Part shown: piece after piece, positions 1 to 64,000 of the stretch
Layout: each line of letters opens with the position of its first letter
Position numbering within the stretch: the first letter of the stretch is position 1
Source of the DNA: an uncultured cyanobacterium
GTDB lineage: Bacteria > Cyanobacteriota > Cyanobacteriia > Phormidesmidales > Phormidesmidaceae
DNA: 64,000 bases
Direction: 5' to 3'
Assembly: GCA_963793265.1 (NCBI GenBank)
Contig: CAWBZI010000005.1
Location: forward strand, 64,001 to 128,000
Translations under genes and position numbers: made by a program
The notes under the pieces: generated by a model
What the model was told of the DNA's origin: nothing
The model's database searches: none
Seen by the model: the letters and a program-made list of their open reading frames with translations, nothing else

Positions 1-2
1 TT

Positions 3-491
3 CGCTACACAGAATCAGGCCGTATTGATATCTACGTGCGCACGGTAAAAGCAGGCGCACCACCGACGACTTCTTGCGAGCTACCAGATGAGGAACCCGA
101 CGATTTTTTATATGCAACCGATGAGGCTACGCCGAATCTTTGGGCGCAAAGGCGGCGCGAGCAGGCCGCGAGCCTAGCGGTTTGTGCTGAGTCGGAAGAG
201 GTGATGGGCGATCGCGTTGAAATTCAGGTCACCGACACCGGGCTAGGCATTGACGTCAAAGAACAGGGCCGCATCTTTGAGCCCTACTACCAAGGGCGCG
301 CCGGTCGGTGCTCGTCAGATAGCACAGGCTTGGGGCTTGCCATCACCCATCAGATGGTAAAACTACTTCAGGGCAGCATTCACCTGAAGTCTGAGCCGGA
401 TATCGGCTCAACGTTTACGATTACCCTGCCCATGCGCTATCAGACCCAGGAGGAGATAGCAGCAGACAGTCCACAGCAAGTTCATGTGTGA
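3..491 (+). CDS. Sensor histidine kinase, C-terminal HATPase domain (5'-truncated by window edge)
   Basis: Frame is open from the edge (RYTESGRIDI, end of N box); G1 box DTGLGI, F box IFEPY, G2 box GLGLAI, GSTFTITLP. Confidence 0.9.
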   Translation, partial: RYTESGRIDIYVRTVKAGAPPTTSCELPDEEPDDFLYATDEATPNLWAQRRREQAASLAVCAESEEVMGDRVEIQVTDTGLGIDVKEQGRIFEPYYQGRAGRCSSDSTGLGLAITHQMVKLLQGSIHLKSEPDIGSTFTITLPMRYQTQEEIAADSPQQVHV

Positions 492-524
492 GCCCTCACA
501 ACCAGGCGACAAAACCGAAAACTT

Positions 525-1298
525 ATGACCTCTCCTCAGCTCATCGCGTTTGATTTTGATGGCGTTATCTGTGATGGCTTAATCGAATATTTTCAGACAG
601 CCTGGCAGGCGTATTGCGAGGTTTTTCAGCCTGAAGATTGTGAGCCTCCGCAGGGTTTAGCCGAAAAGTTCTACCCGCTACGGCCCGTGGTTGAAACCGG
701 GTGGGAAATGCCCGTGCTGATTCGCGCACTGGTGCAGGGTGCAAGTGAGCAAAAGATTTTGGCACAGTGGCCTGAGATGGCGCTGCCTTATTTGGAGGCG
801 GCGGGTGTGAGTAAGGCGCAGTCGGTGCAGGCGTTGGATGGGGTGCGCGATCGCCAAATTAAAACAGACCTGCAAAGCTGGCTAAATCTACACCGTTTTT
901 ATCCTGGCATGATCGAGAAAGTGGGTAAACTGTTGCAGAGCGATTTACCCATATACGTTGTCAGCACTAAAGAAGGAAGATTTATCAAAGCGCTGCTAAG
1001 TCAAAGCGGCCTTGATTTCCCAGAAGAGAGAATTATTGGGAAAGAAGTAAAGCAGCCTAAATATGAAACGTTGCGCCTGCTGAGAAAAGAACATTCTGTT
1101 GAAGATATTTGGTTTGTTGAAGACCGCCTGCCTGCGCTCAACGATGTTAAGGCTCAAGATGATTTAGCAAACGTGCAGTTATTTTTAGCAGACTGGGGCT
1201 ATAACTTAGCAGCAGACCGCGAGCAGGCAAGACAAGATCTTCGAATTCATTTACTATCATTAGAGCAAGTAGTACAAAAGTTCGATAGCTGGCAGTGA
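525..1298 (+). CDS. HAD-superfamily hydrolase
   Basis: Motif I FDFDGVICD; WFVEDR. Confidence 0.85.
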   Translation: MTSPQLIAFDFDGVICDGLIEYFQTAWQAYCEVFQPEDCEPPQGLAEKFYPLRPVVETGWEMPVLIRALVQGASEQKILAQWPEMALPYLEAAGVSKAQSVQALDGVRDRQIKTDLQSWLNLHRFYPGMIEKVGKLLQSDLPIYVVSTKEGRFIKALLSQSGLDFPEERIIGKEVKQPKYETLRLLRKEHSVEDIWFVEDRLPALNDVKAQDDLANVQLFLADWGYNLAADREQARQDLRIHLLSLEQVVQKFDSWQ

Positions 1299-1316
1299 TG
1301 TTGCCGGTAAAAAACC

Positions 1317-2504
1317 ATGCTCGATTTGACCAAGCTGGCCCGGCAAATGAAAGGTATCAGCGATCACCTCAGCAAAGAGGCAGATGCTGCTCGTCGTCGC
1401 GTTGAGATTGTTGGAGGGCTGATGAATCGGGCGATCGCTCGGCAGGATGTCATGGTCAGTCAGCTAGAGGAGTATCGCGATCACCTCCTATTTGCCGCCG
1501 CCGAACCCATCGAACCACTCGACACTAAAATCGCACTCGACACCGCCCCTGTTGCCCACTCAGTCATCTCCTCCGACGGCTCCCAAATCTCTCCTAGTCA
1601 CCACGAAATCGCCTACTGCTATCTGCTCAACATCAGCCGCATAGTTATTCACTACGGCCAAAGCCGCCACCCCCTCCTCGACAGCCTTCCCGAAGTCATC
1701 TACCGCCCCGAAGACCTCTACGCCTCGCGCAAATGGGGCATTCGCACCGAAGAGTGGATGAGCTACAAGCGCACTGCCGCTGAAGCCATCATGCTCAGCA
1801 ACTTAGGCAAAGAGGCCGCCAGCACGCAAGACTCAGACGTACCGATTTTAGCCATGACCGATGGCCCTTTGATCTATTGGTTTTTAGAGCAGATCCCAGT
1901 CAAAGCGCGCGACGAAATACTGCTGCCTATACTCGAAGCATGGGAGCAAATGCGCCAGGCCCGCGTGCCAGTAATAGGATACATTAGCGCCTCTCGCAGC
2001 GGTGAAGCCCTAAACTTTCTGCGCTTGCAGGCTTGCCCTTTTGATACGCCAAACTGCATGTCAAACTGCGAGCACCAGCGCAACGAAACGCCCTGCAATT
2101 CCTTTGCACCGCTGCGAGATGTCACGCTCTGGGCAACTGCTTTGAACCCTGGGGAGCGGGGGCCGCTATGGAAAAGTCCGGCAGATATTTTGAGCTGCTA
2201 TGGCGAACATACGGTGTACTTTTGCTATGTGCATGTCGGTGCTGAGATCGCGCGGATTGAGCTGCCCGAGTGGGTAGTAGAAGATAGTGAGCTGCTGAAT
2301 ACGGCGCTGAGTTTGATGCTAGCGCAGGTGCAGAAAGGGTTTGGCTATCCGGTGGCGCTAGCAGAAGCGCACAATCAGGCTGTGGTGAGAGGGGGCGATC
2401 GCACTCAATTTTTTGCTCTGTTAGAGCAGCAGATGATCCGTGCTGGACTCAAGAATGTCGGCACTTCATTTAAGGAAGCTCGCAAGCGAGGTAGCATTGC
2501 GTAG
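1317..2504 (+). CDS. nurA: NurA-family nuclease
   Basis: SDGSQI, DGPL and GYPVALAEAHNQAV motifs typical of NurA domains. Confidence 0.8.
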   Translation: MLDLTKLARQMKGISDHLSKEADAARRRVEIVGGLMNRAIARQDVMVSQLEEYRDHLLFAAAEPIEPLDTKIALDTAPVAHSVISSDGSQISPSHHEIAYCYLLNISRIVIHYGQSRHPLLDSLPEVIYRPEDLYASRKWGIRTEEWMSYKRTAAEAIMLSNLGKEAASTQDSDVPILAMTDGPLIYWFLEQIPVKARDEILLPILEAWEQMRQARVPVIGYISASRSGEALNFLRLQACPFDTPNCMSNCEHQRNETPCNSFAPLRDVTLWATALNPGERGPLWKSPADILSCYGEHTVYFCYVHVGAEIARIELPEWVVEDSELLNTALSLMLAQVQKGFGYPVALAEAHNQAVVRGGDRTQFFALLEQQMIRAGLKNVGTSFKEARKRGSIA

Positions 2505-2680
2505 CGGCGTAACCGTACAATCAAAATTTATTGATTGTTTTGCATTCGTTTAAAGGTTTCGTAGAGAACCTACGCAATTTTCAGATTCGCGACAATATTT
2601 CAGTAGAAGAAAGAATGGAGTTCAAAAGATCTCTATCTTCTTCGTAGCCGGGATGCCGCTGTGCAAGCCGGATTGTTGCC

Positions 2681-4474
2681 ATGTCAAATCCAAACTTGCT
2701 GCCGAATGATATCAAAGAGATTGGCTTTATCATTGCCTGGCTAGGTGGCATTGTTGCTCTAGTAATTGCGTACCTATCATCCGAGAATAGCAGGTCACCT
2801 GACCGGCTACCTAACCGGCCGTCTAATTACAGAGCGCAAAGCAAAAAGCTTTCAAACGATCCGAAAGAATATCTCATAGATAGCAAAAGCCTGACTCTCG
2901 GACTCTCTATCCTGATTCCGTTTGCGCTTGGGTATGTTTTTTTGTTGATGTACAAGCAGGACTTCATCGGCTTTGATAGCAGCACGCTTACCTTTTATTC
3001 GGTGAGAGGCACCGCCCACCCAATGCCAATTTGGGGACGGCTCGCTCGCTTCTGGCCTTTAGGACACCAGGAGTTCAATATTCTAGGTCATTTTAGCCCT
3101 ATGCCCTTTGCCTATCATCTGTTTTCGGCACTACAGGTTTTAAGCGCGATCGCCTTCACCTTGCTAATTCTCACAAGAGTCGGGTTCATTGCCAGAGCGC
3201 TCATCATCGCCGTCACGATGATTCACCCCAACATTGTTGAAGTCTTTTTTGGGCTTGTCTATCCAGAGCGAAACATGCTCTTTTGGCTCCCTATCTTTGT
3301 ATTCTTCCTGCAAAAGTTCAGCCAAAAAGAATCGCTATGGTCGTACTGCGGCGTTTTAATATCGGCTCAGTTCATCATTTATTACAAAGAGCCTGCCTTC
3401 CTAATCCCAGGTAGCTTCGCGTTGATATACTTTCTCACTCAGATTGCTCACCGAAGAGGGCTTTGGCAACGGCGAGGAACTACAGCTATTAGCAGACGTG
3501 GGTGGCTATACGTTTCAATGGCGCTTTTACCAGTGTTGTATTTGTTGCTTTATGCGATCGCCGTCATCCCAAACATTGAAGCCTCCTATACAGACAACAA
3601 AAACGTCGGCTTCACAGCGCTCTCAACTTTCCTCGCATATGTGCAAGCCGACGCCATTCTGCCAGTTTTCCTACTGTTTTTCACCGCTAGAATGCTCTAC
3701 TGCGTGCTCATCAAAAAACAGATAGACTGGATTTGGGATTCGCTAGCAGCAGGCGCATTTCTATACTTTTGGGCCTACATCGCGCTTAACCTTTTTAAGC
3801 CGTATTATATGGCCCCAGTAGATTTTATTGCCGGACTGTATTTGGGTCAGTTGGCTTTTGAGTATGTCAGACAAAAGCGTTCTTGGGTTGCGATCGCCTC
3901 GCTCGCCTGCTTCTACACCCTCGCTGTCAGCTACAGCACCCACGCCAGCGCCTACCAAATTCTTCAAGAAAAAAAGCTCACCGACAGTCAAACCCAGCTC
4001 ATCGGCTACCTCCAACAATACGTTCAAACCCACGCCGACCAAGAAGAAATCAGGCTATTTCTAGCCAACTCCACTGGCTACAAAGCCATGGAATTCTCCG
4101 TTCTATTAGATTACAAAGGCTTCAAACTCTCACCCAAAAAGTTCTATCAAAACAACGAATTTTCCCAGACCTCAGCCACTTTAGCCATCGACATTCCCGA
4201 ACAGCCAGAAAACAACAGATGCATCAGCTACCGGCCCTACGAATGCCACTATGCAACGTCCACAGCTCCTGACGGTTTAGCTATCTTTCTCACCAGCTAC
4301 GGCGGCTATGTCGATGCTGAAGCGGTCGACAAGTTTGGAGAAAACGCCAACCTCTTGTTTCACTATCAGCCCACCTACTCTCCTGTCGAGAAAGTTCTAT
4401 TGCATCTATCACAGCTACACGACAAACCCGAAGCCTGGATGAACGTGTATGTGTTTCAAGCCCAAAAGATGTAA
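2681..4474 (+). CDS. Multi-pass membrane protein, possible GT-C-type glycosyltransferase
   Basis: About 11-12 hydrophobic segments, RFWPLGHQEFN loop, YYKEP motif, soluble C-terminal domain. Confidence 0.5.
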   Translation: MSNPNLLPNDIKEIGFIIAWLGGIVALVIAYLSSENSRSPDRLPNRPSNYRAQSKKLSNDPKEYLIDSKSLTLGLSILIPFALGYVFLLMYKQDFIGFDSSTLTFYSVRGTAHPMPIWGRLARFWPLGHQEFNILGHFSPMPFAYHLFSALQVLSAIAFTLLILTRVGFIARALIIAVTMIHPNIVEVFFGLVYPERNMLFWLPIFVFFLQKFSQKESLWSYCGVLISAQFIIYYKEPAFLIPGSFALIYFLTQIAHRRGLWQRRGTTAISRRGWLYVSMALLPVLYLLLYAIAVIPNIEASYTDNKNVGFTALSTFLAYVQADAILPVFLLFFTARMLYCVLIKKQIDWIWDSLAAGAFLYFWAYIALNLFKPYYMAPVDFIAGLYLGQLAFEYVRQKRSWVAIASLACFYTLAVSYSTHASAYQILQEKKLTDSQTQLIGYLQQYVQTHADQEEIRLFLANSTGYKAMEFSVLLDYKGFKLSPKKFYQNNEFSQTSATLAIDIPEQPENNRCISYRPYECHYATSTAPDGLAIFLTSYGGYVDAEAVDKFGENANLLFHYQPTYSPVEKVLLHLSQLHDKPEAWMNVYVFQAQKM

Positions 4475-4522
4475 AGCCTACTGAATATGACTCAGATTCA
4501 TAGTTCTTGTACTCACAGAGAA

Positions 4523-4879
4523 CTAATCAATAGAAGCAATTTTTGAGACTTCCTTCTCAGCCGCCACCATCAGCGTTTCGTCTATCCAGGCATTTAAGCT
4601 TTTGCCCTGGTTTTTAGCAACCATAAAGATTTTTCGATGGCGCTCAGGTGTTGTTCTAAAAGCCAACTTTCCAGAAAAAGGTTTGTTTGCTTTTCGCCCC
4701 AGCTCATGACAAAAGTCGAGATAGTCATCTACCGAATCACGAAAAGCCTGCTTTACTTCAGCGACTGTCTCACCTTCAAAAGTAATTACATCACGAATAT
4801 CTAGGACTTCTCCAGCTAAAATATCGGCATCACCATCGATGAGGACTTCGCCAGTGTAGCCCTTGTAAGAAAAGATCAT
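4523..4879 (-). CDS. hicB: Type II TA antitoxin, HicB family
   Basis: YKGYTG...DVITFEG...FRDSVDDYLDFC, with a C-terminal RHH-like GKSLNAWI. Confidence 0.9.
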   Translation of the reverse strand: MIFSYKGYTGEVLIDGDADILAGEVLDIRDVITFEGETVAEVKQAFRDSVDDYLDFCHELGRKANKPFSGKLAFRTTPERHRKIFMVAKNQGKSLNAWIDETLMVAAEKEVSKIASID

Positions 4880-4933
4880 GCGTTAGTTTTTATCTTTAAT
4901 GTGGTTTGATTTGGTTTCATAAGTATACCACAT

Positions 4934-4954
4934 TGATATCTTAAAGTGATATCA
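4934..4954. promoter_or_regulatory. Inverted repeat TGATATC-N7-GATATCA, putative HicB operator
   Basis: Perfect 7-bp inverted repeat 55 bp upstream of hicB; related site at 5054-5072. Confidence 0.55.
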
Positions 4955-5053
4955 GATATTGACTCAACTATTTTGACTGTCATAAGCCAACGTATATTGC
5001 TATATTCATTGGCTTTCAGTACACTACGCGCAGTTAGGCACGACATCAATAAA

Positions 5054-5072
5054 GATATCGTTTTGTGATACT
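5054..5072. promoter_or_regulatory. GATATC-N7-GATACT, putative second operator upstream of hicA
   Basis: Same half-site and 7-nt spacing as 4935-4953. Confidence 0.45.
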
Positions 5073-5113
5073 ATAAGAGCCTGAAAATATCAAGATGGCC
5101 CATAAAAAGCTAC

Positions 5114-5371
5114 GTGAACAGAAAAAGCAAGAAGACGCTACAGGCCATTTTTGAGCGCCCAACCCGTTCGGACGTAGTTTGGTCAGATATAGAGAAATTG
5201 TTTCGAGTATTAGGCGCGGATGTCTCAGAGGGTAGAGGGTCAAGAGTGCGCGTTCTTCTAAATGATGAAATTGCGGTGTTTCATCGTCCTCATCCTAAAA
5301 GAGCTGCTAGCAAAGCGTGTCTTGGTAGCGTCAAAAGATTCTTGCAAAATGCTGGAGTTGAGGAGCTGTAA
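5114..5371 (+). CDS. hicA: Type II TA toxin, HicA family
   Basis: WSDIEKLF...GRGSRVRV...FHRPHP; GTG start. Confidence 0.9.
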   Translation: MNRKSKKTLQAIFERPTRSDVVWSDIEKLFRVLGADVSEGRGSRVRVLLNDEIAVFHRPHPKRAASKACLGSVKRFLQNAGVEEL

Positions 5372-5381
5372 ATCGATTGCG

Positions 5382-6851
5382 TTATAGTTTGCTTCGCTGG
5401 TTTAGCGCTTGATGAATATGGTTTAGCGTAATGGTCTTTGCATTTTTCGACTGCGCGATCGCCAACGCCTCCTTAGCAATATCCTGAATCTCTCCTCCCG
5501 ACAGCTTCACCTGCTTCGCCACCTCCACCCAGTCGATTTTAGAGCTACAGCTAATGCCTGAAAATGCCTGTCGCCAAAGAATTGTGCGGGCTGCTCTATG
5601 GGGAGACGGGAGCGTTGCGATCGCATCCATCTGCTGCCGCCAATGAGCCTTAACCGTGTGCAAATATCGCGTACTCAGAAGCGTTAATCCTGGCGAAGAC
5701 TGGCGCTGCTGTAGCCACTGAGTAAGCTGAGCTTTGGGCATAGGGCTACTGCGCCCAAACCAAATAGACGCCGAGCGCACTAACAGCACCGGGTAGCGAG
5801 TGGAATCAAGAGAAGCTAGTACCGCTTCCCAATGCTCAGGGTAAACCTGCTTGAGATCTAAAATGCAAAGGGGCTGACGAGTAGAGGTCGCCATCGCACC
5901 GGCTGCGGTTGTTTTACCTGTACCGGCATCACCCACTATCAGCGCGGTGATTCCCTTTTGCGCGGGCGCGATGCTGGCATCATTCGATTGCGGCAGTCCA
6001 GAAAAACGAGTTAGCAGTTCAGTGGAAGCCTGTTGAGCCAAGATCTGAAGCTGCGAGAGTAGGGGCGCTGGCAAAATCAACTTGTCCCAGGCAATTTGAG
6101 GCTGGGTAATTTTGACCGCTCGCGTGGCGGGAGTGGGTTCAGGGAGAGCCAGTACGGGCTCCGATGGTGTCGCGAGCTGCTTAAAAAGCACGTGCTGATC
6201 GGGTACTTCAGAGAGTAGATAGTCAACCCAATCGTCATTGAGCTGTAGGTAGCTGCTGAGCCGAGTGGTCGGGCGAGAGGTGACGTAGCGCAGAATGTGC
6301 TTGTCGATGAGGGAGTCGGGGGCGGTGAGTTTGGCCCGAGCCCGCCTGCGGTCTAGGTCGTTGCGGCAGAGCAGGCGCAAAGCCAAATCGACAGTGGGCA
6401 GGTCTGAAGCACTTTGGCTGTCTTCGCCAGTTTGTAGATAGTGATAAAGCCTGCCATATCGGCGGTTCACCTCTGGCGCTAGCACCATCAGCAGCAGGTT
6501 TTTCTCGAATAGCGTGAGATTTAGGTAGTGACGCAGTGAGGGTAGGGCCAATACCGTTTCGGCTTGAGCGCTCGCCTGAATGCGGTTTTCGAGCTGCTGC
6601 TGGTAGCCGATGGACTTGCACTTGGGCTTAACGGTGACTCGGGCGTCGTCGTAGTTGGGATTGCTCACCGAAATCACGCCTTTCCACCAGTGCGCACTCA
6701 CTTTGTCGGCCTTGGTTGTAGCGACTTTGTTGATGGCCTTAGTTTCTTTACGCTGACGGGCCACCGCTAGCATTAGTAGCCGATCCAACCAGGCCAGCTC
6801 TGTTTTTAAATACGCCCAGTTATCGGCAAACGGCATTGAGTCAGCACCCAT
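5382..6851 (-). CDS. AAA+ ATPase-like protein with degenerate Walker B
   Basis: Walker A GDAGTGKT; LPTVDLALRLL and LSGGEI motifs; Walker B position reads VLLVRSA. Confidence 0.75.
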   Translation of the reverse strand: MGADSMPFADNWAYLKTELAWLDRLLMLAVARQRKETKAINKVATTKADKVSAHWWKGVISVSNPNYDDARVTVKPKCKSIGYQQQLENRIQASAQAETVLALPSLRHYLNLTLFEKNLLLMVLAPEVNRRYGRLYHYLQTGEDSQSASDLPTVDLALRLLCRNDLDRRRARAKLTAPDSLIDKHILRYVTSRPTTRLSSYLQLNDDWVDYLLSEVPDQHVLFKQLATPSEPVLALPEPTPATRAVKITQPQIAWDKLILPAPLLSQLQILAQQASTELLTRFSGLPQSNDASIAPAQKGITALIVGDAGTGKTTAAGAMATSTRQPLCILDLKQVYPEHWEAVLASLDSTRYPVLLVRSASIWFGRSSPMPKAQLTQWLQQRQSSPGLTLLSTRYLHTVKAHWRQQMDAIATLPSPHRAARTILWRQAFSGISCSSKIDWVEVAKQVKLSGGEIQDIAKEALAIAQSKNAKTITLNHIHQALNQRSKL

Positions 6852-6856
6852 TTTAT

Positions 6857-7276
6857 TTATGTAACTCCCATCCGCCGGATAAATTCTAAAGGTAGGCCAT
6901 CGGTATCCGCTAAAAAAGCCACTTCGTATAGTTCATCGCCAATTTGCTGCTGCTGTGGCTCTAGCAAAACGCTAACGCTGCCACCCGCCTCTTCAGCATT
7001 TTTACGCAGGTTAGCAAGCCAAATCGGTAAGCTTTCGATGCGATCGCTCAAATCAAAAGATAAGTGATAGTAGCCCGTGTAGTGCTCATCAGCAAACGCA
7101 TCGATAGCAGGCCGAGGCTCAGGCACCTGCATCAGCTCAATTCGCCCCCCCAGACCTTCCATCCAACAGGCCAGCGTAATCCCGGCGGTAAAGCGAGTGG
7201 TTACCGCAAAGCCAAGCTGCTCATAGAAAGCGATCGCCCGGTGAATATCAGCAGTTTTGATTGAGGCGTGGTGCAT
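6857..7276 (-). CDS. VOC/glyoxalase family protein
   Basis: HHASI...FYEQLGF...IELM...HLSF...DTDGLPLEF. Confidence 0.9.
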   Translation of the reverse strand: MHHASIKTADIHRAIAFYEQLGFAVTTRFTAGITLACWMEGLGGRIELMQVPEPRPAIDAFADEHYTGYYHLSFDLSDRIESLPIWLANLRKNAEEAGGSVSVLLEPQQQQIGDELYEVAFLADTDGLPLEFIRRMGVT

Positions 7277-7463
7277 AGTCCTAGCAAATCAGCAGACACT
7301 ATTGAGGTGCGGCCATAGTAGTTTTAGACAGTGCTGATGGCCACTTGGGTTCTCAGCTACACCTGTCGAAAACAGTAACTTTAATTAAACGTCAATTTTT
7401 GCACGACGACTTAAAAGCATGGAACTTGTAATCTATAACAGCCAGTACCAACGTCAAGACTCA

Positions 7464-7982
7464 CTATTCAAAGATCTTGAGGTATCTATATTGAGTCGGA
7501 ACGCCGGGTTCTTTGTCCAAATCAAAGTTAATCACGGCCCAACGCGGATCATCCGAGGCGCGATCGCTGAACGAAACCGGCAACCCGTAAAGCTTAGGAA
7601 CTTTCTCGCCCCCCTTGTCCTGCCAGGGCGCACCATGCTCTAAGTAGGGAATCATCAGCGTTTCGTAGCGCTCAGCAATAATCACCCGAGTCGCCCGAAA
7701 GCCTTGGGTATAGAGCCGATCTAATTCTTCATGAATTTCAAAACGAATGCCGTCAGGGTGAGTGTGCTGCCGGTACCATATGTCTTCCCACCGCTGCCAG
7801 TGGCGGCCCGACTGCACGTGCACCAGCTCTTGAGTTTCGGGGTTGGCCTCAAAGGCACCGTGCCGCGAGCACAAATAGCTGTCGGTTAGCAACAGCGCGG
7901 GGATCGTTTGGCGGCAGTGAGGGCACTGCACTTCGGGGCCGTATATGGGATATTGAGAGGCAGAGCCAAGCATCCTAACCAT
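7464..7982 (-). CDS. Conserved cyanobacterial protein (TIGR02652-like, CxxC...CxxH)
   Basis: CPHCRQTIPAL, CSRHGAFEA, RQHTHPDGIRFEIHE. Confidence 0.8.
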   Translation of the reverse strand: MVRMLGSASQYPIYGPEVQCPHCRQTIPALLLTDSYLCSRHGAFEANPETQELVHVQSGRHWQRWEDIWYRQHTHPDGIRFEIHEELDRLYTQGFRATRVIIAERYETLMIPYLEHGAPWQDKGGEKVPKLYGLPVSFSDRASDDPRWAVINFDLDKEPGVPTQYRYLKIFE

Positions 7983-8071
7983 TCGTTTTTGACGTATCTA
8001 TTATATCTTTTGAGCCTCTAAGAGACTGTCTTCCTGTGAGTTCATCTTCTAATCATTCGCCTGCTAACCCT

Positions 8072-8647
8072 ATGTCTGATAATCACGCGGCTGACGCTCA
8101 TGGCAATTACCCGAAGCCACTGCTAACTGCACCTAGCCGGTTTTGGCCCGCGCCCGACATCTCGCAGGCGGCCTTTGTCGCGCCCAATGCAACGGTCATT
8201 GGCCGAGTTGAGCTAGGCGAAGGCGCAAGCGTTTGGTATGGCGCAATTGTGCGTGGCGATGTAGATGTAGTTCGCATTGGCCCGCACAGCAATGTGCAAG
8301 ATGGGGCAGTGCTGCATGGCGATCCCAACCTGCCGACGGTGTTGGAAGACTACGTGACGATTGGGCACAAGGCCGTGATTCATAGCGCCCATATTGAAAG
8401 GGGCTGTTTAATTGGCATTGGCGCGATTATTTTGAATGGGGTTCGAGTCGGGGCCGGTAGCATGGTGGGGGCTGGTTCTGTAGTGACTAAGGATGTGCCT
8501 GCGCGATCGCTCGTTGTCGGCGTACCGGGCAAAGTTTTTCGCCCCCGTTCTGCCGCTGAAGCCGAAGATCTTATAGAACATGCTAAAAAATACGAGCAGC
8601 TAGCGCGAGTCCATGCTGGTAACGGCACAGATCTGGGTTTCGCTTAG
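8072..8647 (+). CDS. Gamma carbonic anhydrase family protein
   Basis: Hexapeptide repeats; RGD, NVQDG, His ligands in LHGD/IGH/IHSA; ATG at 8072 preferred over GTG at 8036. Confidence 0.9.
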   Translation: MSDNHAADAHGNYPKPLLTAPSRFWPAPDISQAAFVAPNATVIGRVELGEGASVWYGAIVRGDVDVVRIGPHSNVQDGAVLHGDPNLPTVLEDYVTIGHKAVIHSAHIERGCLIGIGAIILNGVRVGAGSMVGAGSVVTKDVPARSLVVGVPGKVFRPRSAAEAEDLIEHAKKYEQLARVHAGNGTDLGFA

Positions 8648-8678
8648 CACGCGAGAGACACTCATCAGCTTACTTTTC

Positions 8679-9563
8679 ATGCCAGCCAAATTCTTTCTAC
8701 CAAATACGTCCCTTCAAACCGCGCTCGACCAGATTTTAGAAAACACCTGGGATGCCTTTCCACAGCTCGCCCAAAATCAGATAGCGATTACCTGGATCAC
8801 CTATGAGCCTCCCTACCGAATCAATACAGGCGGTGCTTTAAGTGCTGAAGAATTTTGGCAGTACCAGCCGAAGGGTGCGAGCTATCGAGGCGTTGAGCTA
8901 ACTGAGCCAGCAGGCATAGCGACGTTGTTTTATATGGTGGCGATGCACGTGTGGCTAGAGCAAGGAATGGTACCGCACATGCCAGAAATAGACCGGGCTT
9001 TGGCTGGGATGATAACGCGCAGCAGTGACGATGCGACTAGCTACATTATGGATGTGCTCAGCGGTACGACCAGTGGGCCGGAGCTGCCGTCTGGGCCAAT
9101 GGCGACTTGGGAGCATCAGCGCAATATTGTGAATCGGTATTTTCAGCAGCTTGGCTGGCCGGAGCTGCGATCGCTCAACCTTAATCACAAGACCTGGTGC
9201 GATCGCCCCTACGGCAGAGAAAAAGCCTTCTTAGGCGAAGCGCTAGAAAACCGCAATCTATTGAGCACAGAAGCCACCGCCCGGCTGCTGCACAGCATTA
9301 TCGGCGGCGTCTCGGTTAGCAGCCCTAGATCGCAGCAGATGATGGCGCTGCTAAAAACTGAAGGCACCTCAACTGAAAGGATATGGTCAAAGTCGGCTTT
9401 CTCTGAACGGGTCGGGCATTACGCTGCCTATGTAGAGACAGAAGGTAGTAATCCTTATTTGCTGGTCGTTTTTACTCAAGCAGATAGGGCTCAAAGTGAG
9501 GAGATTGTTGCTTTTGTGAGCGATCGCATCTCAACATTTGCCGCCAAAACGCAAGCGCTATGA
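8679..9563 (+). CDS. Class A beta-lactamase-like/serine hydrolase-fold protein lacking SxxK
   Basis: Family-typical SGTTSGPEL, RNIVNRYF and PYGRE; catalytic site reads PAGIATLFY. Confidence 0.75.
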   Translation: MPAKFFLPNTSLQTALDQILENTWDAFPQLAQNQIAITWITYEPPYRINTGGALSAEEFWQYQPKGASYRGVELTEPAGIATLFYMVAMHVWLEQGMVPHMPEIDRALAGMITRSSDDATSYIMDVLSGTTSGPELPSGPMATWEHQRNIVNRYFQQLGWPELRSLNLNHKTWCDRPYGREKAFLGEALENRNLLSTEATARLLHSIIGGVSVSSPRSQQMMALLKTEGTSTERIWSKSAFSERVGHYAAYVETEGSNPYLLVVFTQADRAQSEEIVAFVSDRISTFAAKTQAL

Positions 9564-9605
9564 TAACGGTACGAGCTATCACTTTTTGCAACACGCGAGG
9601 GCTTT

Positions 9606-10205
9606 ATGACGGTTGCCAAAAACAAACCCATGACCCTGGAGGAGTATCTGAGCTACGACGATGGCACTGATACCCGCTACGAGTTGATAGACGGGATACT
9701 GGTAGAGATGAGTGCTGAGAGCGATATCAACATAGTCATTGCAACGTTCTTGATTGTTATGCTCGCGCAAGCAGCACCCTATTACTGCATCAGAAAAGGC
9801 ACAGAGATTGTAGTTGAGGGAAGCCGGGCGAATACACGAATTCCTGATTTGCTTGTGTTGAGTGAAGAAGGCGCAGATAGGCTTGCTGGAAAAAGGCGAT
9901 CGCTCATCACCCTCGACATGCCCGCCCCTCGCTTAGTCGTAGAAGTCGTCTCTAGCAGTGATACCGACAAGCAGTCGAGAGAAAGGGACTACACGAGCAA
10001 GCGCCAAGAATATGCTCAGCGAGATATCTCAGAATATTGGATTGTCGATCCGATTGCGGATGTCATTGTGGTGCTCAATCTCATGGAAGACAGCTACCAA
10101 GCACAAGAATTTACAGGCGATCAGTCGCTAGTTTCAGCCGAGTTTCCTAACTTGCAGCTCAGTGCAGCGCAGGTATTACAAGCAGGCAGCCGTCGCGAAT
10201 CATAA
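9606..10205 (+). CDS. Uma2 family (DUF820) endonuclease-like protein
   Basis: RYELIDG, PDLLV, LVVEVVS, K..EY...EYWIVDP. Confidence 0.9.
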   Translation: MTVAKNKPMTLEEYLSYDDGTDTRYELIDGILVEMSAESDINIVIATFLIVMLAQAAPYYCIRKGTEIVVEGSRANTRIPDLLVLSEEGADRLAGKRRSLITLDMPAPRLVVEVVSSSDTDKQSRERDYTSKRQEYAQRDISEYWIVDPIADVIVVLNLMEDSYQAQEFTGDQSLVSAEFPNLQLSAAQVLQAGSRRES

Positions 10206-10247
10206 CAAAAACTAGGGAGAAAGACCTGCCGCCTTTGCCCGTAGAAG

Positions 10248-10256
10248 TGTTACTAT
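10248..10256 (+). promoter_or_regulatory. Extended -10 promoter (TGtTACTAT) for ffs
   Basis: Located 6-7 nt upstream of the predicted SRP RNA 5' end. Confidence 0.55.
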
Positions 10257-10262
10257 AGCAGT

Positions 10263-10356
10263 GGCTCGGACTCATGCAATCACAACGCCCAAATCTTGTC
10301 AGGACCGGAAGGTAGCAGCAATACGGGATGCTTGTGATAGGCGTGGACTCCGGGCC
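10263..10356 (+). ncRNA. ffs: Signal recognition particle 4.5S RNA
   Basis: Conserved TCAGGACCGGAAGGTAGCAGC core; pairing termini GGCTCGGA/TCCGGGCC followed by a T-tract. Confidence 0.95.
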
Positions 10357-10519
10357 TTTTTGTTTTTAAAGCTGGCATCCCCTGTAAATCGCAGCTAACG
10401 CGCAGCGGGTTAAACCTACCTTTCTTAGGCGGTTATCGCGCTGGTCGAGTGAGCTAGTTTCTATCTATCCTATAGGCATCGTTAAGCAGCTTTTTAGAGT
10501 AGTTAGGAGCAAAGAACCG

Positions 10520-10888
10520 ATGGCAGGCTTTGGCAATTTGGTGCAAAAGGCGTTTTATCTGGGTGTAGGCATTGCCTCCTATGCCGGAGAGAAAGCAGGC
10601 AGCGCGCTAGGCGATCTTCGTTCTCAGGCTCAGAAGCTAGTTGATGAGCTAGTAGAGCGCGGTGAGCTGAGTGCTGATGAAGCGCAGAAAATGATGAACG
10701 ATATGTTGGCACGGGCTGAAGCAGCGGCGGTCGTAGAACCCGAATCGACAGGCTCTCAAACCGACAGCGGCCCCCGGCAAATCCAAATTTTAGACGACAG
10801 CGAATCGCTCACTGAAGAAGAGCGTCAGGCTGAAGCACTCCGCAAAGAAGTTGAAAATTTGCGTCAAGAACTGAAAAATCTCAAGTAA
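10520..10888 (+). CDS. Phasin/PhaF-like small coiled-coil protein
   Basis: KAFYLGVGIA...LVDELVERGEL pattern. Confidence 0.7.
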   Translation: MAGFGNLVQKAFYLGVGIASYAGEKAGSALGDLRSQAQKLVDELVERGELSADEAQKMMNDMLARAEAAAVVEPESTGSQTDSGPRQIQILDDSESLTEEERQAEALRKEVENLRQELKNLK

Positions 10889-10993
10889 GCTATTTTCCGA
10901 ACCTGCTTACGCTGAACTGGCTACATTTGAACCGTAGTCTTTAGGCGATCAAAGCAAATTATTAAAAGCATCGAAATCAAGGGCATTGGAACT

Positions 10994-11437
10994 ATGGACG
11001 ACTGGTTAAAGCAGTTGCAAGACACACTGAATTCAGCCGCTCGCGACTCCAGCGACTGGTGGGCTGAAGTTTCTGAAGAGGCTAACCAGGCCGCTGAAGC
11101 TTTGGAGCAAACCTCTACAGCCGCATTTCAAGAGATTCAGGCGGCGATAGAGCCGGTCGTTAATGAGATTGGCGATCAGGTAGAAAGCAGTTTAGAAACT
11201 AGCTTTGTTTTCATCGAAGCGCGCGTGATTCCCTGGCTTCAACAAACGACCGCGCCGATTACACATACCGTTAACCCCTGGCTACAGCATCATCCAACCT
11301 GCATTGGCTGCAAAAACTATCACGGGTCTACCTATGGTGAGAACACGCTGGTTTGTGGAATGCATCCCTATGGGCCAGATGATGATAGCTGCGCTGACTG
11401 GGAGTCAGTTTGGACAGAGAATTCAGACGTGTCCTAA
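10994..11437 (+). CDS. Hypothetical protein with C-terminal Cys/His motif
   Basis: CIGCKNYHG...CGMHPYG...C. Confidence 0.65.
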   Translation: MDDWLKQLQDTLNSAARDSSDWWAEVSEEANQAAEALEQTSTAAFQEIQAAIEPVVNEIGDQVESSLETSFVFIEARVIPWLQQTTAPITHTVNPWLQHHPTCIGCKNYHGSTYGENTLVCGMHPYGPDDDSCADWESVWTENSDVS

Positions 11438-11438
11438 G

Positions 11439-12257
11439 CTAGGCGTTTTCTAGCAGCCGGTAGAAGTGACCTACCGGCCCCTGGCCCTTGCCGATTGAAA
11501 GAGAGTGCTGTAGTGCCTTTGTGACGTAGCTTTTGGCCTGCTGAACGGCAGCTCGTGGTTCGATGCCTTTGGCGAGGTTAGCTGCGATCGCACTAGAAAG
11601 CGTACACCCCGTCCCATGCGTATTGTCCGTATCTACTGGCTCTACACGCAGCACTTCCATCTGCTCACCGTCATACCAAACGTCTACACCACGCAGCTCG
11701 CCTTTAAAGCCGCCGCCTTTAATAATCACGGCCTTTGGCCCTAACGCCTGAATCCTCTTCGCTGCCGTTTGCATATCAGCCAGCGTCGTAATTTCCATAC
11801 CGGCTAAAATCTGAGCCTCGTATCGGTTAGGCGTCAAGATAGCGGCTAAAGGAAGGAGTTTTTTTGTCAGGGACGCGATCGCCGCTTCAGCAATCAACGT
11901 ATCGCCTGTCCGCGACACCATCACCGGATCAACCACTAGCTGAGGAATCGGCTGAGCCTGCAAATGCTCGGCAACGGCTTCAATAATCGCCTGGTTCAGC
12001 AGCATCCCAGTTTTCGCGGCCTGCACGCCAATATCGCTCGTCACCGCTTCAATCTGAGCGATTACCGCTTCAGGCGGCAGCGCATCCACACGCATCACAC
12101 CCACAGTATTCTGTGCGGTTACACAGGTAAGTGCGCTCGTCCCATGCACCTCATGAAACGAAAACGTTCGTAAATCTGCCTGAATACCAGCCCCACCGCC
12201 GCTATCAGAGCCCGCAATGGTCAGCGCTACAGGAACAGCCGGGCGCGCTGACATCAT
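11439..12257 (-). CDS. thiD: Hydroxymethylpyrimidine/phosphomethylpyrimidine kinase
   Basis: [31 protein letters not shown] overlap with the ftsZ stop. Confidence 0.97.
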
Positions 12258-13495
12258 CGGTTACGGCGACGCTGCAAGAACTCAGGAATATCTAAGTTTG
12301 GCGAAATCACAGGCTGATTGGTGGCATCTTCTGGCTCACCTTCAGCAGGCGCGCTAGGCGGCGCGTCAAACGTATTACTGCCTGGCGTGCGCGTCATCGG
12401 CGTGACGCGAGCGCTGGTCATAGAAGGAATACTGCGAGCGTCACCGCTAAAGCCGGTAGCAATCACCGTAATTCTGATTTCGCCCTGCAAGCGATCGTCG
12501 ATTACCGCACCAAAGATAATATTCGCGTTGGGATCGACCGCTTCATAGATGATCTCAGCCGCCTGATTGACCTCGTGAAGGGTGAGATCGCTGCCGCCTG
12601 TAATGTTGAAGACGACGCCACCAGCACCGTCGATAGAGGTTTCGAGCAAAGGAGAAGAGGTAGCTGCGATCGCCGCTTCTCTAGCCCGAGACTTACCGGA
12701 GCCCACACCAATACCCATCAGAGCCGAACCCGCGTCGGCCATTACCGCTCTAACGTCGGCAAAGTCAACGTTCACAAGGCCCGAAATCGTGATGATGTCG
12801 GAAATACCTTGCACACCCTGACGCAGGATATCATCAGCGACTCTAAAAGCCTCCTGAACCGGCGTCTGCTCAGAAATCACCGAAAGCAGCTTGTCGTTCG
12901 GAATAATGATCAGCGTATCTACACTCGCCTGCAAGGCGGCAATACCGCTTTCAGCCTGAGAGGTACGACGACGCCCTTCAAAGGTAAACGGGCGGGTCAC
13001 CACGCCCACCGTCAGCGCGCCCGCTTCTTTAGCAGCTTCAGCCACCACAGGCGCAGCGCCCGTACCTGTACCACCACCCATACCGGCAGTAATGAACACA
13101 AGGTCAGAGCCTTCTACAGCCTGGAAAATTTCGTCGCGCGATTCTTCAGCCGCTTTTTGCCCAATTGAAGGATTGCCGCCTGCGCCCAGCCCGCGCGTCA
13201 GCTTTTGACCGAGCTGCATCGCATTCGTCGTCGATGAATAGGTCAGCGCTTGAGCATCCGTATTTACAGTCCAAAACTCAATGCCCGCTAGGCCGCTATC
13301 GATCATTCGATTGACCGCATTGCAGCCGCCGCCGCCAACACCGATGACCTTAATTCTGGCAACGCTACTTGGAATGATATCTGCGCTCATCGGCCTCTCC
13401 GCTGACATGGCACTGCCATTATTACTTGAAGCAGTCGGTTTTTCATCAGACCCATCGTTCGCATAAGAATTTGTATGAAGGGATGCGTTGTTCAT
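12254..13495 (-). CDS. ftsZ: Cell division protein FtsZ
   Basis: GGGTGTG signature; C-terminal LDIPEFL. Confidence 0.99.
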
Positions 13496-13832
13496 AGGGC
13501 GAGCTGATGGTATGGATGTGACAGGATTATGTATGAGTTAAAGAACGTCAAAACCCCCTAATCGGGATCGCTTTAGATGCACTGATGCACTTCGATCATT
13601 CTTTGGTGAGAAATTATAAAGTGTAAAGCAAGAAGCTTCTCATTAGACAATATAAAAGATATTGTTCCTCTGATTCATCTAGATTTTTGAGAATAGCACC
13701 CTTCATACGGAGCGTTTGCCCTGCGCAAGATAGATTGAGTTGACTTAATAGATTGAGTCAACTATAGGGGAACCTGCTAAAAAAGCCAAACGCTACGGGC
13801 GATCGGGCCGCTGTCATGATTTCTGTGCCTTT

Positions 13833-14705
13833 TTAGGGTACGCCCAGGGCAGGATCTGGCGAGGTTCCTGTCGCTTGTAATATTTCGACTACTGGATGCT
13901 CAGGATCTTGCAGATCTATGTAGGCAACTTTTTCGGGATTGACTTTGGTTTTGAGCGATCGCATCTGATCTAAAGCGGCGAGCTGCCCTTCAAACTGCTT
14001 GCCATAGGGGCCAACATGCACCTTACCAAACTCGGTGATTAAAATGACGTTGCTTGGGTGAGTCCAGTCAACTGCCGTCACCACAACCGGGCTGCGTTGC
14101 AGGCTCGCATACATGGTGCGCCAAGCCGATCGATAGTTCGCTCTCATACCCCGCACTGCTAGATCAGGCGGGTTGGCCACCGCGCCTAAGTCGCGAAAGC
14201 TATCGCGTGGCATCCAATTGCCCTCGGCGTCAATCAGTCCGGGTTCTTTAAAGGGCACTGACCGGTCAGCAATAGTTTTAATAGGCTTCGTGGTATCAGG
14301 CAGCGCCACCGCTACAGGCACCCGCTCGCGAATATTTACCTGTAGTCCAGGTGGGAGCAACCGGCGGCTCACTGTAGCGCTTTCAATCGAATCGTAAGTA
14401 GCCAGGGCATCAGCTAGCTCATTTGTTTTTACCTGTATTAAAGACTGAGGGTAGGGTAGCAGCAGCAAATCTTGAACGTTCTTATCAGAGAGCAGTTGGT
14501 TGTCTTTAACGACGATCTGCTGGGGGCTGCGAATGAGCCATATCGGTGAAGTGGCTAGCCAAACAGTGCTGGCCGCTAGCCCTAACATGGCTAGCGATCG
14601 CCACGCGCCCTTATAAAAGGTAAACCGCCGCTTATCGCGGAGGTACTGTCTACGTCGGGCCAGCTCTTGAGCAGACGGCGCACGTGATCGAGAAGGCAAA
14701 GGCAT
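13833..14705 (-). CDS. ftsQ: Cell division protein FtsQ/DivIB
   Basis: Single TM, POTRA-like region, YIDL near the C-terminus; lies upstream of ftsZ. Confidence 0.9.
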   Translation of the reverse strand: MPLPSRSRAPSAQELARRRQYLRDKRRFTFYKGAWRSLAMLGLAASTVWLATSPIWLIRSPQQIVVKDNQLLSDKNVQDLLLLPYPQSLIQVKTNELADALATYDSIESATVSRRLLPPGLQVNIRERVPVAVALPDTTKPIKTIADRSVPFKEPGLIDAEGNWMPRDSFRDLGAVANPPDLAVRGMRANYRSAWRTMYASLQRSPVVVTAVDWTHPSNVILITEFGKVHVGPYGKQFEGQLAALDQMRSLKTKVNPEKVAYIDLQDPEHPVVEILQATGTSPDPALGVP

Positions 14706-14813
14706 GGTTATTTAAGAGCAGGTGTTAATACCGTTTAGCAAAGCTACCCATATCAACATAAAACACATCAAGCGTAGGTGGTGGTTTGTTATGGGCCACT
14801 ACAACAAGCGCTA

Positions 14814-15224
14814 TTAAGACAGGTTCCACTGACGGCGAAGAAAGGCTAGCCACTGAGCCGCCATTTCTCCATCTGTAAAAGGAACGCTGAGGTGATGGCC
14901 ATCTTCGAGCGTAAAGCCGAGTGCAAACCGTCCCTTACGAGGCAAATTATCAGGATCGACCGGCTTAGCATCTACCTCAAGCGTCGCCTGCTTCACCTCT
15001 TTTAAGTTCAAAGTACTCGCTTCGATCACACCCTGCCGGGTCGGTGGCCCCCAGGTGAGCACATCGCCCTGCTGGCCTAAGGCCGCATAGATATCGTACT
15101 TAGCCCGCTCAAACGACTGAGCCCACAGCTTATAAGCTTCTAGCTTGCGGTATTCATTCCAGCCCGCCCAGGTCAGGCCAATAAACATCGCCAGCAGCGG
15201 TAGCCATAGCAACCCTCGAACCAT
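14814..15224 (-). CDS. Conserved hypothetical protein with N-terminal TM
   Basis: GLLWLPLL...AGWNEY...AKYDIYA. Confidence 0.75.
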   Translation of the reverse strand: MVRGLLWLPLLAMFIGLTWAGWNEYRKLEAYKLWAQSFERAKYDIYAALGQQGDVLTWGPPTRQGVIEASTLNLKEVKQATLEVDAKPVDPDNLPRKGRFALGFTLEDGHHLSVPFTDGEMAAQWLAFLRRQWNLS

Positions 15225-15371
15225 CAGGGGCTCCTCTTAAATTAATTAGCGAATAGTTGAGTGATAGATGAATGTTAACTCTTACAAAGAATGGCTGCTC
15301 ATTCAAGATCTCGATCTCCATCATCGTGAAAGATGAGTGACAGTGAACATTTTCTTTGAGAGGGTTTATCG

Positions 15372-15629
15372 ATGTTTCCAACTTTATTAGCCGTTCAATC
15401 AACCGTTCCTCACACCGCAGAGTGGGGCCCCAACGTTGCTGTTGTGATGATTATTTGCAACATCTTAGTATTTTTCATCGGCAAGCAGGTTATCCGAATT
15501 CCTGATGCTGGCCCTGCGGGTGGCGTCTTCTTAGGCTTGGGTTTACCAGCGCTGCTAGCCGTTACTAGCCTGGGTCACTTGGTTGGCGTCGGTGCTATTT
15601 TGGGCCTAGCTAACCTCGGCGTGTTGTAG
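15372..15629 (+). CDS. psaK: Photosystem I subunit PsaK
   Basis: VMIICN...LLAVTSLGHLVGVGAILGL. Confidence 0.95.
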   Translation: MFPTLLAVQSTVPHTAEWGPNVAVVMIICNILVFFIGKQVIRIPDAGPAGGVFLGLGLPALLAVTSLGHLVGVGAILGLANLGVL

Positions 15630-15680
15630 CGCTATCAGTTACAAGTAGACCTGACTCGACAACCGCTCAGCGCAAGCTGC

Positions 15681-15721
15681 TAATAAGCGCCTAAATCTAT
15701 CGCAGATTCAGGCGCTTATTA
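15681..15721. terminator. Bidirectional hairpin between convergent psaK and thioredoxin-like gene
   Basis: TAATAAGCGCCT...AGGCGCTTATTA. Confidence 0.75.
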
Positions 15722-15759
15722 CTTGCAAGAGCATTAAGCGTTGAGTTTATCCATCTCGG

Positions 15760-16071
15760 CTAGCTTTCGCCTACGACCGCTTGAAGGCGCTTGCGAAATT
15801 CGCCTTTGGGATGACCACCTTTGACCTCACCAATCACAGAAAATTCGCCTTCTGGATCGTCACAAATAATGTAGGTAGGCCAGCCCATTTCAGCTTTATC
15901 AGGATACTGGTTGAGCAGTACCTTACGATATTTGCGATAGGTTGCCGTATCCTGCATTTTAATATCAACGAAGTCCAGGTTTAGCTCTTTAGCAACTTTT
16001 TCGTCATAGAAGGCCATTTTGTGACAGATACCGCAGTCTTCTGACGAAAATTTGAGAACAGATCGTGGCAT
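15760..16071 (-). CDS. Thioredoxin-fold protein
   Basis: CGIC motif; GWPTY cis-Pro loop. Confidence 0.8.
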   Translation of the reverse strand: MPRSVLKFSSEDCGICHKMAFYDEKVAKELNLDFVDIKMQDTATYRKYRKVLLNQYPDKAEMGWPTYIICDDPEGEFSVIGEVKGGHPKGEFRKRLQAVVGES

Positions 16072-16126
16072 GGGCCATTGAATACGTAAAAGAACCCCTT
16101 CATCATAAAGGCTCTTATCAACTCTT

Positions 16127-16618
16127 ATGATCGCAATTTATCCCGGTAGTTTTGATCCGATTACGCTAGGACATTTTGATATCATCACACGGGGCAGTAA
16201 GCTCTACGAACAAGTGATCGTTGTGGTTTCTCGGAATCCGACGAAAAGCCCGCTGTTTACTGTTGAGGAAAGAATCGCTCAGATTAAAAAGACAACGCAG
16301 CATTTGAGCAATGTAGAAATTGATAGCTTTGACGGGTTGACGGTGACCTATGCCAAAGCGCGTCAGGCAAAAGTGCTCTTAAGAGGACTACGGGTGCTTT
16401 CGGACTTTGAGAAAGAACTGCAAATGGCGCATACTAATAAAACTTTATCTGACGATATTGAGACTGTTTTTTTAGCAACGTCTACGGAATACGGCTTTTT
16501 GAGCAGTAGTTTAGTCAAAGAAATTGCTAAGTTTGGTGGCCCGATCGACCATTTGGTGCCCCAACATGTCGCTTTAGATGTTGAGAAGTGTTACGGAAAG
16601 TCCGTCTTTAAACAATAA
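16127..16618 (+). CDS. coaD: Phosphopantetheine adenylyltransferase
   Basis: [28 protein letters not shown]. Confidence 0.97.
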
Positions 16619-16731
16619 TAGAGAAGGATGGGCAGTTTGCTCCGGTTTGCTCCAGGCTCAGCGGCTAGGCGATCGCCTCGTAATATGGGTCATGAAATCT
16701 TCCTTGGAAATCTCTCAATCAAAACAATTTT

Positions 16732-17505
16732 GTGAATACTCCTGCAACTGGCGAATACTACAAAGATTCAGCGCCCGAGCGCTTTAATATTCAGCAAGAG
16801 CTGGATCGAATCGAGGAAATTGTACTTGAAAGCCCTCGGGTTCCTGGATTTGGGAAAACGATGGTGTCTGAGGACGAGCTGCTCGATCAGCTTGACGTGG
16901 TGCGCGTAAATTTGCCAGCGGCGGTGCAAGAGTCGGTGCAAATTGTGCAGCAGCGCGAAGAAATTTTGGTAGAAGCTGAGCAGTATGCTCAAGAAATTGT
17001 GGCCGCCGCCGAGAAGCAGGCCGCCTCTATTCTCAATGAAATGTCGATTATTCGGCAGGCTGAGGCTCAAGCTGCTCAGCTTAGAAGCACAACTGAGCAA
17101 GAGTGCGAGGCGCTGCGATCGCAAACCCTTGGCGAAATTGAGCAATTGCAGAGCCAGGCCCGCCAGGAATGGGAAGAAACCCGCACGCGGACGGTAACTG
17201 AAGCTAAGACGATTCAAGAAGACGCCGACACCTACGCCGATCAGGTGCTTGAGAATATGGAGCGGCAGTTTATGGAAATGCTGCACGTGCTGCGCAACGG
17301 TCGTCAAAAAATTCAGGGGGGGCAGTCGCTAGATGTCGAAAGCGCCACGCCCACCGCGCGGATTAATCCAGCAACGGGCAGCACCGTGAGGCCAAGCGAT
17401 CGCCCGCTGCTCAGCCGCCGGGAGGCCACCGCTACCCCGCGCCCACCATTGCCAGAGCAGCGCCCACCGACCTCAGAACCGCGTAATCCTCGCCAGCGGA
17501 CATAA
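16732..17505 (+). CDS. cdv3: DivIVA-like coiled-coil division protein (Cdv3); 5' end uncertain
   Basis: ELDRIEEIV..SPRVP..GKT...LLDQLD, ADTYADQVL; directly downstream of coaD. Confidence 0.75.
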   Translation: MNTPATGEYYKDSAPERFNIQQELDRIEEIVLESPRVPGFGKTMVSEDELLDQLDVVRVNLPAAVQESVQIVQQREEILVEAEQYAQEIVAAAEKQAASILNEMSIIRQAEAQAAQLRSTTEQECEALRSQTLGEIEQLQSQARQEWEETRTRTVTEAKTIQEDADTYADQVLENMERQFMEMLHVLRNGRQKIQGGQSLDVESATPTARINPATGSTVRPSDRPLLSRREATATPRPPLPEQRPPTSEPRNPRQRT

Positions 17506-17512
17506 CCCGACC

Positions 17513-18136
17513 ATGATTGGCTACGTCAAGGGCTTTTTAGCCGACAGTCAAAAGCTTCCCAATGGCCGAATCATCCTCACCGTTGATGTCGGCGGCATTG
17601 GCTACGATATGCAGATCAACCCACGGGCGCTCAGCGAGCTACCGCCTGTAGGCGATCCCGTGCAGATTTTTACGCATCTGCAGACTCGCGAAGACTTGCA
17701 GGTGCTCTTTGGCTTTGGGAGTAAGGCTGAACGTGATGTGTTTCGGCTGCTGATTTCGGTGAGCGGCATAGGCCCGCAGATGGGCATGGCGCTATTGGAT
17801 ACGCTAGGGCTAAATGACCTTATCCAATCTGTAATTAACGCCAATGCGCGGGTGCTTTCCCAAACGCCAGGCGTAGGGAACAAGACAGCTGAGCGAATAA
17901 TTTTAGAGCTTAAGACGAAGCTGGGCGAATGGCGTCGGCACTTTGGGCTGGTAGCTCCTACTGGAGGCCCGGTGTCTGGCGTGCAAGAAGACGTAGAAAT
18001 TATGCTGATGGCTTTGGGCTACACCAGCAATGAAATTAGCGAGGCTTTGATAGCCGTTGGCAATAAGAGCGCTTTGAATAAGAACGATGATGCTGAGGCT
18101 TGGATCCGAGAGGCCATAGCCTGGCTCAGTCGCTGA
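17513..18136 (+). CDS. ruvA: Holliday junction branch migration protein RuvA
   Basis: HhH motifs SVSGIGP and PGVGNKTAERI. Confidence 0.97.
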   Translation: MIGYVKGFLADSQKLPNGRIILTVDVGGIGYDMQINPRALSELPPVGDPVQIFTHLQTREDLQVLFGFGSKAERDVFRLLISVSGIGPQMGMALLDTLGLNDLIQSVINANARVLSQTPGVGNKTAERIILELKTKLGEWRRHFGLVAPTGGPVSGVQEDVEIMLMALGYTSNEISEALIAVGNKSALNKNDDAEAWIREAIAWLSR

Positions 18137-18169
18137 GTTGCTGACCCCCACCCCGTCGCTACACGCCTC

Positions 18170-18694
18170 CTACTCAGCCGCATCAGCCGGGGCTGCTTCG
18201 GTTTCTGCCGTCGGATCAGCCGCCGGTTCAGGTTGAGTCTGAACGTCAGCATCGGCAGGCGCTTCATTGACAGTATTGACATCTGGCACGTCTATTTGCA
18301 CGTCAGGTAGACTTTCAGCGGGCGCAGCGTTGGGCCTTTCAATGATGGTTTCTCTTTCAATGACAGTCTCTCTTTGCACAGGCGGCGCTTCAGCAGGCGT
18401 AAGACTATTGTCATTGCCGCCGAGTAGAAAGTAAGCTGCGATGCCTACGCCTGCTGCGACAACAGCGATCGCAATCCCAAAAACGACACCACTTGCTGCA
18501 TTATCATTAGCCCGCGACTGAGCGATCACCCGGTCGTACTCTCTAAGATCTCTGTCTCTAAGATCTCTTTGCACGTGACTTTCATCCTGGCGACCGCGAA
18601 CGTAGCCGTCACGCTGAGCGATCTCTTCTGGGGTCGCTGGCCGACCGCGAACGCCCTTAATATTTTGTTCGTCAGGCGTATTATTAATAGCCAT
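18170..18694 (-). CDS. Hypothetical single-TM protein
   Basis: RDGYVRGR motif, one TM, acidic Pro/Ala tail; GGAG before the ATG at 18694. Confidence 0.7.
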   Translation of the reverse strand: MAINNTPDEQNIKGVRGRPATPEEIAQRDGYVRGRQDESHVQRDLRDRDLREYDRVIAQSRANDNAASGVVFGIAIAVVAAGVGIAAYFLLGGNDNSLTPAEAPPVQRETVIERETIIERPNAAPAESLPDVQIDVPDVNTVNEAPADADVQTQPEPAADPTAETEAAPADAAE

Positions 18695-18901
18695 ATTTTT
18701 TATTCTCCAAATCAACTGGCAAAAGTTCTCTTCTCGAACCAGACGAACCCTTGAAAATTCTTAAAAGCTGAGCAGCGAAAAGTTGCATGTAACCACAACA
18801 GTAACAAGGCACTCGCTGAATCTCTCTCTGACTTGGGAATGAGGTTTATGCTCAATTTTTCTAGCAATAGGTCTATTCACAAAGGCATAGAACCGCAATT
18901 C

Positions 18902-19393
18902 TTATCGATAGTTTTGGAACTGTAGGGCCATCGGCCAGTCTTCGCCTTTGATCAGCGCGATCGCCTCTTGCAAGTCATCTTTATTTTTCGCTGATATTCG
19001 CACCGAATCGCCCTGAATAGACGCCTGCACCTTTTTCAAATTATCTTTGATCAGCTTAGAAATCTTCTTGGCATCCTCTTTCTCAATGCCTTTTTTGAGC
19101 TTAATTTCTTGCCGCACCCGGCTACCGCTGGCCGTGTCGATATCGCCAAACTCAAATATCTTCATCGACAGGTTGCGCTTAGCGGCCTTAGTCTGAATTA
19201 CCACGTGCAGCGCCCTGAGCGTCATATCGCTGTCGGTTTCAATATCAATAGAATCCTCTTTAAGATCCATCTCTGTTTTAGTGTCTTTTAAGTCGTAGCG
19301 ACTTTTGACCTCGCGGCGAGCCTGGTCAAGGGCATTTACTAGCTCTTGACGATCGAAATCGCTGACAACATCGAAGGAGTAAGTAGAAGCCAT
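18902..19393 (-). CDS. yajQ: YajQ family nucleotide/c-di-GMP-binding protein
   Basis: SFDVVS...KVQASIQGD...LQFQNYR. Confidence 0.95.
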
Positions 19394-19447
19394 GGTAAAA
19401 AAGTATGGAACGCTTTGACAATTGATGGTTAGTTGATGGTAGTAGAC

Positions 19448-19879
19448 TTAACCCAAAGCTGCCTTACATGAGTTCAGGTATAGCGAAAAAATGCTGCTGA
19501 TGCTGATGGCCCAGGAGAGCGATCGCAAAATCGGAATGTTCAAAATGTAGAACAGCGAATAAGTCACTCGTGACGCTAGATAGGTCACAACCGAGGCCAG
19601 CACAACTTCGGCAGGCAGCCCCACCGCAAAAGCCATTAGCGCAGCCGGTGCATACAGCGCAAAAGATTCCCACGAATTTTGATGAGCCCAGGTTGCTCGC
19701 TGCGCGTACTCAGGCAGCTTGTCGAACATGGCTCGAGGTGCGCCCATATCGTAGCCGACCTGAAAGCGGCCAAAGCCTACTACAAAATAAGGAAGGTATA
19801 TGAGCGCAGCAGCAAAGGCGATGCTACACAGCAGAATGTTGGCAGGTGAAATGAAGGGAAGAGAGTAAACGATATCCAC
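19448..19879 (-). CDS. MAPEG family membrane protein
   Basis: RATWAHQNSWE motif; 4 TMs. Confidence 0.85.
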   Translation of the reverse strand: MDIVYSLPFISPANILLCSIAFAAALIYLPYFVVGFGRFQVGYDMGAPRAMFDKLPEYAQRATWAHQNSWESFALYAPAALMAFAVGLPAEVVLASVVTYLASRVTYSLFYILNIPILRSLSWAISISSIFSLYLNSCKAALG

Positions 19880-19952
19880 AAAAAAACGCTGGTTTCAGGA
19901 GCAGAAGGAAGCAAAGGAAGATGACTGAATTAAGCGTTGAAGCCACACGGCC

Positions 19953-20468
19953 CTAGTCGAAGTAAAACAGCGTTACGATCTTGCGCTGGTCTTCTGCATC
20001 TTGGCAGCTTTTCATCAGCGTTTTACTATCGTGAAAGGCAAAGCAAATTAGCTGCTGACAGCGCCCAATAATTTCCGCATTGCACATGGCGCTGGCATCG
20101 GCTAGTGGCAGCATGTCATTAGCGGCATTTTCAACCAGATTAGTGACTAAATCTAACTGCTCGCGTGACTCTCTAGGCTGCTTTTCTAAGCTCTGTGGCA
20201 AAATTACCGTTAGCAAATTAGGGTCGGCCTTCATCGCCCCCCGAATTGCCGCAGAGTTAGTGCCAGTTGCCCCAGAGGTAATCACACGGTTACCTCCGAG
20301 CACCAGGGCGTAGCTCATCAGCTCAATCAGGCGCTGGTGAGTGATGGGTACATGACGTGACCCCAAAATAGCGATGCGCTTTGAGCCCGACTGCTGAATG
20401 GTCGCAAGCTCTTGTAAAAAGTCGTCTACTTTGACGGAATCAAGCGGATTTTCGACTGACTGACTCAA
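19953..20468 (-). CDS. SLOG-superfamily (DprA/Smf-like) protein
   Basis: IAILGSRH, ITSGATGTN. Confidence 0.8.
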   Translation of the reverse strand: MSQSVENPLDSVKVDDFLQELATIQQSGSKRIAILGSRHVPITHQRLIELMSYALVLGGNRVITSGATGTNSAAIRGAMKADPNLLTVILPQSLEKQPRESREQLDLVTNLVENAANDMLPLADASAMCNAEIIGRCQQLICFAFHDSKTLMKSCQDAEDQRKIVTLFYFD

Positions 20469-20656
20469 TGGTTATCTTGGGGGTAAAGAATCAAAATGTC
20501 TCGTAATCTTACCAAACCCTTGAAAGAAGTGATACTTCGGTGACACAAAAGTAAGCCTGCGGCCTAAAACCTTTGGTTCACAAGCTTTTCAAAGTCACTT
20601 TGGCTCTAGTTGAGGACGCTGTGTTCATCAAAAAGTTGCATAATCGCCCGCAAACC

Positions 20657-20758
20657 CTAAAGTAATTGCTCCAAAATCGTCGGGTCTTGAATCTTGCTGT
20701 CCTTAGCTAACAACAGCGCTTTAGAAATGACTTCTGCCGTCTTGGGGTCGTCGTCTTC
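20657..20758 (-). pseudogene. 3'-terminal remnant of a DUF4132/DUF5724-type large protein gene
   Basis: Reads EDDDPKTAEVISKALLLAKDSKIQDPTILEQLL*; no start codon, in-frame TAA immediately upstream. Confidence 0.65.
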
Positions 20759-20770
20759 TTATATCTGCTT

Positions 20771-21223
20771 CTATCCGCCCACCAATGCAACCAGTCTTAA
20801 AAAGGTCAGCCGACTTTCCGCCTGAAGGGGCACCGTAGCGTCCAGATCTTCCTGCTGAACATCGTCTAAAAACACATAGTAGAGCCCGTCTATAAAGCCC
20901 AAAATAGCCACATCTACAGCGGCTTTCACGTCCACAGGCTGTACAGAATCGGATGGCTCAAAGTTCTGCTGACCCAGCGACACCTTGCCCTGAGCCAAAC
21001 CGCGATCAATATCATCTCTACTCAATATCTTTTGCAGCCGCCGCTCAATCTGACGTTCTTCAAACGCCGCTACCTCTGAGTGCACCACACAAACAATTAA
21101 ATCTCTGAGGGTGAAAGGCTTACCGCCCTCACCCACCGAAGGCGGCAGCGGCACCGACCAGTCTGGAAACAGCGGACGGCGGCGACCTAATACCTTGCCT
21201 TCAACCGTAATCACACTCGCCAT
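20771..21223 (-). CDS. Hypothetical protein ending in diglycine, typical upstream partner of DUF4132-type genes
   Basis: FIDGLYYVFLD...TFLRLVALVGG*. Confidence 0.75.
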   Translation of the reverse strand: MASVITVEGKVLGRRRPLFPDWSVPLPPSVGEGGKPFTLRDLIVCVVHSEVAAFEERQIERRLQKILSRDDIDRGLAQGKVSLGQQNFEPSDSVQPVDVKAAVDVAILGFIDGLYYVFLDDVQQEDLDATVPLQAESRLTFLRLVALVGG

Positions 21224-21283
21224 GACCCACCACATTCAAGTAGTTCATGCGAACTATATCACAGACAACAATATCTCGTCGAA

Positions 21284-22390
21284 TTAGGCCGGAATCGCCG
21301 GATTCAGTCCCAGCGCTTCCATCACCCGCTTCGTATCGAAATACTGCTCCATCAGGTGCTTAATGCACTCCACCTTAATCGGCTCATGCAGCCGCACCTG
21401 CTCAAACGCCTGCTCGATTGCCTCCACCGTCGAGAGCGTATCCAAATCCACCGACAAAATTGGCACTTCCAAATCATTCGCCCGGTTCAAAATGTCCTCT
21501 CTCGGAGACAGCCGACCCGTCAGCACCAGGCACTGCGTCGAGCTTTCTAACGCCGCCATTTGAATATCGAATCTGTCGCCCCCCGTCACCACCGCCATAT
21601 TGTGCGCCTGGTTGAAATATCGCAGCGCCGAATTCGCATTCATCGCCCCAATCGAAATTTCTTCCACCATAATCTGGTCTAAACGCTCAGTCTTATTCAG
21701 CATCTCAGCATTGAGCTGATGCACCAGCGCCTCCACACTCACGCTGCGCATAATCGCCGTACGCGGCAAAATGCCAAACACCTTAATATCCCGATGCTCT
21801 AAAAACTGCTTCACCGGATTCAGCGCGTTCTCCATCAGCGACTCGGGCACATCATTAATCACCACGCCCAGCAGCTTATCGCCCAGCTTTTGCTTCGCCG
21901 CCAGCAGCTTATCCACCACCAGCGCCGACTGATAGCGCGTCACCAAAATCACCGCCGCCCCGCTCATCTGCGCCATATCCGGCAGCGATAGCCCAAACAG
22001 CGATCCCTCGTCCAAATCGCCCGGCCCCTCAATTAGCAAGACATCTTCGCCCTCACCTTTGAGCGCATCTTCTAGGGCAGATGGTGAAACCAGCTTTTCC
22101 TGAGTGAGCTGCTGAGCGATCGTGTCCTCATCTAAAGCAAACAGCGTCGGGCGAACTCTGCTTTTATCCAGCTTGAGCGTACTGCTAATGAATCGAACGT
22201 CTTCATCTATAGCATCATCACTTTCGCTGGGGCAGGTGCCGATTGGCTTGGCGTAGGCGATGTCTAGACCGTGCGATCGCAACTGCAAAGCCAACCCCAA
22301 AACGGTAGCCGACTTCCCGCTATACGACTCTACAGAGCCAATCAGCAAACGCTGAGACGAACGATCAGATCTGGATGACTGGTGGCTCAC
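21284..22390 (-). CDS. Phosphotransacetylase N-terminal-like (DRTGG domain) protein
   Basis: SYSGKS P-loop, VVTGGDR; AGGAG before the GTG at 22390. Confidence 0.85.
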   Translation of the reverse strand: MSHQSSRSDRSSQRLLIGSVESYSGKSATVLGLALQLRSHGLDIAYAKPIGTCPSESDDAIDEDVRFISSTLKLDKSRVRPTLFALDEDTIAQQLTQEKLVSPSALEDALKGEGEDVLLIEGPGDLDEGSLFGLSLPDMAQMSGAAVILVTRYQSALVVDKLLAAKQKLGDKLLGVVINDVPESLMENALNPVKQFLEHRDIKVFGILPRTAIMRSVSVEALVHQLNAEMLNKTERLDQIMVEEISIGAMNANSALRYFNQAHNMAVVTGGDRFDIQMAALESSTQCLVLTGRLSPREDILNRANDLEVPILSVDLDTLSTVEAIEQAFEQVRLHEPIKVECIKHLMEQYFDTKRVMEALGLNPAIPA

Positions 22391-22546
22391 GCCGATAAAC
22401 TCCTTACACGGGGGCTGCTTAAGCAAAAAAGAGCCAGCCTAACCCAGGTTGTGTAGGGTCTGACCAGCTCTTTGCATTAAATATAAGTTATTTCAGGAAT
22501 CGAAACCATCAAGTTATGGAATTCGACCAGCTAAAATACTGGCCTG

Positions 22547-22921
22547 TTATTCATCCATCCGCAGCAGCTTGCGATAGAAGCTCTGACCAAAATCAGGCTC
22601 CTGATCCTGGTTCATCGCCACTACCACCGTGATCAAAAAGTCCACAAACTCAAACGTCGCCATCGTGATCTCATAAGTGAGTTCAGCGTCACCATCAAAC
22701 TGCATTCGGCAGCGGGTGAGGTCGGCGGGCAGCATCGAAACATTCCACGTCGCTAAAAAAGAGATGCTGTCGGTGCCCTCAATTTTGCGTTCGCCTTCAA
22801 TATTGGCCTGCTTGTAAAGGCCAATGGCATAGGGCAAAGCGTTGCGTTTTTTGCCCTGATAGTACGGCAGATACACGCTGGCCTCTGCTTTGTTGGCAGG
22901 CTTGATAGATTTAAGCGACAT
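22547..22921 (-). CDS. ebsA: Type IV pilus/biofilm-suppression protein EbsA
   Basis: YLPYYQG...LPYAIGLY...EGERKIEG...LPADLTRC. Confidence 0.85.
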   Translation of the reverse strand: MSLKSIKPANKAEASVYLPYYQGKKRNALPYAIGLYKQANIEGERKIEGTDSISFLATWNVSMLPADLTRCRMQFDGDAELTYEITMATFEFVDFLITVVVAMNQDQEPDFGQSFYRKLLRMDE

Positions 22922-23081
22922 AGCGGCTTTTTGTAACGGTTCTTCGCTTTAGAATGCCCGCCTGAGCCGTTAACTTAATCACAGCTTCATAGGTCAGACG
23001 CAGGCCGATAGGAAAAGAGAAGGATGAGGGAATATGGTTAAATTAAGAAATATTTGTTAAGGGATCTAAACAAAAATACGC

Positions 23082-24461
23082 ATGTCAGATTTCGCTGAAA
23101 CGCTCGCGCCCGAGTTAGACCCAGAAGTGGACTTGGCCTTTAACGCTGAGCTATTTAAGGGATATGCCGGAAGGCGGTTAAAAGCAGCGATCGCCCTCGC
23201 TATTTTATGGGTCATCACCCTCATACTCCACCTCGTTCCCTGGGGTCAAACCCTGGTGTTCATCATCGCCGGGCTCATGAGCATCCACGCCCTGCGCGTC
23301 ATGCTTGCCAAGCCGTTGACTGCGCCTGAAGCGTTGCCTTCAGTCTCAGAAAGTTCAGCGATCGCCCCTACCCTTCCCTACGTCTCGCTCATCGTCGCCG
23401 CCAAAAACGAAGAGCACGTCATCGGCAAACTCGTCGAGTCTTTACTACACATCGACTATCCCACCTCACGCTACGACCTGTGGATTATCGACGACTACAG
23501 CACTGACAAGACGCCCCAAATCCTCGACAACTTAGCCCAAAGCTACCCTCGCCTCAACGTCATCCACAGAGGCCCCGATGCAACGGGTGGTAAGTCTGGT
23601 GCACTCAACTTGGTATGGCCGCAGACTAGAGGCGACATTTTGGCCGTGTTCGATGCTGACGCGCGCGTGAGTCATGATCTGCTGCGTCATGTAGTGCCTA
23701 TGTTTGACGCTAAGCAAGGCGGTGGCAAGACTGGGGCCGTGCAGGTACGGAAGGCGATCGCGAACGCTACTACAAACTTTTGGACGCGCGGGCAAAAAGC
23801 TGAAATGGCCCTCGATAGCTACATGCAGGAGCGGCGGATTGCCATTGGCGGCATTGGTGAGCTGCGCGGCAACGGCCAGTTTGTGCGGCGAAGTGCGATC
23901 GCTCAGTGCGGCGGCTGGAACGAAGAAACCATCACCGACGATCTCGATCTCACCATTCAGCTTCACATTCATCAGTGGAACATCGGCCTGCTCTTTACCC
24001 CACCCGTCGAAGAAGAAGGCGTGACCACCGCTAAGGCACTCTGGCATCAGCGCAACCGTTGGGCAGAAGGCGGCTTTCAGCGCTATTTGGACTACTGGCG
24101 ACAGCTTGCGAAAAACAAGCTGGGCTGGCAAAAGTCAATTGATATGGCAGGCTTTTGGATTATTCAATACATGATGCCTGCGGTCGTCGTGCCCGATTTT
24201 GCGATCGCCCTCATCCGCCATCAGCTCCCTGTCTTTGGCCCCATCACCCTCTTAGGCATCGTTCTTTCTCTATGGGGCATGTTCAAAACCCTCCGCCGCG
24301 CCGAAAAAACCGCCCCCTGGATCGCCTGCATCCAAACCATTCGCGGCACAGTTTACATGCTGCATTGGGTGCTAGTCATTGCCACAATGGCTATGCGGAT
24401 TTCGATACGACCCAAGAAACTAAAGTGGGTGAAAACGGTTCACGGTTCGACGACAGCATAG
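23082..24461 (+). CDS. mgdA: GT2 glycosyltransferase, likely monoglucosyldiacylglycerol synthase
   Basis: D, DAD, TDD and QRNRW motifs; GIGELRGNGQF. Confidence 0.8.
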   Translation: MSDFAETLAPELDPEVDLAFNAELFKGYAGRRLKAAIALAILWVITLILHLVPWGQTLVFIIAGLMSIHALRVMLAKPLTAPEALPSVSESSAIAPTLPYVSLIVAAKNEEHVIGKLVESLLHIDYPTSRYDLWIIDDYSTDKTPQILDNLAQSYPRLNVIHRGPDATGGKSGALNLVWPQTRGDILAVFDADARVSHDLLRHVVPMFDAKQGGGKTGAVQVRKAIANATTNFWTRGQKAEMALDSYMQERRIAIGGIGELRGNGQFVRRSAIAQCGGWNEETITDDLDLTIQLHIHQWNIGLLFTPPVEEEGVTTAKALWHQRNRWAEGGFQRYLDYWRQLAKNKLGWQKSIDMAGFWIIQYMMPAVVVPDFAIALIRHQLPVFGPITLLGIVLSLWGMFKTLRRAEKTAPWIACIQTIRGTVYMLHWVLVIATMAMRISIRPKKLKWVKTVHGSTTA

Positions 24462-24469
24462 GGCGTGGA

Positions 24470-25282
24470 CTAGGTATTTATCCGCTTTTGTGGTGCTGTT
24501 ACAACCCGCACTATCATCACGACCAATCCAACCGACAGGCCCACACCCAGAATGCTGATGACCGGAATAGCGCCGATGTGGCGAATTGCGATCGCTACCA
24601 AAGCCCACACCACCACACCCGGATAAACAGCATCCCTGTACCGCAAAGCAATCAGCCCGCCAATCGCAGCGCTGACGCACATCATCACGACCGTCCACAC
24701 GATGTCATTGGTTGAAGCGCTATTCACCACGCCCAGCACAGTTTCCACTGGCTCAGGCGAGCGATTCGTCATATACAGTGCACCTGCCACATTAACGACA
24801 GCCGCCACCGTAATCCAGCCAAAATAAACGCTAATAGGGGCCTGCATCAGCCAGCGAGCCTTACGGGTTGGCTTTACCAAGCGCGTTTGCACATAGGCAA
24901 AGGCCAAGCAGACCAAAATGCCCAGCATCAGCACCACCGATAGCCAGAAATTAAACGTCAAGAAGGCGTACAGCCAAACTATTTGAAACAGACAGGCACC
25001 AATCAGCGCATAAGACACCTTGGAAATCGTCGAGCTATCTCTTTGAGCAGGCAAAAGCTGATACACGCTGTAGGCAATTAGAGCGATGTAAATGAGCCCC
25101 CAAATCGCAAAGGCATAGCCTTCTGGCGTAATTAGCACCCCGCTCAAAATTGTGTTGGAAACTTCGCCCGTATTTTTACCAGCAGGCGGATAGACATTGG
25201 AAAGGCCATTGATCGCGATCGCCATCAAAACCGCCACCGCCGTCAGCCATCGCCCGATGCCCGCACTCATCGTCTTTTGCAT
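24470..25282 (-). CDS. TspO/MBR-like tryptophan-rich membrane protein
   Basis: ITPEGYAFAIWGLIY, SVYFGWITVA. Confidence 0.75.
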   Translation of the reverse strand: MQKTMSAGIGRWLTAVAVLMAIAINGLSNVYPPAGKNTGEVSNTILSGVLITPEGYAFAIWGLIYIALIAYSVYQLLPAQRDSSTISKVSYALIGACLFQIVWLYAFLTFNFWLSVVLMLGILVCLAFAYVQTRLVKPTRKARWLMQAPISVYFGWITVAAVVNVAGALYMTNRSPEPVETVLGVVNSASTNDIVWTVVMMCVSAAIGGLIALRYRDAVYPGVVVWALVAIAIRHIGAIPVISILGVGLSVGLVVMIVRVVTAPQKRINT

Positions 25283-25569
25283 ACTTTTCTACCCACTTAC
25301 AGCTAACCCTCACCGTAGTTGAAACAGGTAGCCCAAAACCTATAGCTTCGGCAGTATGTTTCCATGGTCTTCAAGTATCTATTCGTCCTCCGATCAAGTG
25401 GTGCATTGAAATCACCAACTTCGACTTCACCGTCATCAATGCATGTTAAGCAATACGAACTTTCTTTCGCGCTGCTTAGCGTTTTGCAAGGATTTTTCAT
25501 CTATTAAAGAGTTTTCGTTGGCTAAGGTAAAAGAACTCACGAAATACCTTTTTGGCACTCTTTAAGACA

Positions 25570-26103
25570 ATGAACATTTCAAAGCTTCCTTCGCCGCTGA
25601 CTCGCAGACAGTTCAACTGGGACACCTTAGTTTTGACGGTGGTAGCCTTTTGGCTGAGCGCTAGCGTACTGATGGACTTTTTTATGATGCCGATGATGTA
25701 CGAGTCCGGCATGATGAATGAGCCTAATTTTGCAACGGCTGGCTATAGCTTGTTTTGGATGTTCAACCGAGTAGAGCTACTGTGTGCGGGCGCAATTATG
25801 AGCGGTCTGCTGGCACTGCGCCAAAGACGGAGCCGGTTTGATGTACAGGTCAGCGGTTCTCAAAGTCGGTGGGCACTGATGCTGAGCGGATTGTTGATGG
25901 CGATCGCACTCCTCTACACCTACGTGCTCACCCCGCAAATGAGCGCACTGGGCATGAACCTCAGCATGGACTTCACTGCCCCTGCCCCCGAGGCCATGGG
26001 CTACATGCACGTTCTCTACTGGGGCCTAGAAGCCGTGAAGCTATTCGCCGCTGCCTGGCTCGTGAAGCTTTGCTACCGTGATGTGGCTGCAATGTTTGAG
26101 TAA
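25570..26103 (+). CDS. DUF4149-like membrane protein
   Basis: 4 TMs; FNRVELLC, LTPQM, H..YWGLE. Confidence 0.7.
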   Translation: MNISKLPSPLTRRQFNWDTLVLTVVAFWLSASVLMDFFMMPMMYESGMMNEPNFATAGYSLFWMFNRVELLCAGAIMSGLLALRQRRSRFDVQVSGSQSRWALMLSGLLMAIALLYTYVLTPQMSALGMNLSMDFTAPAPEAMGYMHVLYWGLEAVKLFAAAWLVKLCYRDVAAMFE

Positions 26104-26133
26104 GCGCCTCACAGCCTACCTCTTGAATAAACT

Positions 26134-26174
26134 AAGCGCCCGATGCAGTTCTTCATTCTGCGTCGGGCGTTTTA
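26134..26174. terminator. Hairpin between convergent genes
   Basis: GCGCCCGATGCAG...CTGCGTCGGGCGT followed by a T-tract. Confidence 0.7.
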
Positions 26175-26457
26175 TTCTGGAATATCGCTATCGGGCCATA
26201 GCAGCCGCACGGCTAGCAGGCCAAATCCGATTGCGGCGATGCCTTTGACGACCTTTTCGGGGAGGAGAGCAGCGGTGCTTTCGCCTAAAAGGACGCTGAT
26301 TAGACGAGGCGAGTAGAAGGGCGCAGGCTGAGCCTAAGAAGACGGCTTTGGGGGAGGAGGTGGAGCCGCCGAGTGCGATCGCTGCCAACTGACTCTTATC
26401 ACCTAGCTCTGAGACAAAAACGGTCACAAAGCTGACCAGCAAAAGTTGAAAATCCAT
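26172..26457 (-). CDS. TMEM165/GDT1 (UPF0016) half-size Mn transporter subunit with +1 frameshift near 26304
   Basis: ELGDKSQ motif; removing one base at 26304 restores LISVLLGESTAALLPEKVVKGIAAIGFGLLAVRLLWPDSDIPE*. Confidence 0.8.
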
Positions 26458-26484
26458 ATCACTACCTCACTTACTGGCCCACAC

Positions 26485-26850
26485 TTACTGGCCCAAAATA
26501 TCGCCAACCAAACCAATCGTAATTAGCAATAGTAAAATCCCAGCGCAGGTATCAAGCGTTTCTTCCGAAACCCGCTTAGACATCCACTGGCCGAGTAGCA
26601 CACCTACCAGGCTCGTCGAAACTAGAGCCAGCCCAGCCCCTAAGAAAACCACGAATGGAGCCTGAGACTCTGCGCTTAGTAGCAGCGTAGCCACCTGAGT
26701 TTTATCGCCTAGCTCTGCTAAGAAAATGGTGATGAACGTTGAGAAAAAGACGCCCCAAAACGCATTTGGCTTATCGTCAAGAGTGGGTTCAACCACAGGC
26801 AGTTCGATAGGCGAATTAGAGTCAGGCGGCGCAGATTTGGGGAGGCTCAC
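26485..26850 (-). CDS. TMEM165/GDT1 (UPF0016) half-size Mn transporter subunit
   Basis: ELGDKTQ motif; 3 TMs. Confidence 0.9.
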   Translation of the reverse strand: MSLPKSAPPDSNSPIELPVVEPTLDDKPNAFWGVFFSTFITIFLAELGDKTQVATLLLSAESQAPFVVFLGAGLALVSTSLVGVLLGQWMSKRVSEETLDTCAGILLLLITIGLVGDILGQ

Positions 26851-26930
26851 AGTAAACGCGATTTTTATATTTTTTCATTATCTGTAAAGCCGACCACATG
26901 CGCAATCGTCAGCTAACTGCGGCCTAGTCG

Positions 26931-27314
26931 CTAATCTTCAGCAGTCAGCTCTATCACCTGACTCTCGATGCCCACAGCCTCGTAAAACCGATCTATCTCA
27001 GCGCTGCGATTGCCGTACACGCCCGTAATCTGCTGCTCGCAGCATTCAATGGCAAAGTCGTTTAGCTCAGTGGGTGGCACATGGTAGAGCTGTTCAAAGG
27101 TGTCAGGTTGGACGCGGCAAAAGTTAGGGCGTTCGTCGTAGATACGGCAGTTGCGCTCGGCTTTGTCGTAGTTGATGCACCAGCCGTCATCACCGACCAT
27201 GCTCATGTACAGCGATAGCTCTGTCGGGGATAGATAGTCAGAGAGATCGGGGCGGTCTGCTGGGTCGAGCTGGCAGCAGGCACCGCAGTTTTTTACGCAC
27301 TGCCAAGTAGCCAT
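26931..27314 (-). CDS. YkgJ-family cysteine cluster protein
   Basis: CxxxCxxCC, C, CRIYDERP..C. Confidence 0.9.
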   Translation of the reverse strand: MATWQCVKNCGACCQLDPADRPDLSDYLSPTELSLYMSMVGDDGWCINYDKAERNCRIYDERPNFCRVQPDTFEQLYHVPPTELNDFAIECCEQQITGVYGNRSAEIDRFYEAVGIESQVIELTAED

Positions 27315-27507
27315 TTTGAAGAAATGAAAGGGTTAGAACACTCTTTAGTTGAACATAAATAATGCGACTTTTGAAAAATTAGAACGATGTAAACAAAAGT
27401 TACATAGCGGGCCACAAAGGGCAACGGCGGCTCCCGCCAACAGGTACAATGCTTTTGAGTAAATATTGACGCAATAAGTGGTTCGGCTAGAACTGTTCGG
27501 AGGATAA

Positions 27508-27660
27508 ATGGATCTTTTAGCAATAAGTTTGGGTAACCCCCTGTCTTTTCTAGGTGGTATTGATTTTGTACTGATCGCTCAGCTTACGATGCTGGCTTTG
27601 GTCGTCATTTCTGGCCCTGCTGTCGTGTTCTTGCTAGCCCTTCGAGGCGGCGACCTGTAA
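27508..27660 (+). CDS. psb30: Photosystem II subunit Psb30 (Ycf12); absent from the ORF track
   Basis: 50 aa MDLL...IAQLTMLALVVISGPAVVFLLALRGGDL*; GGAGG RBS at 27499-27503. Confidence 0.93.
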   Translation: MDLLAISLGNPLSFLGGIDFVLIAQLTMLALVVISGPAVVFLLALRGGDL

Positions 27661-27711
27661 GTTTTTAGCGCCTGTAGGGTTTCTATTCTGATAGGTCTTT
27701 AATAATTCCTT

Positions 27712-27750
27712 GAATTCCCTTGTTCTACAGTTAGTAGCGAGGGAATTTTT
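27712..27750. terminator. Hairpin between convergent psb30 and ispD
   Basis: GAATTCCCT...AGGGAATTT followed by a T-tract. Confidence 0.65.
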
Positions 27751-27768
27751 GCATTCTGCGATGAGCTT

Positions 27769-28455
27769 TTACTGCCGGTTGCGCTGCTGAAGAATGAGCT
27801 GTGCGATCGCTAAATCAATCGGCGTCGTCACCTTCAAATTCGTCTCTTCACCTTCAACAATGCTCACTGGCACCCCGCATTTTTCCAACAGCGCCGCATC
27901 ATCGGTGACCTGCCAGTTCTCGCGATCGCCCCGATTATGACACTCCTTTAATAAATCTACCTCAAACCCCTGTGGTGTCTGCGCAGCCCAAAGCCTTGAG
28001 CGCTCAGGCGTATTCGTAATTACGCCCTGCTCATCCACCTCTTTAATCGTGTCTTTTACGGGCACCGCCGTAATAAAGCCCTTTGTCTTCAAAGCCGCCG
28101 CTGCACAGCGTTCAAACAGTTCAGGCGTCGCTAAGCATCGCGCACCATCGTGGATCAGTACGTGATTAGCATTCACTGGGAGCGATCGCACCCCGTTAAA
28201 CACAGACGCCTGCCGCGTATCGCCGCCTTGAATAAAGGCCACCGTTTTATTGACCTTGCACTCGCTTCTAATTTGCTCAATCACCGGCATATCTAGCGGC
28301 TGACAGATAATGCCAATCCACTTAATGCTGGGTGCAGCCGCAGCGGCTTCTAGCGTCCAAGACAATATAGGACGGCCAAATAGAGTCATGAGCAGTTTGT
28401 TGCGATCGCTGCCCATGCGACGGCCTACGCCTGCTGCTGCCAAAAGTAAATGCAT
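27769..28455 (-). CDS. ispD: 2-C-methyl-D-erythritol 4-phosphate cytidylyltransferase
   Basis: AAGVGRRMG..RNK, HDGAR, AQTPQ, NLKVTTP. Confidence 0.97.
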   Translation of the reverse strand: MHLLLAAAGVGRRMGSDRNKLLMTLFGRPILSWTLEAAAAAPSIKWIGIICQPLDMPVIEQIRSECKVNKTVAFIQGGDTRQASVFNGVRSLPVNANHVLIHDGARCLATPELFERCAAAALKTKGFITAVPVKDTIKEVDEQGVITNTPERSRLWAAQTPQGFEVDLLKECHNRGDRENWQVTDDAALLEKCGVPVSIVEGEETNLKVTTPIDLAIAQLILQQRNRQ

Positions 28456-28666
28456 AGATGATTAACGGTGGTAGATATTAGCTTCAGTAGATAGGTGAAA
28501 CAATGACTGCGAGCAAATGTGAACAAACAGCAATTAGCCTGTAGCTTAGAGCACCGTTTCTACCTAATTTACGGGTGATTTCGGTTTTATTCCTAACGGC
28601 AAGCGCGTTAACTCCCAACGTCACTTAAGATAGTGAACGGATAAAAGTATCAAGATTTTAACCCGC

Positions 28667-29644
28667 ATGCGTATACTGGCCCTAGTCCCTGGCGGCATCA
28701 GCGATCAGCTTTTGTTTTTCCCAGCCTTAGAAGATATCAAGAAGGTATACCCAAACGCGGAGATCGCGGTCGTTGCTGAACCGAAGGCGACCGCCGCCTA
28801 CCGAGTTTCAAAAATTGTCGATCTCGTTATACCGTTTGCCTTTTCAGGGGCCAACAGTCCTTCTGACTGGGCGAATTTGTTGGGGATTATCCGCGATCGC
28901 GAATACGAAGTCGCCATCACCAGCAATACCAAATGGGGCACAGGCTTACTACTGTGGCTCAGCGGCGTACCCACGCGAATTGCCTACAACACAACCGGCA
29001 CACCTTGGTTTTACACGGCAACCGTACCCGACAACGCTCAGGGCGATCCCCAATATCAGGCAGAGCGCTACCACGATTTGCTCAGCGCGATTAATATTGA
29101 TGGCGCTACGCCGCTGCCGACGATTAATGTGCCTGAAGCCGATGTGACTTGGGCCAATGCTTTGCGCGATCGCCTCAACCTAAAGAGTGGCTACGTGCTG
29201 ATGTATCCCGGCCCTGCGACAGGTAACGGCGACAACGGCGCTAGCTATCCTACTGCTAGCTGGCAAACCCTGATCAAAGACTTTCGTGAGAAACAGCCCA
29301 ACCTCCCTGTGGTGCTACTACAAACAGACGACAGCGCTGGGCAAGTCAACCTGTTAAAGCAGGCAGACGCCACGCTCATTGTCGCCACCGCAGGCAACTT
29401 AGGTCAGGCTGCCGCTATCATCGCGGGCGCTGATTTGATGCTTAGCCCAGATAGCCATATCATGCAGCTAGCCGTTGCGCTCAAAGTGTTTACGCTAGCC
29501 CTCTTCGGCAAAAATAAGCCCGAAGAAATGCTGCCACCCATTCAGGGTGAGGAAACTCGCTTCTTAGGGATTCCGTCTAGCACTAGCAAAGTCGCTGATA
29601 TTGAGCCCGAGGCCGTTTTACAAAAAGTGTGGGGCGGCAGCTAA
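28667..29644 (+). CDS. Glycosyltransferase family 9 protein
   Basis: GGISDQLLFFP; DSHIMQLAVAL...ALFG. Confidence 0.85.
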   Translation: MRILALVPGGISDQLLFFPALEDIKKVYPNAEIAVVAEPKATAAYRVSKIVDLVIPFAFSGANSPSDWANLLGIIRDREYEVAITSNTKWGTGLLLWLSGVPTRIAYNTTGTPWFYTATVPDNAQGDPQYQAERYHDLLSAINIDGATPLPTINVPEADVTWANALRDRLNLKSGYVLMYPGPATGNGDNGASYPTASWQTLIKDFREKQPNLPVVLLQTDDSAGQVNLLKQADATLIVATAGNLGQAAAIIAGADLMLSPDSHIMQLAVALKVFTLALFGKNKPEEMLPPIQGEETRFLGIPSSTSKVADIEPEAVLQKVWGGS

Positions 29645-29722
29645 CGCGCCTGCGATCGCCATACGATTGTTGGCGCTCATCTATGCAAACCTTATCGTCG
29701 TCAAAAACTGTCGCCAAAAACT

Positions 29723-30388
29723 ATGGATAGTATTCAAATACAGGCTTCTAAGCTTTGGAACCTGTTGTTTTCGGACGAAACAGCCGCAACCTACCAAAAG
29801 ACGCTCAATCTAACAGGCACCATCCTTAAGGAAACTGCTCAGCTCGTTTGGCTAATTATTTGCTCAGCGTTTGTATTTGGAGCCTGGTTCGCAGATACGT
29901 CTGTTCAAGCAGGCAAAGGCATTCGCAATTGGTTGGATAGAAAGGTCGATCCTGATAGTGTGCCGACCGATCCAGAGGCGATCGCCGACAAAGGCAAAAG
30001 CCTACTCGATACAGGCCGAGTTGGGATGGCGAATCTGCTCAATCAAGCCCGCGAACAGCTTGGCATTGAGCCCCAAGAAATGCCTGCGATCGACCGCGCT
30101 GCGAAAGCAATTAAGCCAGATAAGCCGACTGAGCCCGCTAAGCTACCGACCTCTGCGGCTTCCACAAGTTCTTCTACCACCACTTCAACGGCTTCTACGC
30201 CGTCATCGACGCTCCCAACTAACAAACCGTTTGATAAAAGCGCTGATACGACTGTTGAACCTACCCCTGCGCCCAGCACTCAAACCGTAGGCAGCAGCGT
30301 TGGAGCAGGTAGCCCTAGCTCAGATGATAGTGATGTTGAGATCACAAGAGAAGACGTATACGACGAAAGTACTCAGTACGACGACTAA
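29723..30388 (+). CDS. Hypothetical protein with one TM and a Ser/Thr-rich tail
   Basis: Long ORF co-oriented with the upstream gene. Confidence 0.7.
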   Translation: MDSIQIQASKLWNLLFSDETAATYQKTLNLTGTILKETAQLVWLIICSAFVFGAWFADTSVQAGKGIRNWLDRKVDPDSVPTDPEAIADKGKSLLDTGRVGMANLLNQAREQLGIEPQEMPAIDRAAKAIKPDKPTEPAKLPTSAASTSSSTTTSTASTPSSTLPTNKPFDKSADTTVEPTPAPSTQTVGSSVGAGSPSSDDSDVEITREDVYDESTQYDD

Positions 30389-30407
30389 CGCTTGTAGCTC
30401 AACCTCT

Positions 30408-31964
30408 TTAGCTATTGCCACTACCGAGCAGGAACAGCCCGATCATCGTGACGCTGTTCCAAGTGCTATGGAGCAGGATAGAAGACAGGAGATTTTGCGA
30501 TCGCACATAAGCAAACCCCAAAATCGCACCCAACACCGTCAGCGGCAGCACCTCCGAAAAGCTCAGGTGCGCCGCTGAGAATATCAGGCTACTCAGACCA
30601 ATCGCGCCCCAAATCGGCATGTAGCGGGTCAGTGACGGCAGCAAAAAGCCTCTAAACAAGATTTCTTCAAATACGGGAGCGGCCACCGCTGCGGTAAAGA
30701 AGAACATACCGAGCGCCACCGGATCGCGCTCCTCTAGCACAAGCTGCAAAATTGGATTGTTACCACCTTGGCCCTGCCAAATCTGCTGATTAAGTAGCGA
30801 GATCCCCAACATTAGCGGCAACGCCACTAAGTAGCTACCAAAGCCCCACAGCGGCCATTTGCTTGCCAGCTTCACCCGAAACCAGTCTTTAGGCAAAGGC
30901 AAGTAGGGCTTGATAGACCAGTACAGTACGCCTATCGTACTTGCCGCCATCAGTAGATAAAACACCAGCGAATACAGCGCTCTGCCTCGGCTAGTGAGTC
31001 CTAAAATTAGGCCAGAATGAACAAATGCCACTTCGGGCACCACCGTTAGGGCCCCACGCGCCGATAGCCCTAGCTGTATCACCAGCGGCAGCGCGATTTG
31101 GCCGACGAACAAGAAACCGCCGACCACGACCTGCCAAACTATCTCCCAGTCCCAGGGCACTTCCCACTGGCCTTCAGGCACGGCTAACAATGACTCTTTT
31201 CCTTTAAGCACTCGCTGACCAACTAAGGCAATAATGCCTGCTGAGCCCAGTAGCCCGCCGAATGAAGGCAATAGCCCTACTGCACTGAGCTGAATAAGCG
31301 TACGTTCGGCCAGCGATCGCTCCTCAGCCTCTAACTGCGCTAGCTTTTCGGTATCATCTTCTACTGTGTACAGACGTTTCAAGTCAACGTAGCGATACCA
31401 ACCTTTGAGCCGCTGCGTAATGGTATCTTCTGTTTGCGATCGCACAATCGGCGGTGACTGCCATAAATCAGTCAGAACGCCTGCCACTGCCGCAATATCG
31501 CTTTGTTTAGCACTCTGCCTATCCGCTAAGCGCTGCCAGGTTGTGATCGCCTCTTCCACCTTTCCCTGCTGCGCTCGCACTACGCCCAATCGCAAATCTA
31601 ACTGATCAATCAACTGCTGCTGCGATTGAGCTGTCGTCACAAGCTGCGGCTTGTCGTCAGGCGATGACTTGATCTCGTTTTGCAATCGTACTAAACCGGT
31701 TGCGGCATCTTTACGAACTTCCTGATACTGCTGAATCGCGGCGTCAAGAGCATCGCCGCCAAACACCGCATTGCGAAACTGCTGCACCTCATTTTCGGGT
31801 AGACCGCTGCCGTCCCACTCGCTCGATTGCACCAGTAGATCAGTTTGGTAGAGCTGAAGCCGGTTGCCGACTTGCGGCTCGCCTAAGCTGCTTATGAGCG
31901 ATGCGCCCATCTCCAGCGCCACAATGAAGGTGAGAATAGAGAGGACAATACGCTTGGGGGTCAT
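30408..31964 (-). CDS. CPBP (CAAX/Abi) intramembrane metalloprotease
   Basis: EEILFRG, FSAAH, HSTWN motifs. Confidence 0.9.
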   Translation of the reverse strand: MTPKRIVLSILTFIVALEMGASLISSLGEPQVGNRLQLYQTDLLVQSSEWDGSGLPENEVQQFRNAVFGGDALDAAIQQYQEVRKDAATGLVRLQNEIKSSPDDKPQLVTTAQSQQQLIDQLDLRLGVVRAQQGKVEEAITTWQRLADRQSAKQSDIAAVAGVLTDLWQSPPIVRSQTEDTITQRLKGWYRYVDLKRLYTVEDDTEKLAQLEAEERSLAERTLIQLSAVGLLPSFGGLLGSAGIIALVGQRVLKGKESLLAVPEGQWEVPWDWEIVWQVVVGGFLFVGQIALPLVIQLGLSARGALTVVPEVAFVHSGLILGLTSRGRALYSLVFYLLMAASTIGVLYWSIKPYLPLPKDWFRVKLASKWPLWGFGSYLVALPLMLGISLLNQQIWQGQGGNNPILQLVLEERDPVALGMFFFTAAVAAPVFEEILFRGFLLPSLTRYMPIWGAIGLSSLIFSAAHLSFSEVLPLTVLGAILGFAYVRSQNLLSSILLHSTWNSVTMIGLFLLGSGNS

Positions 31965-32072
31965 GGAATCGGGGATCTGGGTGAACGGGGGCGGCGATCG
32001 CACAAGATCGCAAGATCCGTATTATCGCACTTCAGCCTAGAATTAAGGGCAGCTCTATCAAAACCACCTGTG

Positions 32073-32744
32073 ATGACTCCTAACGATCAAAGTACGCTCG
32101 ATCAAACCGCTACTCAGCTTGACGAAGAGGCTACTGAAAAAGGTCTTAGCGAAGAACAGTACAAGCGAAAAATGGAGCGCCGTAAGGAAGTTCAGGGCAA
32201 GCGCTTGGCCGAACGCAAGGTCGAGAAAGGCTTGATTATAGTCAATACGGGCAACGGTAAAGGCAAAACAACGGCGGCGCTGGGCGTTGTGCTGCGATCG
32301 CTTGGCCACGGATTTAGAGTCGCGATTGTGCAATTTATCAAAGGCGGCTGGGAGCCTGCGGAAAAAGCAGCGCTGAGTCACTGGCCCGAGCAGCTTCAGT
32401 TTCATGCGATGGGCGAAGGCTTTACCTGGGAAACGCAGGATCGCGATCGCGATATCAAAACTGCTCAAGCCGCCTGGGAAAAAGCCCTCACCTACATCCG
32501 CGATCCCGAATACCGCACCGTCTTACTCGATGAAGTCAACATCGCGCTCAAGCTCGGCTACCTTTCTGTTGAGCAGGTTTTAGCAGGGCTTGATGAAAAG
32601 CCTGAAATGAGCCACGTAATTCTCACAGGTCGCGGCGCACCACCTGAGCTAATAGAGCGAGCCGATTTAGTTACTGAGATGACGCTAGTCAAACATCCCT
32701 TTAAAGAGCAGGGCGTCAAAGCGCAAGCGGGTGTGGAATTTTAG
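32073..32744 (+). CDS. cobO: Cob(I)yrinic acid a,c-diamide adenosyltransferase
   Basis: GNGKGKTTAA, QFIKG, LDE, TGR. Confidence 0.95.
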   Translation: MTPNDQSTLDQTATQLDEEATEKGLSEEQYKRKMERRKEVQGKRLAERKVEKGLIIVNTGNGKGKTTAALGVVLRSLGHGFRVAIVQFIKGGWEPAEKAALSHWPEQLQFHAMGEGFTWETQDRDRDIKTAQAAWEKALTYIRDPEYRTVLLDEVNIALKLGYLSVEQVLAGLDEKPEMSHVILTGRGAPPELIERADLVTEMTLVKHPFKEQGVKAQAGVEF

Positions 32745-32820
32745 CAAACTGGTCTAGCGGTCACATCGCCGGAGTTCAACCTGCGGGATGATACTCGCAT
32801 CGCGTGGCCTTTCTGCTTTC

Positions 32821-33732
32821 ATGCTCAAAATTTCTCGCCTTTCAAAACAGTTTGGTCAGCGCCAGGCACTCAGCGAACTGTCGTTAAACCTGCCCCCCGG
32901 CGAAATCTACGGGCTGCTAGGGCCAAACGGAGCCGGTAAAACCACCGCCCTCAACATGCTTTGCGGTCTGCTCAATCCTGACAGCGGCGAAATTTTGATC
33001 AAAGGTCAGCCTGTCTCTGATGCGACAAAGATGCTAGTAGGCGTAATGCCGCAGCAAAACCTGCTGTACCAAAGTCTTACCTGCGGGGAGACACTGTTCT
33101 TTTTAGCTCGCATCTACGGCCTCAAAAAGAAGACTATTCCAACGAGAGTGCATAACTGTCTAGCAGCAGTGAACCTGGTCGATAGGGCTGACGCGGTAGT
33201 TGGAACGCTCAGCGGCGGGATGCAGCGGCGGTTGAGCCTAGCGGCGGCAATCATTCACCGGCCTAAGCTGGTGGTGCTTGATGAGCCGTCAACAGGACTG
33301 GATATTGAGTCGCGCTATGAGGTGTGGGAGCTGATTCGTAAGCTGAAGCAGCAGGGCGTGACGGTGCTACTAACGACGCATTTGCTAGATGAAGTGGAGC
33401 GGCTGTGCGATCGCATTGGCATTATCAAGCAAGGCAAGCTCTTAGCAGAAGGCACCATAGAAACGCTACGACAGCGCATACCGGCTGAGGAAGTGGTGAT
33501 TATTGAAACCGATGATGAGGCAGGGGCGATTGCGATCGCCAAGTCCCACGGGTTCACCCCTCGCCGCTACGGTAGCGATCTGGCCTTTTGGGTGCCCGAA
33601 CTTCTAGAGCTTCCCGAGCTACTCAACCGCTTTTCGAGCCTCACTGTTGAATCTATTTCTCGGCATCGTATTGGCCTAGAGCATATCTATCTAGAAGTCA
33701 CTCAAGAGCAGGCAAACCGGAAGCTTTTATAA
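32821..33732 (+). CDS. ABC-2 type transporter ATP-binding protein
   Basis: GPNGAGKT, LSGGM, VVLDEP, TTH. Confidence 0.93.
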   Translation: MLKISRLSKQFGQRQALSELSLNLPPGEIYGLLGPNGAGKTTALNMLCGLLNPDSGEILIKGQPVSDATKMLVGVMPQQNLLYQSLTCGETLFFLARIYGLKKKTIPTRVHNCLAAVNLVDRADAVVGTLSGGMQRRLSLAAAIIHRPKLVVLDEPSTGLDIESRYEVWELIRKLKQQGVTVLLTTHLLDEVERLCDRIGIIKQGKLLAEGTIETLRQRIPAEEVVIIETDDEAGAIAIAKSHGFTPRRYGSDLAFWVPELLELPELLNRFSSLTVESISRHRIGLEHIYLEVTQEQANRKLL

Positions 33733-33796
33733 TGTCAATAGGTGATACAAATAGGCTGATATAAATAAAGATATGTAGTTGAGAGGCACTTTGGTG

Positions 33797-34021
33797 ATGG
33801 TGAAGCTTTTAGTTGTGATTATTCCGGCTGTGCTGTTGGTTGCGATCGCTATCCTCTCAGTCCAAAACGCCACACCCGTTGCCGTAACCTTCCTTACCGG
33901 CACGACCGTCGCCCTACCCATCGGCATCTGGATCGCCTTTGCCCTCGGTGCAGGCATGATTCTCACGGCTCTGCTGCTTAGTCTCTTCGGTGGCAAAAGT
34001 ACAAAAGCTAATCGTCTATAG
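33797..34021 (+). CDS. LapA/DUF1049-like small membrane protein
   Basis: Two TMs flanking SVQN...LP.G. Confidence 0.7.
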   Translation: MVKLLVVIIPAVLLVAIAILSVQNATPVAVTFLTGTTVALPIGIWIAFALGAGMILTALLLSLFGGKSTKANRL

Positions 34022-34057
34022 AGACTTGATTACACTTGATACATGTTTATGTAGGCG

Positions 34058-34471
34058 ATGGTGATGACCCTTCAGGAATTGAAAGAGAAAGCAGCGGCGT
34101 TGTCGGTTGATGAGCGGTTGGAGTTGATTAGTGCGATCGCAAAATCACTTCGAGAGCGTCCAGAACAGGAAGCTGCTGAAGATATTGAGTGGGAGTTTCT
34201 AGAACGGCCCTCTCCCCCTCATCCTTGGAAAAAGCAGTTGTATATAAAAGGACGAAGGCTTTGGGTTTCTACCGTGTGGGGAGGAATGATTGCAAATGGA
34301 CTGACGCTTGAAGAAGCTGCTGACAACTGGGATCTTCCTATTGCAGCTATTGAAGAAGCGATTAAATATTGCGAAACTAATCAAGCGATTTTAGCTCAAG
34401 ACGCTGAAGAAGAACGCCGAGGTCTAGACAAAGAGGGAGTTCTTCTTGAGCCTGTTGCTGTTGCTGGATGA
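34058..34471 (+). CDS. DUF433-like putative antitoxin
   Basis: KQLYIKGRRL...EAADNWDLP.AAIEEAIKY; overlaps the PIN-like gene. Confidence 0.7.
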   Translation: MVMTLQELKEKAAALSVDERLELISAIAKSLRERPEQEAAEDIEWEFLERPSPPHPWKKQLYIKGRRLWVSTVWGGMIANGLTLEEAADNWDLPIAAIEEAIKYCETNQAILAQDAEEERRGLDKEGVLLEPVAVAG

Positions 34472-34805
34472 AGATACACAGGACAAGATATTAGTCAGGC
34501 TTCTAAGACGTTCAGGGCACGATGTCTTGACGATTTATGAAGCTGCTCTCGCAGGTACTGCGGACGATAAGGTGCTGGCTTTCGCTCACAAAGAAAATAG
34601 GATATTGATTACCCAAAACTGTTCCGACTTTCGAGAACTGCATACAATCAATCCTACACATTCGGGCATCCTGGCAATCTTTCAAGACGCTAATCCTAAG
34701 AATCGAATGGGACATCACGCTATTGTCAAAGCAATCAGTAACATTGAACGTGCAGAAGTACCTATTGCAAATCAATTCATCAATCTCAACCAGTGGAAAT
34801 CGTAG
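34446..34805 (+). CDS. DUF5615 PIN-like putative toxin
   Basis: LLLDED, GHDV, DDKVL, RILITQNCSDF, HSGI. Confidence 0.85.
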   Translation: MSLLLLLDEDTQDKILVRLLRRSGHDVLTIYEAALAGTADDKVLAFAHKENRILITQNCSDFRELHTINPTHSGILAIFQDANPKNRMGHHAIVKAISNIERAEVPIANQFINLNQWKS

Positions 34806-37409
34806 TCAGGTTAAAATTGCGCCGCCCATAAGCTTTTGATAACGCCGCTTTAGCTCTTTTTCCATTAGCGGCCATCTCGTCAGGCCATCTTCACCAGATT
34901 CAGTTTCAGTATCTAGCACCTTAGTTGCCGCCGTTCGCGCGAGTTCTAACACTTCCTGATCTTCTACCAGGCTCGCAAGCGCAAAGTCCGGCAAGCCCGA
35001 CTGACGGGTACCCAGGACTTGCCCTGGCCCGCGAAAGCGCATGTCCATTTCAGAGATAAAGAAGCCATCTTGCGATTGTTCCATCACGCGCAGCCTTTGC
35101 AAGGCAATCTCGCTTTTGCTACTGGTCATAAGCAAGCAGAAAGACTGATCGCCACCGCGCCCTACCCGGCCTCTAAGCTGATGAAGCTGAGAGAGGCCAA
35201 AGCGTTCAGCATGTTCTATGAGCATGACGGTAGCATTGGGAACGTCTACCCCAACCTCTACGACCGTTGTAGAAACTAATATTTGAGTTGTTTTTTCTCT
35301 GAAGGCACTGATGGCTGCGTCTTTATCGGCTGAGCTAAGTCGTCCGTGCAATAGACCCACGCTAAACTCGGGGAAAATAGTCTCTTGCAAGCGGCTGTGT
35401 TCTTCTATTGCAGAGCGGAGGTCTAGCTTTTCGGATTCTTCTACTAACGGAAGAACAATATAAACCTGACGACCTTGCGCAATCTCACGACTGATGAGAT
35501 CGTAGGCGTCGGTACGCTCTTTGCCACCTAGCACTGTGGTTTGAATCGCTTTTCTTCCCGGAGGAAGTTCGTCGATTTGGCTGACATCTAAGTCGCCGTG
35601 AATGGTGAGCGCTAGGGTGCGGGGAATTGGGGTTGCGGTGAGTGTCAGCACGTGGGGATTGTCTCCTTTTTGCTGGAGTCTGGCTCTTTGCGCCACGCCA
35701 AAGCGGTGCTGCTCGTCAATGGCAACTAGGCCCAGGTTCGTAAACTTTACCGGGTCTTCTATCAGCGCATGAGTGCCCACCAATACGGGCAGCTCGCCAG
35801 TCATGAGTTCTTGGTGGATTTGCTTACGTTTGGCGGTTTTAGTAGAGCCTGTCAGCAGCTCTACAGGTAAGTGCAACAGATTGAACCATTCAACTAACTT
35901 GCGATAGTGCTGTTCAGCCAACACTTCGGTTGGGGCCATCAGCGCGGCCTGATAGCCTGCTTGAATGGCGGCTAGTATGCCGACAACGGCCACGACCGTT
36001 TTACCTGAGCCCACGTCCCCTTGCACTAAGCGATTCATAGGTGCAGTGTCTTGCAAGTCCGTGAGGATCTCTTGCACGACTCGCTGCTGTGCGCCTGTGA
36101 ACTTGAAAGGAAGCACTTTGTAGAATGCTTCGATTAGCTCGCCTGTCGGAGCCATTTGCACGGTGGTCTGTTGCTTTTGTTGTTCTTTGCGGCGGCGTAG
36201 AAGGCCAAGCTGTAGGTAGAAGAATTCATCGAAGACTAAGCGGCGGCGGGCGATCGCAAGTTCTTCAGTGCCGGGCGGGAAATGGATGTGTGCGATCGCC
36301 ACCGCCAAATCCACCAGCTCATACTTCTCCCGCAATCCTCTCGGCAGCGGATCTTTTAACGCCACCACCGAAGGCAGCGCGATCGCCACCGCCTTCCGCA
36401 CCAAATCAGCGCCAACCCCTTCTGTAAGCGGATACACCGGCACCACTCTACCCACCTTCAGCGAATCAATCGAATCGCCTTCGCCGCCCAGCACCTCAAT
36501 CTCAGGATTATCTATATTAATGCCGTACTTCGTCTGCTTCACTAGCCCCGAAATCGCGACCACCGCGCCCGGCGGATAAAGTCTCTTTTGCCGCTCTTGC
36601 CAGCCGCGATGGCGAAAGCGTGTGCCCGCATAAAAGCGACTTATCTTAAGCCGAGACGTAGAGTCGTACACGGTCACATCAAACATCGTCAGCTTAGGAT
36701 TACGCGGAGAGTTAAAGCAATTGCAGCGCTTTACCGTCGCAACAATCGTCACTGTTTCGCCGGGCACCAAGTCTTTAATCTTTACCTGCCGCGCATAGTC
36801 AATGTAGTCGCGTGGATAGTAAAAGAGTACGTCTCGAATGCTCAGCAGCCCTAATTTAGCGAGCTTTTCAGCTTTTTGAGGGCCGATGCCTTTGAGATAG
36901 GTCAGGGGCTTATCGAGCGGATGACCTGAATCTGAGCGATTGGCTAAACCCGTTACGTCAGTAGTTTTAGGAGACTTGACCTTACGTTTGGTTTTGCTCT
37001 TGGTCTTTTCGTTCTTAGAACTGTGCTTATCGCCTGCTTCCTTCTGGTAGGAAGCGCCCGACTCTGCAAGCAGTGGCAAAGCATCTGCGGTTTGTCGAGC
37101 GCGATGTAAAAATCGTCGGGTATCGGCTACTAAATGCTGTCGTGCTGAAAAAGAGAGTTCGTTGTATTGTTTGAACCGTTCGGCTAACGCTGTCCACTTG
37201 TCGCGATCGCGCATCTGCCCCGCCAAAGTCTCACTAAGCCCTTTAACGCCATCCAGCAGGCTACTCGCCACAAACTCACTAAAAAGCTGCTGGTGCCCCT
37301 CAATATTATTGAACCCGCGATCCGACTCCACGCTCAGCGCCTTTTGCAGCCGCACCCAGTCTGGAAGAGCAGGTTTCGCAGATTCATTCGCAGGGTTAGT
37401 CATCATCAT
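34806..37409 (-). CDS. recG: ATP-dependent DNA helicase RecG
   Basis: QGDVGSGKT, DEQH, TATPIPR, QLRGRVGR. Confidence 0.98.
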   Translation of the reverse strand: MMMTNPANESAKPALPDWVRLQKALSVESDRGFNNIEGHQQLFSEFVASSLLDGVKGLSETLAGQMRDRDKWTALAERFKQYNELSFSARQHLVADTRRFLHRARQTADALPLLAESGASYQKEAGDKHSSKNEKTKSKTKRKVKSPKTTDVTGLANRSDSGHPLDKPLTYLKGIGPQKAEKLAKLGLLSIRDVLFYYPRDYIDYARQVKIKDLVPGETVTIVATVKRCNCFNSPRNPKLTMFDVTVYDSTSRLKISRFYAGTRFRHRGWQERQKRLYPPGAVVAISGLVKQTKYGINIDNPEIEVLGGEGDSIDSLKVGRVVPVYPLTEGVGADLVRKAVAIALPSVVALKDPLPRGLREKYELVDLAVAIAHIHFPPGTEELAIARRRLVFDEFFYLQLGLLRRRKEQQKQQTTVQMAPTGELIEAFYKVLPFKFTGAQQRVVQEILTDLQDTAPMNRLVQGDVGSGKTVVAVVGILAAIQAGYQAALMAPTEVLAEQHYRKLVEWFNLLHLPVELLTGSTKTAKRKQIHQELMTGELPVLVGTHALIEDPVKFTNLGLVAIDEQHRFGVAQRARLQQKGDNPHVLTLTATPIPRTLALTIHGDLDVSQIDELPPGRKAIQTTVLGGKERTDAYDLISREIAQGRQVYIVLPLVEESEKLDLRSAIEEHSRLQETIFPEFSVGLLHGRLSSADKDAAISAFREKTTQILVSTTVVEVGVDVPNATVMLIEHAERFGLSQLHQLRGRVGRGGDQSFCLLMTSSKSEIALQRLRVMEQSQDGFFISEMDMRFRGPGQVLGTRQSGLPDFALASLVEDQEVLELARTAATKVLDTETESGEDGLTRWPLMEKELKRRYQKLMGGAILT

Positions 37410-38823
37410 CGTCTTGAGCGACTGTCCAGCTTGAGCGCCAGGCATCTTCTGCTTGAGCAGTTTCTAGCGATCGCTGTGTCTTCTTATATCGCATTCCTAG
37501 CTTTTTTAGCTCGCCCAGCTTCTGCCGCAAACGCCCCCGCCACGCTGACACCGTAGGATCGGTAAATTCTACCTCGCTCAACCGCAGGCTAATCGCCGCT
37601 AGCTCAGGCAGGGCGTCTATCTCAATAATTTTCGGCGGCATGGCAGGTCTTGGCCGCTGTGCCCCAGATCCGCGCCCCGAAGACCGCCTGCGCCCTGAAT
37701 GTCGATCTGTAGAGCCGCCACCTGAGCGACCCGATCGTCGATTCGATGGACTGTCTAGCGATCGCCTACGCCCTTCTCGATCAGAGCGCCGAGAGTCTCG
37801 ATTTCGAACCTCCCGATAGTCCTCATCACCATCCTCCTCGTCTTCCATCATAGACTCGCCGTGCATCACTCGCACCGACATCCTCACCACATTAGGCACC
37901 GAATTAATCGGCTCGCCCATGCCCCGAGAATCAGAAGCCGCTGCCATCAGCGCCTTAGGAAAAGTTGGCATCACGTCCGCTTTTTGCAGCAGCTCGTTAG
38001 ACGCGTCCGAAACGGTTTTAAACACATCTCGAATCGCTTTCTCCAACAGCATTTGCTGCTTCATCAAATGAATTGGCGTTAGCGGGCCGTCTTCTTTATC
38101 ACCAACTTCCTTATCGCTACCACTGGGCAGTCCCTTGATCTGCATTGAGCGGCGAGCCAACCCCTCCAAAGCCGCCAGCAAATCTTCTTCTTCATCTAAA
38201 GACAAGCGCTGATCAGCCGGAGGCACTTCCATCTCAAAATCTATATCGTCATCGTCTGAATCATCATCTTCGAAGCCGCTATCTGAGTCACTATCTGAGT
38301 CACTATCCAAGTCTTGCTGAAGCATCGTTTCAAACTCTTCAGCAAATACTTCGTCGCCATACTCATTGCGCCTGCGACCGTCAGGCGATCGCTCTTCAGC
38401 TTCAAACCCATCCAAATCATCCTCATAATCATCCGCAGGCAATCCAGACTCAGACGATCCCCCGCTGCCTGTTCTGGCCTCTAGCAGCTGCTGTAAAAAG
38501 GCCAAGCCATCATGGTTTTGAGGGCGGCGGCTCATGACGATGGAACGTTCGCGCTGTTCGGTGAGCTGCTCGTAAATTTGGGTTGCGATCGCCTGCAAAG
38601 ACTGCTGAAGCTGATTGCGTTTGTCCCAGGAGAGCGCCAAAAACTTATCAGGATATGCCTGCGTGCACAAATGATAGGCCGCCTGCACCAACTGCCGCTT
38701 ACTGGCCTCGCTCAGCGCCTTCAAATAGCCCTCATACAAAGGCTCCAAAGTATCTGCCATCGCCTCAGTTTTCTGCTGAAGCAAAGATAGTTCCTGTTCA
38801 ATTTGGCCACTCGCCTTAACCAT
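37396..38823 (-). CDS. Conserved hypothetical protein with long acidic and Arg/Ser-rich insertions
   Basis: AAYHLCTQAYP..FL and EAEDAW-like conserved ends; overlaps the recG start. Confidence 0.75.
   Translation of the reverse strand: MVKASGQIEQELSLLQQKTEAMADTLEPLYEGYLKALSEASKRQLVQAAYHLCTQAYPDKFLALSWDKRNQLQQSLQAIATQIYEQLTEQRERSIVMSRRPQNHDGLAFLQQLLEARTGSGGSSESGLPADDYEDDLDGFEAEERSPDGRRRNEYGDEVFAEEFETMLQQDLDSDSDSDSDSGFEDDDSDDDDIDFEMEVPPADQRLSLDEEEDLLAALEGLARRSMQIKGLPSGSDKEVGDKEDGPLTPIHLMKQQMLLEKAIRDVFKTVSDASNELLQKADVMPTFPKALMAAASDSRGMGEPINSVPNVVRMSVRVMHGESMMEDEEDGDEDYREVRNRDSRRSDREGRRRSLDSPSNRRSGRSGGGSTDRHSGRRRSSGRGSGAQRPRPAMPPKIIEIDALPELAAISLRLSEVEFTDPTVSAWRGRLRQKLGELKKLGMRYKKTQRSLETAQAEDAWRSSWTVAQDDDDD
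38279..38307. repeat. 12-bp tandem repeat CTATCTGAGTCA x2.4, encoding a DS run
   Basis: Read directly from the sequence. Confidence 0.8.
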
Positions 38824-38927
38824 TCTCTATCGCCCAAGACTCATACAATACATAGCCAGCACCCACAGCGCCCATCTTTTACACGAAACCCATACCTCAA
38901 CAGTAACGAGTTTGCCTGCGACCTAAC

Positions 38928-38964
38928 AAAAATCGGGCTCTTCACATCATCAGAAGAACCCGAA
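38928..38964 (-). terminator. Rho-independent terminator after tsf
   Basis: CGGGCTCTTC...GAAGAACCCG with an A-run on + (U-tract on -). Confidence 0.65.
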
Positions 38965-39014
38965 TCTCAAAAAGTCGCGAAAAAATCACAACTTTCAATG
39001 TCTGCTTCTAAGGT

Positions 39015-39677
39015 CTACTTCTTTTGACCCGTCTGAGCAGCCACTTCATCGGCAAAGTTAACCTCTTCTTTCTCAATGCCCTCACCCAAAATAAAGCGAG
39101 AGAATCGACGAATTTGAATGTTCTCACCAAGCTTAGAAACTGCCTGCTTTACCAGCTCTTCTACCGTGATGTTCTGGTCTTTAATAAAAGGCTGATCAAT
39201 CAAAGACAGCTCTTTGAGCCGCTTATCAATCCGACCTTGAACAATCTTCTCTTTGATGTTCTCAGGCTTTTTGCCCAAGTCATCACGGCCCATTTCAATA
39301 GACTTCTCACGCTCCACCATATCTGAAGGAATATCGTCAACTCTGACATATTCCACATTAGGAGAAGCCGCAATTTGCATTGCCACATCCTGCGCCAAAG
39401 ACTTAAATTCTTCGCGGCGGGCTACAAAGTCAGTCTCACAGTTAATCTCAACGAGCACACCTACGCGGCCACCCGTATGAATGTAGCTGTGCACCAGCCC
39501 TTCTGAAGCCACTCGGCTTTCTTTTTTAGCGGCTGAGGTAATGCCCTTCTGACGCAGCCATTCATTGGCCTTACTCACGTCGCCGTCACTTTCTATCAGC
39601 GCCTTTTTGCAATCCATCATGCCTGCGCCCGTCTGATCGCGCAGTTCTTTCACCTGCTTCGCAGAAATGTCTGCCAT
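39015..39677 (-). CDS. tsf: Elongation factor Ts
   Basis: [26 protein letters not shown]; start at MADIS. Confidence 0.98.
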
Positions 39678-39851
39678 CTTTCCGTATCGTCCTAATAGTT
39701 TTACGTCTTTACATGTAGTTGTAAGGGTTAGCGCAGCCAACCGTCAGTGCTTAAGCATACTTTGTCAGCAGCGCAGCGGCACAATATCGCCGCAAGCACT
39801 GCTGTGTAGATGCCTATAGCAAGCACTGACAATCATCAGCTAGCGTATCGT

Positions 39852-40679
39852 TCAGGCTTCGGCTGTAGCAGCAGGAGCAGCTTCTTCAGACTTAGCACCA
39901 ATCTCAGCGCCTTCGTCGTCATAATCTGCGCCATCGTAGCCATCGTAAATATCGGCTGCGTGAGCGGCATTCTTACCGCTACCGCTGTCCGTGCCGCCGC
40001 CACGAGAGCCTTCGTAAATGGCATCAGCCAAGCGACCCACCACCAGCTTAATCGCGCGAATCGCGTCGTCGTTCGCTGGAATGGGCACATCTACAACATC
40101 TGGATCGCAGTTGGTATCTAGCAAAGAAATGATCGGCAGACCGAGCTTCTGACATTCCTGTACAGCGTTGTACTCACGGCGTACGTCTACAATGATGACC
40201 GCATCAGGAATACGGCGCATGGTTTTGATACCGCCCAGATACTTCTGAAGCTTGTCTAGCTCGCGACGTAGCTGTGCGCCTTCTTTTTTAGGTCGCATAG
40301 CTAGCGCACCCGACGACTCCATCCGCTCAAGCTCCTTCAGGCGCTCAACGCGGGTTTTAATCGTCGTCCAGTTGGTGAGCATTCCGCCCAACCAGCGCTG
40401 GTTTACGTAGTAAGAACCGCAGCGATCGGCTTCATCGGCAACGATGCCCGCTGCCTGACGCTTAGTGCCGACAAAAAGGAAGCTTTTGCCGCTTTCTGCT
40501 GATTTGCGGACGTACTGATACGCCTCTTCAAGCAGAGTAGCGGTCTGAACGAGATCAATAATATGGACACCGTTGCGGGAAGTGAAGATGTATTCGTCCA
40601 TCTTCGGGTTCCAGCGTCGTGTTTGGTGACCAAAGTGCACGCCTGATTCAAGTAGATCAGACAGGGTTACTGCTGGCAT
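39852..40679 (-). CDS. rpsB: 30S ribosomal protein S2
   Basis: [28 protein letters not shown]. Confidence 0.99.
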
Positions 40680-40693
40680 ATGAAATTTCTCCT

Positions 40694-40799
40694 TCCGGGT
40701 TAAACCTCCATCTGGCTGCATTCAAGTAGCACGAGAACCTAAAACCTTAGTCTCAAGTCTCTATTTCGCTACCCAAACACCCGAAAATCCAGATGTGTG
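40694..40799 (-). promoter_or_regulatory. rpsB leader (t44/S2 autoregulatory RNA)
   Basis: Minus strand CACACATCTGG...GGGTG...CCAGATGGAGG.TTAACCC: closing stem plus GGGU/ACCC pseudoknot elements. Confidence 0.8.
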
Positions 40800-41005
40800 A
40801 ATTTAATAGAACTGTACTAGGGTAGCACGCCTGTGAGGACTTGCGAGCAAGGCTTTTAAGAGGCTGGCAATTTTATTTTTCCAGATTTTTTCCAGGCGCT
40901 TCGACAGGGAGTTTTACACAGGCCCGTGGGAAAACTTCATTTATATAACGGCCACTTCATCAAAAGGGGCCAGCGACCACTATTCCACGATATTCCTGGG
41001 GCTCC

Positions 41006-42340
41006 ATGAGCAATATGCAATCGCCGCCATCTCCACCACCAAGACCCTCAGCACCCCCTCCACCACCGAGATCCGGCGGCGCAGCTCCCAGACCTGGCGC
41101 AGTTCCTCCCCCACCACCCGGAGCACGACCTGGCGTTCCTGCTCCCCCACCCGGCGCTAGACCAGCGGCTCCGCCTGCATCAGGGCCACAGACAGAGATG
41201 GTTAAGGCAGCACCTGCGGCTCGCGCAGCGGGGCATCGTGCGGCGGCTCCGCCCCCAATGCCAGGCGGGGGTGCCACTAGCGGCCCTTCACTCGAGAAGA
41301 TTATTCGTAAGGCTTTTGACGAAGGCTACTCGGATATTCACGTCGGCGTCGGTGAGGTACCACGCTACCGCAACCGAGGGGAGATTAACGCGACGGACTT
41401 TCCAGTCACGACCGAAGCAGATTTTGAGTCTTGGCTAAAAGAGATTTTGACGCCAGAAGATATTCAGCAGTTCAAAGACACGCTGGATTTTGACGGGGCG
41501 GCGCAGTACGAGTTCTCGCGCGTACGGATCAATATTTTCGTTAGTCTCAACGGCCCTTGCATGGTGATGCGACTGATCCCAGTTGAGATTTTGACGATGC
41601 AGCAGCTAAATCTGCCAGCGGTGATCAAAGACATGTGCCACTATCACAAGGGTTTGATCTTGGTGACGGGGCCTACGGGCTCGGGTAAGTCAACAACGAT
41701 GGCGGCGATGATTGACTACATCAATAAGGAAATGCCGAAGCACATTATTACCATCGAAGACCCGGTGGAATTTGTGCACCAGAGTCGTAAGTCGCTGATT
41801 AAGCAGCGAGAAGTGGGGGTGCATACTAAAAAGTTTAGTAATGCGCTAAAGGCTTCTTTGCGAGAAGATCCTGACATTATTCTAGTTGGAGAAATGCGGG
41901 ATAAGGAGACGATTGAGACGGCGCTGAAGGCTGCTCAAACGGGTCACCTTGTATTTGGAACGCTGCACACTAATAGCGCGGTGAAGACGGTTGAGCGGAT
42001 CTTGGGGATGTATGAGCCAGAGCAGCAGGCACCGGTTAGAGTTGCGATCGCTGAATCTCTCATTGGTGTTGTGGCCCAGGGCCTGTGCCGCACCACCGAC
42101 GGCAAACGCGCTGCCTTCCACGAAATTTTGATCAACACCGACGCGATTAAAGACTACATTTTGCGCGGTCAGCTTGATGAAGTGGAAGCGATTTTGCCGA
42201 ACTGTACCTTCGACGGCATGTGTACGATGAACCAGTCAATATATGGGCTGTACGAAGCCGGTCGGATTACCGAAGAGGTTGCCTTAGAGCAGTCGCCTAA
42301 GCAGAACGAGATGGCGCAGATGCTACGCGGTCGCGTTTAG
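41006..42340 (+). CDS. pilT: Type IV pilus retraction ATPase, PilT2-type with Pro-rich N-terminus
   Basis: GPTGSGKS, TIEDPVE, LREDPD, GTLHT; about 90-aa Pro/Ala-rich extension. Confidence 0.95.
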   Translation: MSNMQSPPSPPPRPSAPPPPPRSGGAAPRPGAVPPPPPGARPGVPAPPPGARPAAPPASGPQTEMVKAAPAARAAGHRAAAPPPMPGGGATSGPSLEKIIRKAFDEGYSDIHVGVGEVPRYRNRGEINATDFPVTTEADFESWLKEILTPEDIQQFKDTLDFDGAAQYEFSRVRINIFVSLNGPCMVMRLIPVEILTMQQLNLPAVIKDMCHYHKGLILVTGPTGSGKSTTMAAMIDYINKEMPKHIITIEDPVEFVHQSRKSLIKQREVGVHTKKFSNALKASLREDPDIILVGEMRDKETIETALKAAQTGHLVFGTLHTNSAVKTVERILGMYEPEQQAPVRVAIAESLIGVVAQGLCRTTDGKRAAFHEILINTDAIKDYILRGQLDEVEAILPNCTFDGMCTMNQSIYGLYEAGRITEEVALEQSPKQNEMAQMLRGRV

Positions 42341-42372
42341 CTTTAGTCAAGCATCCTTTTTCCTAAAAAAGC

Positions 42373-42402
42373 AAAAGCTCTCTGAAACTCAGAGAGCTTT
42401 TT
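42373..42402. terminator. Bidirectional terminator
   Basis: AAAAGCTCTCTGA-aac-TCAGAGAGCTTTT. Confidence 0.85.
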
Positions 42403-42406
42403 GAGT

Positions 42407-42694
42407 TTAAACCAGCTCTAGCTTTCTTAATTCTTCATGCGTAGATACCTGTTCTGCTTGCCAGAGATCGTAGTTCATTTGCATTTGTAGCCAGCTTTGC
42501 GGAGAGCGCCCCAGCACCTTAGACAACCGAATTGCCATATCCGGCGTTATTCTATTCTGCTCCGCAATCAATCTAGAAAATGTTGAAGGCGATACGTTCA
42601 GATGTGCAGCAACTTGTCTAGCACTAATATCAAACGGCTCTATATAAGTACGGCGAATAAACTTACCAGGATGGGGAGGGTTAAATTGTCTCAT
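42407..42694 (-). CDS. higA: HigA-family antitoxin
   Basis: PPHPG, HTH, ITPDMAIRL, WLQMQMNYDLW. Confidence 0.92.
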   Translation of the reverse strand: MRQFNPPHPGKFIRRTYIEPFDISARQVAAHLNVSPSTFSRLIAEQNRITPDMAIRLSKVLGRSPQSWLQMQMNYDLWQAEQVSTHEELRKLELV

Positions 42695-42778
42695 TCAGTG
42701 ATAATCCTCATAGTCTAAAACGTATATATCACCCTCTCTAAATTCAAAAGTTAGCCTCCAGTTGCCGCTGATCTTGAT
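42695..42778 (-). pseudogene. higB: 3' remnant of HigB toxin gene
   Basis: IKISGNWRLTFEFREGDIYVLDYEDYH*; stop abuts the higA ATG; no HigB N-terminus upstream. Confidence 0.85.
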
Positions 42779-43079
42779 TGGCGATCGCAGTATCGATCTC
42801 CTCTGAATAATCACGATAGTAGGCCCAAGCCGCATCTAAATCGGATTGGGTAAGGCCAGGGTAGTTGCGCAAAAGCTCATCGCTATCTGCACCTTGCTGA
42901 CGGAACGAAACTAATGTCCAAACAGGGATGCGCGTATTACGAATTCGAGCATCTCCCCCACATACCCCCGGTGTTTTCTGTATGGGCTTATCTTGAAGCT
43001 CACTCAGCAGAAGCGTACTTTCTTCCTCACTAAGAGATTCAATGACCTGTACAAGAGAATCAACCAACTGAGTGTTCAT
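42744..43079 (-). CDS. DUF433 domain protein (putative antitoxin)
   Basis: PGVCGGDARIRNTRIPVW...YPGL...AAWAYY. Confidence 0.9.
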   Translation of the reverse strand: MNTQLVDSLVQVIESLSEEESTLLLSELQDKPIQKTPGVCGGDARIRNTRIPVWTLVSFRQQGADSDELLRNYPGLTQSDLDAAWAYYRDYSEEIDTAIANQDQRQLEANF

Positions 43080-43182
43080 GAATGTTACGAGATTGGCTAA
43101 TGATTCGCCTCTACATACTGATTATTATAGGGTTTGCTTTCCCTTAAAGTTAGGTGTCGCGCATAGAAATGTGCTACCGAAG

Positions 43183-44145
43183 CTAAGCCGTTTTTTCGAG
43201 CTGCGATCGCCATTCTTTTACGACTGTTTCTAGTTGAGCAGGTAGCCAGGCATCGTACCTTTCATAAACAGGAAGTCGCCGTTGCAATACCCCTGACTCG
43301 GTTTGTAAGATTTCAGTCATATCTTTTTCGGAGCGGTGGACGTAATTAGGATTTACTTCGTCAATAGGGCCGATGCCGCCAAGGTCACGAGCACCTGCGG
43401 CAATACAGTTTATAAGGGCATTGTCTGAGCGGATGAGATTGGGTGGAATTTGGATGGTGATATCGGCAGGGAGAATTTTGTGGGCGAGTTGAACAGCTTG
43501 AAGTAGCGTTTCACCGTGGCAGGGCGATCGCACCTCCATTTGAGTCTCACCCGGCTGATGCGGCTGCAAAATCACTTCTTGAATATGCTGATATTGAGCG
43601 TGAGACTGGGCGATCGCCGCCAAACTATCCACCCAATCATCAACAGTCTCCCCCAATCCCAACAGCATCCCCGTCGTAAACGGAACCTTCAGCTTCCCGG
43701 CAAACTCAAGCTGCTGCAATCGCACTTCAGGCAGCTTGCTGGGCGCACGGACATGAACCGTCTTCAATAGCTCCGGCGTCACCTGCTCTACCATCAACCC
43801 CATCGACACATTCACCTGCTTGAGCTGAGCCATTTCCTCATAGCTCAGCGGCCCCACATTCGTATGCGGCAAAAACCCCTTTTCTAGCGCCAGTTCGCAG
43901 AGCTGATAAATCCGCTGAAACCAGGCTGAGCGCCTTGCACTCCGCGGATGCACTTCGCCGCTGAGAATCAAAATTTCAATAACTTCATCGCGCGGTAGGC
44001 CGTCTAGAATTTTACTAGCAGCGGCCAGGCTCATCCACTCATCTTTACCAGGATCGCGGCGAAAGTTGCAGTAGGTACAGCGGTTAAAGCATTCGTAGGT
44101 CGGCACGAGGGTGTAGGCCGGAGAGTAGGTGACGGTGCGATTCAT
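43183..44145 (-). CDS. cofG: FO synthase subunit CofG (radical SAM)
   Basis: TYSPAYTLVPTYECFNRCTYCNF, PHTN, PFTTG, QIPPNL, DLGG. Confidence 0.92.
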   Translation of the reverse strand: MNRTVTYSPAYTLVPTYECFNRCTYCNFRRDPGKDEWMSLAAASKILDGLPRDEVIEILILSGEVHPRSARRSAWFQRIYQLCELALEKGFLPHTNVGPLSYEEMAQLKQVNVSMGLMVEQVTPELLKTVHVRAPSKLPEVRLQQLEFAGKLKVPFTTGMLLGLGETVDDWVDSLAAIAQSHAQYQHIQEVILQPHQPGETQMEVRSPCHGETLLQAVQLAHKILPADITIQIPPNLIRSDNALINCIAAGARDLGGIGPIDEVNPNYVHRSEKDMTEILQTESGVLQRRLPVYERYDAWLPAQLETVVKEWRSQLEKTA

Positions 44146-44252
44146 ATCTATTATTGTAGTATCGTTATCAACCGGCTCAACTAGGGCAGAATAGTAGTGG
44201 TAAGATAGCTCTGGCTTCTCTTTTGTTAACACTCCATGGCAGGGCAAATCTG

Positions 44253-45615
44253 TTGAAAACCACCGTTATTATTGTCCGTCACGGTCAGAGCACTTCTAAT
44301 ATTAGCCGCATTATCTCCGGGCATCACGACAATGCGACGCTCACTGAGCAGGTCAGCAGCAGGCGCACAGAGTTGGCGAAACGCTAGAGGGCCTGGCCTT
44401 AGATGCGGTGTATGCAAGTCCCACTGACAAGGGCTCAGCAGACCTGTCGAGATTATCGTTGAGACGATGAGCGCCAAAGGGGCTACTTTGCCTGAGATTC
44501 AAAGCACCGAAGAGATTAAAGAAATCAATCTGCCGCTGTGGGAGTCTAAATCCTTTGCAGACGTTGAAGCAGACTATCCGATTGAGTACACGGCCTGGCG
44601 GCAAGATCCGAACGCCTTCAAAATGGCGGTTCCTAATGCTGACGGGACCACCACTGACTTTTACCCGGTGCGCGAAATTTGGGAGCGGGCTGCTAAGTTT
44701 TGGCCTCGCCTGCTTAAAAAACACGCTGGGCAAACGGTTTTACTTGTTGCTCATAGCGCTATCAATCGCGCCCTTGTCGGCACAGCGATTGGTCTTGGCC
44801 CCGACAAGCTCAACAGCATGGGCCAGCAGAACTGTGCGATTAATGTGCTCAACTTTTTGGGCGAATTTGAAGGCGGTGCGCAGCTAGAGTCTTTGAACCT
44901 AACGAGTCATTTGGGCGATCCGATTCCGCCCCGTCGCAGCCGGTTTAAGGGGCCGCGTTTGCTGCTAGTGCGTCATGGCGAAACAAACTGGAACCGCGAT
45001 GGGCGCTTTCAAGGACAGATTGATATTCCGCTCAATGAGAATGGGCACAAGCAGGCGGCACAGGCAGGTGAGTTTTTGAAAGCGGTAGAGATTGACGAGG
45101 CAGTGACTTCATCTATGCTGCGGCCTAAAGAAACCGCAGAAGGCATTTTGAAGCATCATGCCGACGTGGCGCTGAAGACTACGGAGGATTTGTGGGAGAT
45201 TAGCCATGGGGAATGGGAAGGCAAGCTAGAGTCGGAGATTGAGGCGGGCTATCCGGGCCTTTTGGCTGAGTGGCAGAGCAAGCCGGAAGCTGTGCAGATG
45301 CCGGGCGGCGAGAATTTGGATGATGTGTATGGCAGAGCGAAGAAGGGGTGGGGGGATATTGTGGCGGCCTATAGCGGCTCGGATACGCCTAAGACCGTGC
45401 TGGTAGTGGCTCATGACGCGATTAACAAGGCGATTTTGTGTCAGGTGTTGGGGCTAGGGCCGGAGAAGTTCTGGCAGTTTAAGCAGGGCAACGGCGCGGT
45501 GAGCGTGATTGACTATATGGGCGGGCCAGATAGTGCGGCGATGCTGAGCGCGGCGAATATTACGACGCACTTATCGGGCAGCATTTTTGATAAAACGGCT
45601 GCTGGGGCGCTGTAG
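44253..45615 (+). CDS. Tandem-domain histidine phosphatase (PGM family) with three 5' frameshifts
   Basis: TTG at 44253 gives MKTTVIIVRHGQS; continuity needs shifts near 44351, 44421 and 44448; second domain has RHGETNWN. Confidence 0.85.
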
Positions 45616-45621
45616 GCTCAT

Positions 45622-47014
45622 ATGTCAGGATCTATGGCAGACTCTACGGCAACCCCTGCGGCCAGTTTGATTAAACAGGTCTATGTGATTGACTTGGCAT
45701 CGGCTGAAGATGCTTACGCTTTGGGCCGTGAGCATATTGGTGATGTACTGATTGAAGATGGGCGGATTGCAGCGATCGCCCCTCACCTCACCGATCTACC
45801 TGAAGGCACTGAAGTCATAGACGGGCGCGGTCAATTCTTGGGGCCAGGACTGGTTGATCTGTATAGCCAAAGTGGAGAGCCCGGTCATGAAGCGCGCGAG
45901 ACGTATGAGTCTTTGAGAAGCGCGGCAGCAGCAGGTGGATTTACACGGGTAGGGCTGCTGCCGAACACGCAGCCTGCTGTAGATAATGTGAGCGCGATCG
46001 CCGCCATCCAACAGCGCAACCAACAGCGCAACGCCGCCAGTCAAACCCAGCTCTTACCTTGGGCTACCATTACCCTCAACGGAGAAGGCGAGCAGCTTAC
46101 CGAACTAGCCGAGCTAGCCGTAGCCGGGGCAATTGGTTTTACAGACAGTGAGCCGCTGGCCAATCTGGTCTTACTGAGGCGGTTGCTGGAATATGCTCAG
46201 CCGCTGCAAAAGCCGATTGCGCTATGGCCTTACGATCACCAGCTAGCAGGCAAAGGCGTGGCCAGAGAAGGGGTAGATTCTTTGCGTTTGGGGCTTGAGG
46301 GGGTGAGTGCGATCGCTGAAACCACAGCCCTTTCTACCATCCTAGAATGCGTAGCCGAATTTCCGGCGCTCGTGCACATTATGCGCGTCTCCACCGCTCG
46401 CAGCGTAGACCTTTTGCGTCAGGCTAAAGCCCAAGAACTTCCAGTTAGCGCCAGCGTGCCTTGGCACCATCTCATTTTTGATACGTGCGATCTCGATCGG
46501 TACGACCCGCAGCTAAGGCACGATCCGCCTCTAGGAAAACCCGCCGATCGGCAGGCGCTGATTGAGGGAGTTGCCGATGGAACGATTGATGCGATCGCTA
46601 TCGATCACAGCCCCTACACATACGAAGAAAAAACCGTTGCCTTCGACAAAGCCCCACCCGGCGCGATTGGCTTAGAACTTGCCTTACCCGTACTGTGGCA
46701 AACCTTCGTGGCCGACTATCACCAAGCTTCTGATCAATCCAAGGCTTCGGAGACAGTCTTCGGAACAGTCTCTGGGACACTGGAGCCCTGAACAGCTATG
46801 GCAAACCCTCAGCCACAACCCAGCCCAATGCTTAGGACTCACGCCTGCTCGTCTAAAAGTTGGAGAACCGGCTGAACTAACCCTGTTTGACCCTCGCATT
46901 GGCTGGCAGGTGAAGCCTGAAAATCTTCATTCACTCGCCATCAATACGCCCTGGCAAAACCAGCCACTCAAAGGAAGAGTCATCGCAACTTGGACGAATT
47001 ATCACAAGCGCTAG
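45622..47014 (+). CDS. Dihydroorotase-like protein (PyrC'-type, HxH lost), frameshift near 46752
   Basis: DLYSQSGEPG in place of DxHxH; PPL, IDHSP; C-terminus NPA..LGL...NTPW lies in the next frame. Confidence 0.8.
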
Positions 47015-47580
47015 TAGTCCAGTCCACCCACTCGACTAGGGGGCCAAAAGCGCACTGCGGCCTTACCGATAATGCTCTCGCCCGGCAAAAAGCCCCATAC
47101 GTGACTATCCAAGCTGCCGTTGCGATTATCACCAAGCACTAAATATTGATCTTCAGGCACCACTTCAGGCCCCCAAGTGTAGTCAGGCGGTGCTTTGGTA
47201 TAGCCTTCTCGAATGGCCCTATCGTTAATAATCACCTTGCCGTCTTTGATCTCTACCGTCTCTCCGGGTAGGCCAATCACGCGCTTGAGATAGGCATCAT
47301 TCGTTGCTGCCCCCGAAATCACCAGCGCCTCTTCGGGAGCCTGAAACACAATAATGTCACCCCGCTGAGGTGACTGGAATAAATAGCTTATCTTTTCAAT
47401 CACTAGCCGGTCATTAATCTGTACCGTAGGCTCCATCGAGCCAGTGGGCACCACCCGAGCTTCAGCCACAAACTGCCGCATTCCTAGCGCGAGCACAATG
47501 CTCAGGCCCATCGTCTGTAAAACCTCAACCGCAAAACTAGGCTGCTTTTCCGTCTGCTTTCCTGTCTGCTTCTTGGGCAT
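47011..47580 (-). CDS. lepB: Signal peptidase I
   Basis: GSMEPT, YLKRVIG, GDNRNGSLDS. Confidence 0.95.
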   Translation of the reverse strand: MPKKQTGKQTEKQPSFAVEVLQTMGLSIVLALGMRQFVAEARVVPTGSMEPTVQINDRLVIEKISYLFQSPQRGDIIVFQAPEEALVISGAATNDAYLKRVIGLPGETVEIKDGKVIINDRAIREGYTKAPPDYTWGPEVVPEDQYLVLGDNRNGSLDSHVWGFLPGESIIGKAAVRFWPPSRVGGLDY

Positions 47581-47698
47581 GGCAATTCTAAGCTTAACTG
47601 CATGGGCCTAGCCTATCGTTACGATAGCCTTAGCGTACAGCGCACTTGTGACAATCTCTCCTAATCGCTAAAAGCGGCTTTTAAGCGCTAGCTTGTGA

Positions 47699-48250
47699 TT
47701 AATCTAAGCCACCGATTCTAGTCGGGGGCCAAAAGCGCACGACCGCGCGGCCAATAATGCTTTCTTCTGGCAAAAAGCCCCATACGTGACCGTCAGAGCT
47801 GCTATTGCGATTGTCCCCAAGTACTAAGTACTGACCTTCAGGCACCACTTCTGGGCCCCACTGGTAATCAGGAGGAGCCTGAATATAGTTCTCTTGAAGC
47901 ACTTTATCGTCAATAAATACTTTGCCGTCTTTGACCTGAACCTTTTCACCCGGCAGACCAATTACCCGCTTAATATAGGCATCGTGGCTGGTTGAGCCCA
48001 CAGCGTCTAAGGCTCTTTGGGGTGCTTGAAAAACGATGATGTCGCTGCGCTTGGGCGGATTGAAGCGATAGCTGATTTTCTCGACGACGAGGCGATCGTC
48101 GATCTGCAGCGTGGGCTCCATAGAGCCGGAGGGAATAAACCTAGCTTCAGCGACAAACTGGCGGATACCAAGTGCTAATACGATGCTGAGGCCAATGGTT
48201 TGTAGCCCTTCGATCCACGGATTTTGTTGCTTGTCAGACACGGCTTTCAA
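47699..48250 (-). CDS. lepB: Signal peptidase I (tandem paralogue)
   Basis: GSMEPT, YIKRVIG, GDNRNSSSD. Confidence 0.95.
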   Translation of the reverse strand: MKAVSDKQQNPWIEGLQTIGLSIVLALGIRQFVAEARFIPSGSMEPTLQIDDRLVVEKISYRFNPPKRSDIIVFQAPQRALDAVGSTSHDAYIKRVIGLPGEKVQVKDGKVFIDDKVLQENYIQAPPDYQWGPEVVPEGQYLVLGDNRNSSSDGHVWGFLPEESIIGRAVVRFWPPTRIGGLD

Positions 48251-48382
48251 AGGTTCCCGAAGGAGGTCAAGAGGGATGGGTGAGCGGTCAAAGAATGTAA
48301 ACCAGACGGTGGCGTGTAGCTTAGCGCGTACTAAGATTACGATGTCTTTGGTAGCTTAATGGCTAATGGGCTCAATCATAAT

Positions 48383-49714
48383 ATGACAGATTCTTCGCAA
48401 ACCGTTCCGCCAGTGATTATTCAAGGGGCCGAGGTGCTGCTGCCCAGCGGGGAGATTGCGGCCAGAGAAGTGGCGATCGCAGACGGTAAAATCACAGCCG
48501 TCGGTACGGGTCTAGAGGTGACAGCAGGCACTCGTACTATCGACGGCGCAGGGTTGACCTTGCTGCCGGGGGTGATCGATCCGCAGGTTCATTTTCGCGA
48601 TCCGGGGCTAGAGCATAAGGAGGATTTGTTCACAGCAAGCCGCGCCTGTGCCAGAGGCGGGGTGACCTCTTTTTTAGAGATGCCCAATACGCTGCCGCTC
48701 ACAACAACTCAAGCTATTTTGACAGATAAGTTAGCCATTGCGGCCTCTAAAAGCCTAGTGAACTACGGCTTTTTTATTGGTGCAACTGCCGAGAACCTGG
48801 ATGACTTACGAACGGCAAATCCCACCTGTGGCATCAAGATTTTCATGGGTTCTGCTCACGGCCCTTTATCAGTCGATACGCCAGAGACAATTGAGCCGAT
48901 TTTTGCAGTGGGCGATCGCCTCATCGCCGTCCATGCCGAAGATCAGGCGCGCATTATGGAGCGCCGTAAGCTATTTGCAGGTGAAACTGATCCGGCCACG
49001 CACACCAAAGTGCAAGACAATGAAACCGCTTTGAACGCAACCAAGCTGGCGCTCAGCTTTTCTAAAAAGTACAAAAGGCGGCTGCATATTTTGCATATGT
49101 CTACCGGCGACGAGGCAGAGCTGCTCAGACGCGATAAGCCGAGCTGGGTAACGGCTGAAGTGACCCCGCAGCATTTGCTATTAGACGTGAGCGCCTATGA
49201 GAAGATTGGCACTTTGGCGCAAATGAACCCGCCGCTGAAGTATCCGCGCGATCGCGAAATTCTCTGGCAGGCATTGCTAGACGGCACCATCGACTTTATC
49301 GCTACCGATCATGCCCCGCACACCCTCGAAGAAAAAGCCAAAGGCTATCCAAACGCCCCGTCAGGAATGCCCGGTGTAGAAACATCTTTGCCGCTGATGC
49401 TGACGCAGGCCAAGGAAAACCGCTGCACGGTCGCTCAGGTTTCTAACTGGATGTCTACAGCGGTGGCGAAGGCATACAACATTCCGAATAAAGGCGTCAT
49501 TGCCCCTGGCTACGATGCCGATGTTGTTTTAGTCGATCTATCGACCTATCGCCCGGTACTGCGCGAGGAGCTGCAAACAAAGTGCGGCTGGAGCCCGTTT
49601 GAAGGGTGGCGGCTGACGGGTTGGCCGGTAGTTACGTTAGTCGGCGGGCAGGTCGTGTACAATCGCGGCGAAATTGACACAGAGGTGCGCGGGCAGGCGC
49701 TACGGTTCGGTTGA
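48383..49714 (+). CDS. pyrC: Dihydroorotase (multifunctional-complex type)
   Basis: DPQVHFRDPG, EMPNT, KIFMG, VHAE, MNPPL, TDHAPH. Confidence 0.88.
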   Translation: MTDSSQTVPPVIIQGAEVLLPSGEIAAREVAIADGKITAVGTGLEVTAGTRTIDGAGLTLLPGVIDPQVHFRDPGLEHKEDLFTASRACARGGVTSFLEMPNTLPLTTTQAILTDKLAIAASKSLVNYGFFIGATAENLDDLRTANPTCGIKIFMGSAHGPLSVDTPETIEPIFAVGDRLIAVHAEDQARIMERRKLFAGETDPATHTKVQDNETALNATKLALSFSKKYKRRLHILHMSTGDEAELLRRDKPSWVTAEVTPQHLLLDVSAYEKIGTLAQMNPPLKYPRDREILWQALLDGTIDFIATDHAPHTLEEKAKGYPNAPSGMPGVETSLPLMLTQAKENRCTVAQVSNWMSTAVAKAYNIPNKGVIAPGYDADVVLVDLSTYRPVLREELQTKCGWSPFEGWRLTGWPVVTLVGGQVVYNRGEIDTEVRGQALRFG

Positions 49715-49728
49715 TCCGCGTGGCAGGG

Positions 49729-51576
49729 CTAAAACGGCGTGTATCGGATAGAAAAGTAGATGCCGCTGTCTTGTAGGCTATCGCTGCTGGTGTCGATATC
49801 GACCAGCGGAATGCCCCAGTCGAGACGCGCGGTCAAGTCGTCGCCCTGCTGCCAGAGTAAGCCAAAGCCAGTGCCGACTAATACGTTGTTGCCGCCAGGC
49901 GTGTTGCTATGATTCCAGGCTGCACCAGCATCTAAAAAGGGCGTGATTTGAACAATGCTTTCTTCAGAGAAGCGGATGATTGGAAAGCGAGCTTCGGCAG
50001 AGAGCAATGCACCATTATCTCGCAGTAGCGCGTCTTGACGGTAGCCGCGTACGGTTTGCTGACCGCCTAAGCCGAACTGTTCTGATGACACCAAACTATC
50101 TGCTGCGAGCTGCACATCACTGCGGAGGAAGAAGAGGGAATCGTCGCCAAGCAGTCTGACCCACTGGCCTTGACCGCGCCAGGAGAAAAACTGAGAGTCG
50201 GGAGCTTCATCGTCGTTATTCGGATTGAGTAGCGTACTACCTTCGGCGGTGGTGGCGTTAAGAATATCAAGGCCGACGTTGAACTGCGAGCGGGCGGCGA
50301 GTACCTGCTGCTGCGATCGCTGTGTCCAAGCCTGCGAAAACCTGAGCGCACTCACCCGAGTTTCACCGTCAAGATCTGCGCCCGGCGAGAGCGGCGTTGG
50401 CCCAATATCATCAATGCCCAAGCTCGTCTGGTTCTCTTTATGCGAGAGCGCTAGGCCCAAAGTTAGCTCTTGTGTGGGCGTTTCAATCAGCGGATGCGTG
50501 ACGCCTACCTCGTAGTAAAAAGCATCAGAGCTGATATCGAGCACGTCGAACGTATCGTCAATAACGCGGCTCTCGGAGATACCGCCGCTGAGGTTGACAC
50601 GGGTGTTGTACGGGCTCACGGGCACTGAATAGCTCAGGTCTAGGCTGTTGCTGCCATCAGTATTGGAGTAGCCCACGAAGGCGCGATCGCCAATGCCAAA
50701 CAGGTTGCCTTCGGTGACATCAATCCGGCGACGTACGCTGCCAATGTTGGGCGATCGCCCATTATCAAGACCCACCGTCACCGCAAAAGAATCTGCCTCA
50801 GTCACCTCCACGCGCAAAATGCTAGTACCGGGCCTTACCCCCGCCTGCAAATCCGCAGAGACAGTTTCAATCAGCGGATCAATTTGCAATCGCTGCAAGC
50901 CTTCTAATAATTTATCAGCATTGATGGGTGGCCTAGCTGCCAGCCCTAACCGGCTGCGAATATAGCCGGGCCTCAGCCGATTGGTGCCGACAATCTCAAT
51001 TTCCTCAATCACGCCCTCAATCACCTGCACGGTGACCATGCCGTTTTCGAGCGTTTGCGGCGGAATGAACGCGCCCGATGTTAAAAAGCCTTCATCAACA
51101 TAGCGCTGAGTAACTGCCGAACGGAGCGCTAGCAGCTCGTTGAAAGTCACGGGTCTGTTGGTGTACTCAGCAAATAGCTCGGCAAAGTCTTCAGTTGTAA
51201 AAACCGTGCTTCCGGCAAGCTGAATACCGTTAACGACAAACGTTTCATCGCCGTTACCCATCGCACCATCTGGCGTATTGGAACCTGCTGGATCGTTGAG
51301 CAAGTCGTCAACGGGTGGCAGCTTGGGCAGCGGCTGGGAAGGCAGCGGGCGATCTGTCGGGAATTCAGGGGTGACATCAGCGGGCGGGAGCGGTTCAGCA
51401 GGGATTTGATCGCTCGGTACGGAAGGCGGTAGCGTGACTTGAGCAATCGTGGCTGGATCTGGCAAGGGCTCAGCTAATGGCTCGGCGTGAGCCGCCCCAT
51501 CAGGACGCAAAGTGGGAGAAAACCACACCGTAGCGCAACAGCTCAATAGAAGCAGGGAAGAGTGACGAAACGGCAT
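49729..51576 (-). CDS. ShlB/FhaC/HecB (TpsB/Omp85) outer-membrane protein
   Basis: Signal-like N-terminus, POTRA domains, VRGY motif, C-terminal Phe. Confidence 0.9.
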   Translation of the reverse strand: MPFRHSSLLLLSCCATVWFSPTLRPDGAAHAEPLAEPLPDPATIAQVTLPPSVPSDQIPAEPLPPADVTPEFPTDRPLPSQPLPKLPPVDDLLNDPAGSNTPDGAMGNGDETFVVNGIQLAGSTVFTTEDFAELFAEYTNRPVTFNELLALRSAVTQRYVDEGFLTSGAFIPPQTLENGMVTVQVIEGVIEEIEIVGTNRLRPGYIRSRLGLAARPPINADKLLEGLQRLQIDPLIETVSADLQAGVRPGTSILRVEVTEADSFAVTVGLDNGRSPNIGSVRRRIDVTEGNLFGIGDRAFVGYSNTDGSNSLDLSYSVPVSPYNTRVNLSGGISESRVIDDTFDVLDISSDAFYYEVGVTHPLIETPTQELTLGLALSHKENQTSLGIDDIGPTPLSPGADLDGETRVSALRFSQAWTQRSQQQVLAARSQFNVGLDILNATTAEGSTLLNPNNDDEAPDSQFFSWRGQGQWVRLLGDDSLFFLRSDVQLAADSLVSSEQFGLGGQQTVRGYRQDALLRDNGALLSAEARFPIIRFSEESIVQITPFLDAGAAWNHSNTPGGNNVLVGTGFGLLWQQGDDLTARLDWGIPLVDIDTSSDSLQDSGIYFSIRYTPF

Positions 51577-51765
51577 GGCAGCGGCAGCGAGAAGGAGCTT
51601 TGCCCTGTAATATTCCCGAATCATCAACTTTCGTCCACACAAATAGCATCAGGCACTCCCTGCTGATACTACCTTCTATATCAGTAATTACACTAATAAA
51701 GTTTGATGTATTAATTATGGCAAAGTTATGGAAACAAACCTGCCTGATCTGCCCTCACCTGGCCC

Positions 51766-52428
51766 TTACCTAGCGATCAAAACAGCCCGCATACCGACTG
51801 CCTGAGCGCCTGCGTAGTCTTCTGACTCACTATCGCCCACGTGCCATGCCTCGCTAGCGGCGCAGTCATGCTTAGCTAAGGCTGCCTCAAATATTTTAGC
51901 TGCAGGCTTAGCTGCCCCAACTTCGGTAGAGATAGTGACCGACTGAAAGTAAGACGCTAGACCTAACACGCTCAGCACACGATACAGCCGAGAATCAAAG
52001 TTAGAAATCACGCCAAGCTGAATGCCCATCGACTGCCACCGCTTCAGCGAAGAGAGCGTATCGTCGTATACCCTCCATGGCGCAGCCGTTTCAAAATAGC
52101 CGTACAGCCCAGCGTAAAACGTATCAAAGTCGTCAAACTTTTCAAGCGCCCCTACCCGCTCAAAGGTTTCAGCAACCACGCTTTTCCACCAGCGAAACTC
52201 CAGATCAGGAATCGCCTCCGGGCTTACACCTGGACAGGCTAGCCTTTCAGCCGCCGCAAAGCTTTGATAGAACGCTCGATTAACGGCATGGGGATCGGTG
52301 TTCACCGCTGCCGTACGAGCCAAATTGCTATACAGTTCACCAACGCTGCCCTTAACGCCAAACAGCGTACCAAAGGCATCGAGATAGATCACTTTGGGTA
52401 GGGAAGGATTCATTTTGTAGAAAGTCAC
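51766..52428 (-). CDS. HAD-IA hydrolase (REG-2-like)
   Basis: DAFGTL, ISNFD, KP, HVGDS..ED. Confidence 0.9.
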   Translation of the reverse strand: MTFYKMNPSLPKVIYLDAFGTLFGVKGSVGELYSNLARTAAVNTDPHAVNRAFYQSFAAAERLACPGVSPEAIPDLEFRWWKSVVAETFERVGALEKFDDFDTFYAGLYGYFETAAPWRVYDDTLSSLKRWQSMGIQLGVISNFDSRLYRVLSVLGLASYFQSVTISTEVGAAKPAAKIFEAALAKHDCAASEAWHVGDSESEDYAGAQAVGMRAVLIAR

Positions 52429-52439
52429 CCGGCATTATT

Positions 52440-53630
52440 CTATGATTTTGAGCTGGCGAGCAGGTCTTGTATGGGCTGAGTAATCCAGTTGACACCGACG
52501 CGAACCTGATGCTCTAAAGTCGGCATTCGATAGAGGTAGGTGAGCCTGCGAACGACGTGCGCCAGGTTACCTTCTAACTTGATGCCGAGCCCTGATAGGG
52601 TGGCATTATCGGTGCCTAGAGTCATCATTTCACCTAAGTGCTGATAGCGGAAGGGGAGTAGGGGCCTGCCAGTGAGACTCGCCCAAATATTCCAGGCGGC
52701 ATAGTCGGCTTGCTGAAGGGCTGATTGCGCTGTTGTCGGGACAGTTTTGCCGTCGCCATCAAGGCCATCTGCCAGATCGCCTAGTGCGTAGATATCAGGA
52801 TGATCGACCACTCGTAGCGTGGGCTCGATTTTGAACTGCTGCCGGTCGTTCCGCGGCAAATCAAGCGCGTCAAGGGCAGGACTTACCTTATTCCCGACCG
52901 TCCACATGACGATATCTACAGGTAAAACGTCGATTTTGTCCTTGTAGCTCAATGTGATGGTGTCTTTGCCCACTTCAGTCACAGTGGTGTCGTAGTCGAT
53001 CCATACATTTTTTTCGCTGAGCGCTTTTTGAGCGGCCTTTTGGTTGAACTCGGTAGAGGTTGCCAGAATTTTGTCAGCGCGTTCTACAATGCGAACTCTG
53101 CCGCGATCGCCCAATCTCTCAGCCACCTTACAGGCAATCTCCACCCCGCTATAGCCACCACCCACTACGGCCACTCGAATCTTCTCAGGGTCTTCCTCTT
53201 CTACCTGACGCAGCCGATCCTTCAGCCGGTAGGCATCTTCTAATGAACGAAAAGGAATGGCGTATTCAGCCACGCCAGGAGCCATATCCATCGGCGTTTC
53301 ACCGCCGAGTGCTAGCACGATTCGGTCGTATGAGAGCTGGGTGCCGTCTGAGAGGGAAACGGCGCGATCGCCCAAGTTAATACTGTCCACGCCGCTTTGA
53401 TGAAAGCGCACGCCTGTATTCGCCAGCAGCTCTTCGTAAGGTGGCGCAATTTCCCAGGTTTGTAGTTCTCCGGTTACTAGCTCGTAGAGAAGCGGGGCAA
53501 ACACAAAGCGATCGCGCTGATCTACCAGCACAATATCGGGCTGCTCATCTTCCCACTTAAGTTTACTAAGCGCTAAGGCCGTATACAAACCGCCAAAGCC
53601 ACCGCCGAGAATACAAATAGATTGAGCCAT
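52440..53630 (-). CDS. ndbB: Type II NAD(P)H dehydrogenase, likely NdbB (demethylphylloquinone reductase)
   Basis: GGGFGGLYTAL, PLLYEL, GGGYSGVE, RRLTYLYRMPT. Confidence 0.75.
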   Translation of the reverse strand: MAQSICILGGGFGGLYTALALSKLKWEDEQPDIVLVDQRDRFVFAPLLYELVTGELQTWEIAPPYEELLANTGVRFHQSGVDSINLGDRAVSLSDGTQLSYDRIVLALGGETPMDMAPGVAEYAIPFRSLEDAYRLKDRLRQVEEEDPEKIRVAVVGGGYSGVEIACKVAERLGDRGRVRIVERADKILATSTEFNQKAAQKALSEKNVWIDYDTTVTEVGKDTITLSYKDKIDVLPVDIVMWTVGNKVSPALDALDLPRNDRQQFKIEPTLRVVDHPDIYALGDLADGLDGDGKTVPTTAQSALQQADYAAWNIWASLTGRPLLPFRYQHLGEMMTLGTDNATLSGLGIKLEGNLAHVVRRLTYLYRMPTLEHQVRVGVNWITQPIQDLLASSKS

Positions 53631-53675
53631 GAAGAAAACGCACAGAGCCTATCGAAGTTATCTTCCAGGATAGCG

Positions 53676-55208
53676 CTAGATCGCGGGCCTCGCCTGTGTC
53701 GACGGGCGTGTCTCTTGCAGCAGGTGCTCGCCTAAGCGACGCGCGATCGCCAAAATCGTAAACGTAGGTGAATAAGAAGGGCCGGTTGGAAACACCGCCG
53801 AACTAGCCACATAGAGATTATCAGTGCCAAACACCCGGCAGTTTCTATCCACAACGCCCGCTTCAGGACGATCCGCCATACGGGTCGTTCCCATCTGGTG
53901 GGCCGCATCTGTCATCGTCTCCAAGCTCGGTGGATCGTCGCCAAAGTCAAAGCTGCCTAAGCCCAAATCTTCAAAACGCTGCGTCAGCAAATGCAGCGTC
54001 TTCTCCATCGAACGGTGGTCTTGATCGGTAAAGCGCCAGTCCACCGCGAGCTTCCGCTGCCCCAGCACATCGCGTTCTGTGCCCAGCTTAACCAGACTGT
54101 TCGACTGAGGAGCCTGCTCGGTGACAAACTTGACCCGGTAAGACCCCACCGGGCCGTTGCCATCTCGACACGCCGGACGATTCTGCAAAATCCGTCCTGC
54201 CTTTTGAAATATGCGCTCGTAGATCGGCTGCAAATATAAGACATGCTCTAGCAGCTCATACTTTTGCTGGGTGTCGTCATCGAGTGCAAAGCAAATGCAA
54301 AAGCGCGGTTTGGGCGTGTACTGAAGCTCGCTCGCGTACTGCCGGGCTAGAGGGCCAGGCCACAGCTTGCCAGTATGGTGCTTGGGGTGATCGGTGTAGA
54401 AGCGACCGACCAGATTGTTTGCATTGCCAATGCCGTTTGGAATTTGACGATCTGAGGCTAGTAAAAGGCGGGCCGATTCAAACGCTCCTGCTGCCAAAAT
54501 CACGGTGTCGCCTTCAACGACAATTTCTTTACCCTCCATCGAGCGGCAGGCAACCGCCATCACGCGCTGGCAAGACTCATCAAGCCGCAGCTCAGTAACG
54601 GTCGCACCCAGCACCACCTGCAAATTTTCAGACTGGCGCATTTCATCACCGAAGCGGATGGCCGTGCGCGTTGGGCTCTCCTCCCAATAAAAGCTGCTGA
54701 ACTTAAGCCCACCACCAGCAACCTTATCGCGCAGTTCCACGATTTCAGGGCGCATCGCTTCAGCTTCTAAATCGCCAAAGCCATAGTCTTTCGCTGCCGA
54801 GCGATAGTGCTCCAAAAGGTCTTCAAACTGGATTGGCCAGCCGCTATTATCCACCCAGTCTCGGCCTGCAAAGTCCCACGGCTGCAAGTATTTCCATTTG
54901 CCCGTCCACACGTTGCTGGTGCCGCCAAACTGACGCACCCGGCTAACGCCTCGCAGCGCAGGGGGAAGATATTGGTGGTAGTAGGTGTTCGGGTTGAGTT
55001 CGCGGTGGCGTTTGGCTAAGAAAGTAACGTCATTGAGGGCCTGAATTTCAGGATCGAAGCGATCGCGCCCACTCTCTAAAAGAATCACCTCCCGGCCATT
55101 GCGGGCCAGATGGGTCGCTAGCTCAGAGCCTGCGATTCCAGAGCCGATCACAATTACCTGCGATCGCAATGTCGTCTGTTCGCCCAAGTCAAGAATATCG
55201 GTCAGCAT
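53676..55208 (-). CDS. GMC-family FAD oxidoreductase
   Basis: GSGIAG, FGGTSNVW, DHP, HQMGTTRM, SPTFTI. Confidence 0.88.
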   Translation of the reverse strand: MLTDILDLGEQTTLRSQVIVIGSGIAGSELATHLARNGREVILLESGRDRFDPEIQALNDVTFLAKRHRELNPNTYYHQYLPPALRGVSRVRQFGGTSNVWTGKWKYLQPWDFAGRDWVDNSGWPIQFEDLLEHYRSAAKDYGFGDLEAEAMRPEIVELRDKVAGGGLKFSSFYWEESPTRTAIRFGDEMRQSENLQVVLGATVTELRLDESCQRVMAVACRSMEGKEIVVEGDTVILAAGAFESARLLLASDRQIPNGIGNANNLVGRFYTDHPKHHTGKLWPGPLARQYASELQYTPKPRFCICFALDDDTQQKYELLEHVLYLQPIYERIFQKAGRILQNRPACRDGNGPVGSYRVKFVTEQAPQSNSLVKLGTERDVLGQRKLAVDWRFTDQDHRSMEKTLHLLTQRFEDLGLGSFDFGDDPPSLETMTDAAHQMGTTRMADRPEAGVVDRNCRVFGTDNLYVASSAVFPTGPSYSPTFTILAIARRLGEHLLQETRPSTQARPAI

Positions 55209-55262
55209 CCTATGGTGTCCGCTATATAGAAAGTGTCAGTAAAAGGGTTTATAAAATGAGGG

Positions 55263-56787
55263 TTAGCGATCGCCTATTAACTTACCGCGAAGCTTGCTAA
55301 TCAGCATCGCTGCAAAAAACTTTCCCTGACGGTAGCCACCTGGCAACATCAGCCAAATACTGATATAGCAGCCTACGTAAATCAGCCCTTCAACGCTCAG
55401 CTTAATCACTAAAAATGGGAAGCTCGGCAGCACCTGCTGGGCCAGCACCAATAAAACCGCTGATGAAAGCGAGGCCACAGCAGGCCGCCAAACCGCACCC
55501 ATAAAATCCCCCAGCGTAATCGGCGACTGCCGCACGCAATAGACCACTGCCGGATAGCTCAGCAGACACATCCCCACCGTGTAGCCCACCGCCACGCCAT
55601 AGGCTCCCCACCTCACGCCAATTGCGATCGCCACAATCATCACCGGAGTATGAATCAGGCTCCAGCGAAACTGACGCTGCGTTTCTCCCGCCGACACATA
55701 AATCCACTTCGTCACCCGGTACGCCATACCAACATAAACAGCAATGATCAGCACCCGAAATATCGGCACGATCTCGCTCCACTGATCGCCCAGCAATAGC
55801 AAAATGACATCTTGCGCCGTGACGAACAAGTAGGCTAAAGCAGGCATACAAACAGCAAAGATCAGCAGCAGACCCTCGCTGACAGTAGAGTCGGTAGCGA
55901 TTCAAATCCGATAGGCTTCGGCTCAGACTAGAAATCGCCACGTCAAATAGCGGATAGTAAATTTGCCAAAAGGGAAAATAGGCCCACTGATACGCCATGG
56001 AATAAAAGCCCAGCGAACTAGCCCCCCCAGCAGCACCCAGCAGCACCCGATCCATCTTCATGCCCACGCGGCTAATACAGCGAAAGCCCGTCAGGTGAAT
56101 GCCATAGGAGAGCGTTGAGCGCAGGTCTTTGGAATAGCGGGCAGCGTTGTCGAGACGATGAGGCCGCCAGTCGCAAAAAATCCAATAGGCAATACTCTGG
56201 CTCACCTGCAAAGCTGTGAGCTGTAAGATGAGCGCCCAGTAGCCCAGCCCTAACCAGGCAGAGACAACGGCGACTATTGTACTCAGCACTAAAGTGGCCG
56301 TTTCAATCACCGTCAACAGCTCAAACTTCATCTGCCGCTTAAGCAGCGACAGGTGTTGAAAAGACAGGCATATGCTCACTGCGCCCACCGCCAGACATAG
56401 CAGAACGCCCGTCAGTTCTGGCCGGTCGTAGAATCGGGCGACTAAAGGCGCGCAAAGCACCATACCGCCAATGATTAAGGCATTGATTTTTAAAGAGAGC
56501 CAAAAAATAGCGCTAGCCTGCTCTCGGTCAAACTCCTGACGCTGAATAGTCGCGGTTTCTAAGCCCATATTGCTAAGGCTATCGACGATGCTCAGCACGG
56601 GCTGCGCCATTGCCAGCAGGCCATAGTCAGCCGGAACCAAAAGGCGAGCCAGCACCATCGTGCCGCCAATGCCAATGACCAGCTTGATCGGCTGAGCGGC
56701 CATTGCCACTGCGCCCGATTGTAGCGATCGCCGGTTGAGATTGTTTTGCAGATCGGCAGTTTCAAAATGACGGTCAGATTTTGCCAT
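55263..56787 (-). CDS. PST-family polysaccharide flippase (Wzx) with +1 frameshift near 55873
   Basis: LARLLVPADYG; deleting one base in cga-ggg-t restores RGLLLIFAVCMPAL into the 55263..55847 ORF. Confidence 0.85.
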
Positions 56788-56941
56788 GAAAGTAGTATGG
56801 ATTCCAAACCGCGAAAAAAGGCTAACGAGAACGTCTTCAGGTTTAATCTCGAACCGATATTAATTGCGCTTTACGATTAGAAGCGCGCCTTAAAAAAGAG
56901 TCTTATAAAGATCAAAAAGAGTTCCGCTTATACTAATATGC

Positions 56942-57910
56942 CTATCGATTAAGCCTAGAAGAAGTGGTGTGAAGTTCTGGTGTAGCGATCGCCCGTTGCT
57001 CAGCTAGAGTCTGCGATCGCTCGCGCCGACCCTTCAGTTTATTCTGCGGCCACCACCGAATCCAAAACACATGACACAGGATGAGCGGAAAAAACGAAGG
57101 CCCTAGCAACACTCGAAACCCAATCACTGAAAGCACCATACTTGGCACAAATATAAATCGTGCTGTACGGCTAAACATTGCCAGCGGATATCCCGTTTCG
57201 AGGATCAGCGTAGCAAGCCCCATTCCTTGTGCCAGCCAGCTCTGTCTAGATAGCCACCCGCCCCAGGGCACCAGCGCCTCCGGGTGTTCGGGTGGGAACT
57301 GATGCTCTACCAAAATAAAAGACATATTGTCAGAGAACGCCCACCCCAGCCCGCCCTGTGAAAGTTTGGCATACCCAGCCGCAAAGAAAACTGTCGAGAG
57401 AATTAGCCAAACGGTTCGCACCGGCCAGCGATACTCTCCGTTTGGTGGGGCTGTCTTTTGCCAAATGGCCCGATCAACAGATAGCGCGTCTCCACTACGG
57501 GCGATCGCCATCACCCCCAAAATAAGCACAGCCGCCGCATCGCTATGGGCCAAATCACCAAAACAATGCGGTAGCCCCAGCAAATAAAACCCAAGCCCGA
57601 ACGACATCACGCTAGCAAAACGGGTCAGCAATCCCAGGCAGCTCAGCGCTAAAGAGACTTTCCAGGCCACCGACATCACACCCAAGATGCCAGGAGCCAG
57701 CAGCGGGATATTGAAGTACTCAAAGGGCCAGCATTTCTCCGGCATCCAAAATACGTCCGCGACACGTCCCCAAGCTGCAAAGTCCTGGTTCCAGTTCAAG
57801 CCCAGCAGCCCGCCGTAGAACAGAATTCGACAAACTGCGAGATTTTCGGCTGAATCAGGAGAGAAAAAGAACCGATTCCAGCGCTTTGTGAGCTGATGGA
57901 CAATTGTCAT
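56942..57910 (-). CDS. HTTM-like membrane protein
   Basis: LAVCRI, GDALSVDR, WPVR, FFAAGYAKL...W, LILE. Confidence 0.7.
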   Translation of the reverse strand: MTIVHQLTKRWNRFFFSPDSAENLAVCRILFYGGLLGLNWNQDFAAWGRVADVFWMPEKCWPFEYFNIPLLAPGILGVMSVAWKVSLALSCLGLLTRFASVMSFGLGFYLLGLPHCFGDLAHSDAAAVLILGVMAIARSGDALSVDRAIWQKTAPPNGEYRWPVRTVWLILSTVFFAAGYAKLSQGGLGWAFSDNMSFILVEHQFPPEHPEALVPWGGWLSRQSWLAQGMGLATLILETGYPLAMFSRTARFIFVPSMVLSVIGFRVLLGPSFFPLILCHVFWIRWWPQNKLKGRRERSQTLAEQRAIATPELHTTSSRLNR

Positions 57911-58455
57911 GGTTTCTCTCGTATTTCTGTTGAATCTTTGACTGAATCTTCAGTCGCCACCACTTCGGCTACAAAAGATCTGTCTTCTGTATTCACCAAA
58001 TCAGGCGCATTCGGATCAATTGACCAGTCCACACGATACAGCCGCAGCGCTTGTAGCGGTGGCCCGTCATGCCTTCCTTGCTGGCGATTGCGCTCATAGC
58101 GAGCCATCGTATCGGCAAGCCCTATTTTGACCGCCGCTTTGCCCCCTTCGCCTTCGAGCATTCGTCGGAACGCAGCCCGCTGTCGGTACCAAAGAAAAGG
58201 ACGGATCTGGTTTGACTGGTAGAGCGGAAACGGCTCTGAGCCGTCTTGCGGAACCGCCTGAAGGGCATAGTGCTCGACCCGTGCCTCTCGCCGCGTTTTG
58301 CTAAACATAGGGTACGACGAAAACGGCCAGTGCTCGCCCCGAACGCTGATTTCGTAGGCTGAGGCGATGATGAGCCCGATTAGTAGGATATTGAGGAGCG
58401 ATCGCCTCCCTTTTGAAATCTCCCCAGTAGGGACTTCCTTATGTTCGTACGTCAT
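57907..58455 (-). CDS. Single-TM partner protein of the HTTM-like gene
   Basis: TM then EHWPFSSYPMFS; 4-bp overlap with the downstream gene. Confidence 0.7.
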   Translation of the reverse strand: MTYEHKEVPTGEISKGRRSLLNILLIGLIIASAYEISVRGEHWPFSSYPMFSKTRREARVEHYALQAVPQDGSEPFPLYQSNQIRPFLWYRQRAAFRRMLEGEGGKAAVKIGLADTMARYERNRQQGRHDGPPLQALRLYRVDWSIDPNAPDLVNTEDRSFVAEVVATEDSVKDSTEIREKP

Positions 58456-58534
58456 CAGTTATGATTCCTTTCGACAAACGGAACGCCTATCATTATTAAA
58501 CATTTGCAGGATCGCTGCTCACGATACACCGTGT

Positions 58535-58582
58535 TCTGATATCAAGAAGGCGAAGGGGCTGGTTAAACAAATAGAGGATTAA
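58535..58582 (+). pseudogene. 3' stub of HI1419-type addiction-module toxin
   Basis: SDIKKAKGLVKQIED* ends 5 bp before the antidote ATG; the upstream GGDK-type motif is absent. Confidence 0.55.
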
Positions 58583-58587
58583 TTGGT

Positions 58588-58881
58588 ATGGCACTTGAGA
58601 CAACCCTTTGGGATTCTGCTGAGTATTTAGAAACAGAAGAAGACATTCAGCTTTACATAGAAGCTTGTATTGAAGAAAGCGAGGGCGATCCTACGCTGCT
58701 TGTTCATGCGCTTGGTGTAGTGGCGAGGGCAAGGAATATGAGTCAGCTTGCCAGAGATACGGGCTTAAGTCGAGAAGGGTTGTATAAAGCGCTATCACCA
58801 GAAGGTAATCCTAGTTTTGTGACTGTGGCTAAAGTTGCAAAGGCACTCGGATTTGAGCTGACTGTGCGACCCGTAGCCTGA
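58588..58881 (+). CDS. HI1420-type addiction-module antidote (HTH)
   Basis: WDSAEYL...ALGVVARARNMSQLARDTGLSREGLYKALS..GNP. Confidence 0.9.
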   Translation: MALETTLWDSAEYLETEEDIQLYIEACIEESEGDPTLLVHALGVVARARNMSQLARDTGLSREGLYKALSPEGNPSFVTVAKVAKALGFELTVRPVA

Positions 58882-58897
58882 TGCTTTGCTCTAAAGC

Positions 58898-61087
58898 TTA
58901 CTCCCACTCGTTGAAGTCTTGAGAGTAAGGGTCTTCAACAGAGTTGTTTTGATAGGGCTGCTCGCGGTAGACCTTCTTGGAGCGATCCCTTTTGCCCTCT
59001 TGGCGAATGTTGCCAACGCCCTTGAGAACGCCGCGACCGACAAGGCCAATGCCGCGACCTAACACTTCTGTAAGCACGTAAACAACGGTGCTGCCGACAA
59101 AAGAAATGGCATTGCGGAGGCGAGGAGAAAGCGCATCTCTCGTTTCCATCGCCAGAGTAACCACTAAGGGAATGCCGCCTAGCTGGTCTAGCTCGGCTCT
59201 ACGCGGCGCATAGATGCTAGCTGCATTAATCCCTACAGGCGTAAGCACGTATAGGTTATACCGACTCTCAAAAATAGCTTTGGGCTCGTTTACTAGCCGG
59301 TCTAGTCGGTAGCGCCAAGAGAGATCGTTGCGGAACCGTTCAATCTCTCTTGAAGACATCAAGCGGCTAGTGTATAAACTCTTTTTGATCGATTCGACAT
59401 CGGCTAAACGATTCAACAATGGTTGAACAACAGCGTTCGCAACCTGGATCAGGAGATTTTCGAGGAGACGTTCGCTGTAGGCGATCGCCTGAGGCGTAGT
59501 TGCCACATAAGACGAACTCTCTATGATCATCGGCTCCTGAAACAGCCAGTGCCCAAACATGGCCGTCACCATCGGAATGCGATCAAGTATCTGCGCTTGT
59601 ACAAAAGGCTTTTCCTGTTGCAAAAGCGTCACGACTTCTTCTTCAACGTTGCCCACGCGCACGGTGTAGTACTTGCCAAAAAATTCTGTGTTTACCGCAT
59701 CCCAAAGATCGTGAACGACCTGATGAGATCGCATCGAAAGCTGCCCCGGCTTCACCTCAGAAGCCCGCAGATCAGCCAGCAGTTCTTCAAGCTGACGCAG
59801 AACCAAATAAAACAGCTCTAGCTTTTTATCAGCCCGCAAAATATCCACTTCCAAAGGCGACTCGCTAATATTCTTAAGCGGACGCTGAAGCTTTGCAAAC
59901 ACGCCTTCAAACACCACATTTTGCACCTCCGACGGACGCGCTTGCAGCCTGGATTCAGTCGCAGCCATATTCGCTAAAGCAGCCGTGGCATTTGGCACCA
60001 GCGATTCGCGGTCTAAGTAGCGAGCAGCCGTCATATCGGCATAGTTTTGTCCGTAGCCGCCCTGCTGGGCCGCTCGAATCCAGGCCGAACTGGGCGGCGG
60101 TGAGTTGGCTTCTGCACCCCTCGACACAGCATTACCCGATCGACGACCTGACTTAGCAGATCCATCATCGAATCTAGGCGTACGCCAAATTGCAGAAACC
60201 AGCCAGCGAGCGGCGTTAAGTTCGCGCTGTTTGCCATCTATAATGGCGCGATTGAGCCAGCTACCCGTGCGCTGTCGGGCCAGTGCTGCCAGGCTTTGGT
60301 CAATTTGCCTTTGACCAGACAGGCGCATACTGATCCGCATGGCGGTCAATGGCCCTGGAATATCGTCTAAACGAGAAAGGGTGGTATCTGATCTAGCCGT
60401 TTGTCGATTAGCCTGACGGTCGGTCGATTGATTGGAGGCGTCTTCGGACAGACTGCGGCTGTCTGCCGGGGGGACAGGCGAGGTAACTGATTGATTCGGC
60501 GTACCTTTCACTGGCTGAACGACTGGCGGCGGCTTTGTTGGCGGCTGAATGGCTGGTGCCTGTATGGTCGGTTGAGGAGAAGGCTGTTTAGGTGAGTTTT
60601 CGGGGGTTAAAACGGCCACTTCTCGGATGAGCTGGGCTAGCCGCCGAACGGACATGCTGCGGGTGCCAAAGCCGTTGGCTCCCATGCGTTCGGCGGCAGC
60701 TTGTAAGGCGGGTTCAGCCAGGGCGCTGAGTACCAGCACGGGCAGGCGAGGGAAAGCTGTTTTGAGCTGCTTGCAAAGCTGCAAACCAGGCGTAGATTCG
60801 GATTCGCGAGCGCCCAGTCCTAAGTCTAAAATGACCAGATCGAGCGGTGGGGCTGGCAGTGGGTCTAGCGGTGGAACGGGGGCTTTGTTCTTTTTTCGGG
60901 GCGGGGGACTGTTCAGGGATTGTTGATAGGGTTGAAAGCGCGATCGCACCTCTTCTATTGCCTCTGTCGCCGTTCCTGCTTCAGCCACCACCACAAAGTC
61001 GCCCTGCTGCTCTAGCCATACCTTCAGGCCAAGGCGAAAAACAGGGTCTTCATCGACCAGCATTAATTGGAGGGGGCGATCGCTCAT
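58898..61087 (-). CDS. Receiver-domain plus DUF3685 protein (Ycf55-like)
   Basis: LVDED, VILD receiver motifs; REIERFRNDLSW, ETRDALSPRL, GRGIGLVGRG. Confidence 0.85.
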   Translation of the reverse strand: MSDRPLQLMLVDEDPVFRLGLKVWLEQQGDFVVVAEAGTATEAIEEVRSRFQPYQQSLNSPPPRKKNKAPVPPLDPLPAPPLDLVILDLGLGARESESTPGLQLCKQLKTAFPRLPVLVLSALAEPALQAAAERMGANGFGTRSMSVRRLAQLIREVAVLTPENSPKQPSPQPTIQAPAIQPPTKPPPVVQPVKGTPNQSVTSPVPPADSRSLSEDASNQSTDRQANRQTARSDTTLSRLDDIPGPLTAMRISMRLSGQRQIDQSLAALARQRTGSWLNRAIIDGKQRELNAARWLVSAIWRTPRFDDGSAKSGRRSGNAVSRGAEANSPPPSSAWIRAAQQGGYGQNYADMTAARYLDRESLVPNATAALANMAATESRLQARPSEVQNVVFEGVFAKLQRPLKNISESPLEVDILRADKKLELFYLVLRQLEELLADLRASEVKPGQLSMRSHQVVHDLWDAVNTEFFGKYYTVRVGNVEEEVVTLLQQEKPFVQAQILDRIPMVTAMFGHWLFQEPMIIESSSYVATTPQAIAYSERLLENLLIQVANAVVQPLLNRLADVESIKKSLYTSRLMSSREIERFRNDLSWRYRLDRLVNEPKAIFESRYNLYVLTPVGINAASIYAPRRAELDQLGGIPLVVTLAMETRDALSPRLRNAISFVGSTVVYVLTEVLGRGIGLVGRGVLKGVGNIRQEGKRDRSKKVYREQPYQNNSVEDPYSQDFNEWE

Positions 61088-61141
61088 TCCGCGAATATAC
61101 CACTGCCAGGGTTAAAAGTACCTAGCCCAAGAAGGCTCAAC

Positions 61142-62986
61142 CTAGAACCCATCGCCGTAGCCATCATCGCCATAGCTAGTAAAGCTATCAGTATTGTAAA
61201 TATCTTCTTCGAGGTAGCTATCTGTCTCAGCGTAGCTATCCTCAACCGGCGCTTCTAAAGACCAGATGTAAGCCCGCTCTTTCACCCAAATAGCAATGCT
61301 GGCGCTCGCTTCTGGATACAGAGCCCGGCCCGGCCCGATCAGCGCTGCCGTCTCAATCGCCGCGCTCAGGCTACCTCTGGCCGCCAGATTCTCTGCGCGC
61401 ACAAGCAGCGGCGTGTCTTCAGCAATCTGAATTTCAGTTACCCAGCCTTTAATCGCAGCCTGCGCGTCATCTCGCAGCGCCCGACCTTCGGCCACTTTAG
61501 TCGCTTCAACAATGGCCTTCTCCAAGTCTCCTGCCTGCGCCAGCGCTTCGGCTGTGTTCAGAATGGGCTGATCTTCAATAATTTCAATGCGGTCAGCCCA
61601 TTCAGCAATGTAGGTTTGGCCTTGAACCCGCAGCGCTCTACCCATCTCTACTTTCTCAGCTTCAGCGATCGCCTTTTGCAAATTCTCCTTACCGCCCGCG
61701 CTCGCTAGCTTCACCGCCTGATTCAAAATAGGCCGATCTTCTATTCGCTGAATCTCCTTTTTCCAGTGAGAAACCAGCGTTTGGGCCTGAAGCCTTTGCG
61801 GGCGCTCCTGGGTAATTTGTTCGGCTTTAGCGATCGCCAATCGGTAGGCAGGTCGCTGCCCAACCTGGGCAATCGTATTGGCGTACTGCAACTGCACCAT
61901 ATCGTCTAGCTGCTGCTGCCACGTCACCATGCTGTCTTGAGCTTCGGTGTAGAAGGGGCTGCTGGGCGAAATGCGCTGCACGGCCTGAATCGCCTCCAAC
62001 AAGTTGTACACCTGCATATAAGAAGGCGTCCACTGATCGTATTCACCCTGCGCCAACCGCTGAGCATGGCCAAAGCTCAGCAAATCTTGAGCCTCAGCCG
62101 TCAGCGCTAAATTCGGCGGCACCAGTTGCGCGACGGCCAGCGCCCCCTCAAGATCTTCAGCCTCCCACTTTTGAAAGCTGTACTGCATTACTCGCTCAGC
62201 CCACTGGTCGAGATCGGGCTTGGCCTCTCTCCAGGCATCGGTTTCTAAATTAATTTCGCGCGCGATGATAAAAGCCTCGCCAAGCTTAGCCAAATCGCCC
62301 GTCTTAGCCAGTTCGCGGGCCTGGTTAAGCTGCCTGCGAGCCGTCTCTTCACGGTCTATTTTGGCCTCAAGCTGATCGTGCCGGGTCGTGACCCAGTAGG
62401 CCGCATTCAAAATTTTGAGCTTTTGCACATCTCGCCGTGCACCTGTCCAGTTTTGCGCCTTAATTGCCCGCAAAATCTTGGCTTCAAACTCTTTGCCAAC
62501 CGTCCATTCTTTATCCCAAGTCGCGATCGCACTTTTCACCTGCGGATAAATATCTACCCGCGTCGGAATCCGCGCCGCCAGCGATCGCGCCTGGCCGACA
62601 TCGCCCCGCTGAGCCATCGACTCAAGCTCACCGAGCAGCGCCTTCGACCACCGATTCATCAGCCGGTCGGCTTCTTTATACGCTGGATTATCCGGCGTCC
62701 AGGGTTCCACCATCTCGATCGCCTCAATCAGCGCCTGCGCCGAGCCTGACCGCACGCTGGCCTGAGCGCACAGCAGCCTTTCACTGTCGCTCGTCAACGT
62801 CACCGTTTGCGCGCAGTCAGGCAGCGGTGGGTTTTGGGTCATTACCGACACCGCCCGCAGGCTCACGCCACCTGCTGTCGCTAAAATCGCCATCCACACG
62901 AGCGGCCACACAAACTCAGACAGCTTGCTCCGAATGCGGGCTCGAACGGTCGGAGAAGAGGTGGTGGTAGGTGGAATGGATGTCAT
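61142..62986 (-). CDS. Conserved cyanobacterial TM-anchored alpha-helical repeat protein
   Basis: N-terminal TM, PPLPDC..CAQ, repeated I..W..EI..IED.PIL..A units. Confidence 0.75.
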   Translation of the reverse strand: MTSIPPTTTSSPTVRARIRSKLSEFVWPLVWMAILATAGGVSLRAVSVMTQNPPLPDCAQTVTLTSDSERLLCAQASVRSGSAQALIEAIEMVEPWTPDNPAYKEADRLMNRWSKALLGELESMAQRGDVGQARSLAARIPTRVDIYPQVKSAIATWDKEWTVGKEFEAKILRAIKAQNWTGARRDVQKLKILNAAYWVTTRHDQLEAKIDREETARRQLNQARELAKTGDLAKLGEAFIIAREINLETDAWREAKPDLDQWAERVMQYSFQKWEAEDLEGALAVAQLVPPNLALTAEAQDLLSFGHAQRLAQGEYDQWTPSYMQVYNLLEAIQAVQRISPSSPFYTEAQDSMVTWQQQLDDMVQLQYANTIAQVGQRPAYRLAIAKAEQITQERPQRLQAQTLVSHWKKEIQRIEDRPILNQAVKLASAGGKENLQKAIAEAEKVEMGRALRVQGQTYIAEWADRIEIIEDQPILNTAEALAQAGDLEKAIVEATKVAEGRALRDDAQAAIKGWVTEIQIAEDTPLLVRAENLAARGSLSAAIETAALIGPGRALYPEASASIAIWVKERAYIWSLEAPVEDSYAETDSYLEEDIYNTDSFTSYGDDGYGDGF

Positions 62987-63121
62987 TGGAGCAAAACCCG
63001 GCGGCGATGATTTCAGCAAGAATATTTGATAGGACAAGCCACCATAAAAGTGCCCATTCGGTTCTAGGACTCGCTAAAACATCAAATAATATTTATGAAA
63101 ATTTTGCTGACATTGTAGAGG

Positions 63122-64000
63122 CTAATTGGATAAAAAGCGAGATTGGATGAGGGTAAAGAGCGATCGCATCCCCATGGCATCGCCGCCTTTAGGCCGCCCT
63201 GGCCGCCCGCGCATATTAAACGCCATGAAATCAACATGAATCCAAGGCTTTTGCCCTGAGGTAAACTCACGTAAAAACAAAGCCGCCGTAATCGCGCCGC
63301 CATAGGGCGCGCTGGAAATATTGTTAAGGTCGGCAACTTTGCTATCTAACATGTCGCGGTAGGGATTGTGCAATGGCAGTCGCCACAAAGGATCGTCTTG
63401 CTCATCTCCTGCCTGCACCAGCGCCTGAGCAATCTCATCATCGTTACAGAACAAGGCCGCAATCTCGGCTCCCACTGCCACCCGCGCCGCACCTGTCAAC
63501 GTTGCACAGTCGATCAGCAAATCAGGCGATTCACTACTGGCCTCAGTGAGCGCATCTGCTAACACCAGCCGCCCTTCTGCATCCGTGTTACCAATCTCTA
63601 CCGTAGTGCCTTGCCTGGAAGTCAGCACGTCAGAAGGGCGCGTAGAATTGCCTGAAATACTATTTTCTACAGCAGGAATGAGCACGCGCAAACGCACTGG
63701 CAGCTTCATCTGCATGATCATCTTAGCCAGGCCAAGCACCTGAGCCGAGCCGCCCATATCCTTTTTCATCAGCTTCATACCCGCCGATGACTTCATATTT
63801 AAGCCGCCCGTGTCAAAGCAAACGCCTTTGCCCACCAGTGTCACCTTAGGCGCTGAGGGCTCACCCCAGGAGAAATCTACTAAACGAGGCGTTTGAGAAT
63901 TTGAATGGCCGTTAGCCTGGCCCACCGCATACACCATTGGGTAGTTGGCTTCTACCAAATCCTCACCTACCGTCACGCTATAGTCAGCGCCAAACTCATC
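63122..64000 (-). CDS. M17 leucyl aminopeptidase (5'-truncated by window edge)
   Basis: GKGVCFDTGG, MKKDMGG, NTDAEGRL, ATLTGA. Confidence 0.95.
   Translation of the reverse strand, partial: DEFGADYSVTVGEDLVEANYPMVYAVGQANGHSNSQTPRLVDFSWGEPSAPKVTLVGKGVCFDTGGLNMKSSAGMKLMKKDMGGSAQVLGLAKMIMQMKLPVRLRVLIPAVENSISGNSTRPSDVLTSRQGTTVEIGNTDAEGRLVLADALTEASSESPDLLIDCATLTGAARVAVGAEIAALFCNDDEIAQALVQAGDEQDDPLWRLPLHNPYRDMLDSKVADLNNISSAPYGGAITAALFLREFTSGQKPWIHVDFMAFNMRGRPGRPKGGDAMGMRSLFTLIQSRFLSN

What the first reader, a model, noticed from the sequence alone, without database searches (positions are those of the whole stretch)
43441..43680. Strand composition flips from G-rich to C-rich at HIP1 sites: candidate footprint of a HIP1-anchored repair/resection system
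Seen (hand counts, + strand). cofG (minus-strand gene; HIP1 at 43524 and 43610): 43441-43500 has 25 G/5 C, 43621-43680 has 4 G/26 C. Plus-strand gene, HIP1 at 33842: 33781-33840 has 21 G/7 C, 33851-33900 has 7 G/21 C. Plus-strand gene, HIP1 at 3890: 3841-3889 has 15 G/6 C, 3901-3960 has 10 G/27 C. recG (minus; HIP1 at 36250 and 36292): 36181-36240 has 19 G/10 C, 36301-36360 has 8 G/24 C. The same look occurs around 1431, 23187, 24201, 45772 and 50751. The flip happens inside single ORFs and in the same physical direction for both gene orientations, so gene strand does not explain it. Established: HIP1 is methylated and its function is unresolved; methyl-directed repair has been proposed. Inference: nicking at HIP1 with 5'->3' excision would leave the opposite strand single-stranded 5' of its own HIP1, where C->T and A->G deamination gives this G/T-rich 5' flank on both strands. 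Caveats: the examples were picked by eye, the C-rich tract at 21300-22030 has no adjacent upstream HIP1, and I do not know whether this pattern is already published.
Basis: partly seen in the sequence, partly recalled or inferred. Interest (0 to 1): 0.8.

Follow-up and report, generated by a model that had tools for sequence, protein, structure and literature searches.

The report
Polar G/C skew flip at HIP1
In this cyanobacterium, silent codon positions are G-rich just before and C-rich just after nearly every copy of the abundant palindrome GCGATCGC (HIP1), which looks like the footprint of a one-directional DNA process starting at this long-unexplained motif.

Summary
Over all 6,884 HIP1 sites, GC skew at fourfold-degenerate sites on the strand read 5'->3' into HIP1 is +0.60 (3-10 nt), +0.39 (21-40), +0.22 (61-100) and +0.09 (151-200), mirrored on the other side.

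- **Specificity:** only the full octamer and GTGATCGC, its likely 5-methylcytosine deamination product, show it. CGATCG, GATC, 118 other palindromic octamers, and the same octamer in non-cyanobacteria do not.
- **Link to HIP1:** at orthologous positions the skew tracks HIP1 presence.
- **Distribution:** strong in this genus, weaker in most other cyanobacteria sampled, nil in two HIP1-rich genomes.

G replaces C while T stays flat. A two-parameter "G favoured, C disfavoured" fixation bias fits about 600-1,000 log-likelihood units better within 60 nt.

Two points stay open. The replication-scale skew here has the same signature. Non-coding flanks show only a quarter to a third of the effect.

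I found no description in the searched literature. Earlier notes of this scan reported the same pattern on other DNA.

The parts
43524..43531 (.). HIP1 site (GCGATCGC) inside cofG, left member of the pair at the reported locus
   Evidence: exact match; 60-nt flanks have G/C 23/10 on the left and 12/17 on the right.
43610..43617 (.). HIP1 site inside cofG, right member of the pair
   Evidence: left flank 17/13, right flank 5/28 (skew -0.70).
43441..43500 (+). G-rich, C-poor flank on the 5' side of the HIP1 pair (+ strand)
   Evidence: 25 G, 5 C, 13 A, 17 T
43621..43680 (+). C-rich, G-poor flank on the 3' side of the HIP1 pair (+ strand); equivalently the G-rich 5' flank on the - strand
   Evidence: 4 G, 26 C, 20 A, 10 T
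43183..44145 (-). cofG (FO synthase subunit), the gene inside which the flip occurs
   Evidence: Radical_SAM; NF004884 CofG, 387.7 bits, cut-off 209
36250..36299 (.). two HIP1 sites (36250-36257, 36292-36299) inside recG with the same flip
   Evidence: recG identity (RecG_wedge, DEAD, Helicase_C; ORF 34806-37445, - strand).
3890..3897 (.). HIP1 site in the 597-aa ORF next to nurA, with the same flip
   Evidence: left 19/9, right 10/29.
33842..33849 (.). HIP1 site with the same flip; lies only in a short open frame (80 aa on +, 89 aa on -), not in a confidently called gene
   Evidence: left 20/7, right 9/25. for the open frames.
1..64000 (.). the whole window: 100 HIP1 sites forming a sawtooth of local GC skew
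   Evidence: 100 sites against 2.1 expected; left-minus-right skew >0 at 92 of 100, and the sawtooth crosses zero at mid-interval genome-wide.

Best explanation
HIP1 anchors a strand-symmetric but polar DNA transaction. The most likely form is a nick or cut at (methylated) HIP1 followed by 5'->3' removal and resynthesis of the strand lying 3' of the site. This reaches tens to a few hundred nucleotides. On each side, the strand lying 5' of HIP1 is therefore repeatedly the intact template.

Because one strand is always the template, the outcome of mismatch correction or gene conversion near HIP1 is biased. On the template (5'-flank) strand G is favoured and C disfavoured, each by about 0.5 log-odds next to the site. 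A and T are neutral.

One concrete version, which is inference: if the template base always wins, the recalled MutS recognition hierarchy (G.T > A.C, G.G >> C.C, purine.purine > pyrimidine.pyrimidine) gives G>A, T>C, G>C and A>C on the template strand. That is the observed ordering.

Shown: the footprint, its specificity, its polarity, its link to HIP1 presence, and its base spectrum. Inferred: the nick, the direction of excision, and the fixation-bias mechanism.
For: - **Size and location.** Folded fourfold-site GC skew is +0.60, +0.47, +0.39, +0.30, +0.22, +0.14, +0.09 and +0.06 for 3-10, 11-20, 21-40, 41-60, 61-100, 101-150, 151-200 and 201-300 nt. Codon positions 1 and 2 give only +0.19 and +0.14 next to the site and about 0.03 or less beyond 60 nt.
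- **Specificity.** HIP1 ranks first of 119 palindromic octamers. Non-HIP1 CGATCG (n=530), GATC (n=9,482) and 11 of 12 one-mismatch variants show little or nothing. GTGATCGC (n=387) carries the full skew on both sides. The octamer in 38 non-cyanobacterial loci gives -0.026+-0.021.
- **Link to HIP1.** At orthologous positions in four same-genus genomes (about 74% DNA identity), HIP1 present only in the relative (n=130) gives +0.093 there and +0.027 in G000. HIP1 present only in G000 (n=98) gives +0.121 in G000 and +0.022 in the relative. Shared sites (n=184) give +0.107 and +0.155.
- **Spectrum.** At fourfold sites G goes 0.27->0.44 and C 0.27->0.14, while A (0.196->0.185) and T (0.266->0.241) barely move. 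Twofold sites move as well: C/(C+T) 0.48->0.29 and G/(A+G) 0.53->0.65. All 8 fourfold codon families shift the same way.
- **Model fit.** The two-parameter fixation-bias model lies 20-70 log-likelihood units from the saturated model. Deamination lies 74-1,059 units away and richer single-strand-damage models 20-350.
- **Symmetry.** The amplitude is equal upstream and downstream in genes. It is the same on all 7 contigs, 0.33-0.39. It adds in log-odds to the replication-scale skew, which has the same signature.
- **No hairpin.** Mirror complementarity equals the composition expectation.
- **Genes and literature.** MutS (2 matches) and MutL are encoded. Elhai proposed HIP1-directed mismatch repair (PMC4390886, passages). 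Kamoku and Nielsen found that a homologous HIP1 site raises transformation 7-fold, and more than 100-fold when methylated (bioRxiv 10.1101/2024.09.10.611283, abstract and passages).
Against: - No nick, nuclease or excision tract has been observed; the mechanism is inferred from composition alone.
- Equilibrium composition cannot formally separate fixation bias from a sufficiently complex mutation bias. In one of six flank and distance classes (downstream, 61-100 nt) the 3-parameter mutational model fits slightly better (22 against 32).
- Strictly non-coding DNA shows only +0.08 to +0.10 at 11-60 nt against +0.30 to +0.47 at fourfold sites.
- For the same 238 HIP1 sites at gene boundaries, the non-coding flank gives +0.077 and the fourfold flank +0.234. 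Non-coding sites in nine close contig pairs from other cyanobacteria diverge at 0.58 of the fourfold rate. Constraint therefore explains only part of this deficit.
- The effect is absent in two HIP1-rich genomes (G017 -0.03+-0.02, G020 +0.03+-0.03). Both still encode NurA and MutL.
- No MutH and no Vsr (0 of 16 genomes) was found.
- The MutS-hierarchy version predicts A>T on the template strand, but T is equal to or slightly above A (TA skew about +0.03 to +0.06).
Confidence: 0.45

Rival explanations
1. Nicking at HIP1 and 5'->3' excision leave the 5'-flank strand single-stranded. Damage there then drives the skew as a mutation bias: C->T and A->G deamination, or more broadly C>N and A>N changes with translesion synthesis.
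For: - The geometry fits the sign of the skew on both sides.
- The same geometry and a C>N/A>N strand asymmetry, including C>G, are described beside resected human meiotic breaks (Hinch 2023, PMC7615360, passages).
- This genome's replication-scale skew has the same signature: G +0.26/+0.30, C -0.26/-0.28, T 0, A about -0.1. That kind of skew is usually attributed to single-strand exposure (recalled).
- Adding C>G to the model cuts the misfit about 3- to 5-fold.
Against: - Pure deamination predicts T 0.36 and A 0.14 at fourfold sites, against 0.241 and 0.185 observed. Its excess over the saturated model is 600-1,050 log-likelihood units within 60 nt.
- The 3-4-parameter damage models remain 84-350 units off in the two nearest bins, against 20-70 for the fixation bias.
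- Those models need C>G raised about 4-5-fold over a baseline transversion. Yet G<->C changes are only 13 of 193, 15 of 175, 8 of 84 and 5 of 71 recent differences in runs X1-X4 over a 20-kb stretch holding 33 HIP1 sites.
- A neutral mutational footprint should be at least as strong in non-coding DNA, where it is 3-4 times weaker.
Confidence: 0.17
2. Natural selection on flank composition. HIP1 works better when its 5' flank is G-rich and C-poor on each strand, so many weakly selected synonymous sites drift towards G. Possible reasons are loading of a single-strand-binding or recombination protein, DNA uptake, or binding of a nucleoid protein.
For: - The data fit a per-base preference model (G +0.5, C -0.5 to -0.7, A and T 0) almost to saturation.
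- There is no specific flank motif, only general G-richness. GGGG, GGTG and GGTGG are 2.5-3.5 times commoner than their reverse complements.
- HIP1 sites are well conserved: 184 of 314 aligned HIP1 sites in four same-genus samples are shared with G000 despite about 74% DNA identity.
- HIP1 stimulates recombination in transformation.
- The strength varies among lineages, as a weak selection effect would.
Against: - Selection would have to act on hundreds of sites per HIP1 out to 200 nt or more, at roughly a third of the genome. The 'third' is my inference from 6,884 sites in 5.68 Mb.
- No function of flank composition is known.
- The same signature appears at replication scale, where a mutational or repair cause is generally assumed.
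- Non-coding flanks, which are free to change, show less skew, not more.
Confidence: 0.2
3. A transcript- or codon-level cause. The pattern is selected in mRNAs, with G-ending codons upstream and C-ending codons downstream of each HIP1, and is not written at the DNA level.
For: - Because HIP1 is a palindrome, the pattern has the same direction relative to transcription in genes on both strands.
- The effect is 3-4 times stronger at synonymous codon positions than in non-coding DNA, even for the same HIP1 sites. Constraint on non-coding DNA accounts for only part of that.
Against: - The effect is still present in strictly non-coding DNA: +0.26 at 3-10 nt and +0.08 to +0.10 at 11-60 nt.
- No pairing between the flanks is seen beyond the composition expectation.
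- The same base signature occurs at replication scale.
- I know of no translational or RNA mechanism that would link codon choice to a motif 100 nt away.
Confidence: 0.08
4. Reverse causality. HIP1 sites arise or survive preferentially where a G-rich to C-rich switch already exists.
For: - Sites unique to one genome have almost the same skew as shared, presumably older, sites: +0.093 and +0.121 against +0.107 and +0.155.
- GTGATCGC carries the full skew.
Against: - G-to-C and C-to-G switches are equally common at random positions, 17.6% against 17.3%. No independent source of such switches is seen.
- At orthologous positions lacking HIP1 the skew is +0.02 to +0.03.
- The profile decays smoothly from the site and forms a sawtooth crossing zero midway between neighbouring HIP1 sites. 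That is what a source at each site predicts.
Confidence: 0.06

Closest known systems
Elhai's hypothetical G-5mC-directed mismatch repair at HIP1 (Life 2015, PMC4390886; passages read)
   Same: It proposes that a MutH-like nickase acts at methylated HIP1 and directs MutS/MutL excision over distances up to about 1 kb. The footprint here is specific to the full octamer rather than CGATCG or GATC, and it decays with distance.
   Different: The model was built to explain how HIP1 copies accumulate. It predicts no flank skew, and the word 'skew' does not occur in the paper. No nickase is known. The footprint adds a polarity (one excision direction) that the model does not specify.
Dam/MutH methyl-directed mismatch repair of E. 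coli
   Same: A short methylated palindrome serves as the entry point for strand excision towards a mismatch. MutS and MutL are encoded here.
   Different: No MutH was found. E. coli excision is bidirectional (recalled), which would leave no polar footprint. MutL here carries a CPHGRP motif and a variant of the endonuclease-type motif (motif definitions recalled), so canonical repair is probably MutH-independent.
Chi sites with RecBCD/AddAB, and the 'Chi-like' role proposed for HIP1 in transformation (Kamoku and Nielsen, bioRxiv 10.1101/2024.09.10.611283; abstract and passages)
   Same: A short over-represented motif turns a DNA-end-processing machine into a producer of a 3'-ended strand lying 5' of the motif. 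HIP1 in a homology arm raises integration 7-fold, and more than 100-fold when methylated.
   Different: Chi is asymmetric and orientation-dependent, while HIP1 is a palindrome. RecC was not found in this genome, and AddAB was not tested. No local skew sawtooth is described for Chi, as far as I recall.
Replication-associated GC skew (leading strand G>C)
   Same: The base signature is identical in this very genome: G up, C down, T flat, A slightly down. The two effects add in log-odds.
   Different: The scale is about 100 nt instead of megabases. The sign changes at each of thousands of HIP1 sites rather than at origin and terminus, and the polarity at HIP1 is terminus-like (+ to -).
Strand-asymmetric mutation beside resected meiotic double-strand breaks in humans (Hinch et al. 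2023, PMC7615360; passages read)
   Same: An antisymmetric footprint centred on a site-specific break. The strand left single-stranded after 5'->3' resection loses C and A.
   Different: That footprint is a measured de novo mutation spectrum over 1-2 kb in a eukaryote. Here only equilibrium composition is seen, in a bacterium, over about 100-300 nt, and a fixation bias fits better than a damage spectrum.

Membership tests
Dam/MutH-type methyl-directed mismatch repair | MutS and MutL homologues encoded | tested here: met
   MutS_V: 2 matches in G000 (281 and 120 bits). MutL_C: 1 match in G000, and 15 of 16 genomes overall.
Dam/MutH-type methyl-directed mismatch repair | MutH-family nicking endonuclease | tested here: not met
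   PF02976: 0 matches in G000 (98.97% complete). The E. coli control rings.
Dam/MutH-type methyl-directed mismatch repair | Hemimethylated palindrome used as the strand signal and nick site | not testable with these tools
   No methylation or nick data were available. Indirect hint only: GTGATCGC, the presumed 5mC deamination product, is the commonest one-mismatch variant (766 against a mean of 285 genome-wide).
Dam/MutH-type methyl-directed mismatch repair | Excision possible in both directions from the nick (recalled property of the E. coli system) | tested here: inconclusive
   The footprint has a single polarity on each side, which suggests one excision direction. Composition is only an indirect read-out.
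Elhai's proposed G-5mC-directed repair at HIP1 | Effect tied to the G-flanked site (GCGATCGC), not to CGATCG or GATC alone | tested here: met
   Non-HIP1 CGATCG (n=530) and GATC (n=9,482) show no skew. Variants at position 1 lose most of it.
Elhai's proposed G-5mC-directed repair at HIP1 | Distance-dependent action over up to about 1 kb | tested here: met
   The decay runs from 0.60 to 0.06 over 300 nt. In long HIP1-free intervals a tail reaches about 500-800 nt.
Elhai's proposed G-5mC-directed repair at HIP1 | A nickase that recognises methylated HIP1 | not tested
   No candidate was identified. NurA (16 of 16), Vsr (0 of 16) and MutL (15 of 16) do not co-vary with amplitude.
Chi / RecBCD-AddAB hotspot | Asymmetric motif acting in one orientation | tested here: not met
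   HIP1 is a perfect palindrome, and the footprint is symmetric on both strands.
Chi / RecBCD-AddAB hotspot | RecBCD or AddAB encoded | tested here: inconclusive
   RecC (PF04257): 0 matches in G000. AddAB was not searched.
Very-short-patch (Vsr) repair | Vsr endonuclease | tested here: not met
   PF03852: 0 of 16 genomes. The E. coli, B. subtilis and Caulobacter controls ring.
Replication-associated GC skew | Sign change only at origin and terminus, at chromosome scale | tested here: not met
   The sign changes at 92 of 100 HIP1 sites in 64 kb, and the sawtooth crosses zero midway between neighbours.
Replication-associated GC skew | G>C on one strand with the organism's characteristic base signature | tested here: met
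   Log-ratios in G-rich 60-kb regions are G +0.30/+0.26, C -0.26/-0.28, T 0/+0.01 and A -0.12/-0.09. This is the same pattern as at HIP1 flanks.
Single-strand-damage asymmetry beside resected breaks (Hinch 2023 type) | Excess C>N and A>N mutations, and a raised mutation rate, on the strand exposed by 5'->3' resection | tested here: inconclusive
   The sign of the composition shift agrees (C and A down on the 5'-flank strand). Damage models fit worse than a fixation bias in 5 of 6 classes. The polymorphism test failed because only 40 of 299 variant places were listed.

The most novel reading that the evidence does not exclude
HIP1 is the palindromic, bidirectional entry or nick site of a cyanobacterial strand-directed repair or recombination machine. 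Its unidirectional excision produces a polar biased gene conversion that sets the G-versus-C choice at roughly a third of all synonymous sites in this genome. The large differences in strength among lineages, from nil to 0.37, give a comparative handle for finding the unknown HIP1 nuclease.
Probability: 0.35. Interest if true: 0.9.

Novelty: new variant of a known kind. Interest (0 to 1): 0.8.

Why it matters
HIP1 has been known for about 30 years, and its function is still described as only beginning to be elucidated (abstract of PMC13756078). A polar footprint is the first kind of evidence that says what sort of process acts at HIP1. The footprint is strand-symmetric, decays with distance, is written into silent sites, tracks the presence of the motif in orthologs, and varies among lineages. 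Together these point to a DNA transaction that starts at the site and runs one way along each strand.

This turns two published ideas into concrete tests. The ideas are methyl-directed mismatch repair at HIP1 (Elhai 2015) and Chi-like stimulation of recombination (Kamoku and Nielsen 2024). The tests are:
- map strand-specific nicks and single-stranded DNA at HIP1;
- measure conversion bias for each mismatch on each side of a HIP1;
- compare strong-skew with no-skew species.

The footprint also matters for molecular evolution. A short motif would be shaping codon usage locally across about a third of a genome. It would do so with the same base signature as replication skew, whose own cause is still debated.

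Tried and rejected
- **Extended palindrome, hairpin or cruciform.** Mirror complementarity equals the composition expectation at every distance of 4 nt or more. Rejected.
- **Extended consensus.** The skew at 21-100 nt is present whatever base precedes the octamer (A +0.24, C +0.24, G +0.32, T +0.31). The share of GGCGATCGCC does not track amplitude across genomes.
- **Gene-boundary artefact.** The overall coding-strand GC skew is only +0.039, and the flip occurs inside genes.
- **Pure C<->G transversion bias.** Refuted, because twofold sites shift.
- **Polarising substitutions with same-genus genomes.** They are only 69-75% identical in DNA, so silent sites are saturated.
- **Polymorphism from sequencing runs.** Runs X1-X4 (2 studies) hold near-identical DNA, but the tool listed 40 of 299 variant places. 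The distance-resolved test could not be done.
- **Near-identical strains in metagenome contigs.** The best RecG match was 85-91% amino-acid identity. Close pairs among the fetched loci were too short: the best triple had about 11 kb and about 7 HIP1 sites, and I did not analyse it.
- **Gene presence against amplitude across 16 genomes.** NurA 16 of 16, Vsr 0 of 16, MutL 15 of 16: no correlate.
- **GTGATCGC excess against amplitude.** rho 0.48, p 0.058, on phylogenetically non-independent genomes: not convincing. HIP1 density against amplitude gave rho 0.19.
- **G063, G069 and G030.** Too few HIP1 sites in the contigs fetched to score. G015 had 1 HIP1 in 100 kb.
- **Rows dropped.**
  - In one search, 12 near-duplicate loci were dropped.
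  - In one search, HIP1 sites with a neighbour closer than 100 nt were dropped, as were overlapping loci from the same contig. Another 8 cyanobacterial loci had too few sites.
Full report
**1. The observation**

The eight hand counts are exact. GCGATCGC occurs 100 times in the window against 2.1 expected, and 6,884 times in the 5.68-Mb, 7-contig genome. Averaged over all sites, GC skew on the + strand is +0.25 in the 20 nt before HIP1 and -0.26 in the 20 nt after. It falls to about +-0.06-0.08 at 81-100 nt and about +-0.02-0.04 at 200 nt. TA skew is 4-5 times smaller.

HIP1 is a palindrome, so the antisymmetry of an averaged profile is forced. The finding is that the amplitude is not zero. Put differently, either strand read 5'->3' into HIP1 is G-rich, and read out of HIP1 it is C-rich.

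- In the window, 92 of 100 sites have left-minus-right skew above zero. 59 sites have left>0 and right<0, and 2 show the reverse.
- Genome-wide the split is 45.9% against 4.4%, where random positions give 17.6% and 17.3%.

**2. Controls**

- Among the 119 palindromic octamers with 40 or more copies, HIP1 is first (+0.154 at 11-50 nt). Second is ATCGCGAT (+0.094), which is what overlapping HIP1 copies contain. All others lie between -0.042 and +0.060.
- More than 300 nt from any HIP1, there is no skew at CGATCG (n=530), GATC (n=9,482), GGCC, GCGC or CGCG. There is little or none at 11 of 12 one-mismatch variants.
- The exception is GTGATCGC (n=387). It carries the full skew on both sides. It is the presumed deamination product of the 5-methylcytosine in HIP1 and the commonest variant genome-wide (766 against a mean of 285).
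- Isolated HIP1 sites (n=1,633) have a stronger skew than average.
- The same octamer in 38 non-cyanobacterial loci (248 copies, 155 used) gives -0.026+-0.021 at fourfold sites and -0.002+-0.010 over all positions.

**3. Where the skew is written**

I used crude gene calls: 4,414 ORFs, with typical codon-position composition. Of the HIP1 sites, 3,088 lie in + genes, 3,036 in - genes and 749 outside genes.

| Distance from HIP1 (nt) | Folded fourfold-site GC skew |
|---|---|
| 3-10 | +0.60 |
| 11-20 | +0.47 |
| 21-40 | +0.39 |
| 41-60 | +0.30 |
| 61-100 | +0.22 |
| 101-150 | +0.14 |
| 151-200 | +0.09 |
| 201-300 | +0.06 |

- Codon positions 1 and 2 show +0.19 and +0.14 next to the site and 0.03 or less beyond 60 nt.
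- The amplitude is the same in both gene orientations, upstream and downstream of the site within genes, and on all seven contigs (0.33-0.39).
- Between neighbouring HIP1 sites the skew forms a sawtooth that crosses zero at mid-interval. In long intervals a tail reaches 500-800 nt.
- The left and right flanks do not pair with each other beyond the composition expectation, so this is not an extended palindrome.
- The flanks contain no dominant motif, only general G-richness.

**4. The skew follows HIP1 in evolution**

Four same-genus genomes align to G000 at about 74% identity over 59-70% of 100-kb samples. Silent sites are saturated at that distance, yet each genome shows the strong skew (+0.27 to +0.37 at 11-60 nt).

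| HIP1 status at the orthologous position | n | Skew in relative | Skew in G000 |
|---|---|---|---|
| Shared | 184 | +0.107 | +0.155 |
| Only in the relative | 130 | +0.093 | +0.027 |
| Only in G000 | 98 | +0.022 | +0.121 |

Standard errors are about 0.01. This excludes protein-context and gene-position confounders. It also shows that the skew is gained and lost with the motif.

**5. It is not universal**

In 100-kb samples of other families, the fourfold skew at 11-60 nt is as follows:

| Genome | Skew | Note |
|---|---|---|
| G017 | -0.03+-0.02 | 282 HIP1 per 100 kb |
| G020 | +0.03+-0.03 | |
| G018 | +0.06 | |
| G022 | +0.10 | |
| G019 | +0.12 | |
| G052 | +0.13 | |
| G028 | +0.13 | |
| G067 | +0.135 | |
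| G049 | +0.15 | |
| G037 | +0.16 | |
| G058 | +0.27 | |

- Metagenome loci closest to G000 (RecG 78% identical or more; 15 loci, 160 HIP1) give +0.46 to +0.20 over 3-150 nt. More distant loci range from -0.07 to +0.30 per locus.
- Of 25 scorable named cyanobacterial loci, 23 are positive. Examples are a Leptolyngbya foveolarum MAG at +0.42+-0.09 and Nostoc sp. DedVER02 at +0.38+-0.11. Lyngbya CCY1209, Pseudanabaena BL-A-41, Calothrix NIES-3974 and Nostoc PCC 9305 are near zero.
- Wherever the skew is detectable it has the same sign.

**6. Which bases change**

At fourfold sites 3-20 nt upstream of HIP1 on the coding strand, compared with sites more than 400 nt away:

| Base | Far from HIP1 | 3-20 nt upstream |
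|---|---|---|
| G | 0.271 | 0.438 |
| C | 0.267 | 0.136 |
| A | 0.196 | 0.185 |
| T | 0.266 | 0.241 |

- Twofold sites move as well. C/(C+T) goes from 0.481 to 0.289, and G/(A+G) from 0.527 to 0.646.
- All eight fourfold codon families shift the same way.

In joint fits, the excess negative log-likelihood over the saturated model within 60 nt of the site (both sides) is:

| Model | Parameters | Excess over saturated |
|---|---|---|
| C>T + A>G (deamination) | 2 | 374-1,059 |
| + C>G | 3 | 92-353 |
| + C>A | 4 | 84-312 |
| Fixation bias (G favoured about +0.5, C disfavoured about -0.35 to -0.7, A and T neutral) | 2 | 20-69 |

- A pure C>G bias fails because it leaves twofold sites unchanged.
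- Only in the downstream 61-100-nt class does a mutational model (22) edge out the fixation bias (32).
- The damage models need C>G raised about 4-5-fold near HIP1. Yet G<->C changes are 13 of 193, 15 of 175, 8 of 84 and 5 of 71 recent differences between G000 and the strains in four metagenome runs.
- Caveat: the baseline is a simple HKY-type model, and composition alone cannot exclude a complex mutation bias.

**7. Two facts that complicate the picture**

First, this genome has a replication-scale skew at fourfold sites more than 300 nt from HIP1. In 60-kb windows its 5-95% range is -0.26 to +0.19. Its signature is the same as at HIP1 flanks: G +0.26/+0.30, C -0.26/-0.28, T 0, A about -0.1 in log-ratio. 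The two effects add in log-odds. The 5' flank of HIP1 is therefore 'leading-strand-like'. The absence of a rise in T is not a specific argument against single-strand exposure at HIP1, because whatever causes replication skew here leaves the same mark.

Second, strictly non-coding DNA (no open frame of 240 nt or more in six frames) shows only +0.26 at 3-10 nt and +0.08 to +0.10 at 11-60 nt.
- For the same 238 HIP1 sites at gene boundaries, the non-coding flank gives +0.077+-0.010. The fourfold flank gives +0.234+-0.020, and positions 1 and 2 give +0.064.
- In nine close contig pairs from other cyanobacteria, non-coding sites diverge at 0.58 of the fourfold rate (581/14,234 against 890/12,565). 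Position 1 is at 0.25 and position 2 at 0.15.
- The amplitudes at positions 1 and 2 scale with these rates. The non-coding amplitude (0.25-0.33 of fourfold) falls short of its rate. Constraint explains part of the deficit, and the rest is unexplained.

**8. Genes**

- The window encodes NurA (1317-2504), an unassigned 597-aa protein next to it, RuvA, RecG and CofG.
- NurA is in 16 of 16 genomes tested, including both no-skew genomes. Vsr is in 0 of 16. MutL is in 15 of 16.
- G000 has two MutS-family genes, no MutH and no RecC.
- Its MutL carries a CPHGRP motif and a variant of the endonuclease-type motif (the motif definitions are recalled from memory).
- No gene tested co-varies with amplitude.

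**9. Literature**

- 'Skew' occurs 0 times in Xu et al. 2018 (PMC5861425) and in Elhai 2015 (PMC4390886). In the 2026 GBE paper (PMC13756078) it refers only to uneven sampling (term searches within the texts).
- It occurs 0 times in Kamoku and Nielsen 2024.
- Library searches:
  - 'HIP1 + cyanobacteria + GC skew' returned 2 genome papers, which I did not read.
  - 'HIP1 + cyanobacteri + strand asymmetry' returned 0.
  - 'highly iterated palindrome + skew' matched 4 papers, of which 3 were listed. From titles and abstracts none concerns flank skew.
- Elhai's Table 3 describes only the immediate GGCGATCGCC-type extension.
- Subscription-only papers and supplements were not searched.
- Earlier notes of this scan report the same flip in this genome and in others. 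My counts agree with them and were made independently.

**10. Verdict**

My best reading, at about 45%, is a HIP1-anchored, unidirectional strand-excision process acting as a fixation bias. This would be strand-directed mismatch correction or gene conversion. The identity of the machine is unknown.

Noticed in passing
window 21300-22030: A 730-nt C-rich tract (136 G, 269 C on the + strand) covers the minus-strand DRTGG-domain gene 21284-21976. [quoted passage not shown] No HIP1 and no GYGATCRC lies between 19519 and 22273. It is an exception to the rule and is unexplained.
   Followed up: partly
whole genome G000 (for example C4:100-300 kb, C6:1-100 kb): There is a replication-scale GC skew at fourfold sites of up to +0.35 and -0.32 per 100 kb, with a much smaller TA skew. 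Its base signature (G up, C down, T flat) is the same as at HIP1 flanks.
   Followed up: partly
whole genome G000: GTGATCGC/GCGATCAC, the presumed 5-methylcytosine deamination product of HIP1, is the commonest one-mismatch variant (766 against a mean of 285). It keeps the full flank skew. The excess is also seen in G007 and G011, but not in G001 or G004.
   Followed up: partly
G017, G020, G018 (100-kb samples): The genomes with no or weak HIP1 skew have many non-HIP1 CGATCG sites (178, 233 and 220 per 100 kb, against 10-45 in the strong-skew genus). The position-1 variant ACGATCGC is also abundant there. The iterated unit in these genomes may be the hexamer.
   Followed up: no
window 1317-4474: nurA (395 aa) is followed on the same strand by a 597-aa ORF with no Pfam or NCBIfam match. 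The genome holds a second nurA copy on contig C6.
   Followed up: partly
window 28225-28503, 31101-31116, 37025-37062, 44149-44195: Differences between G000 and the near-identical strains in metagenome runs are clustered. The first cluster has about 19 changes in 280 nt, starts 43 nt after the HIP1 at 28182 and runs across the HIP1 at 28402. There is also an indel cluster in the spacer after cofG. The clustering looks like recombination imports rather than scattered point mutations.
   Followed up: no
window 47011-48121: Two adjacent signal-peptidase (Peptidase_S26) genes lie on the minus strand, of 189 aa and 140 aa. The second matches the profile only from position 33 onward.
   Followed up: no
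window 4523-4879 and 9606-10205: There is a HicB-family antitoxin gene and a Uma2-family putative restriction endonuclease gene. DUF433 genes lie at 34058-34471 and 42744-43079.
   Followed up: no
G000:C4:331509-331874 (MutL, 590-aa frame): MutL carries CPHGRP at residue 559. At residues 437-448 it has a variant of the endonuclease-type motif, with E in place of the first D and I in place of A. Whether it is an active nickase is unknown.
   Followed up: partly
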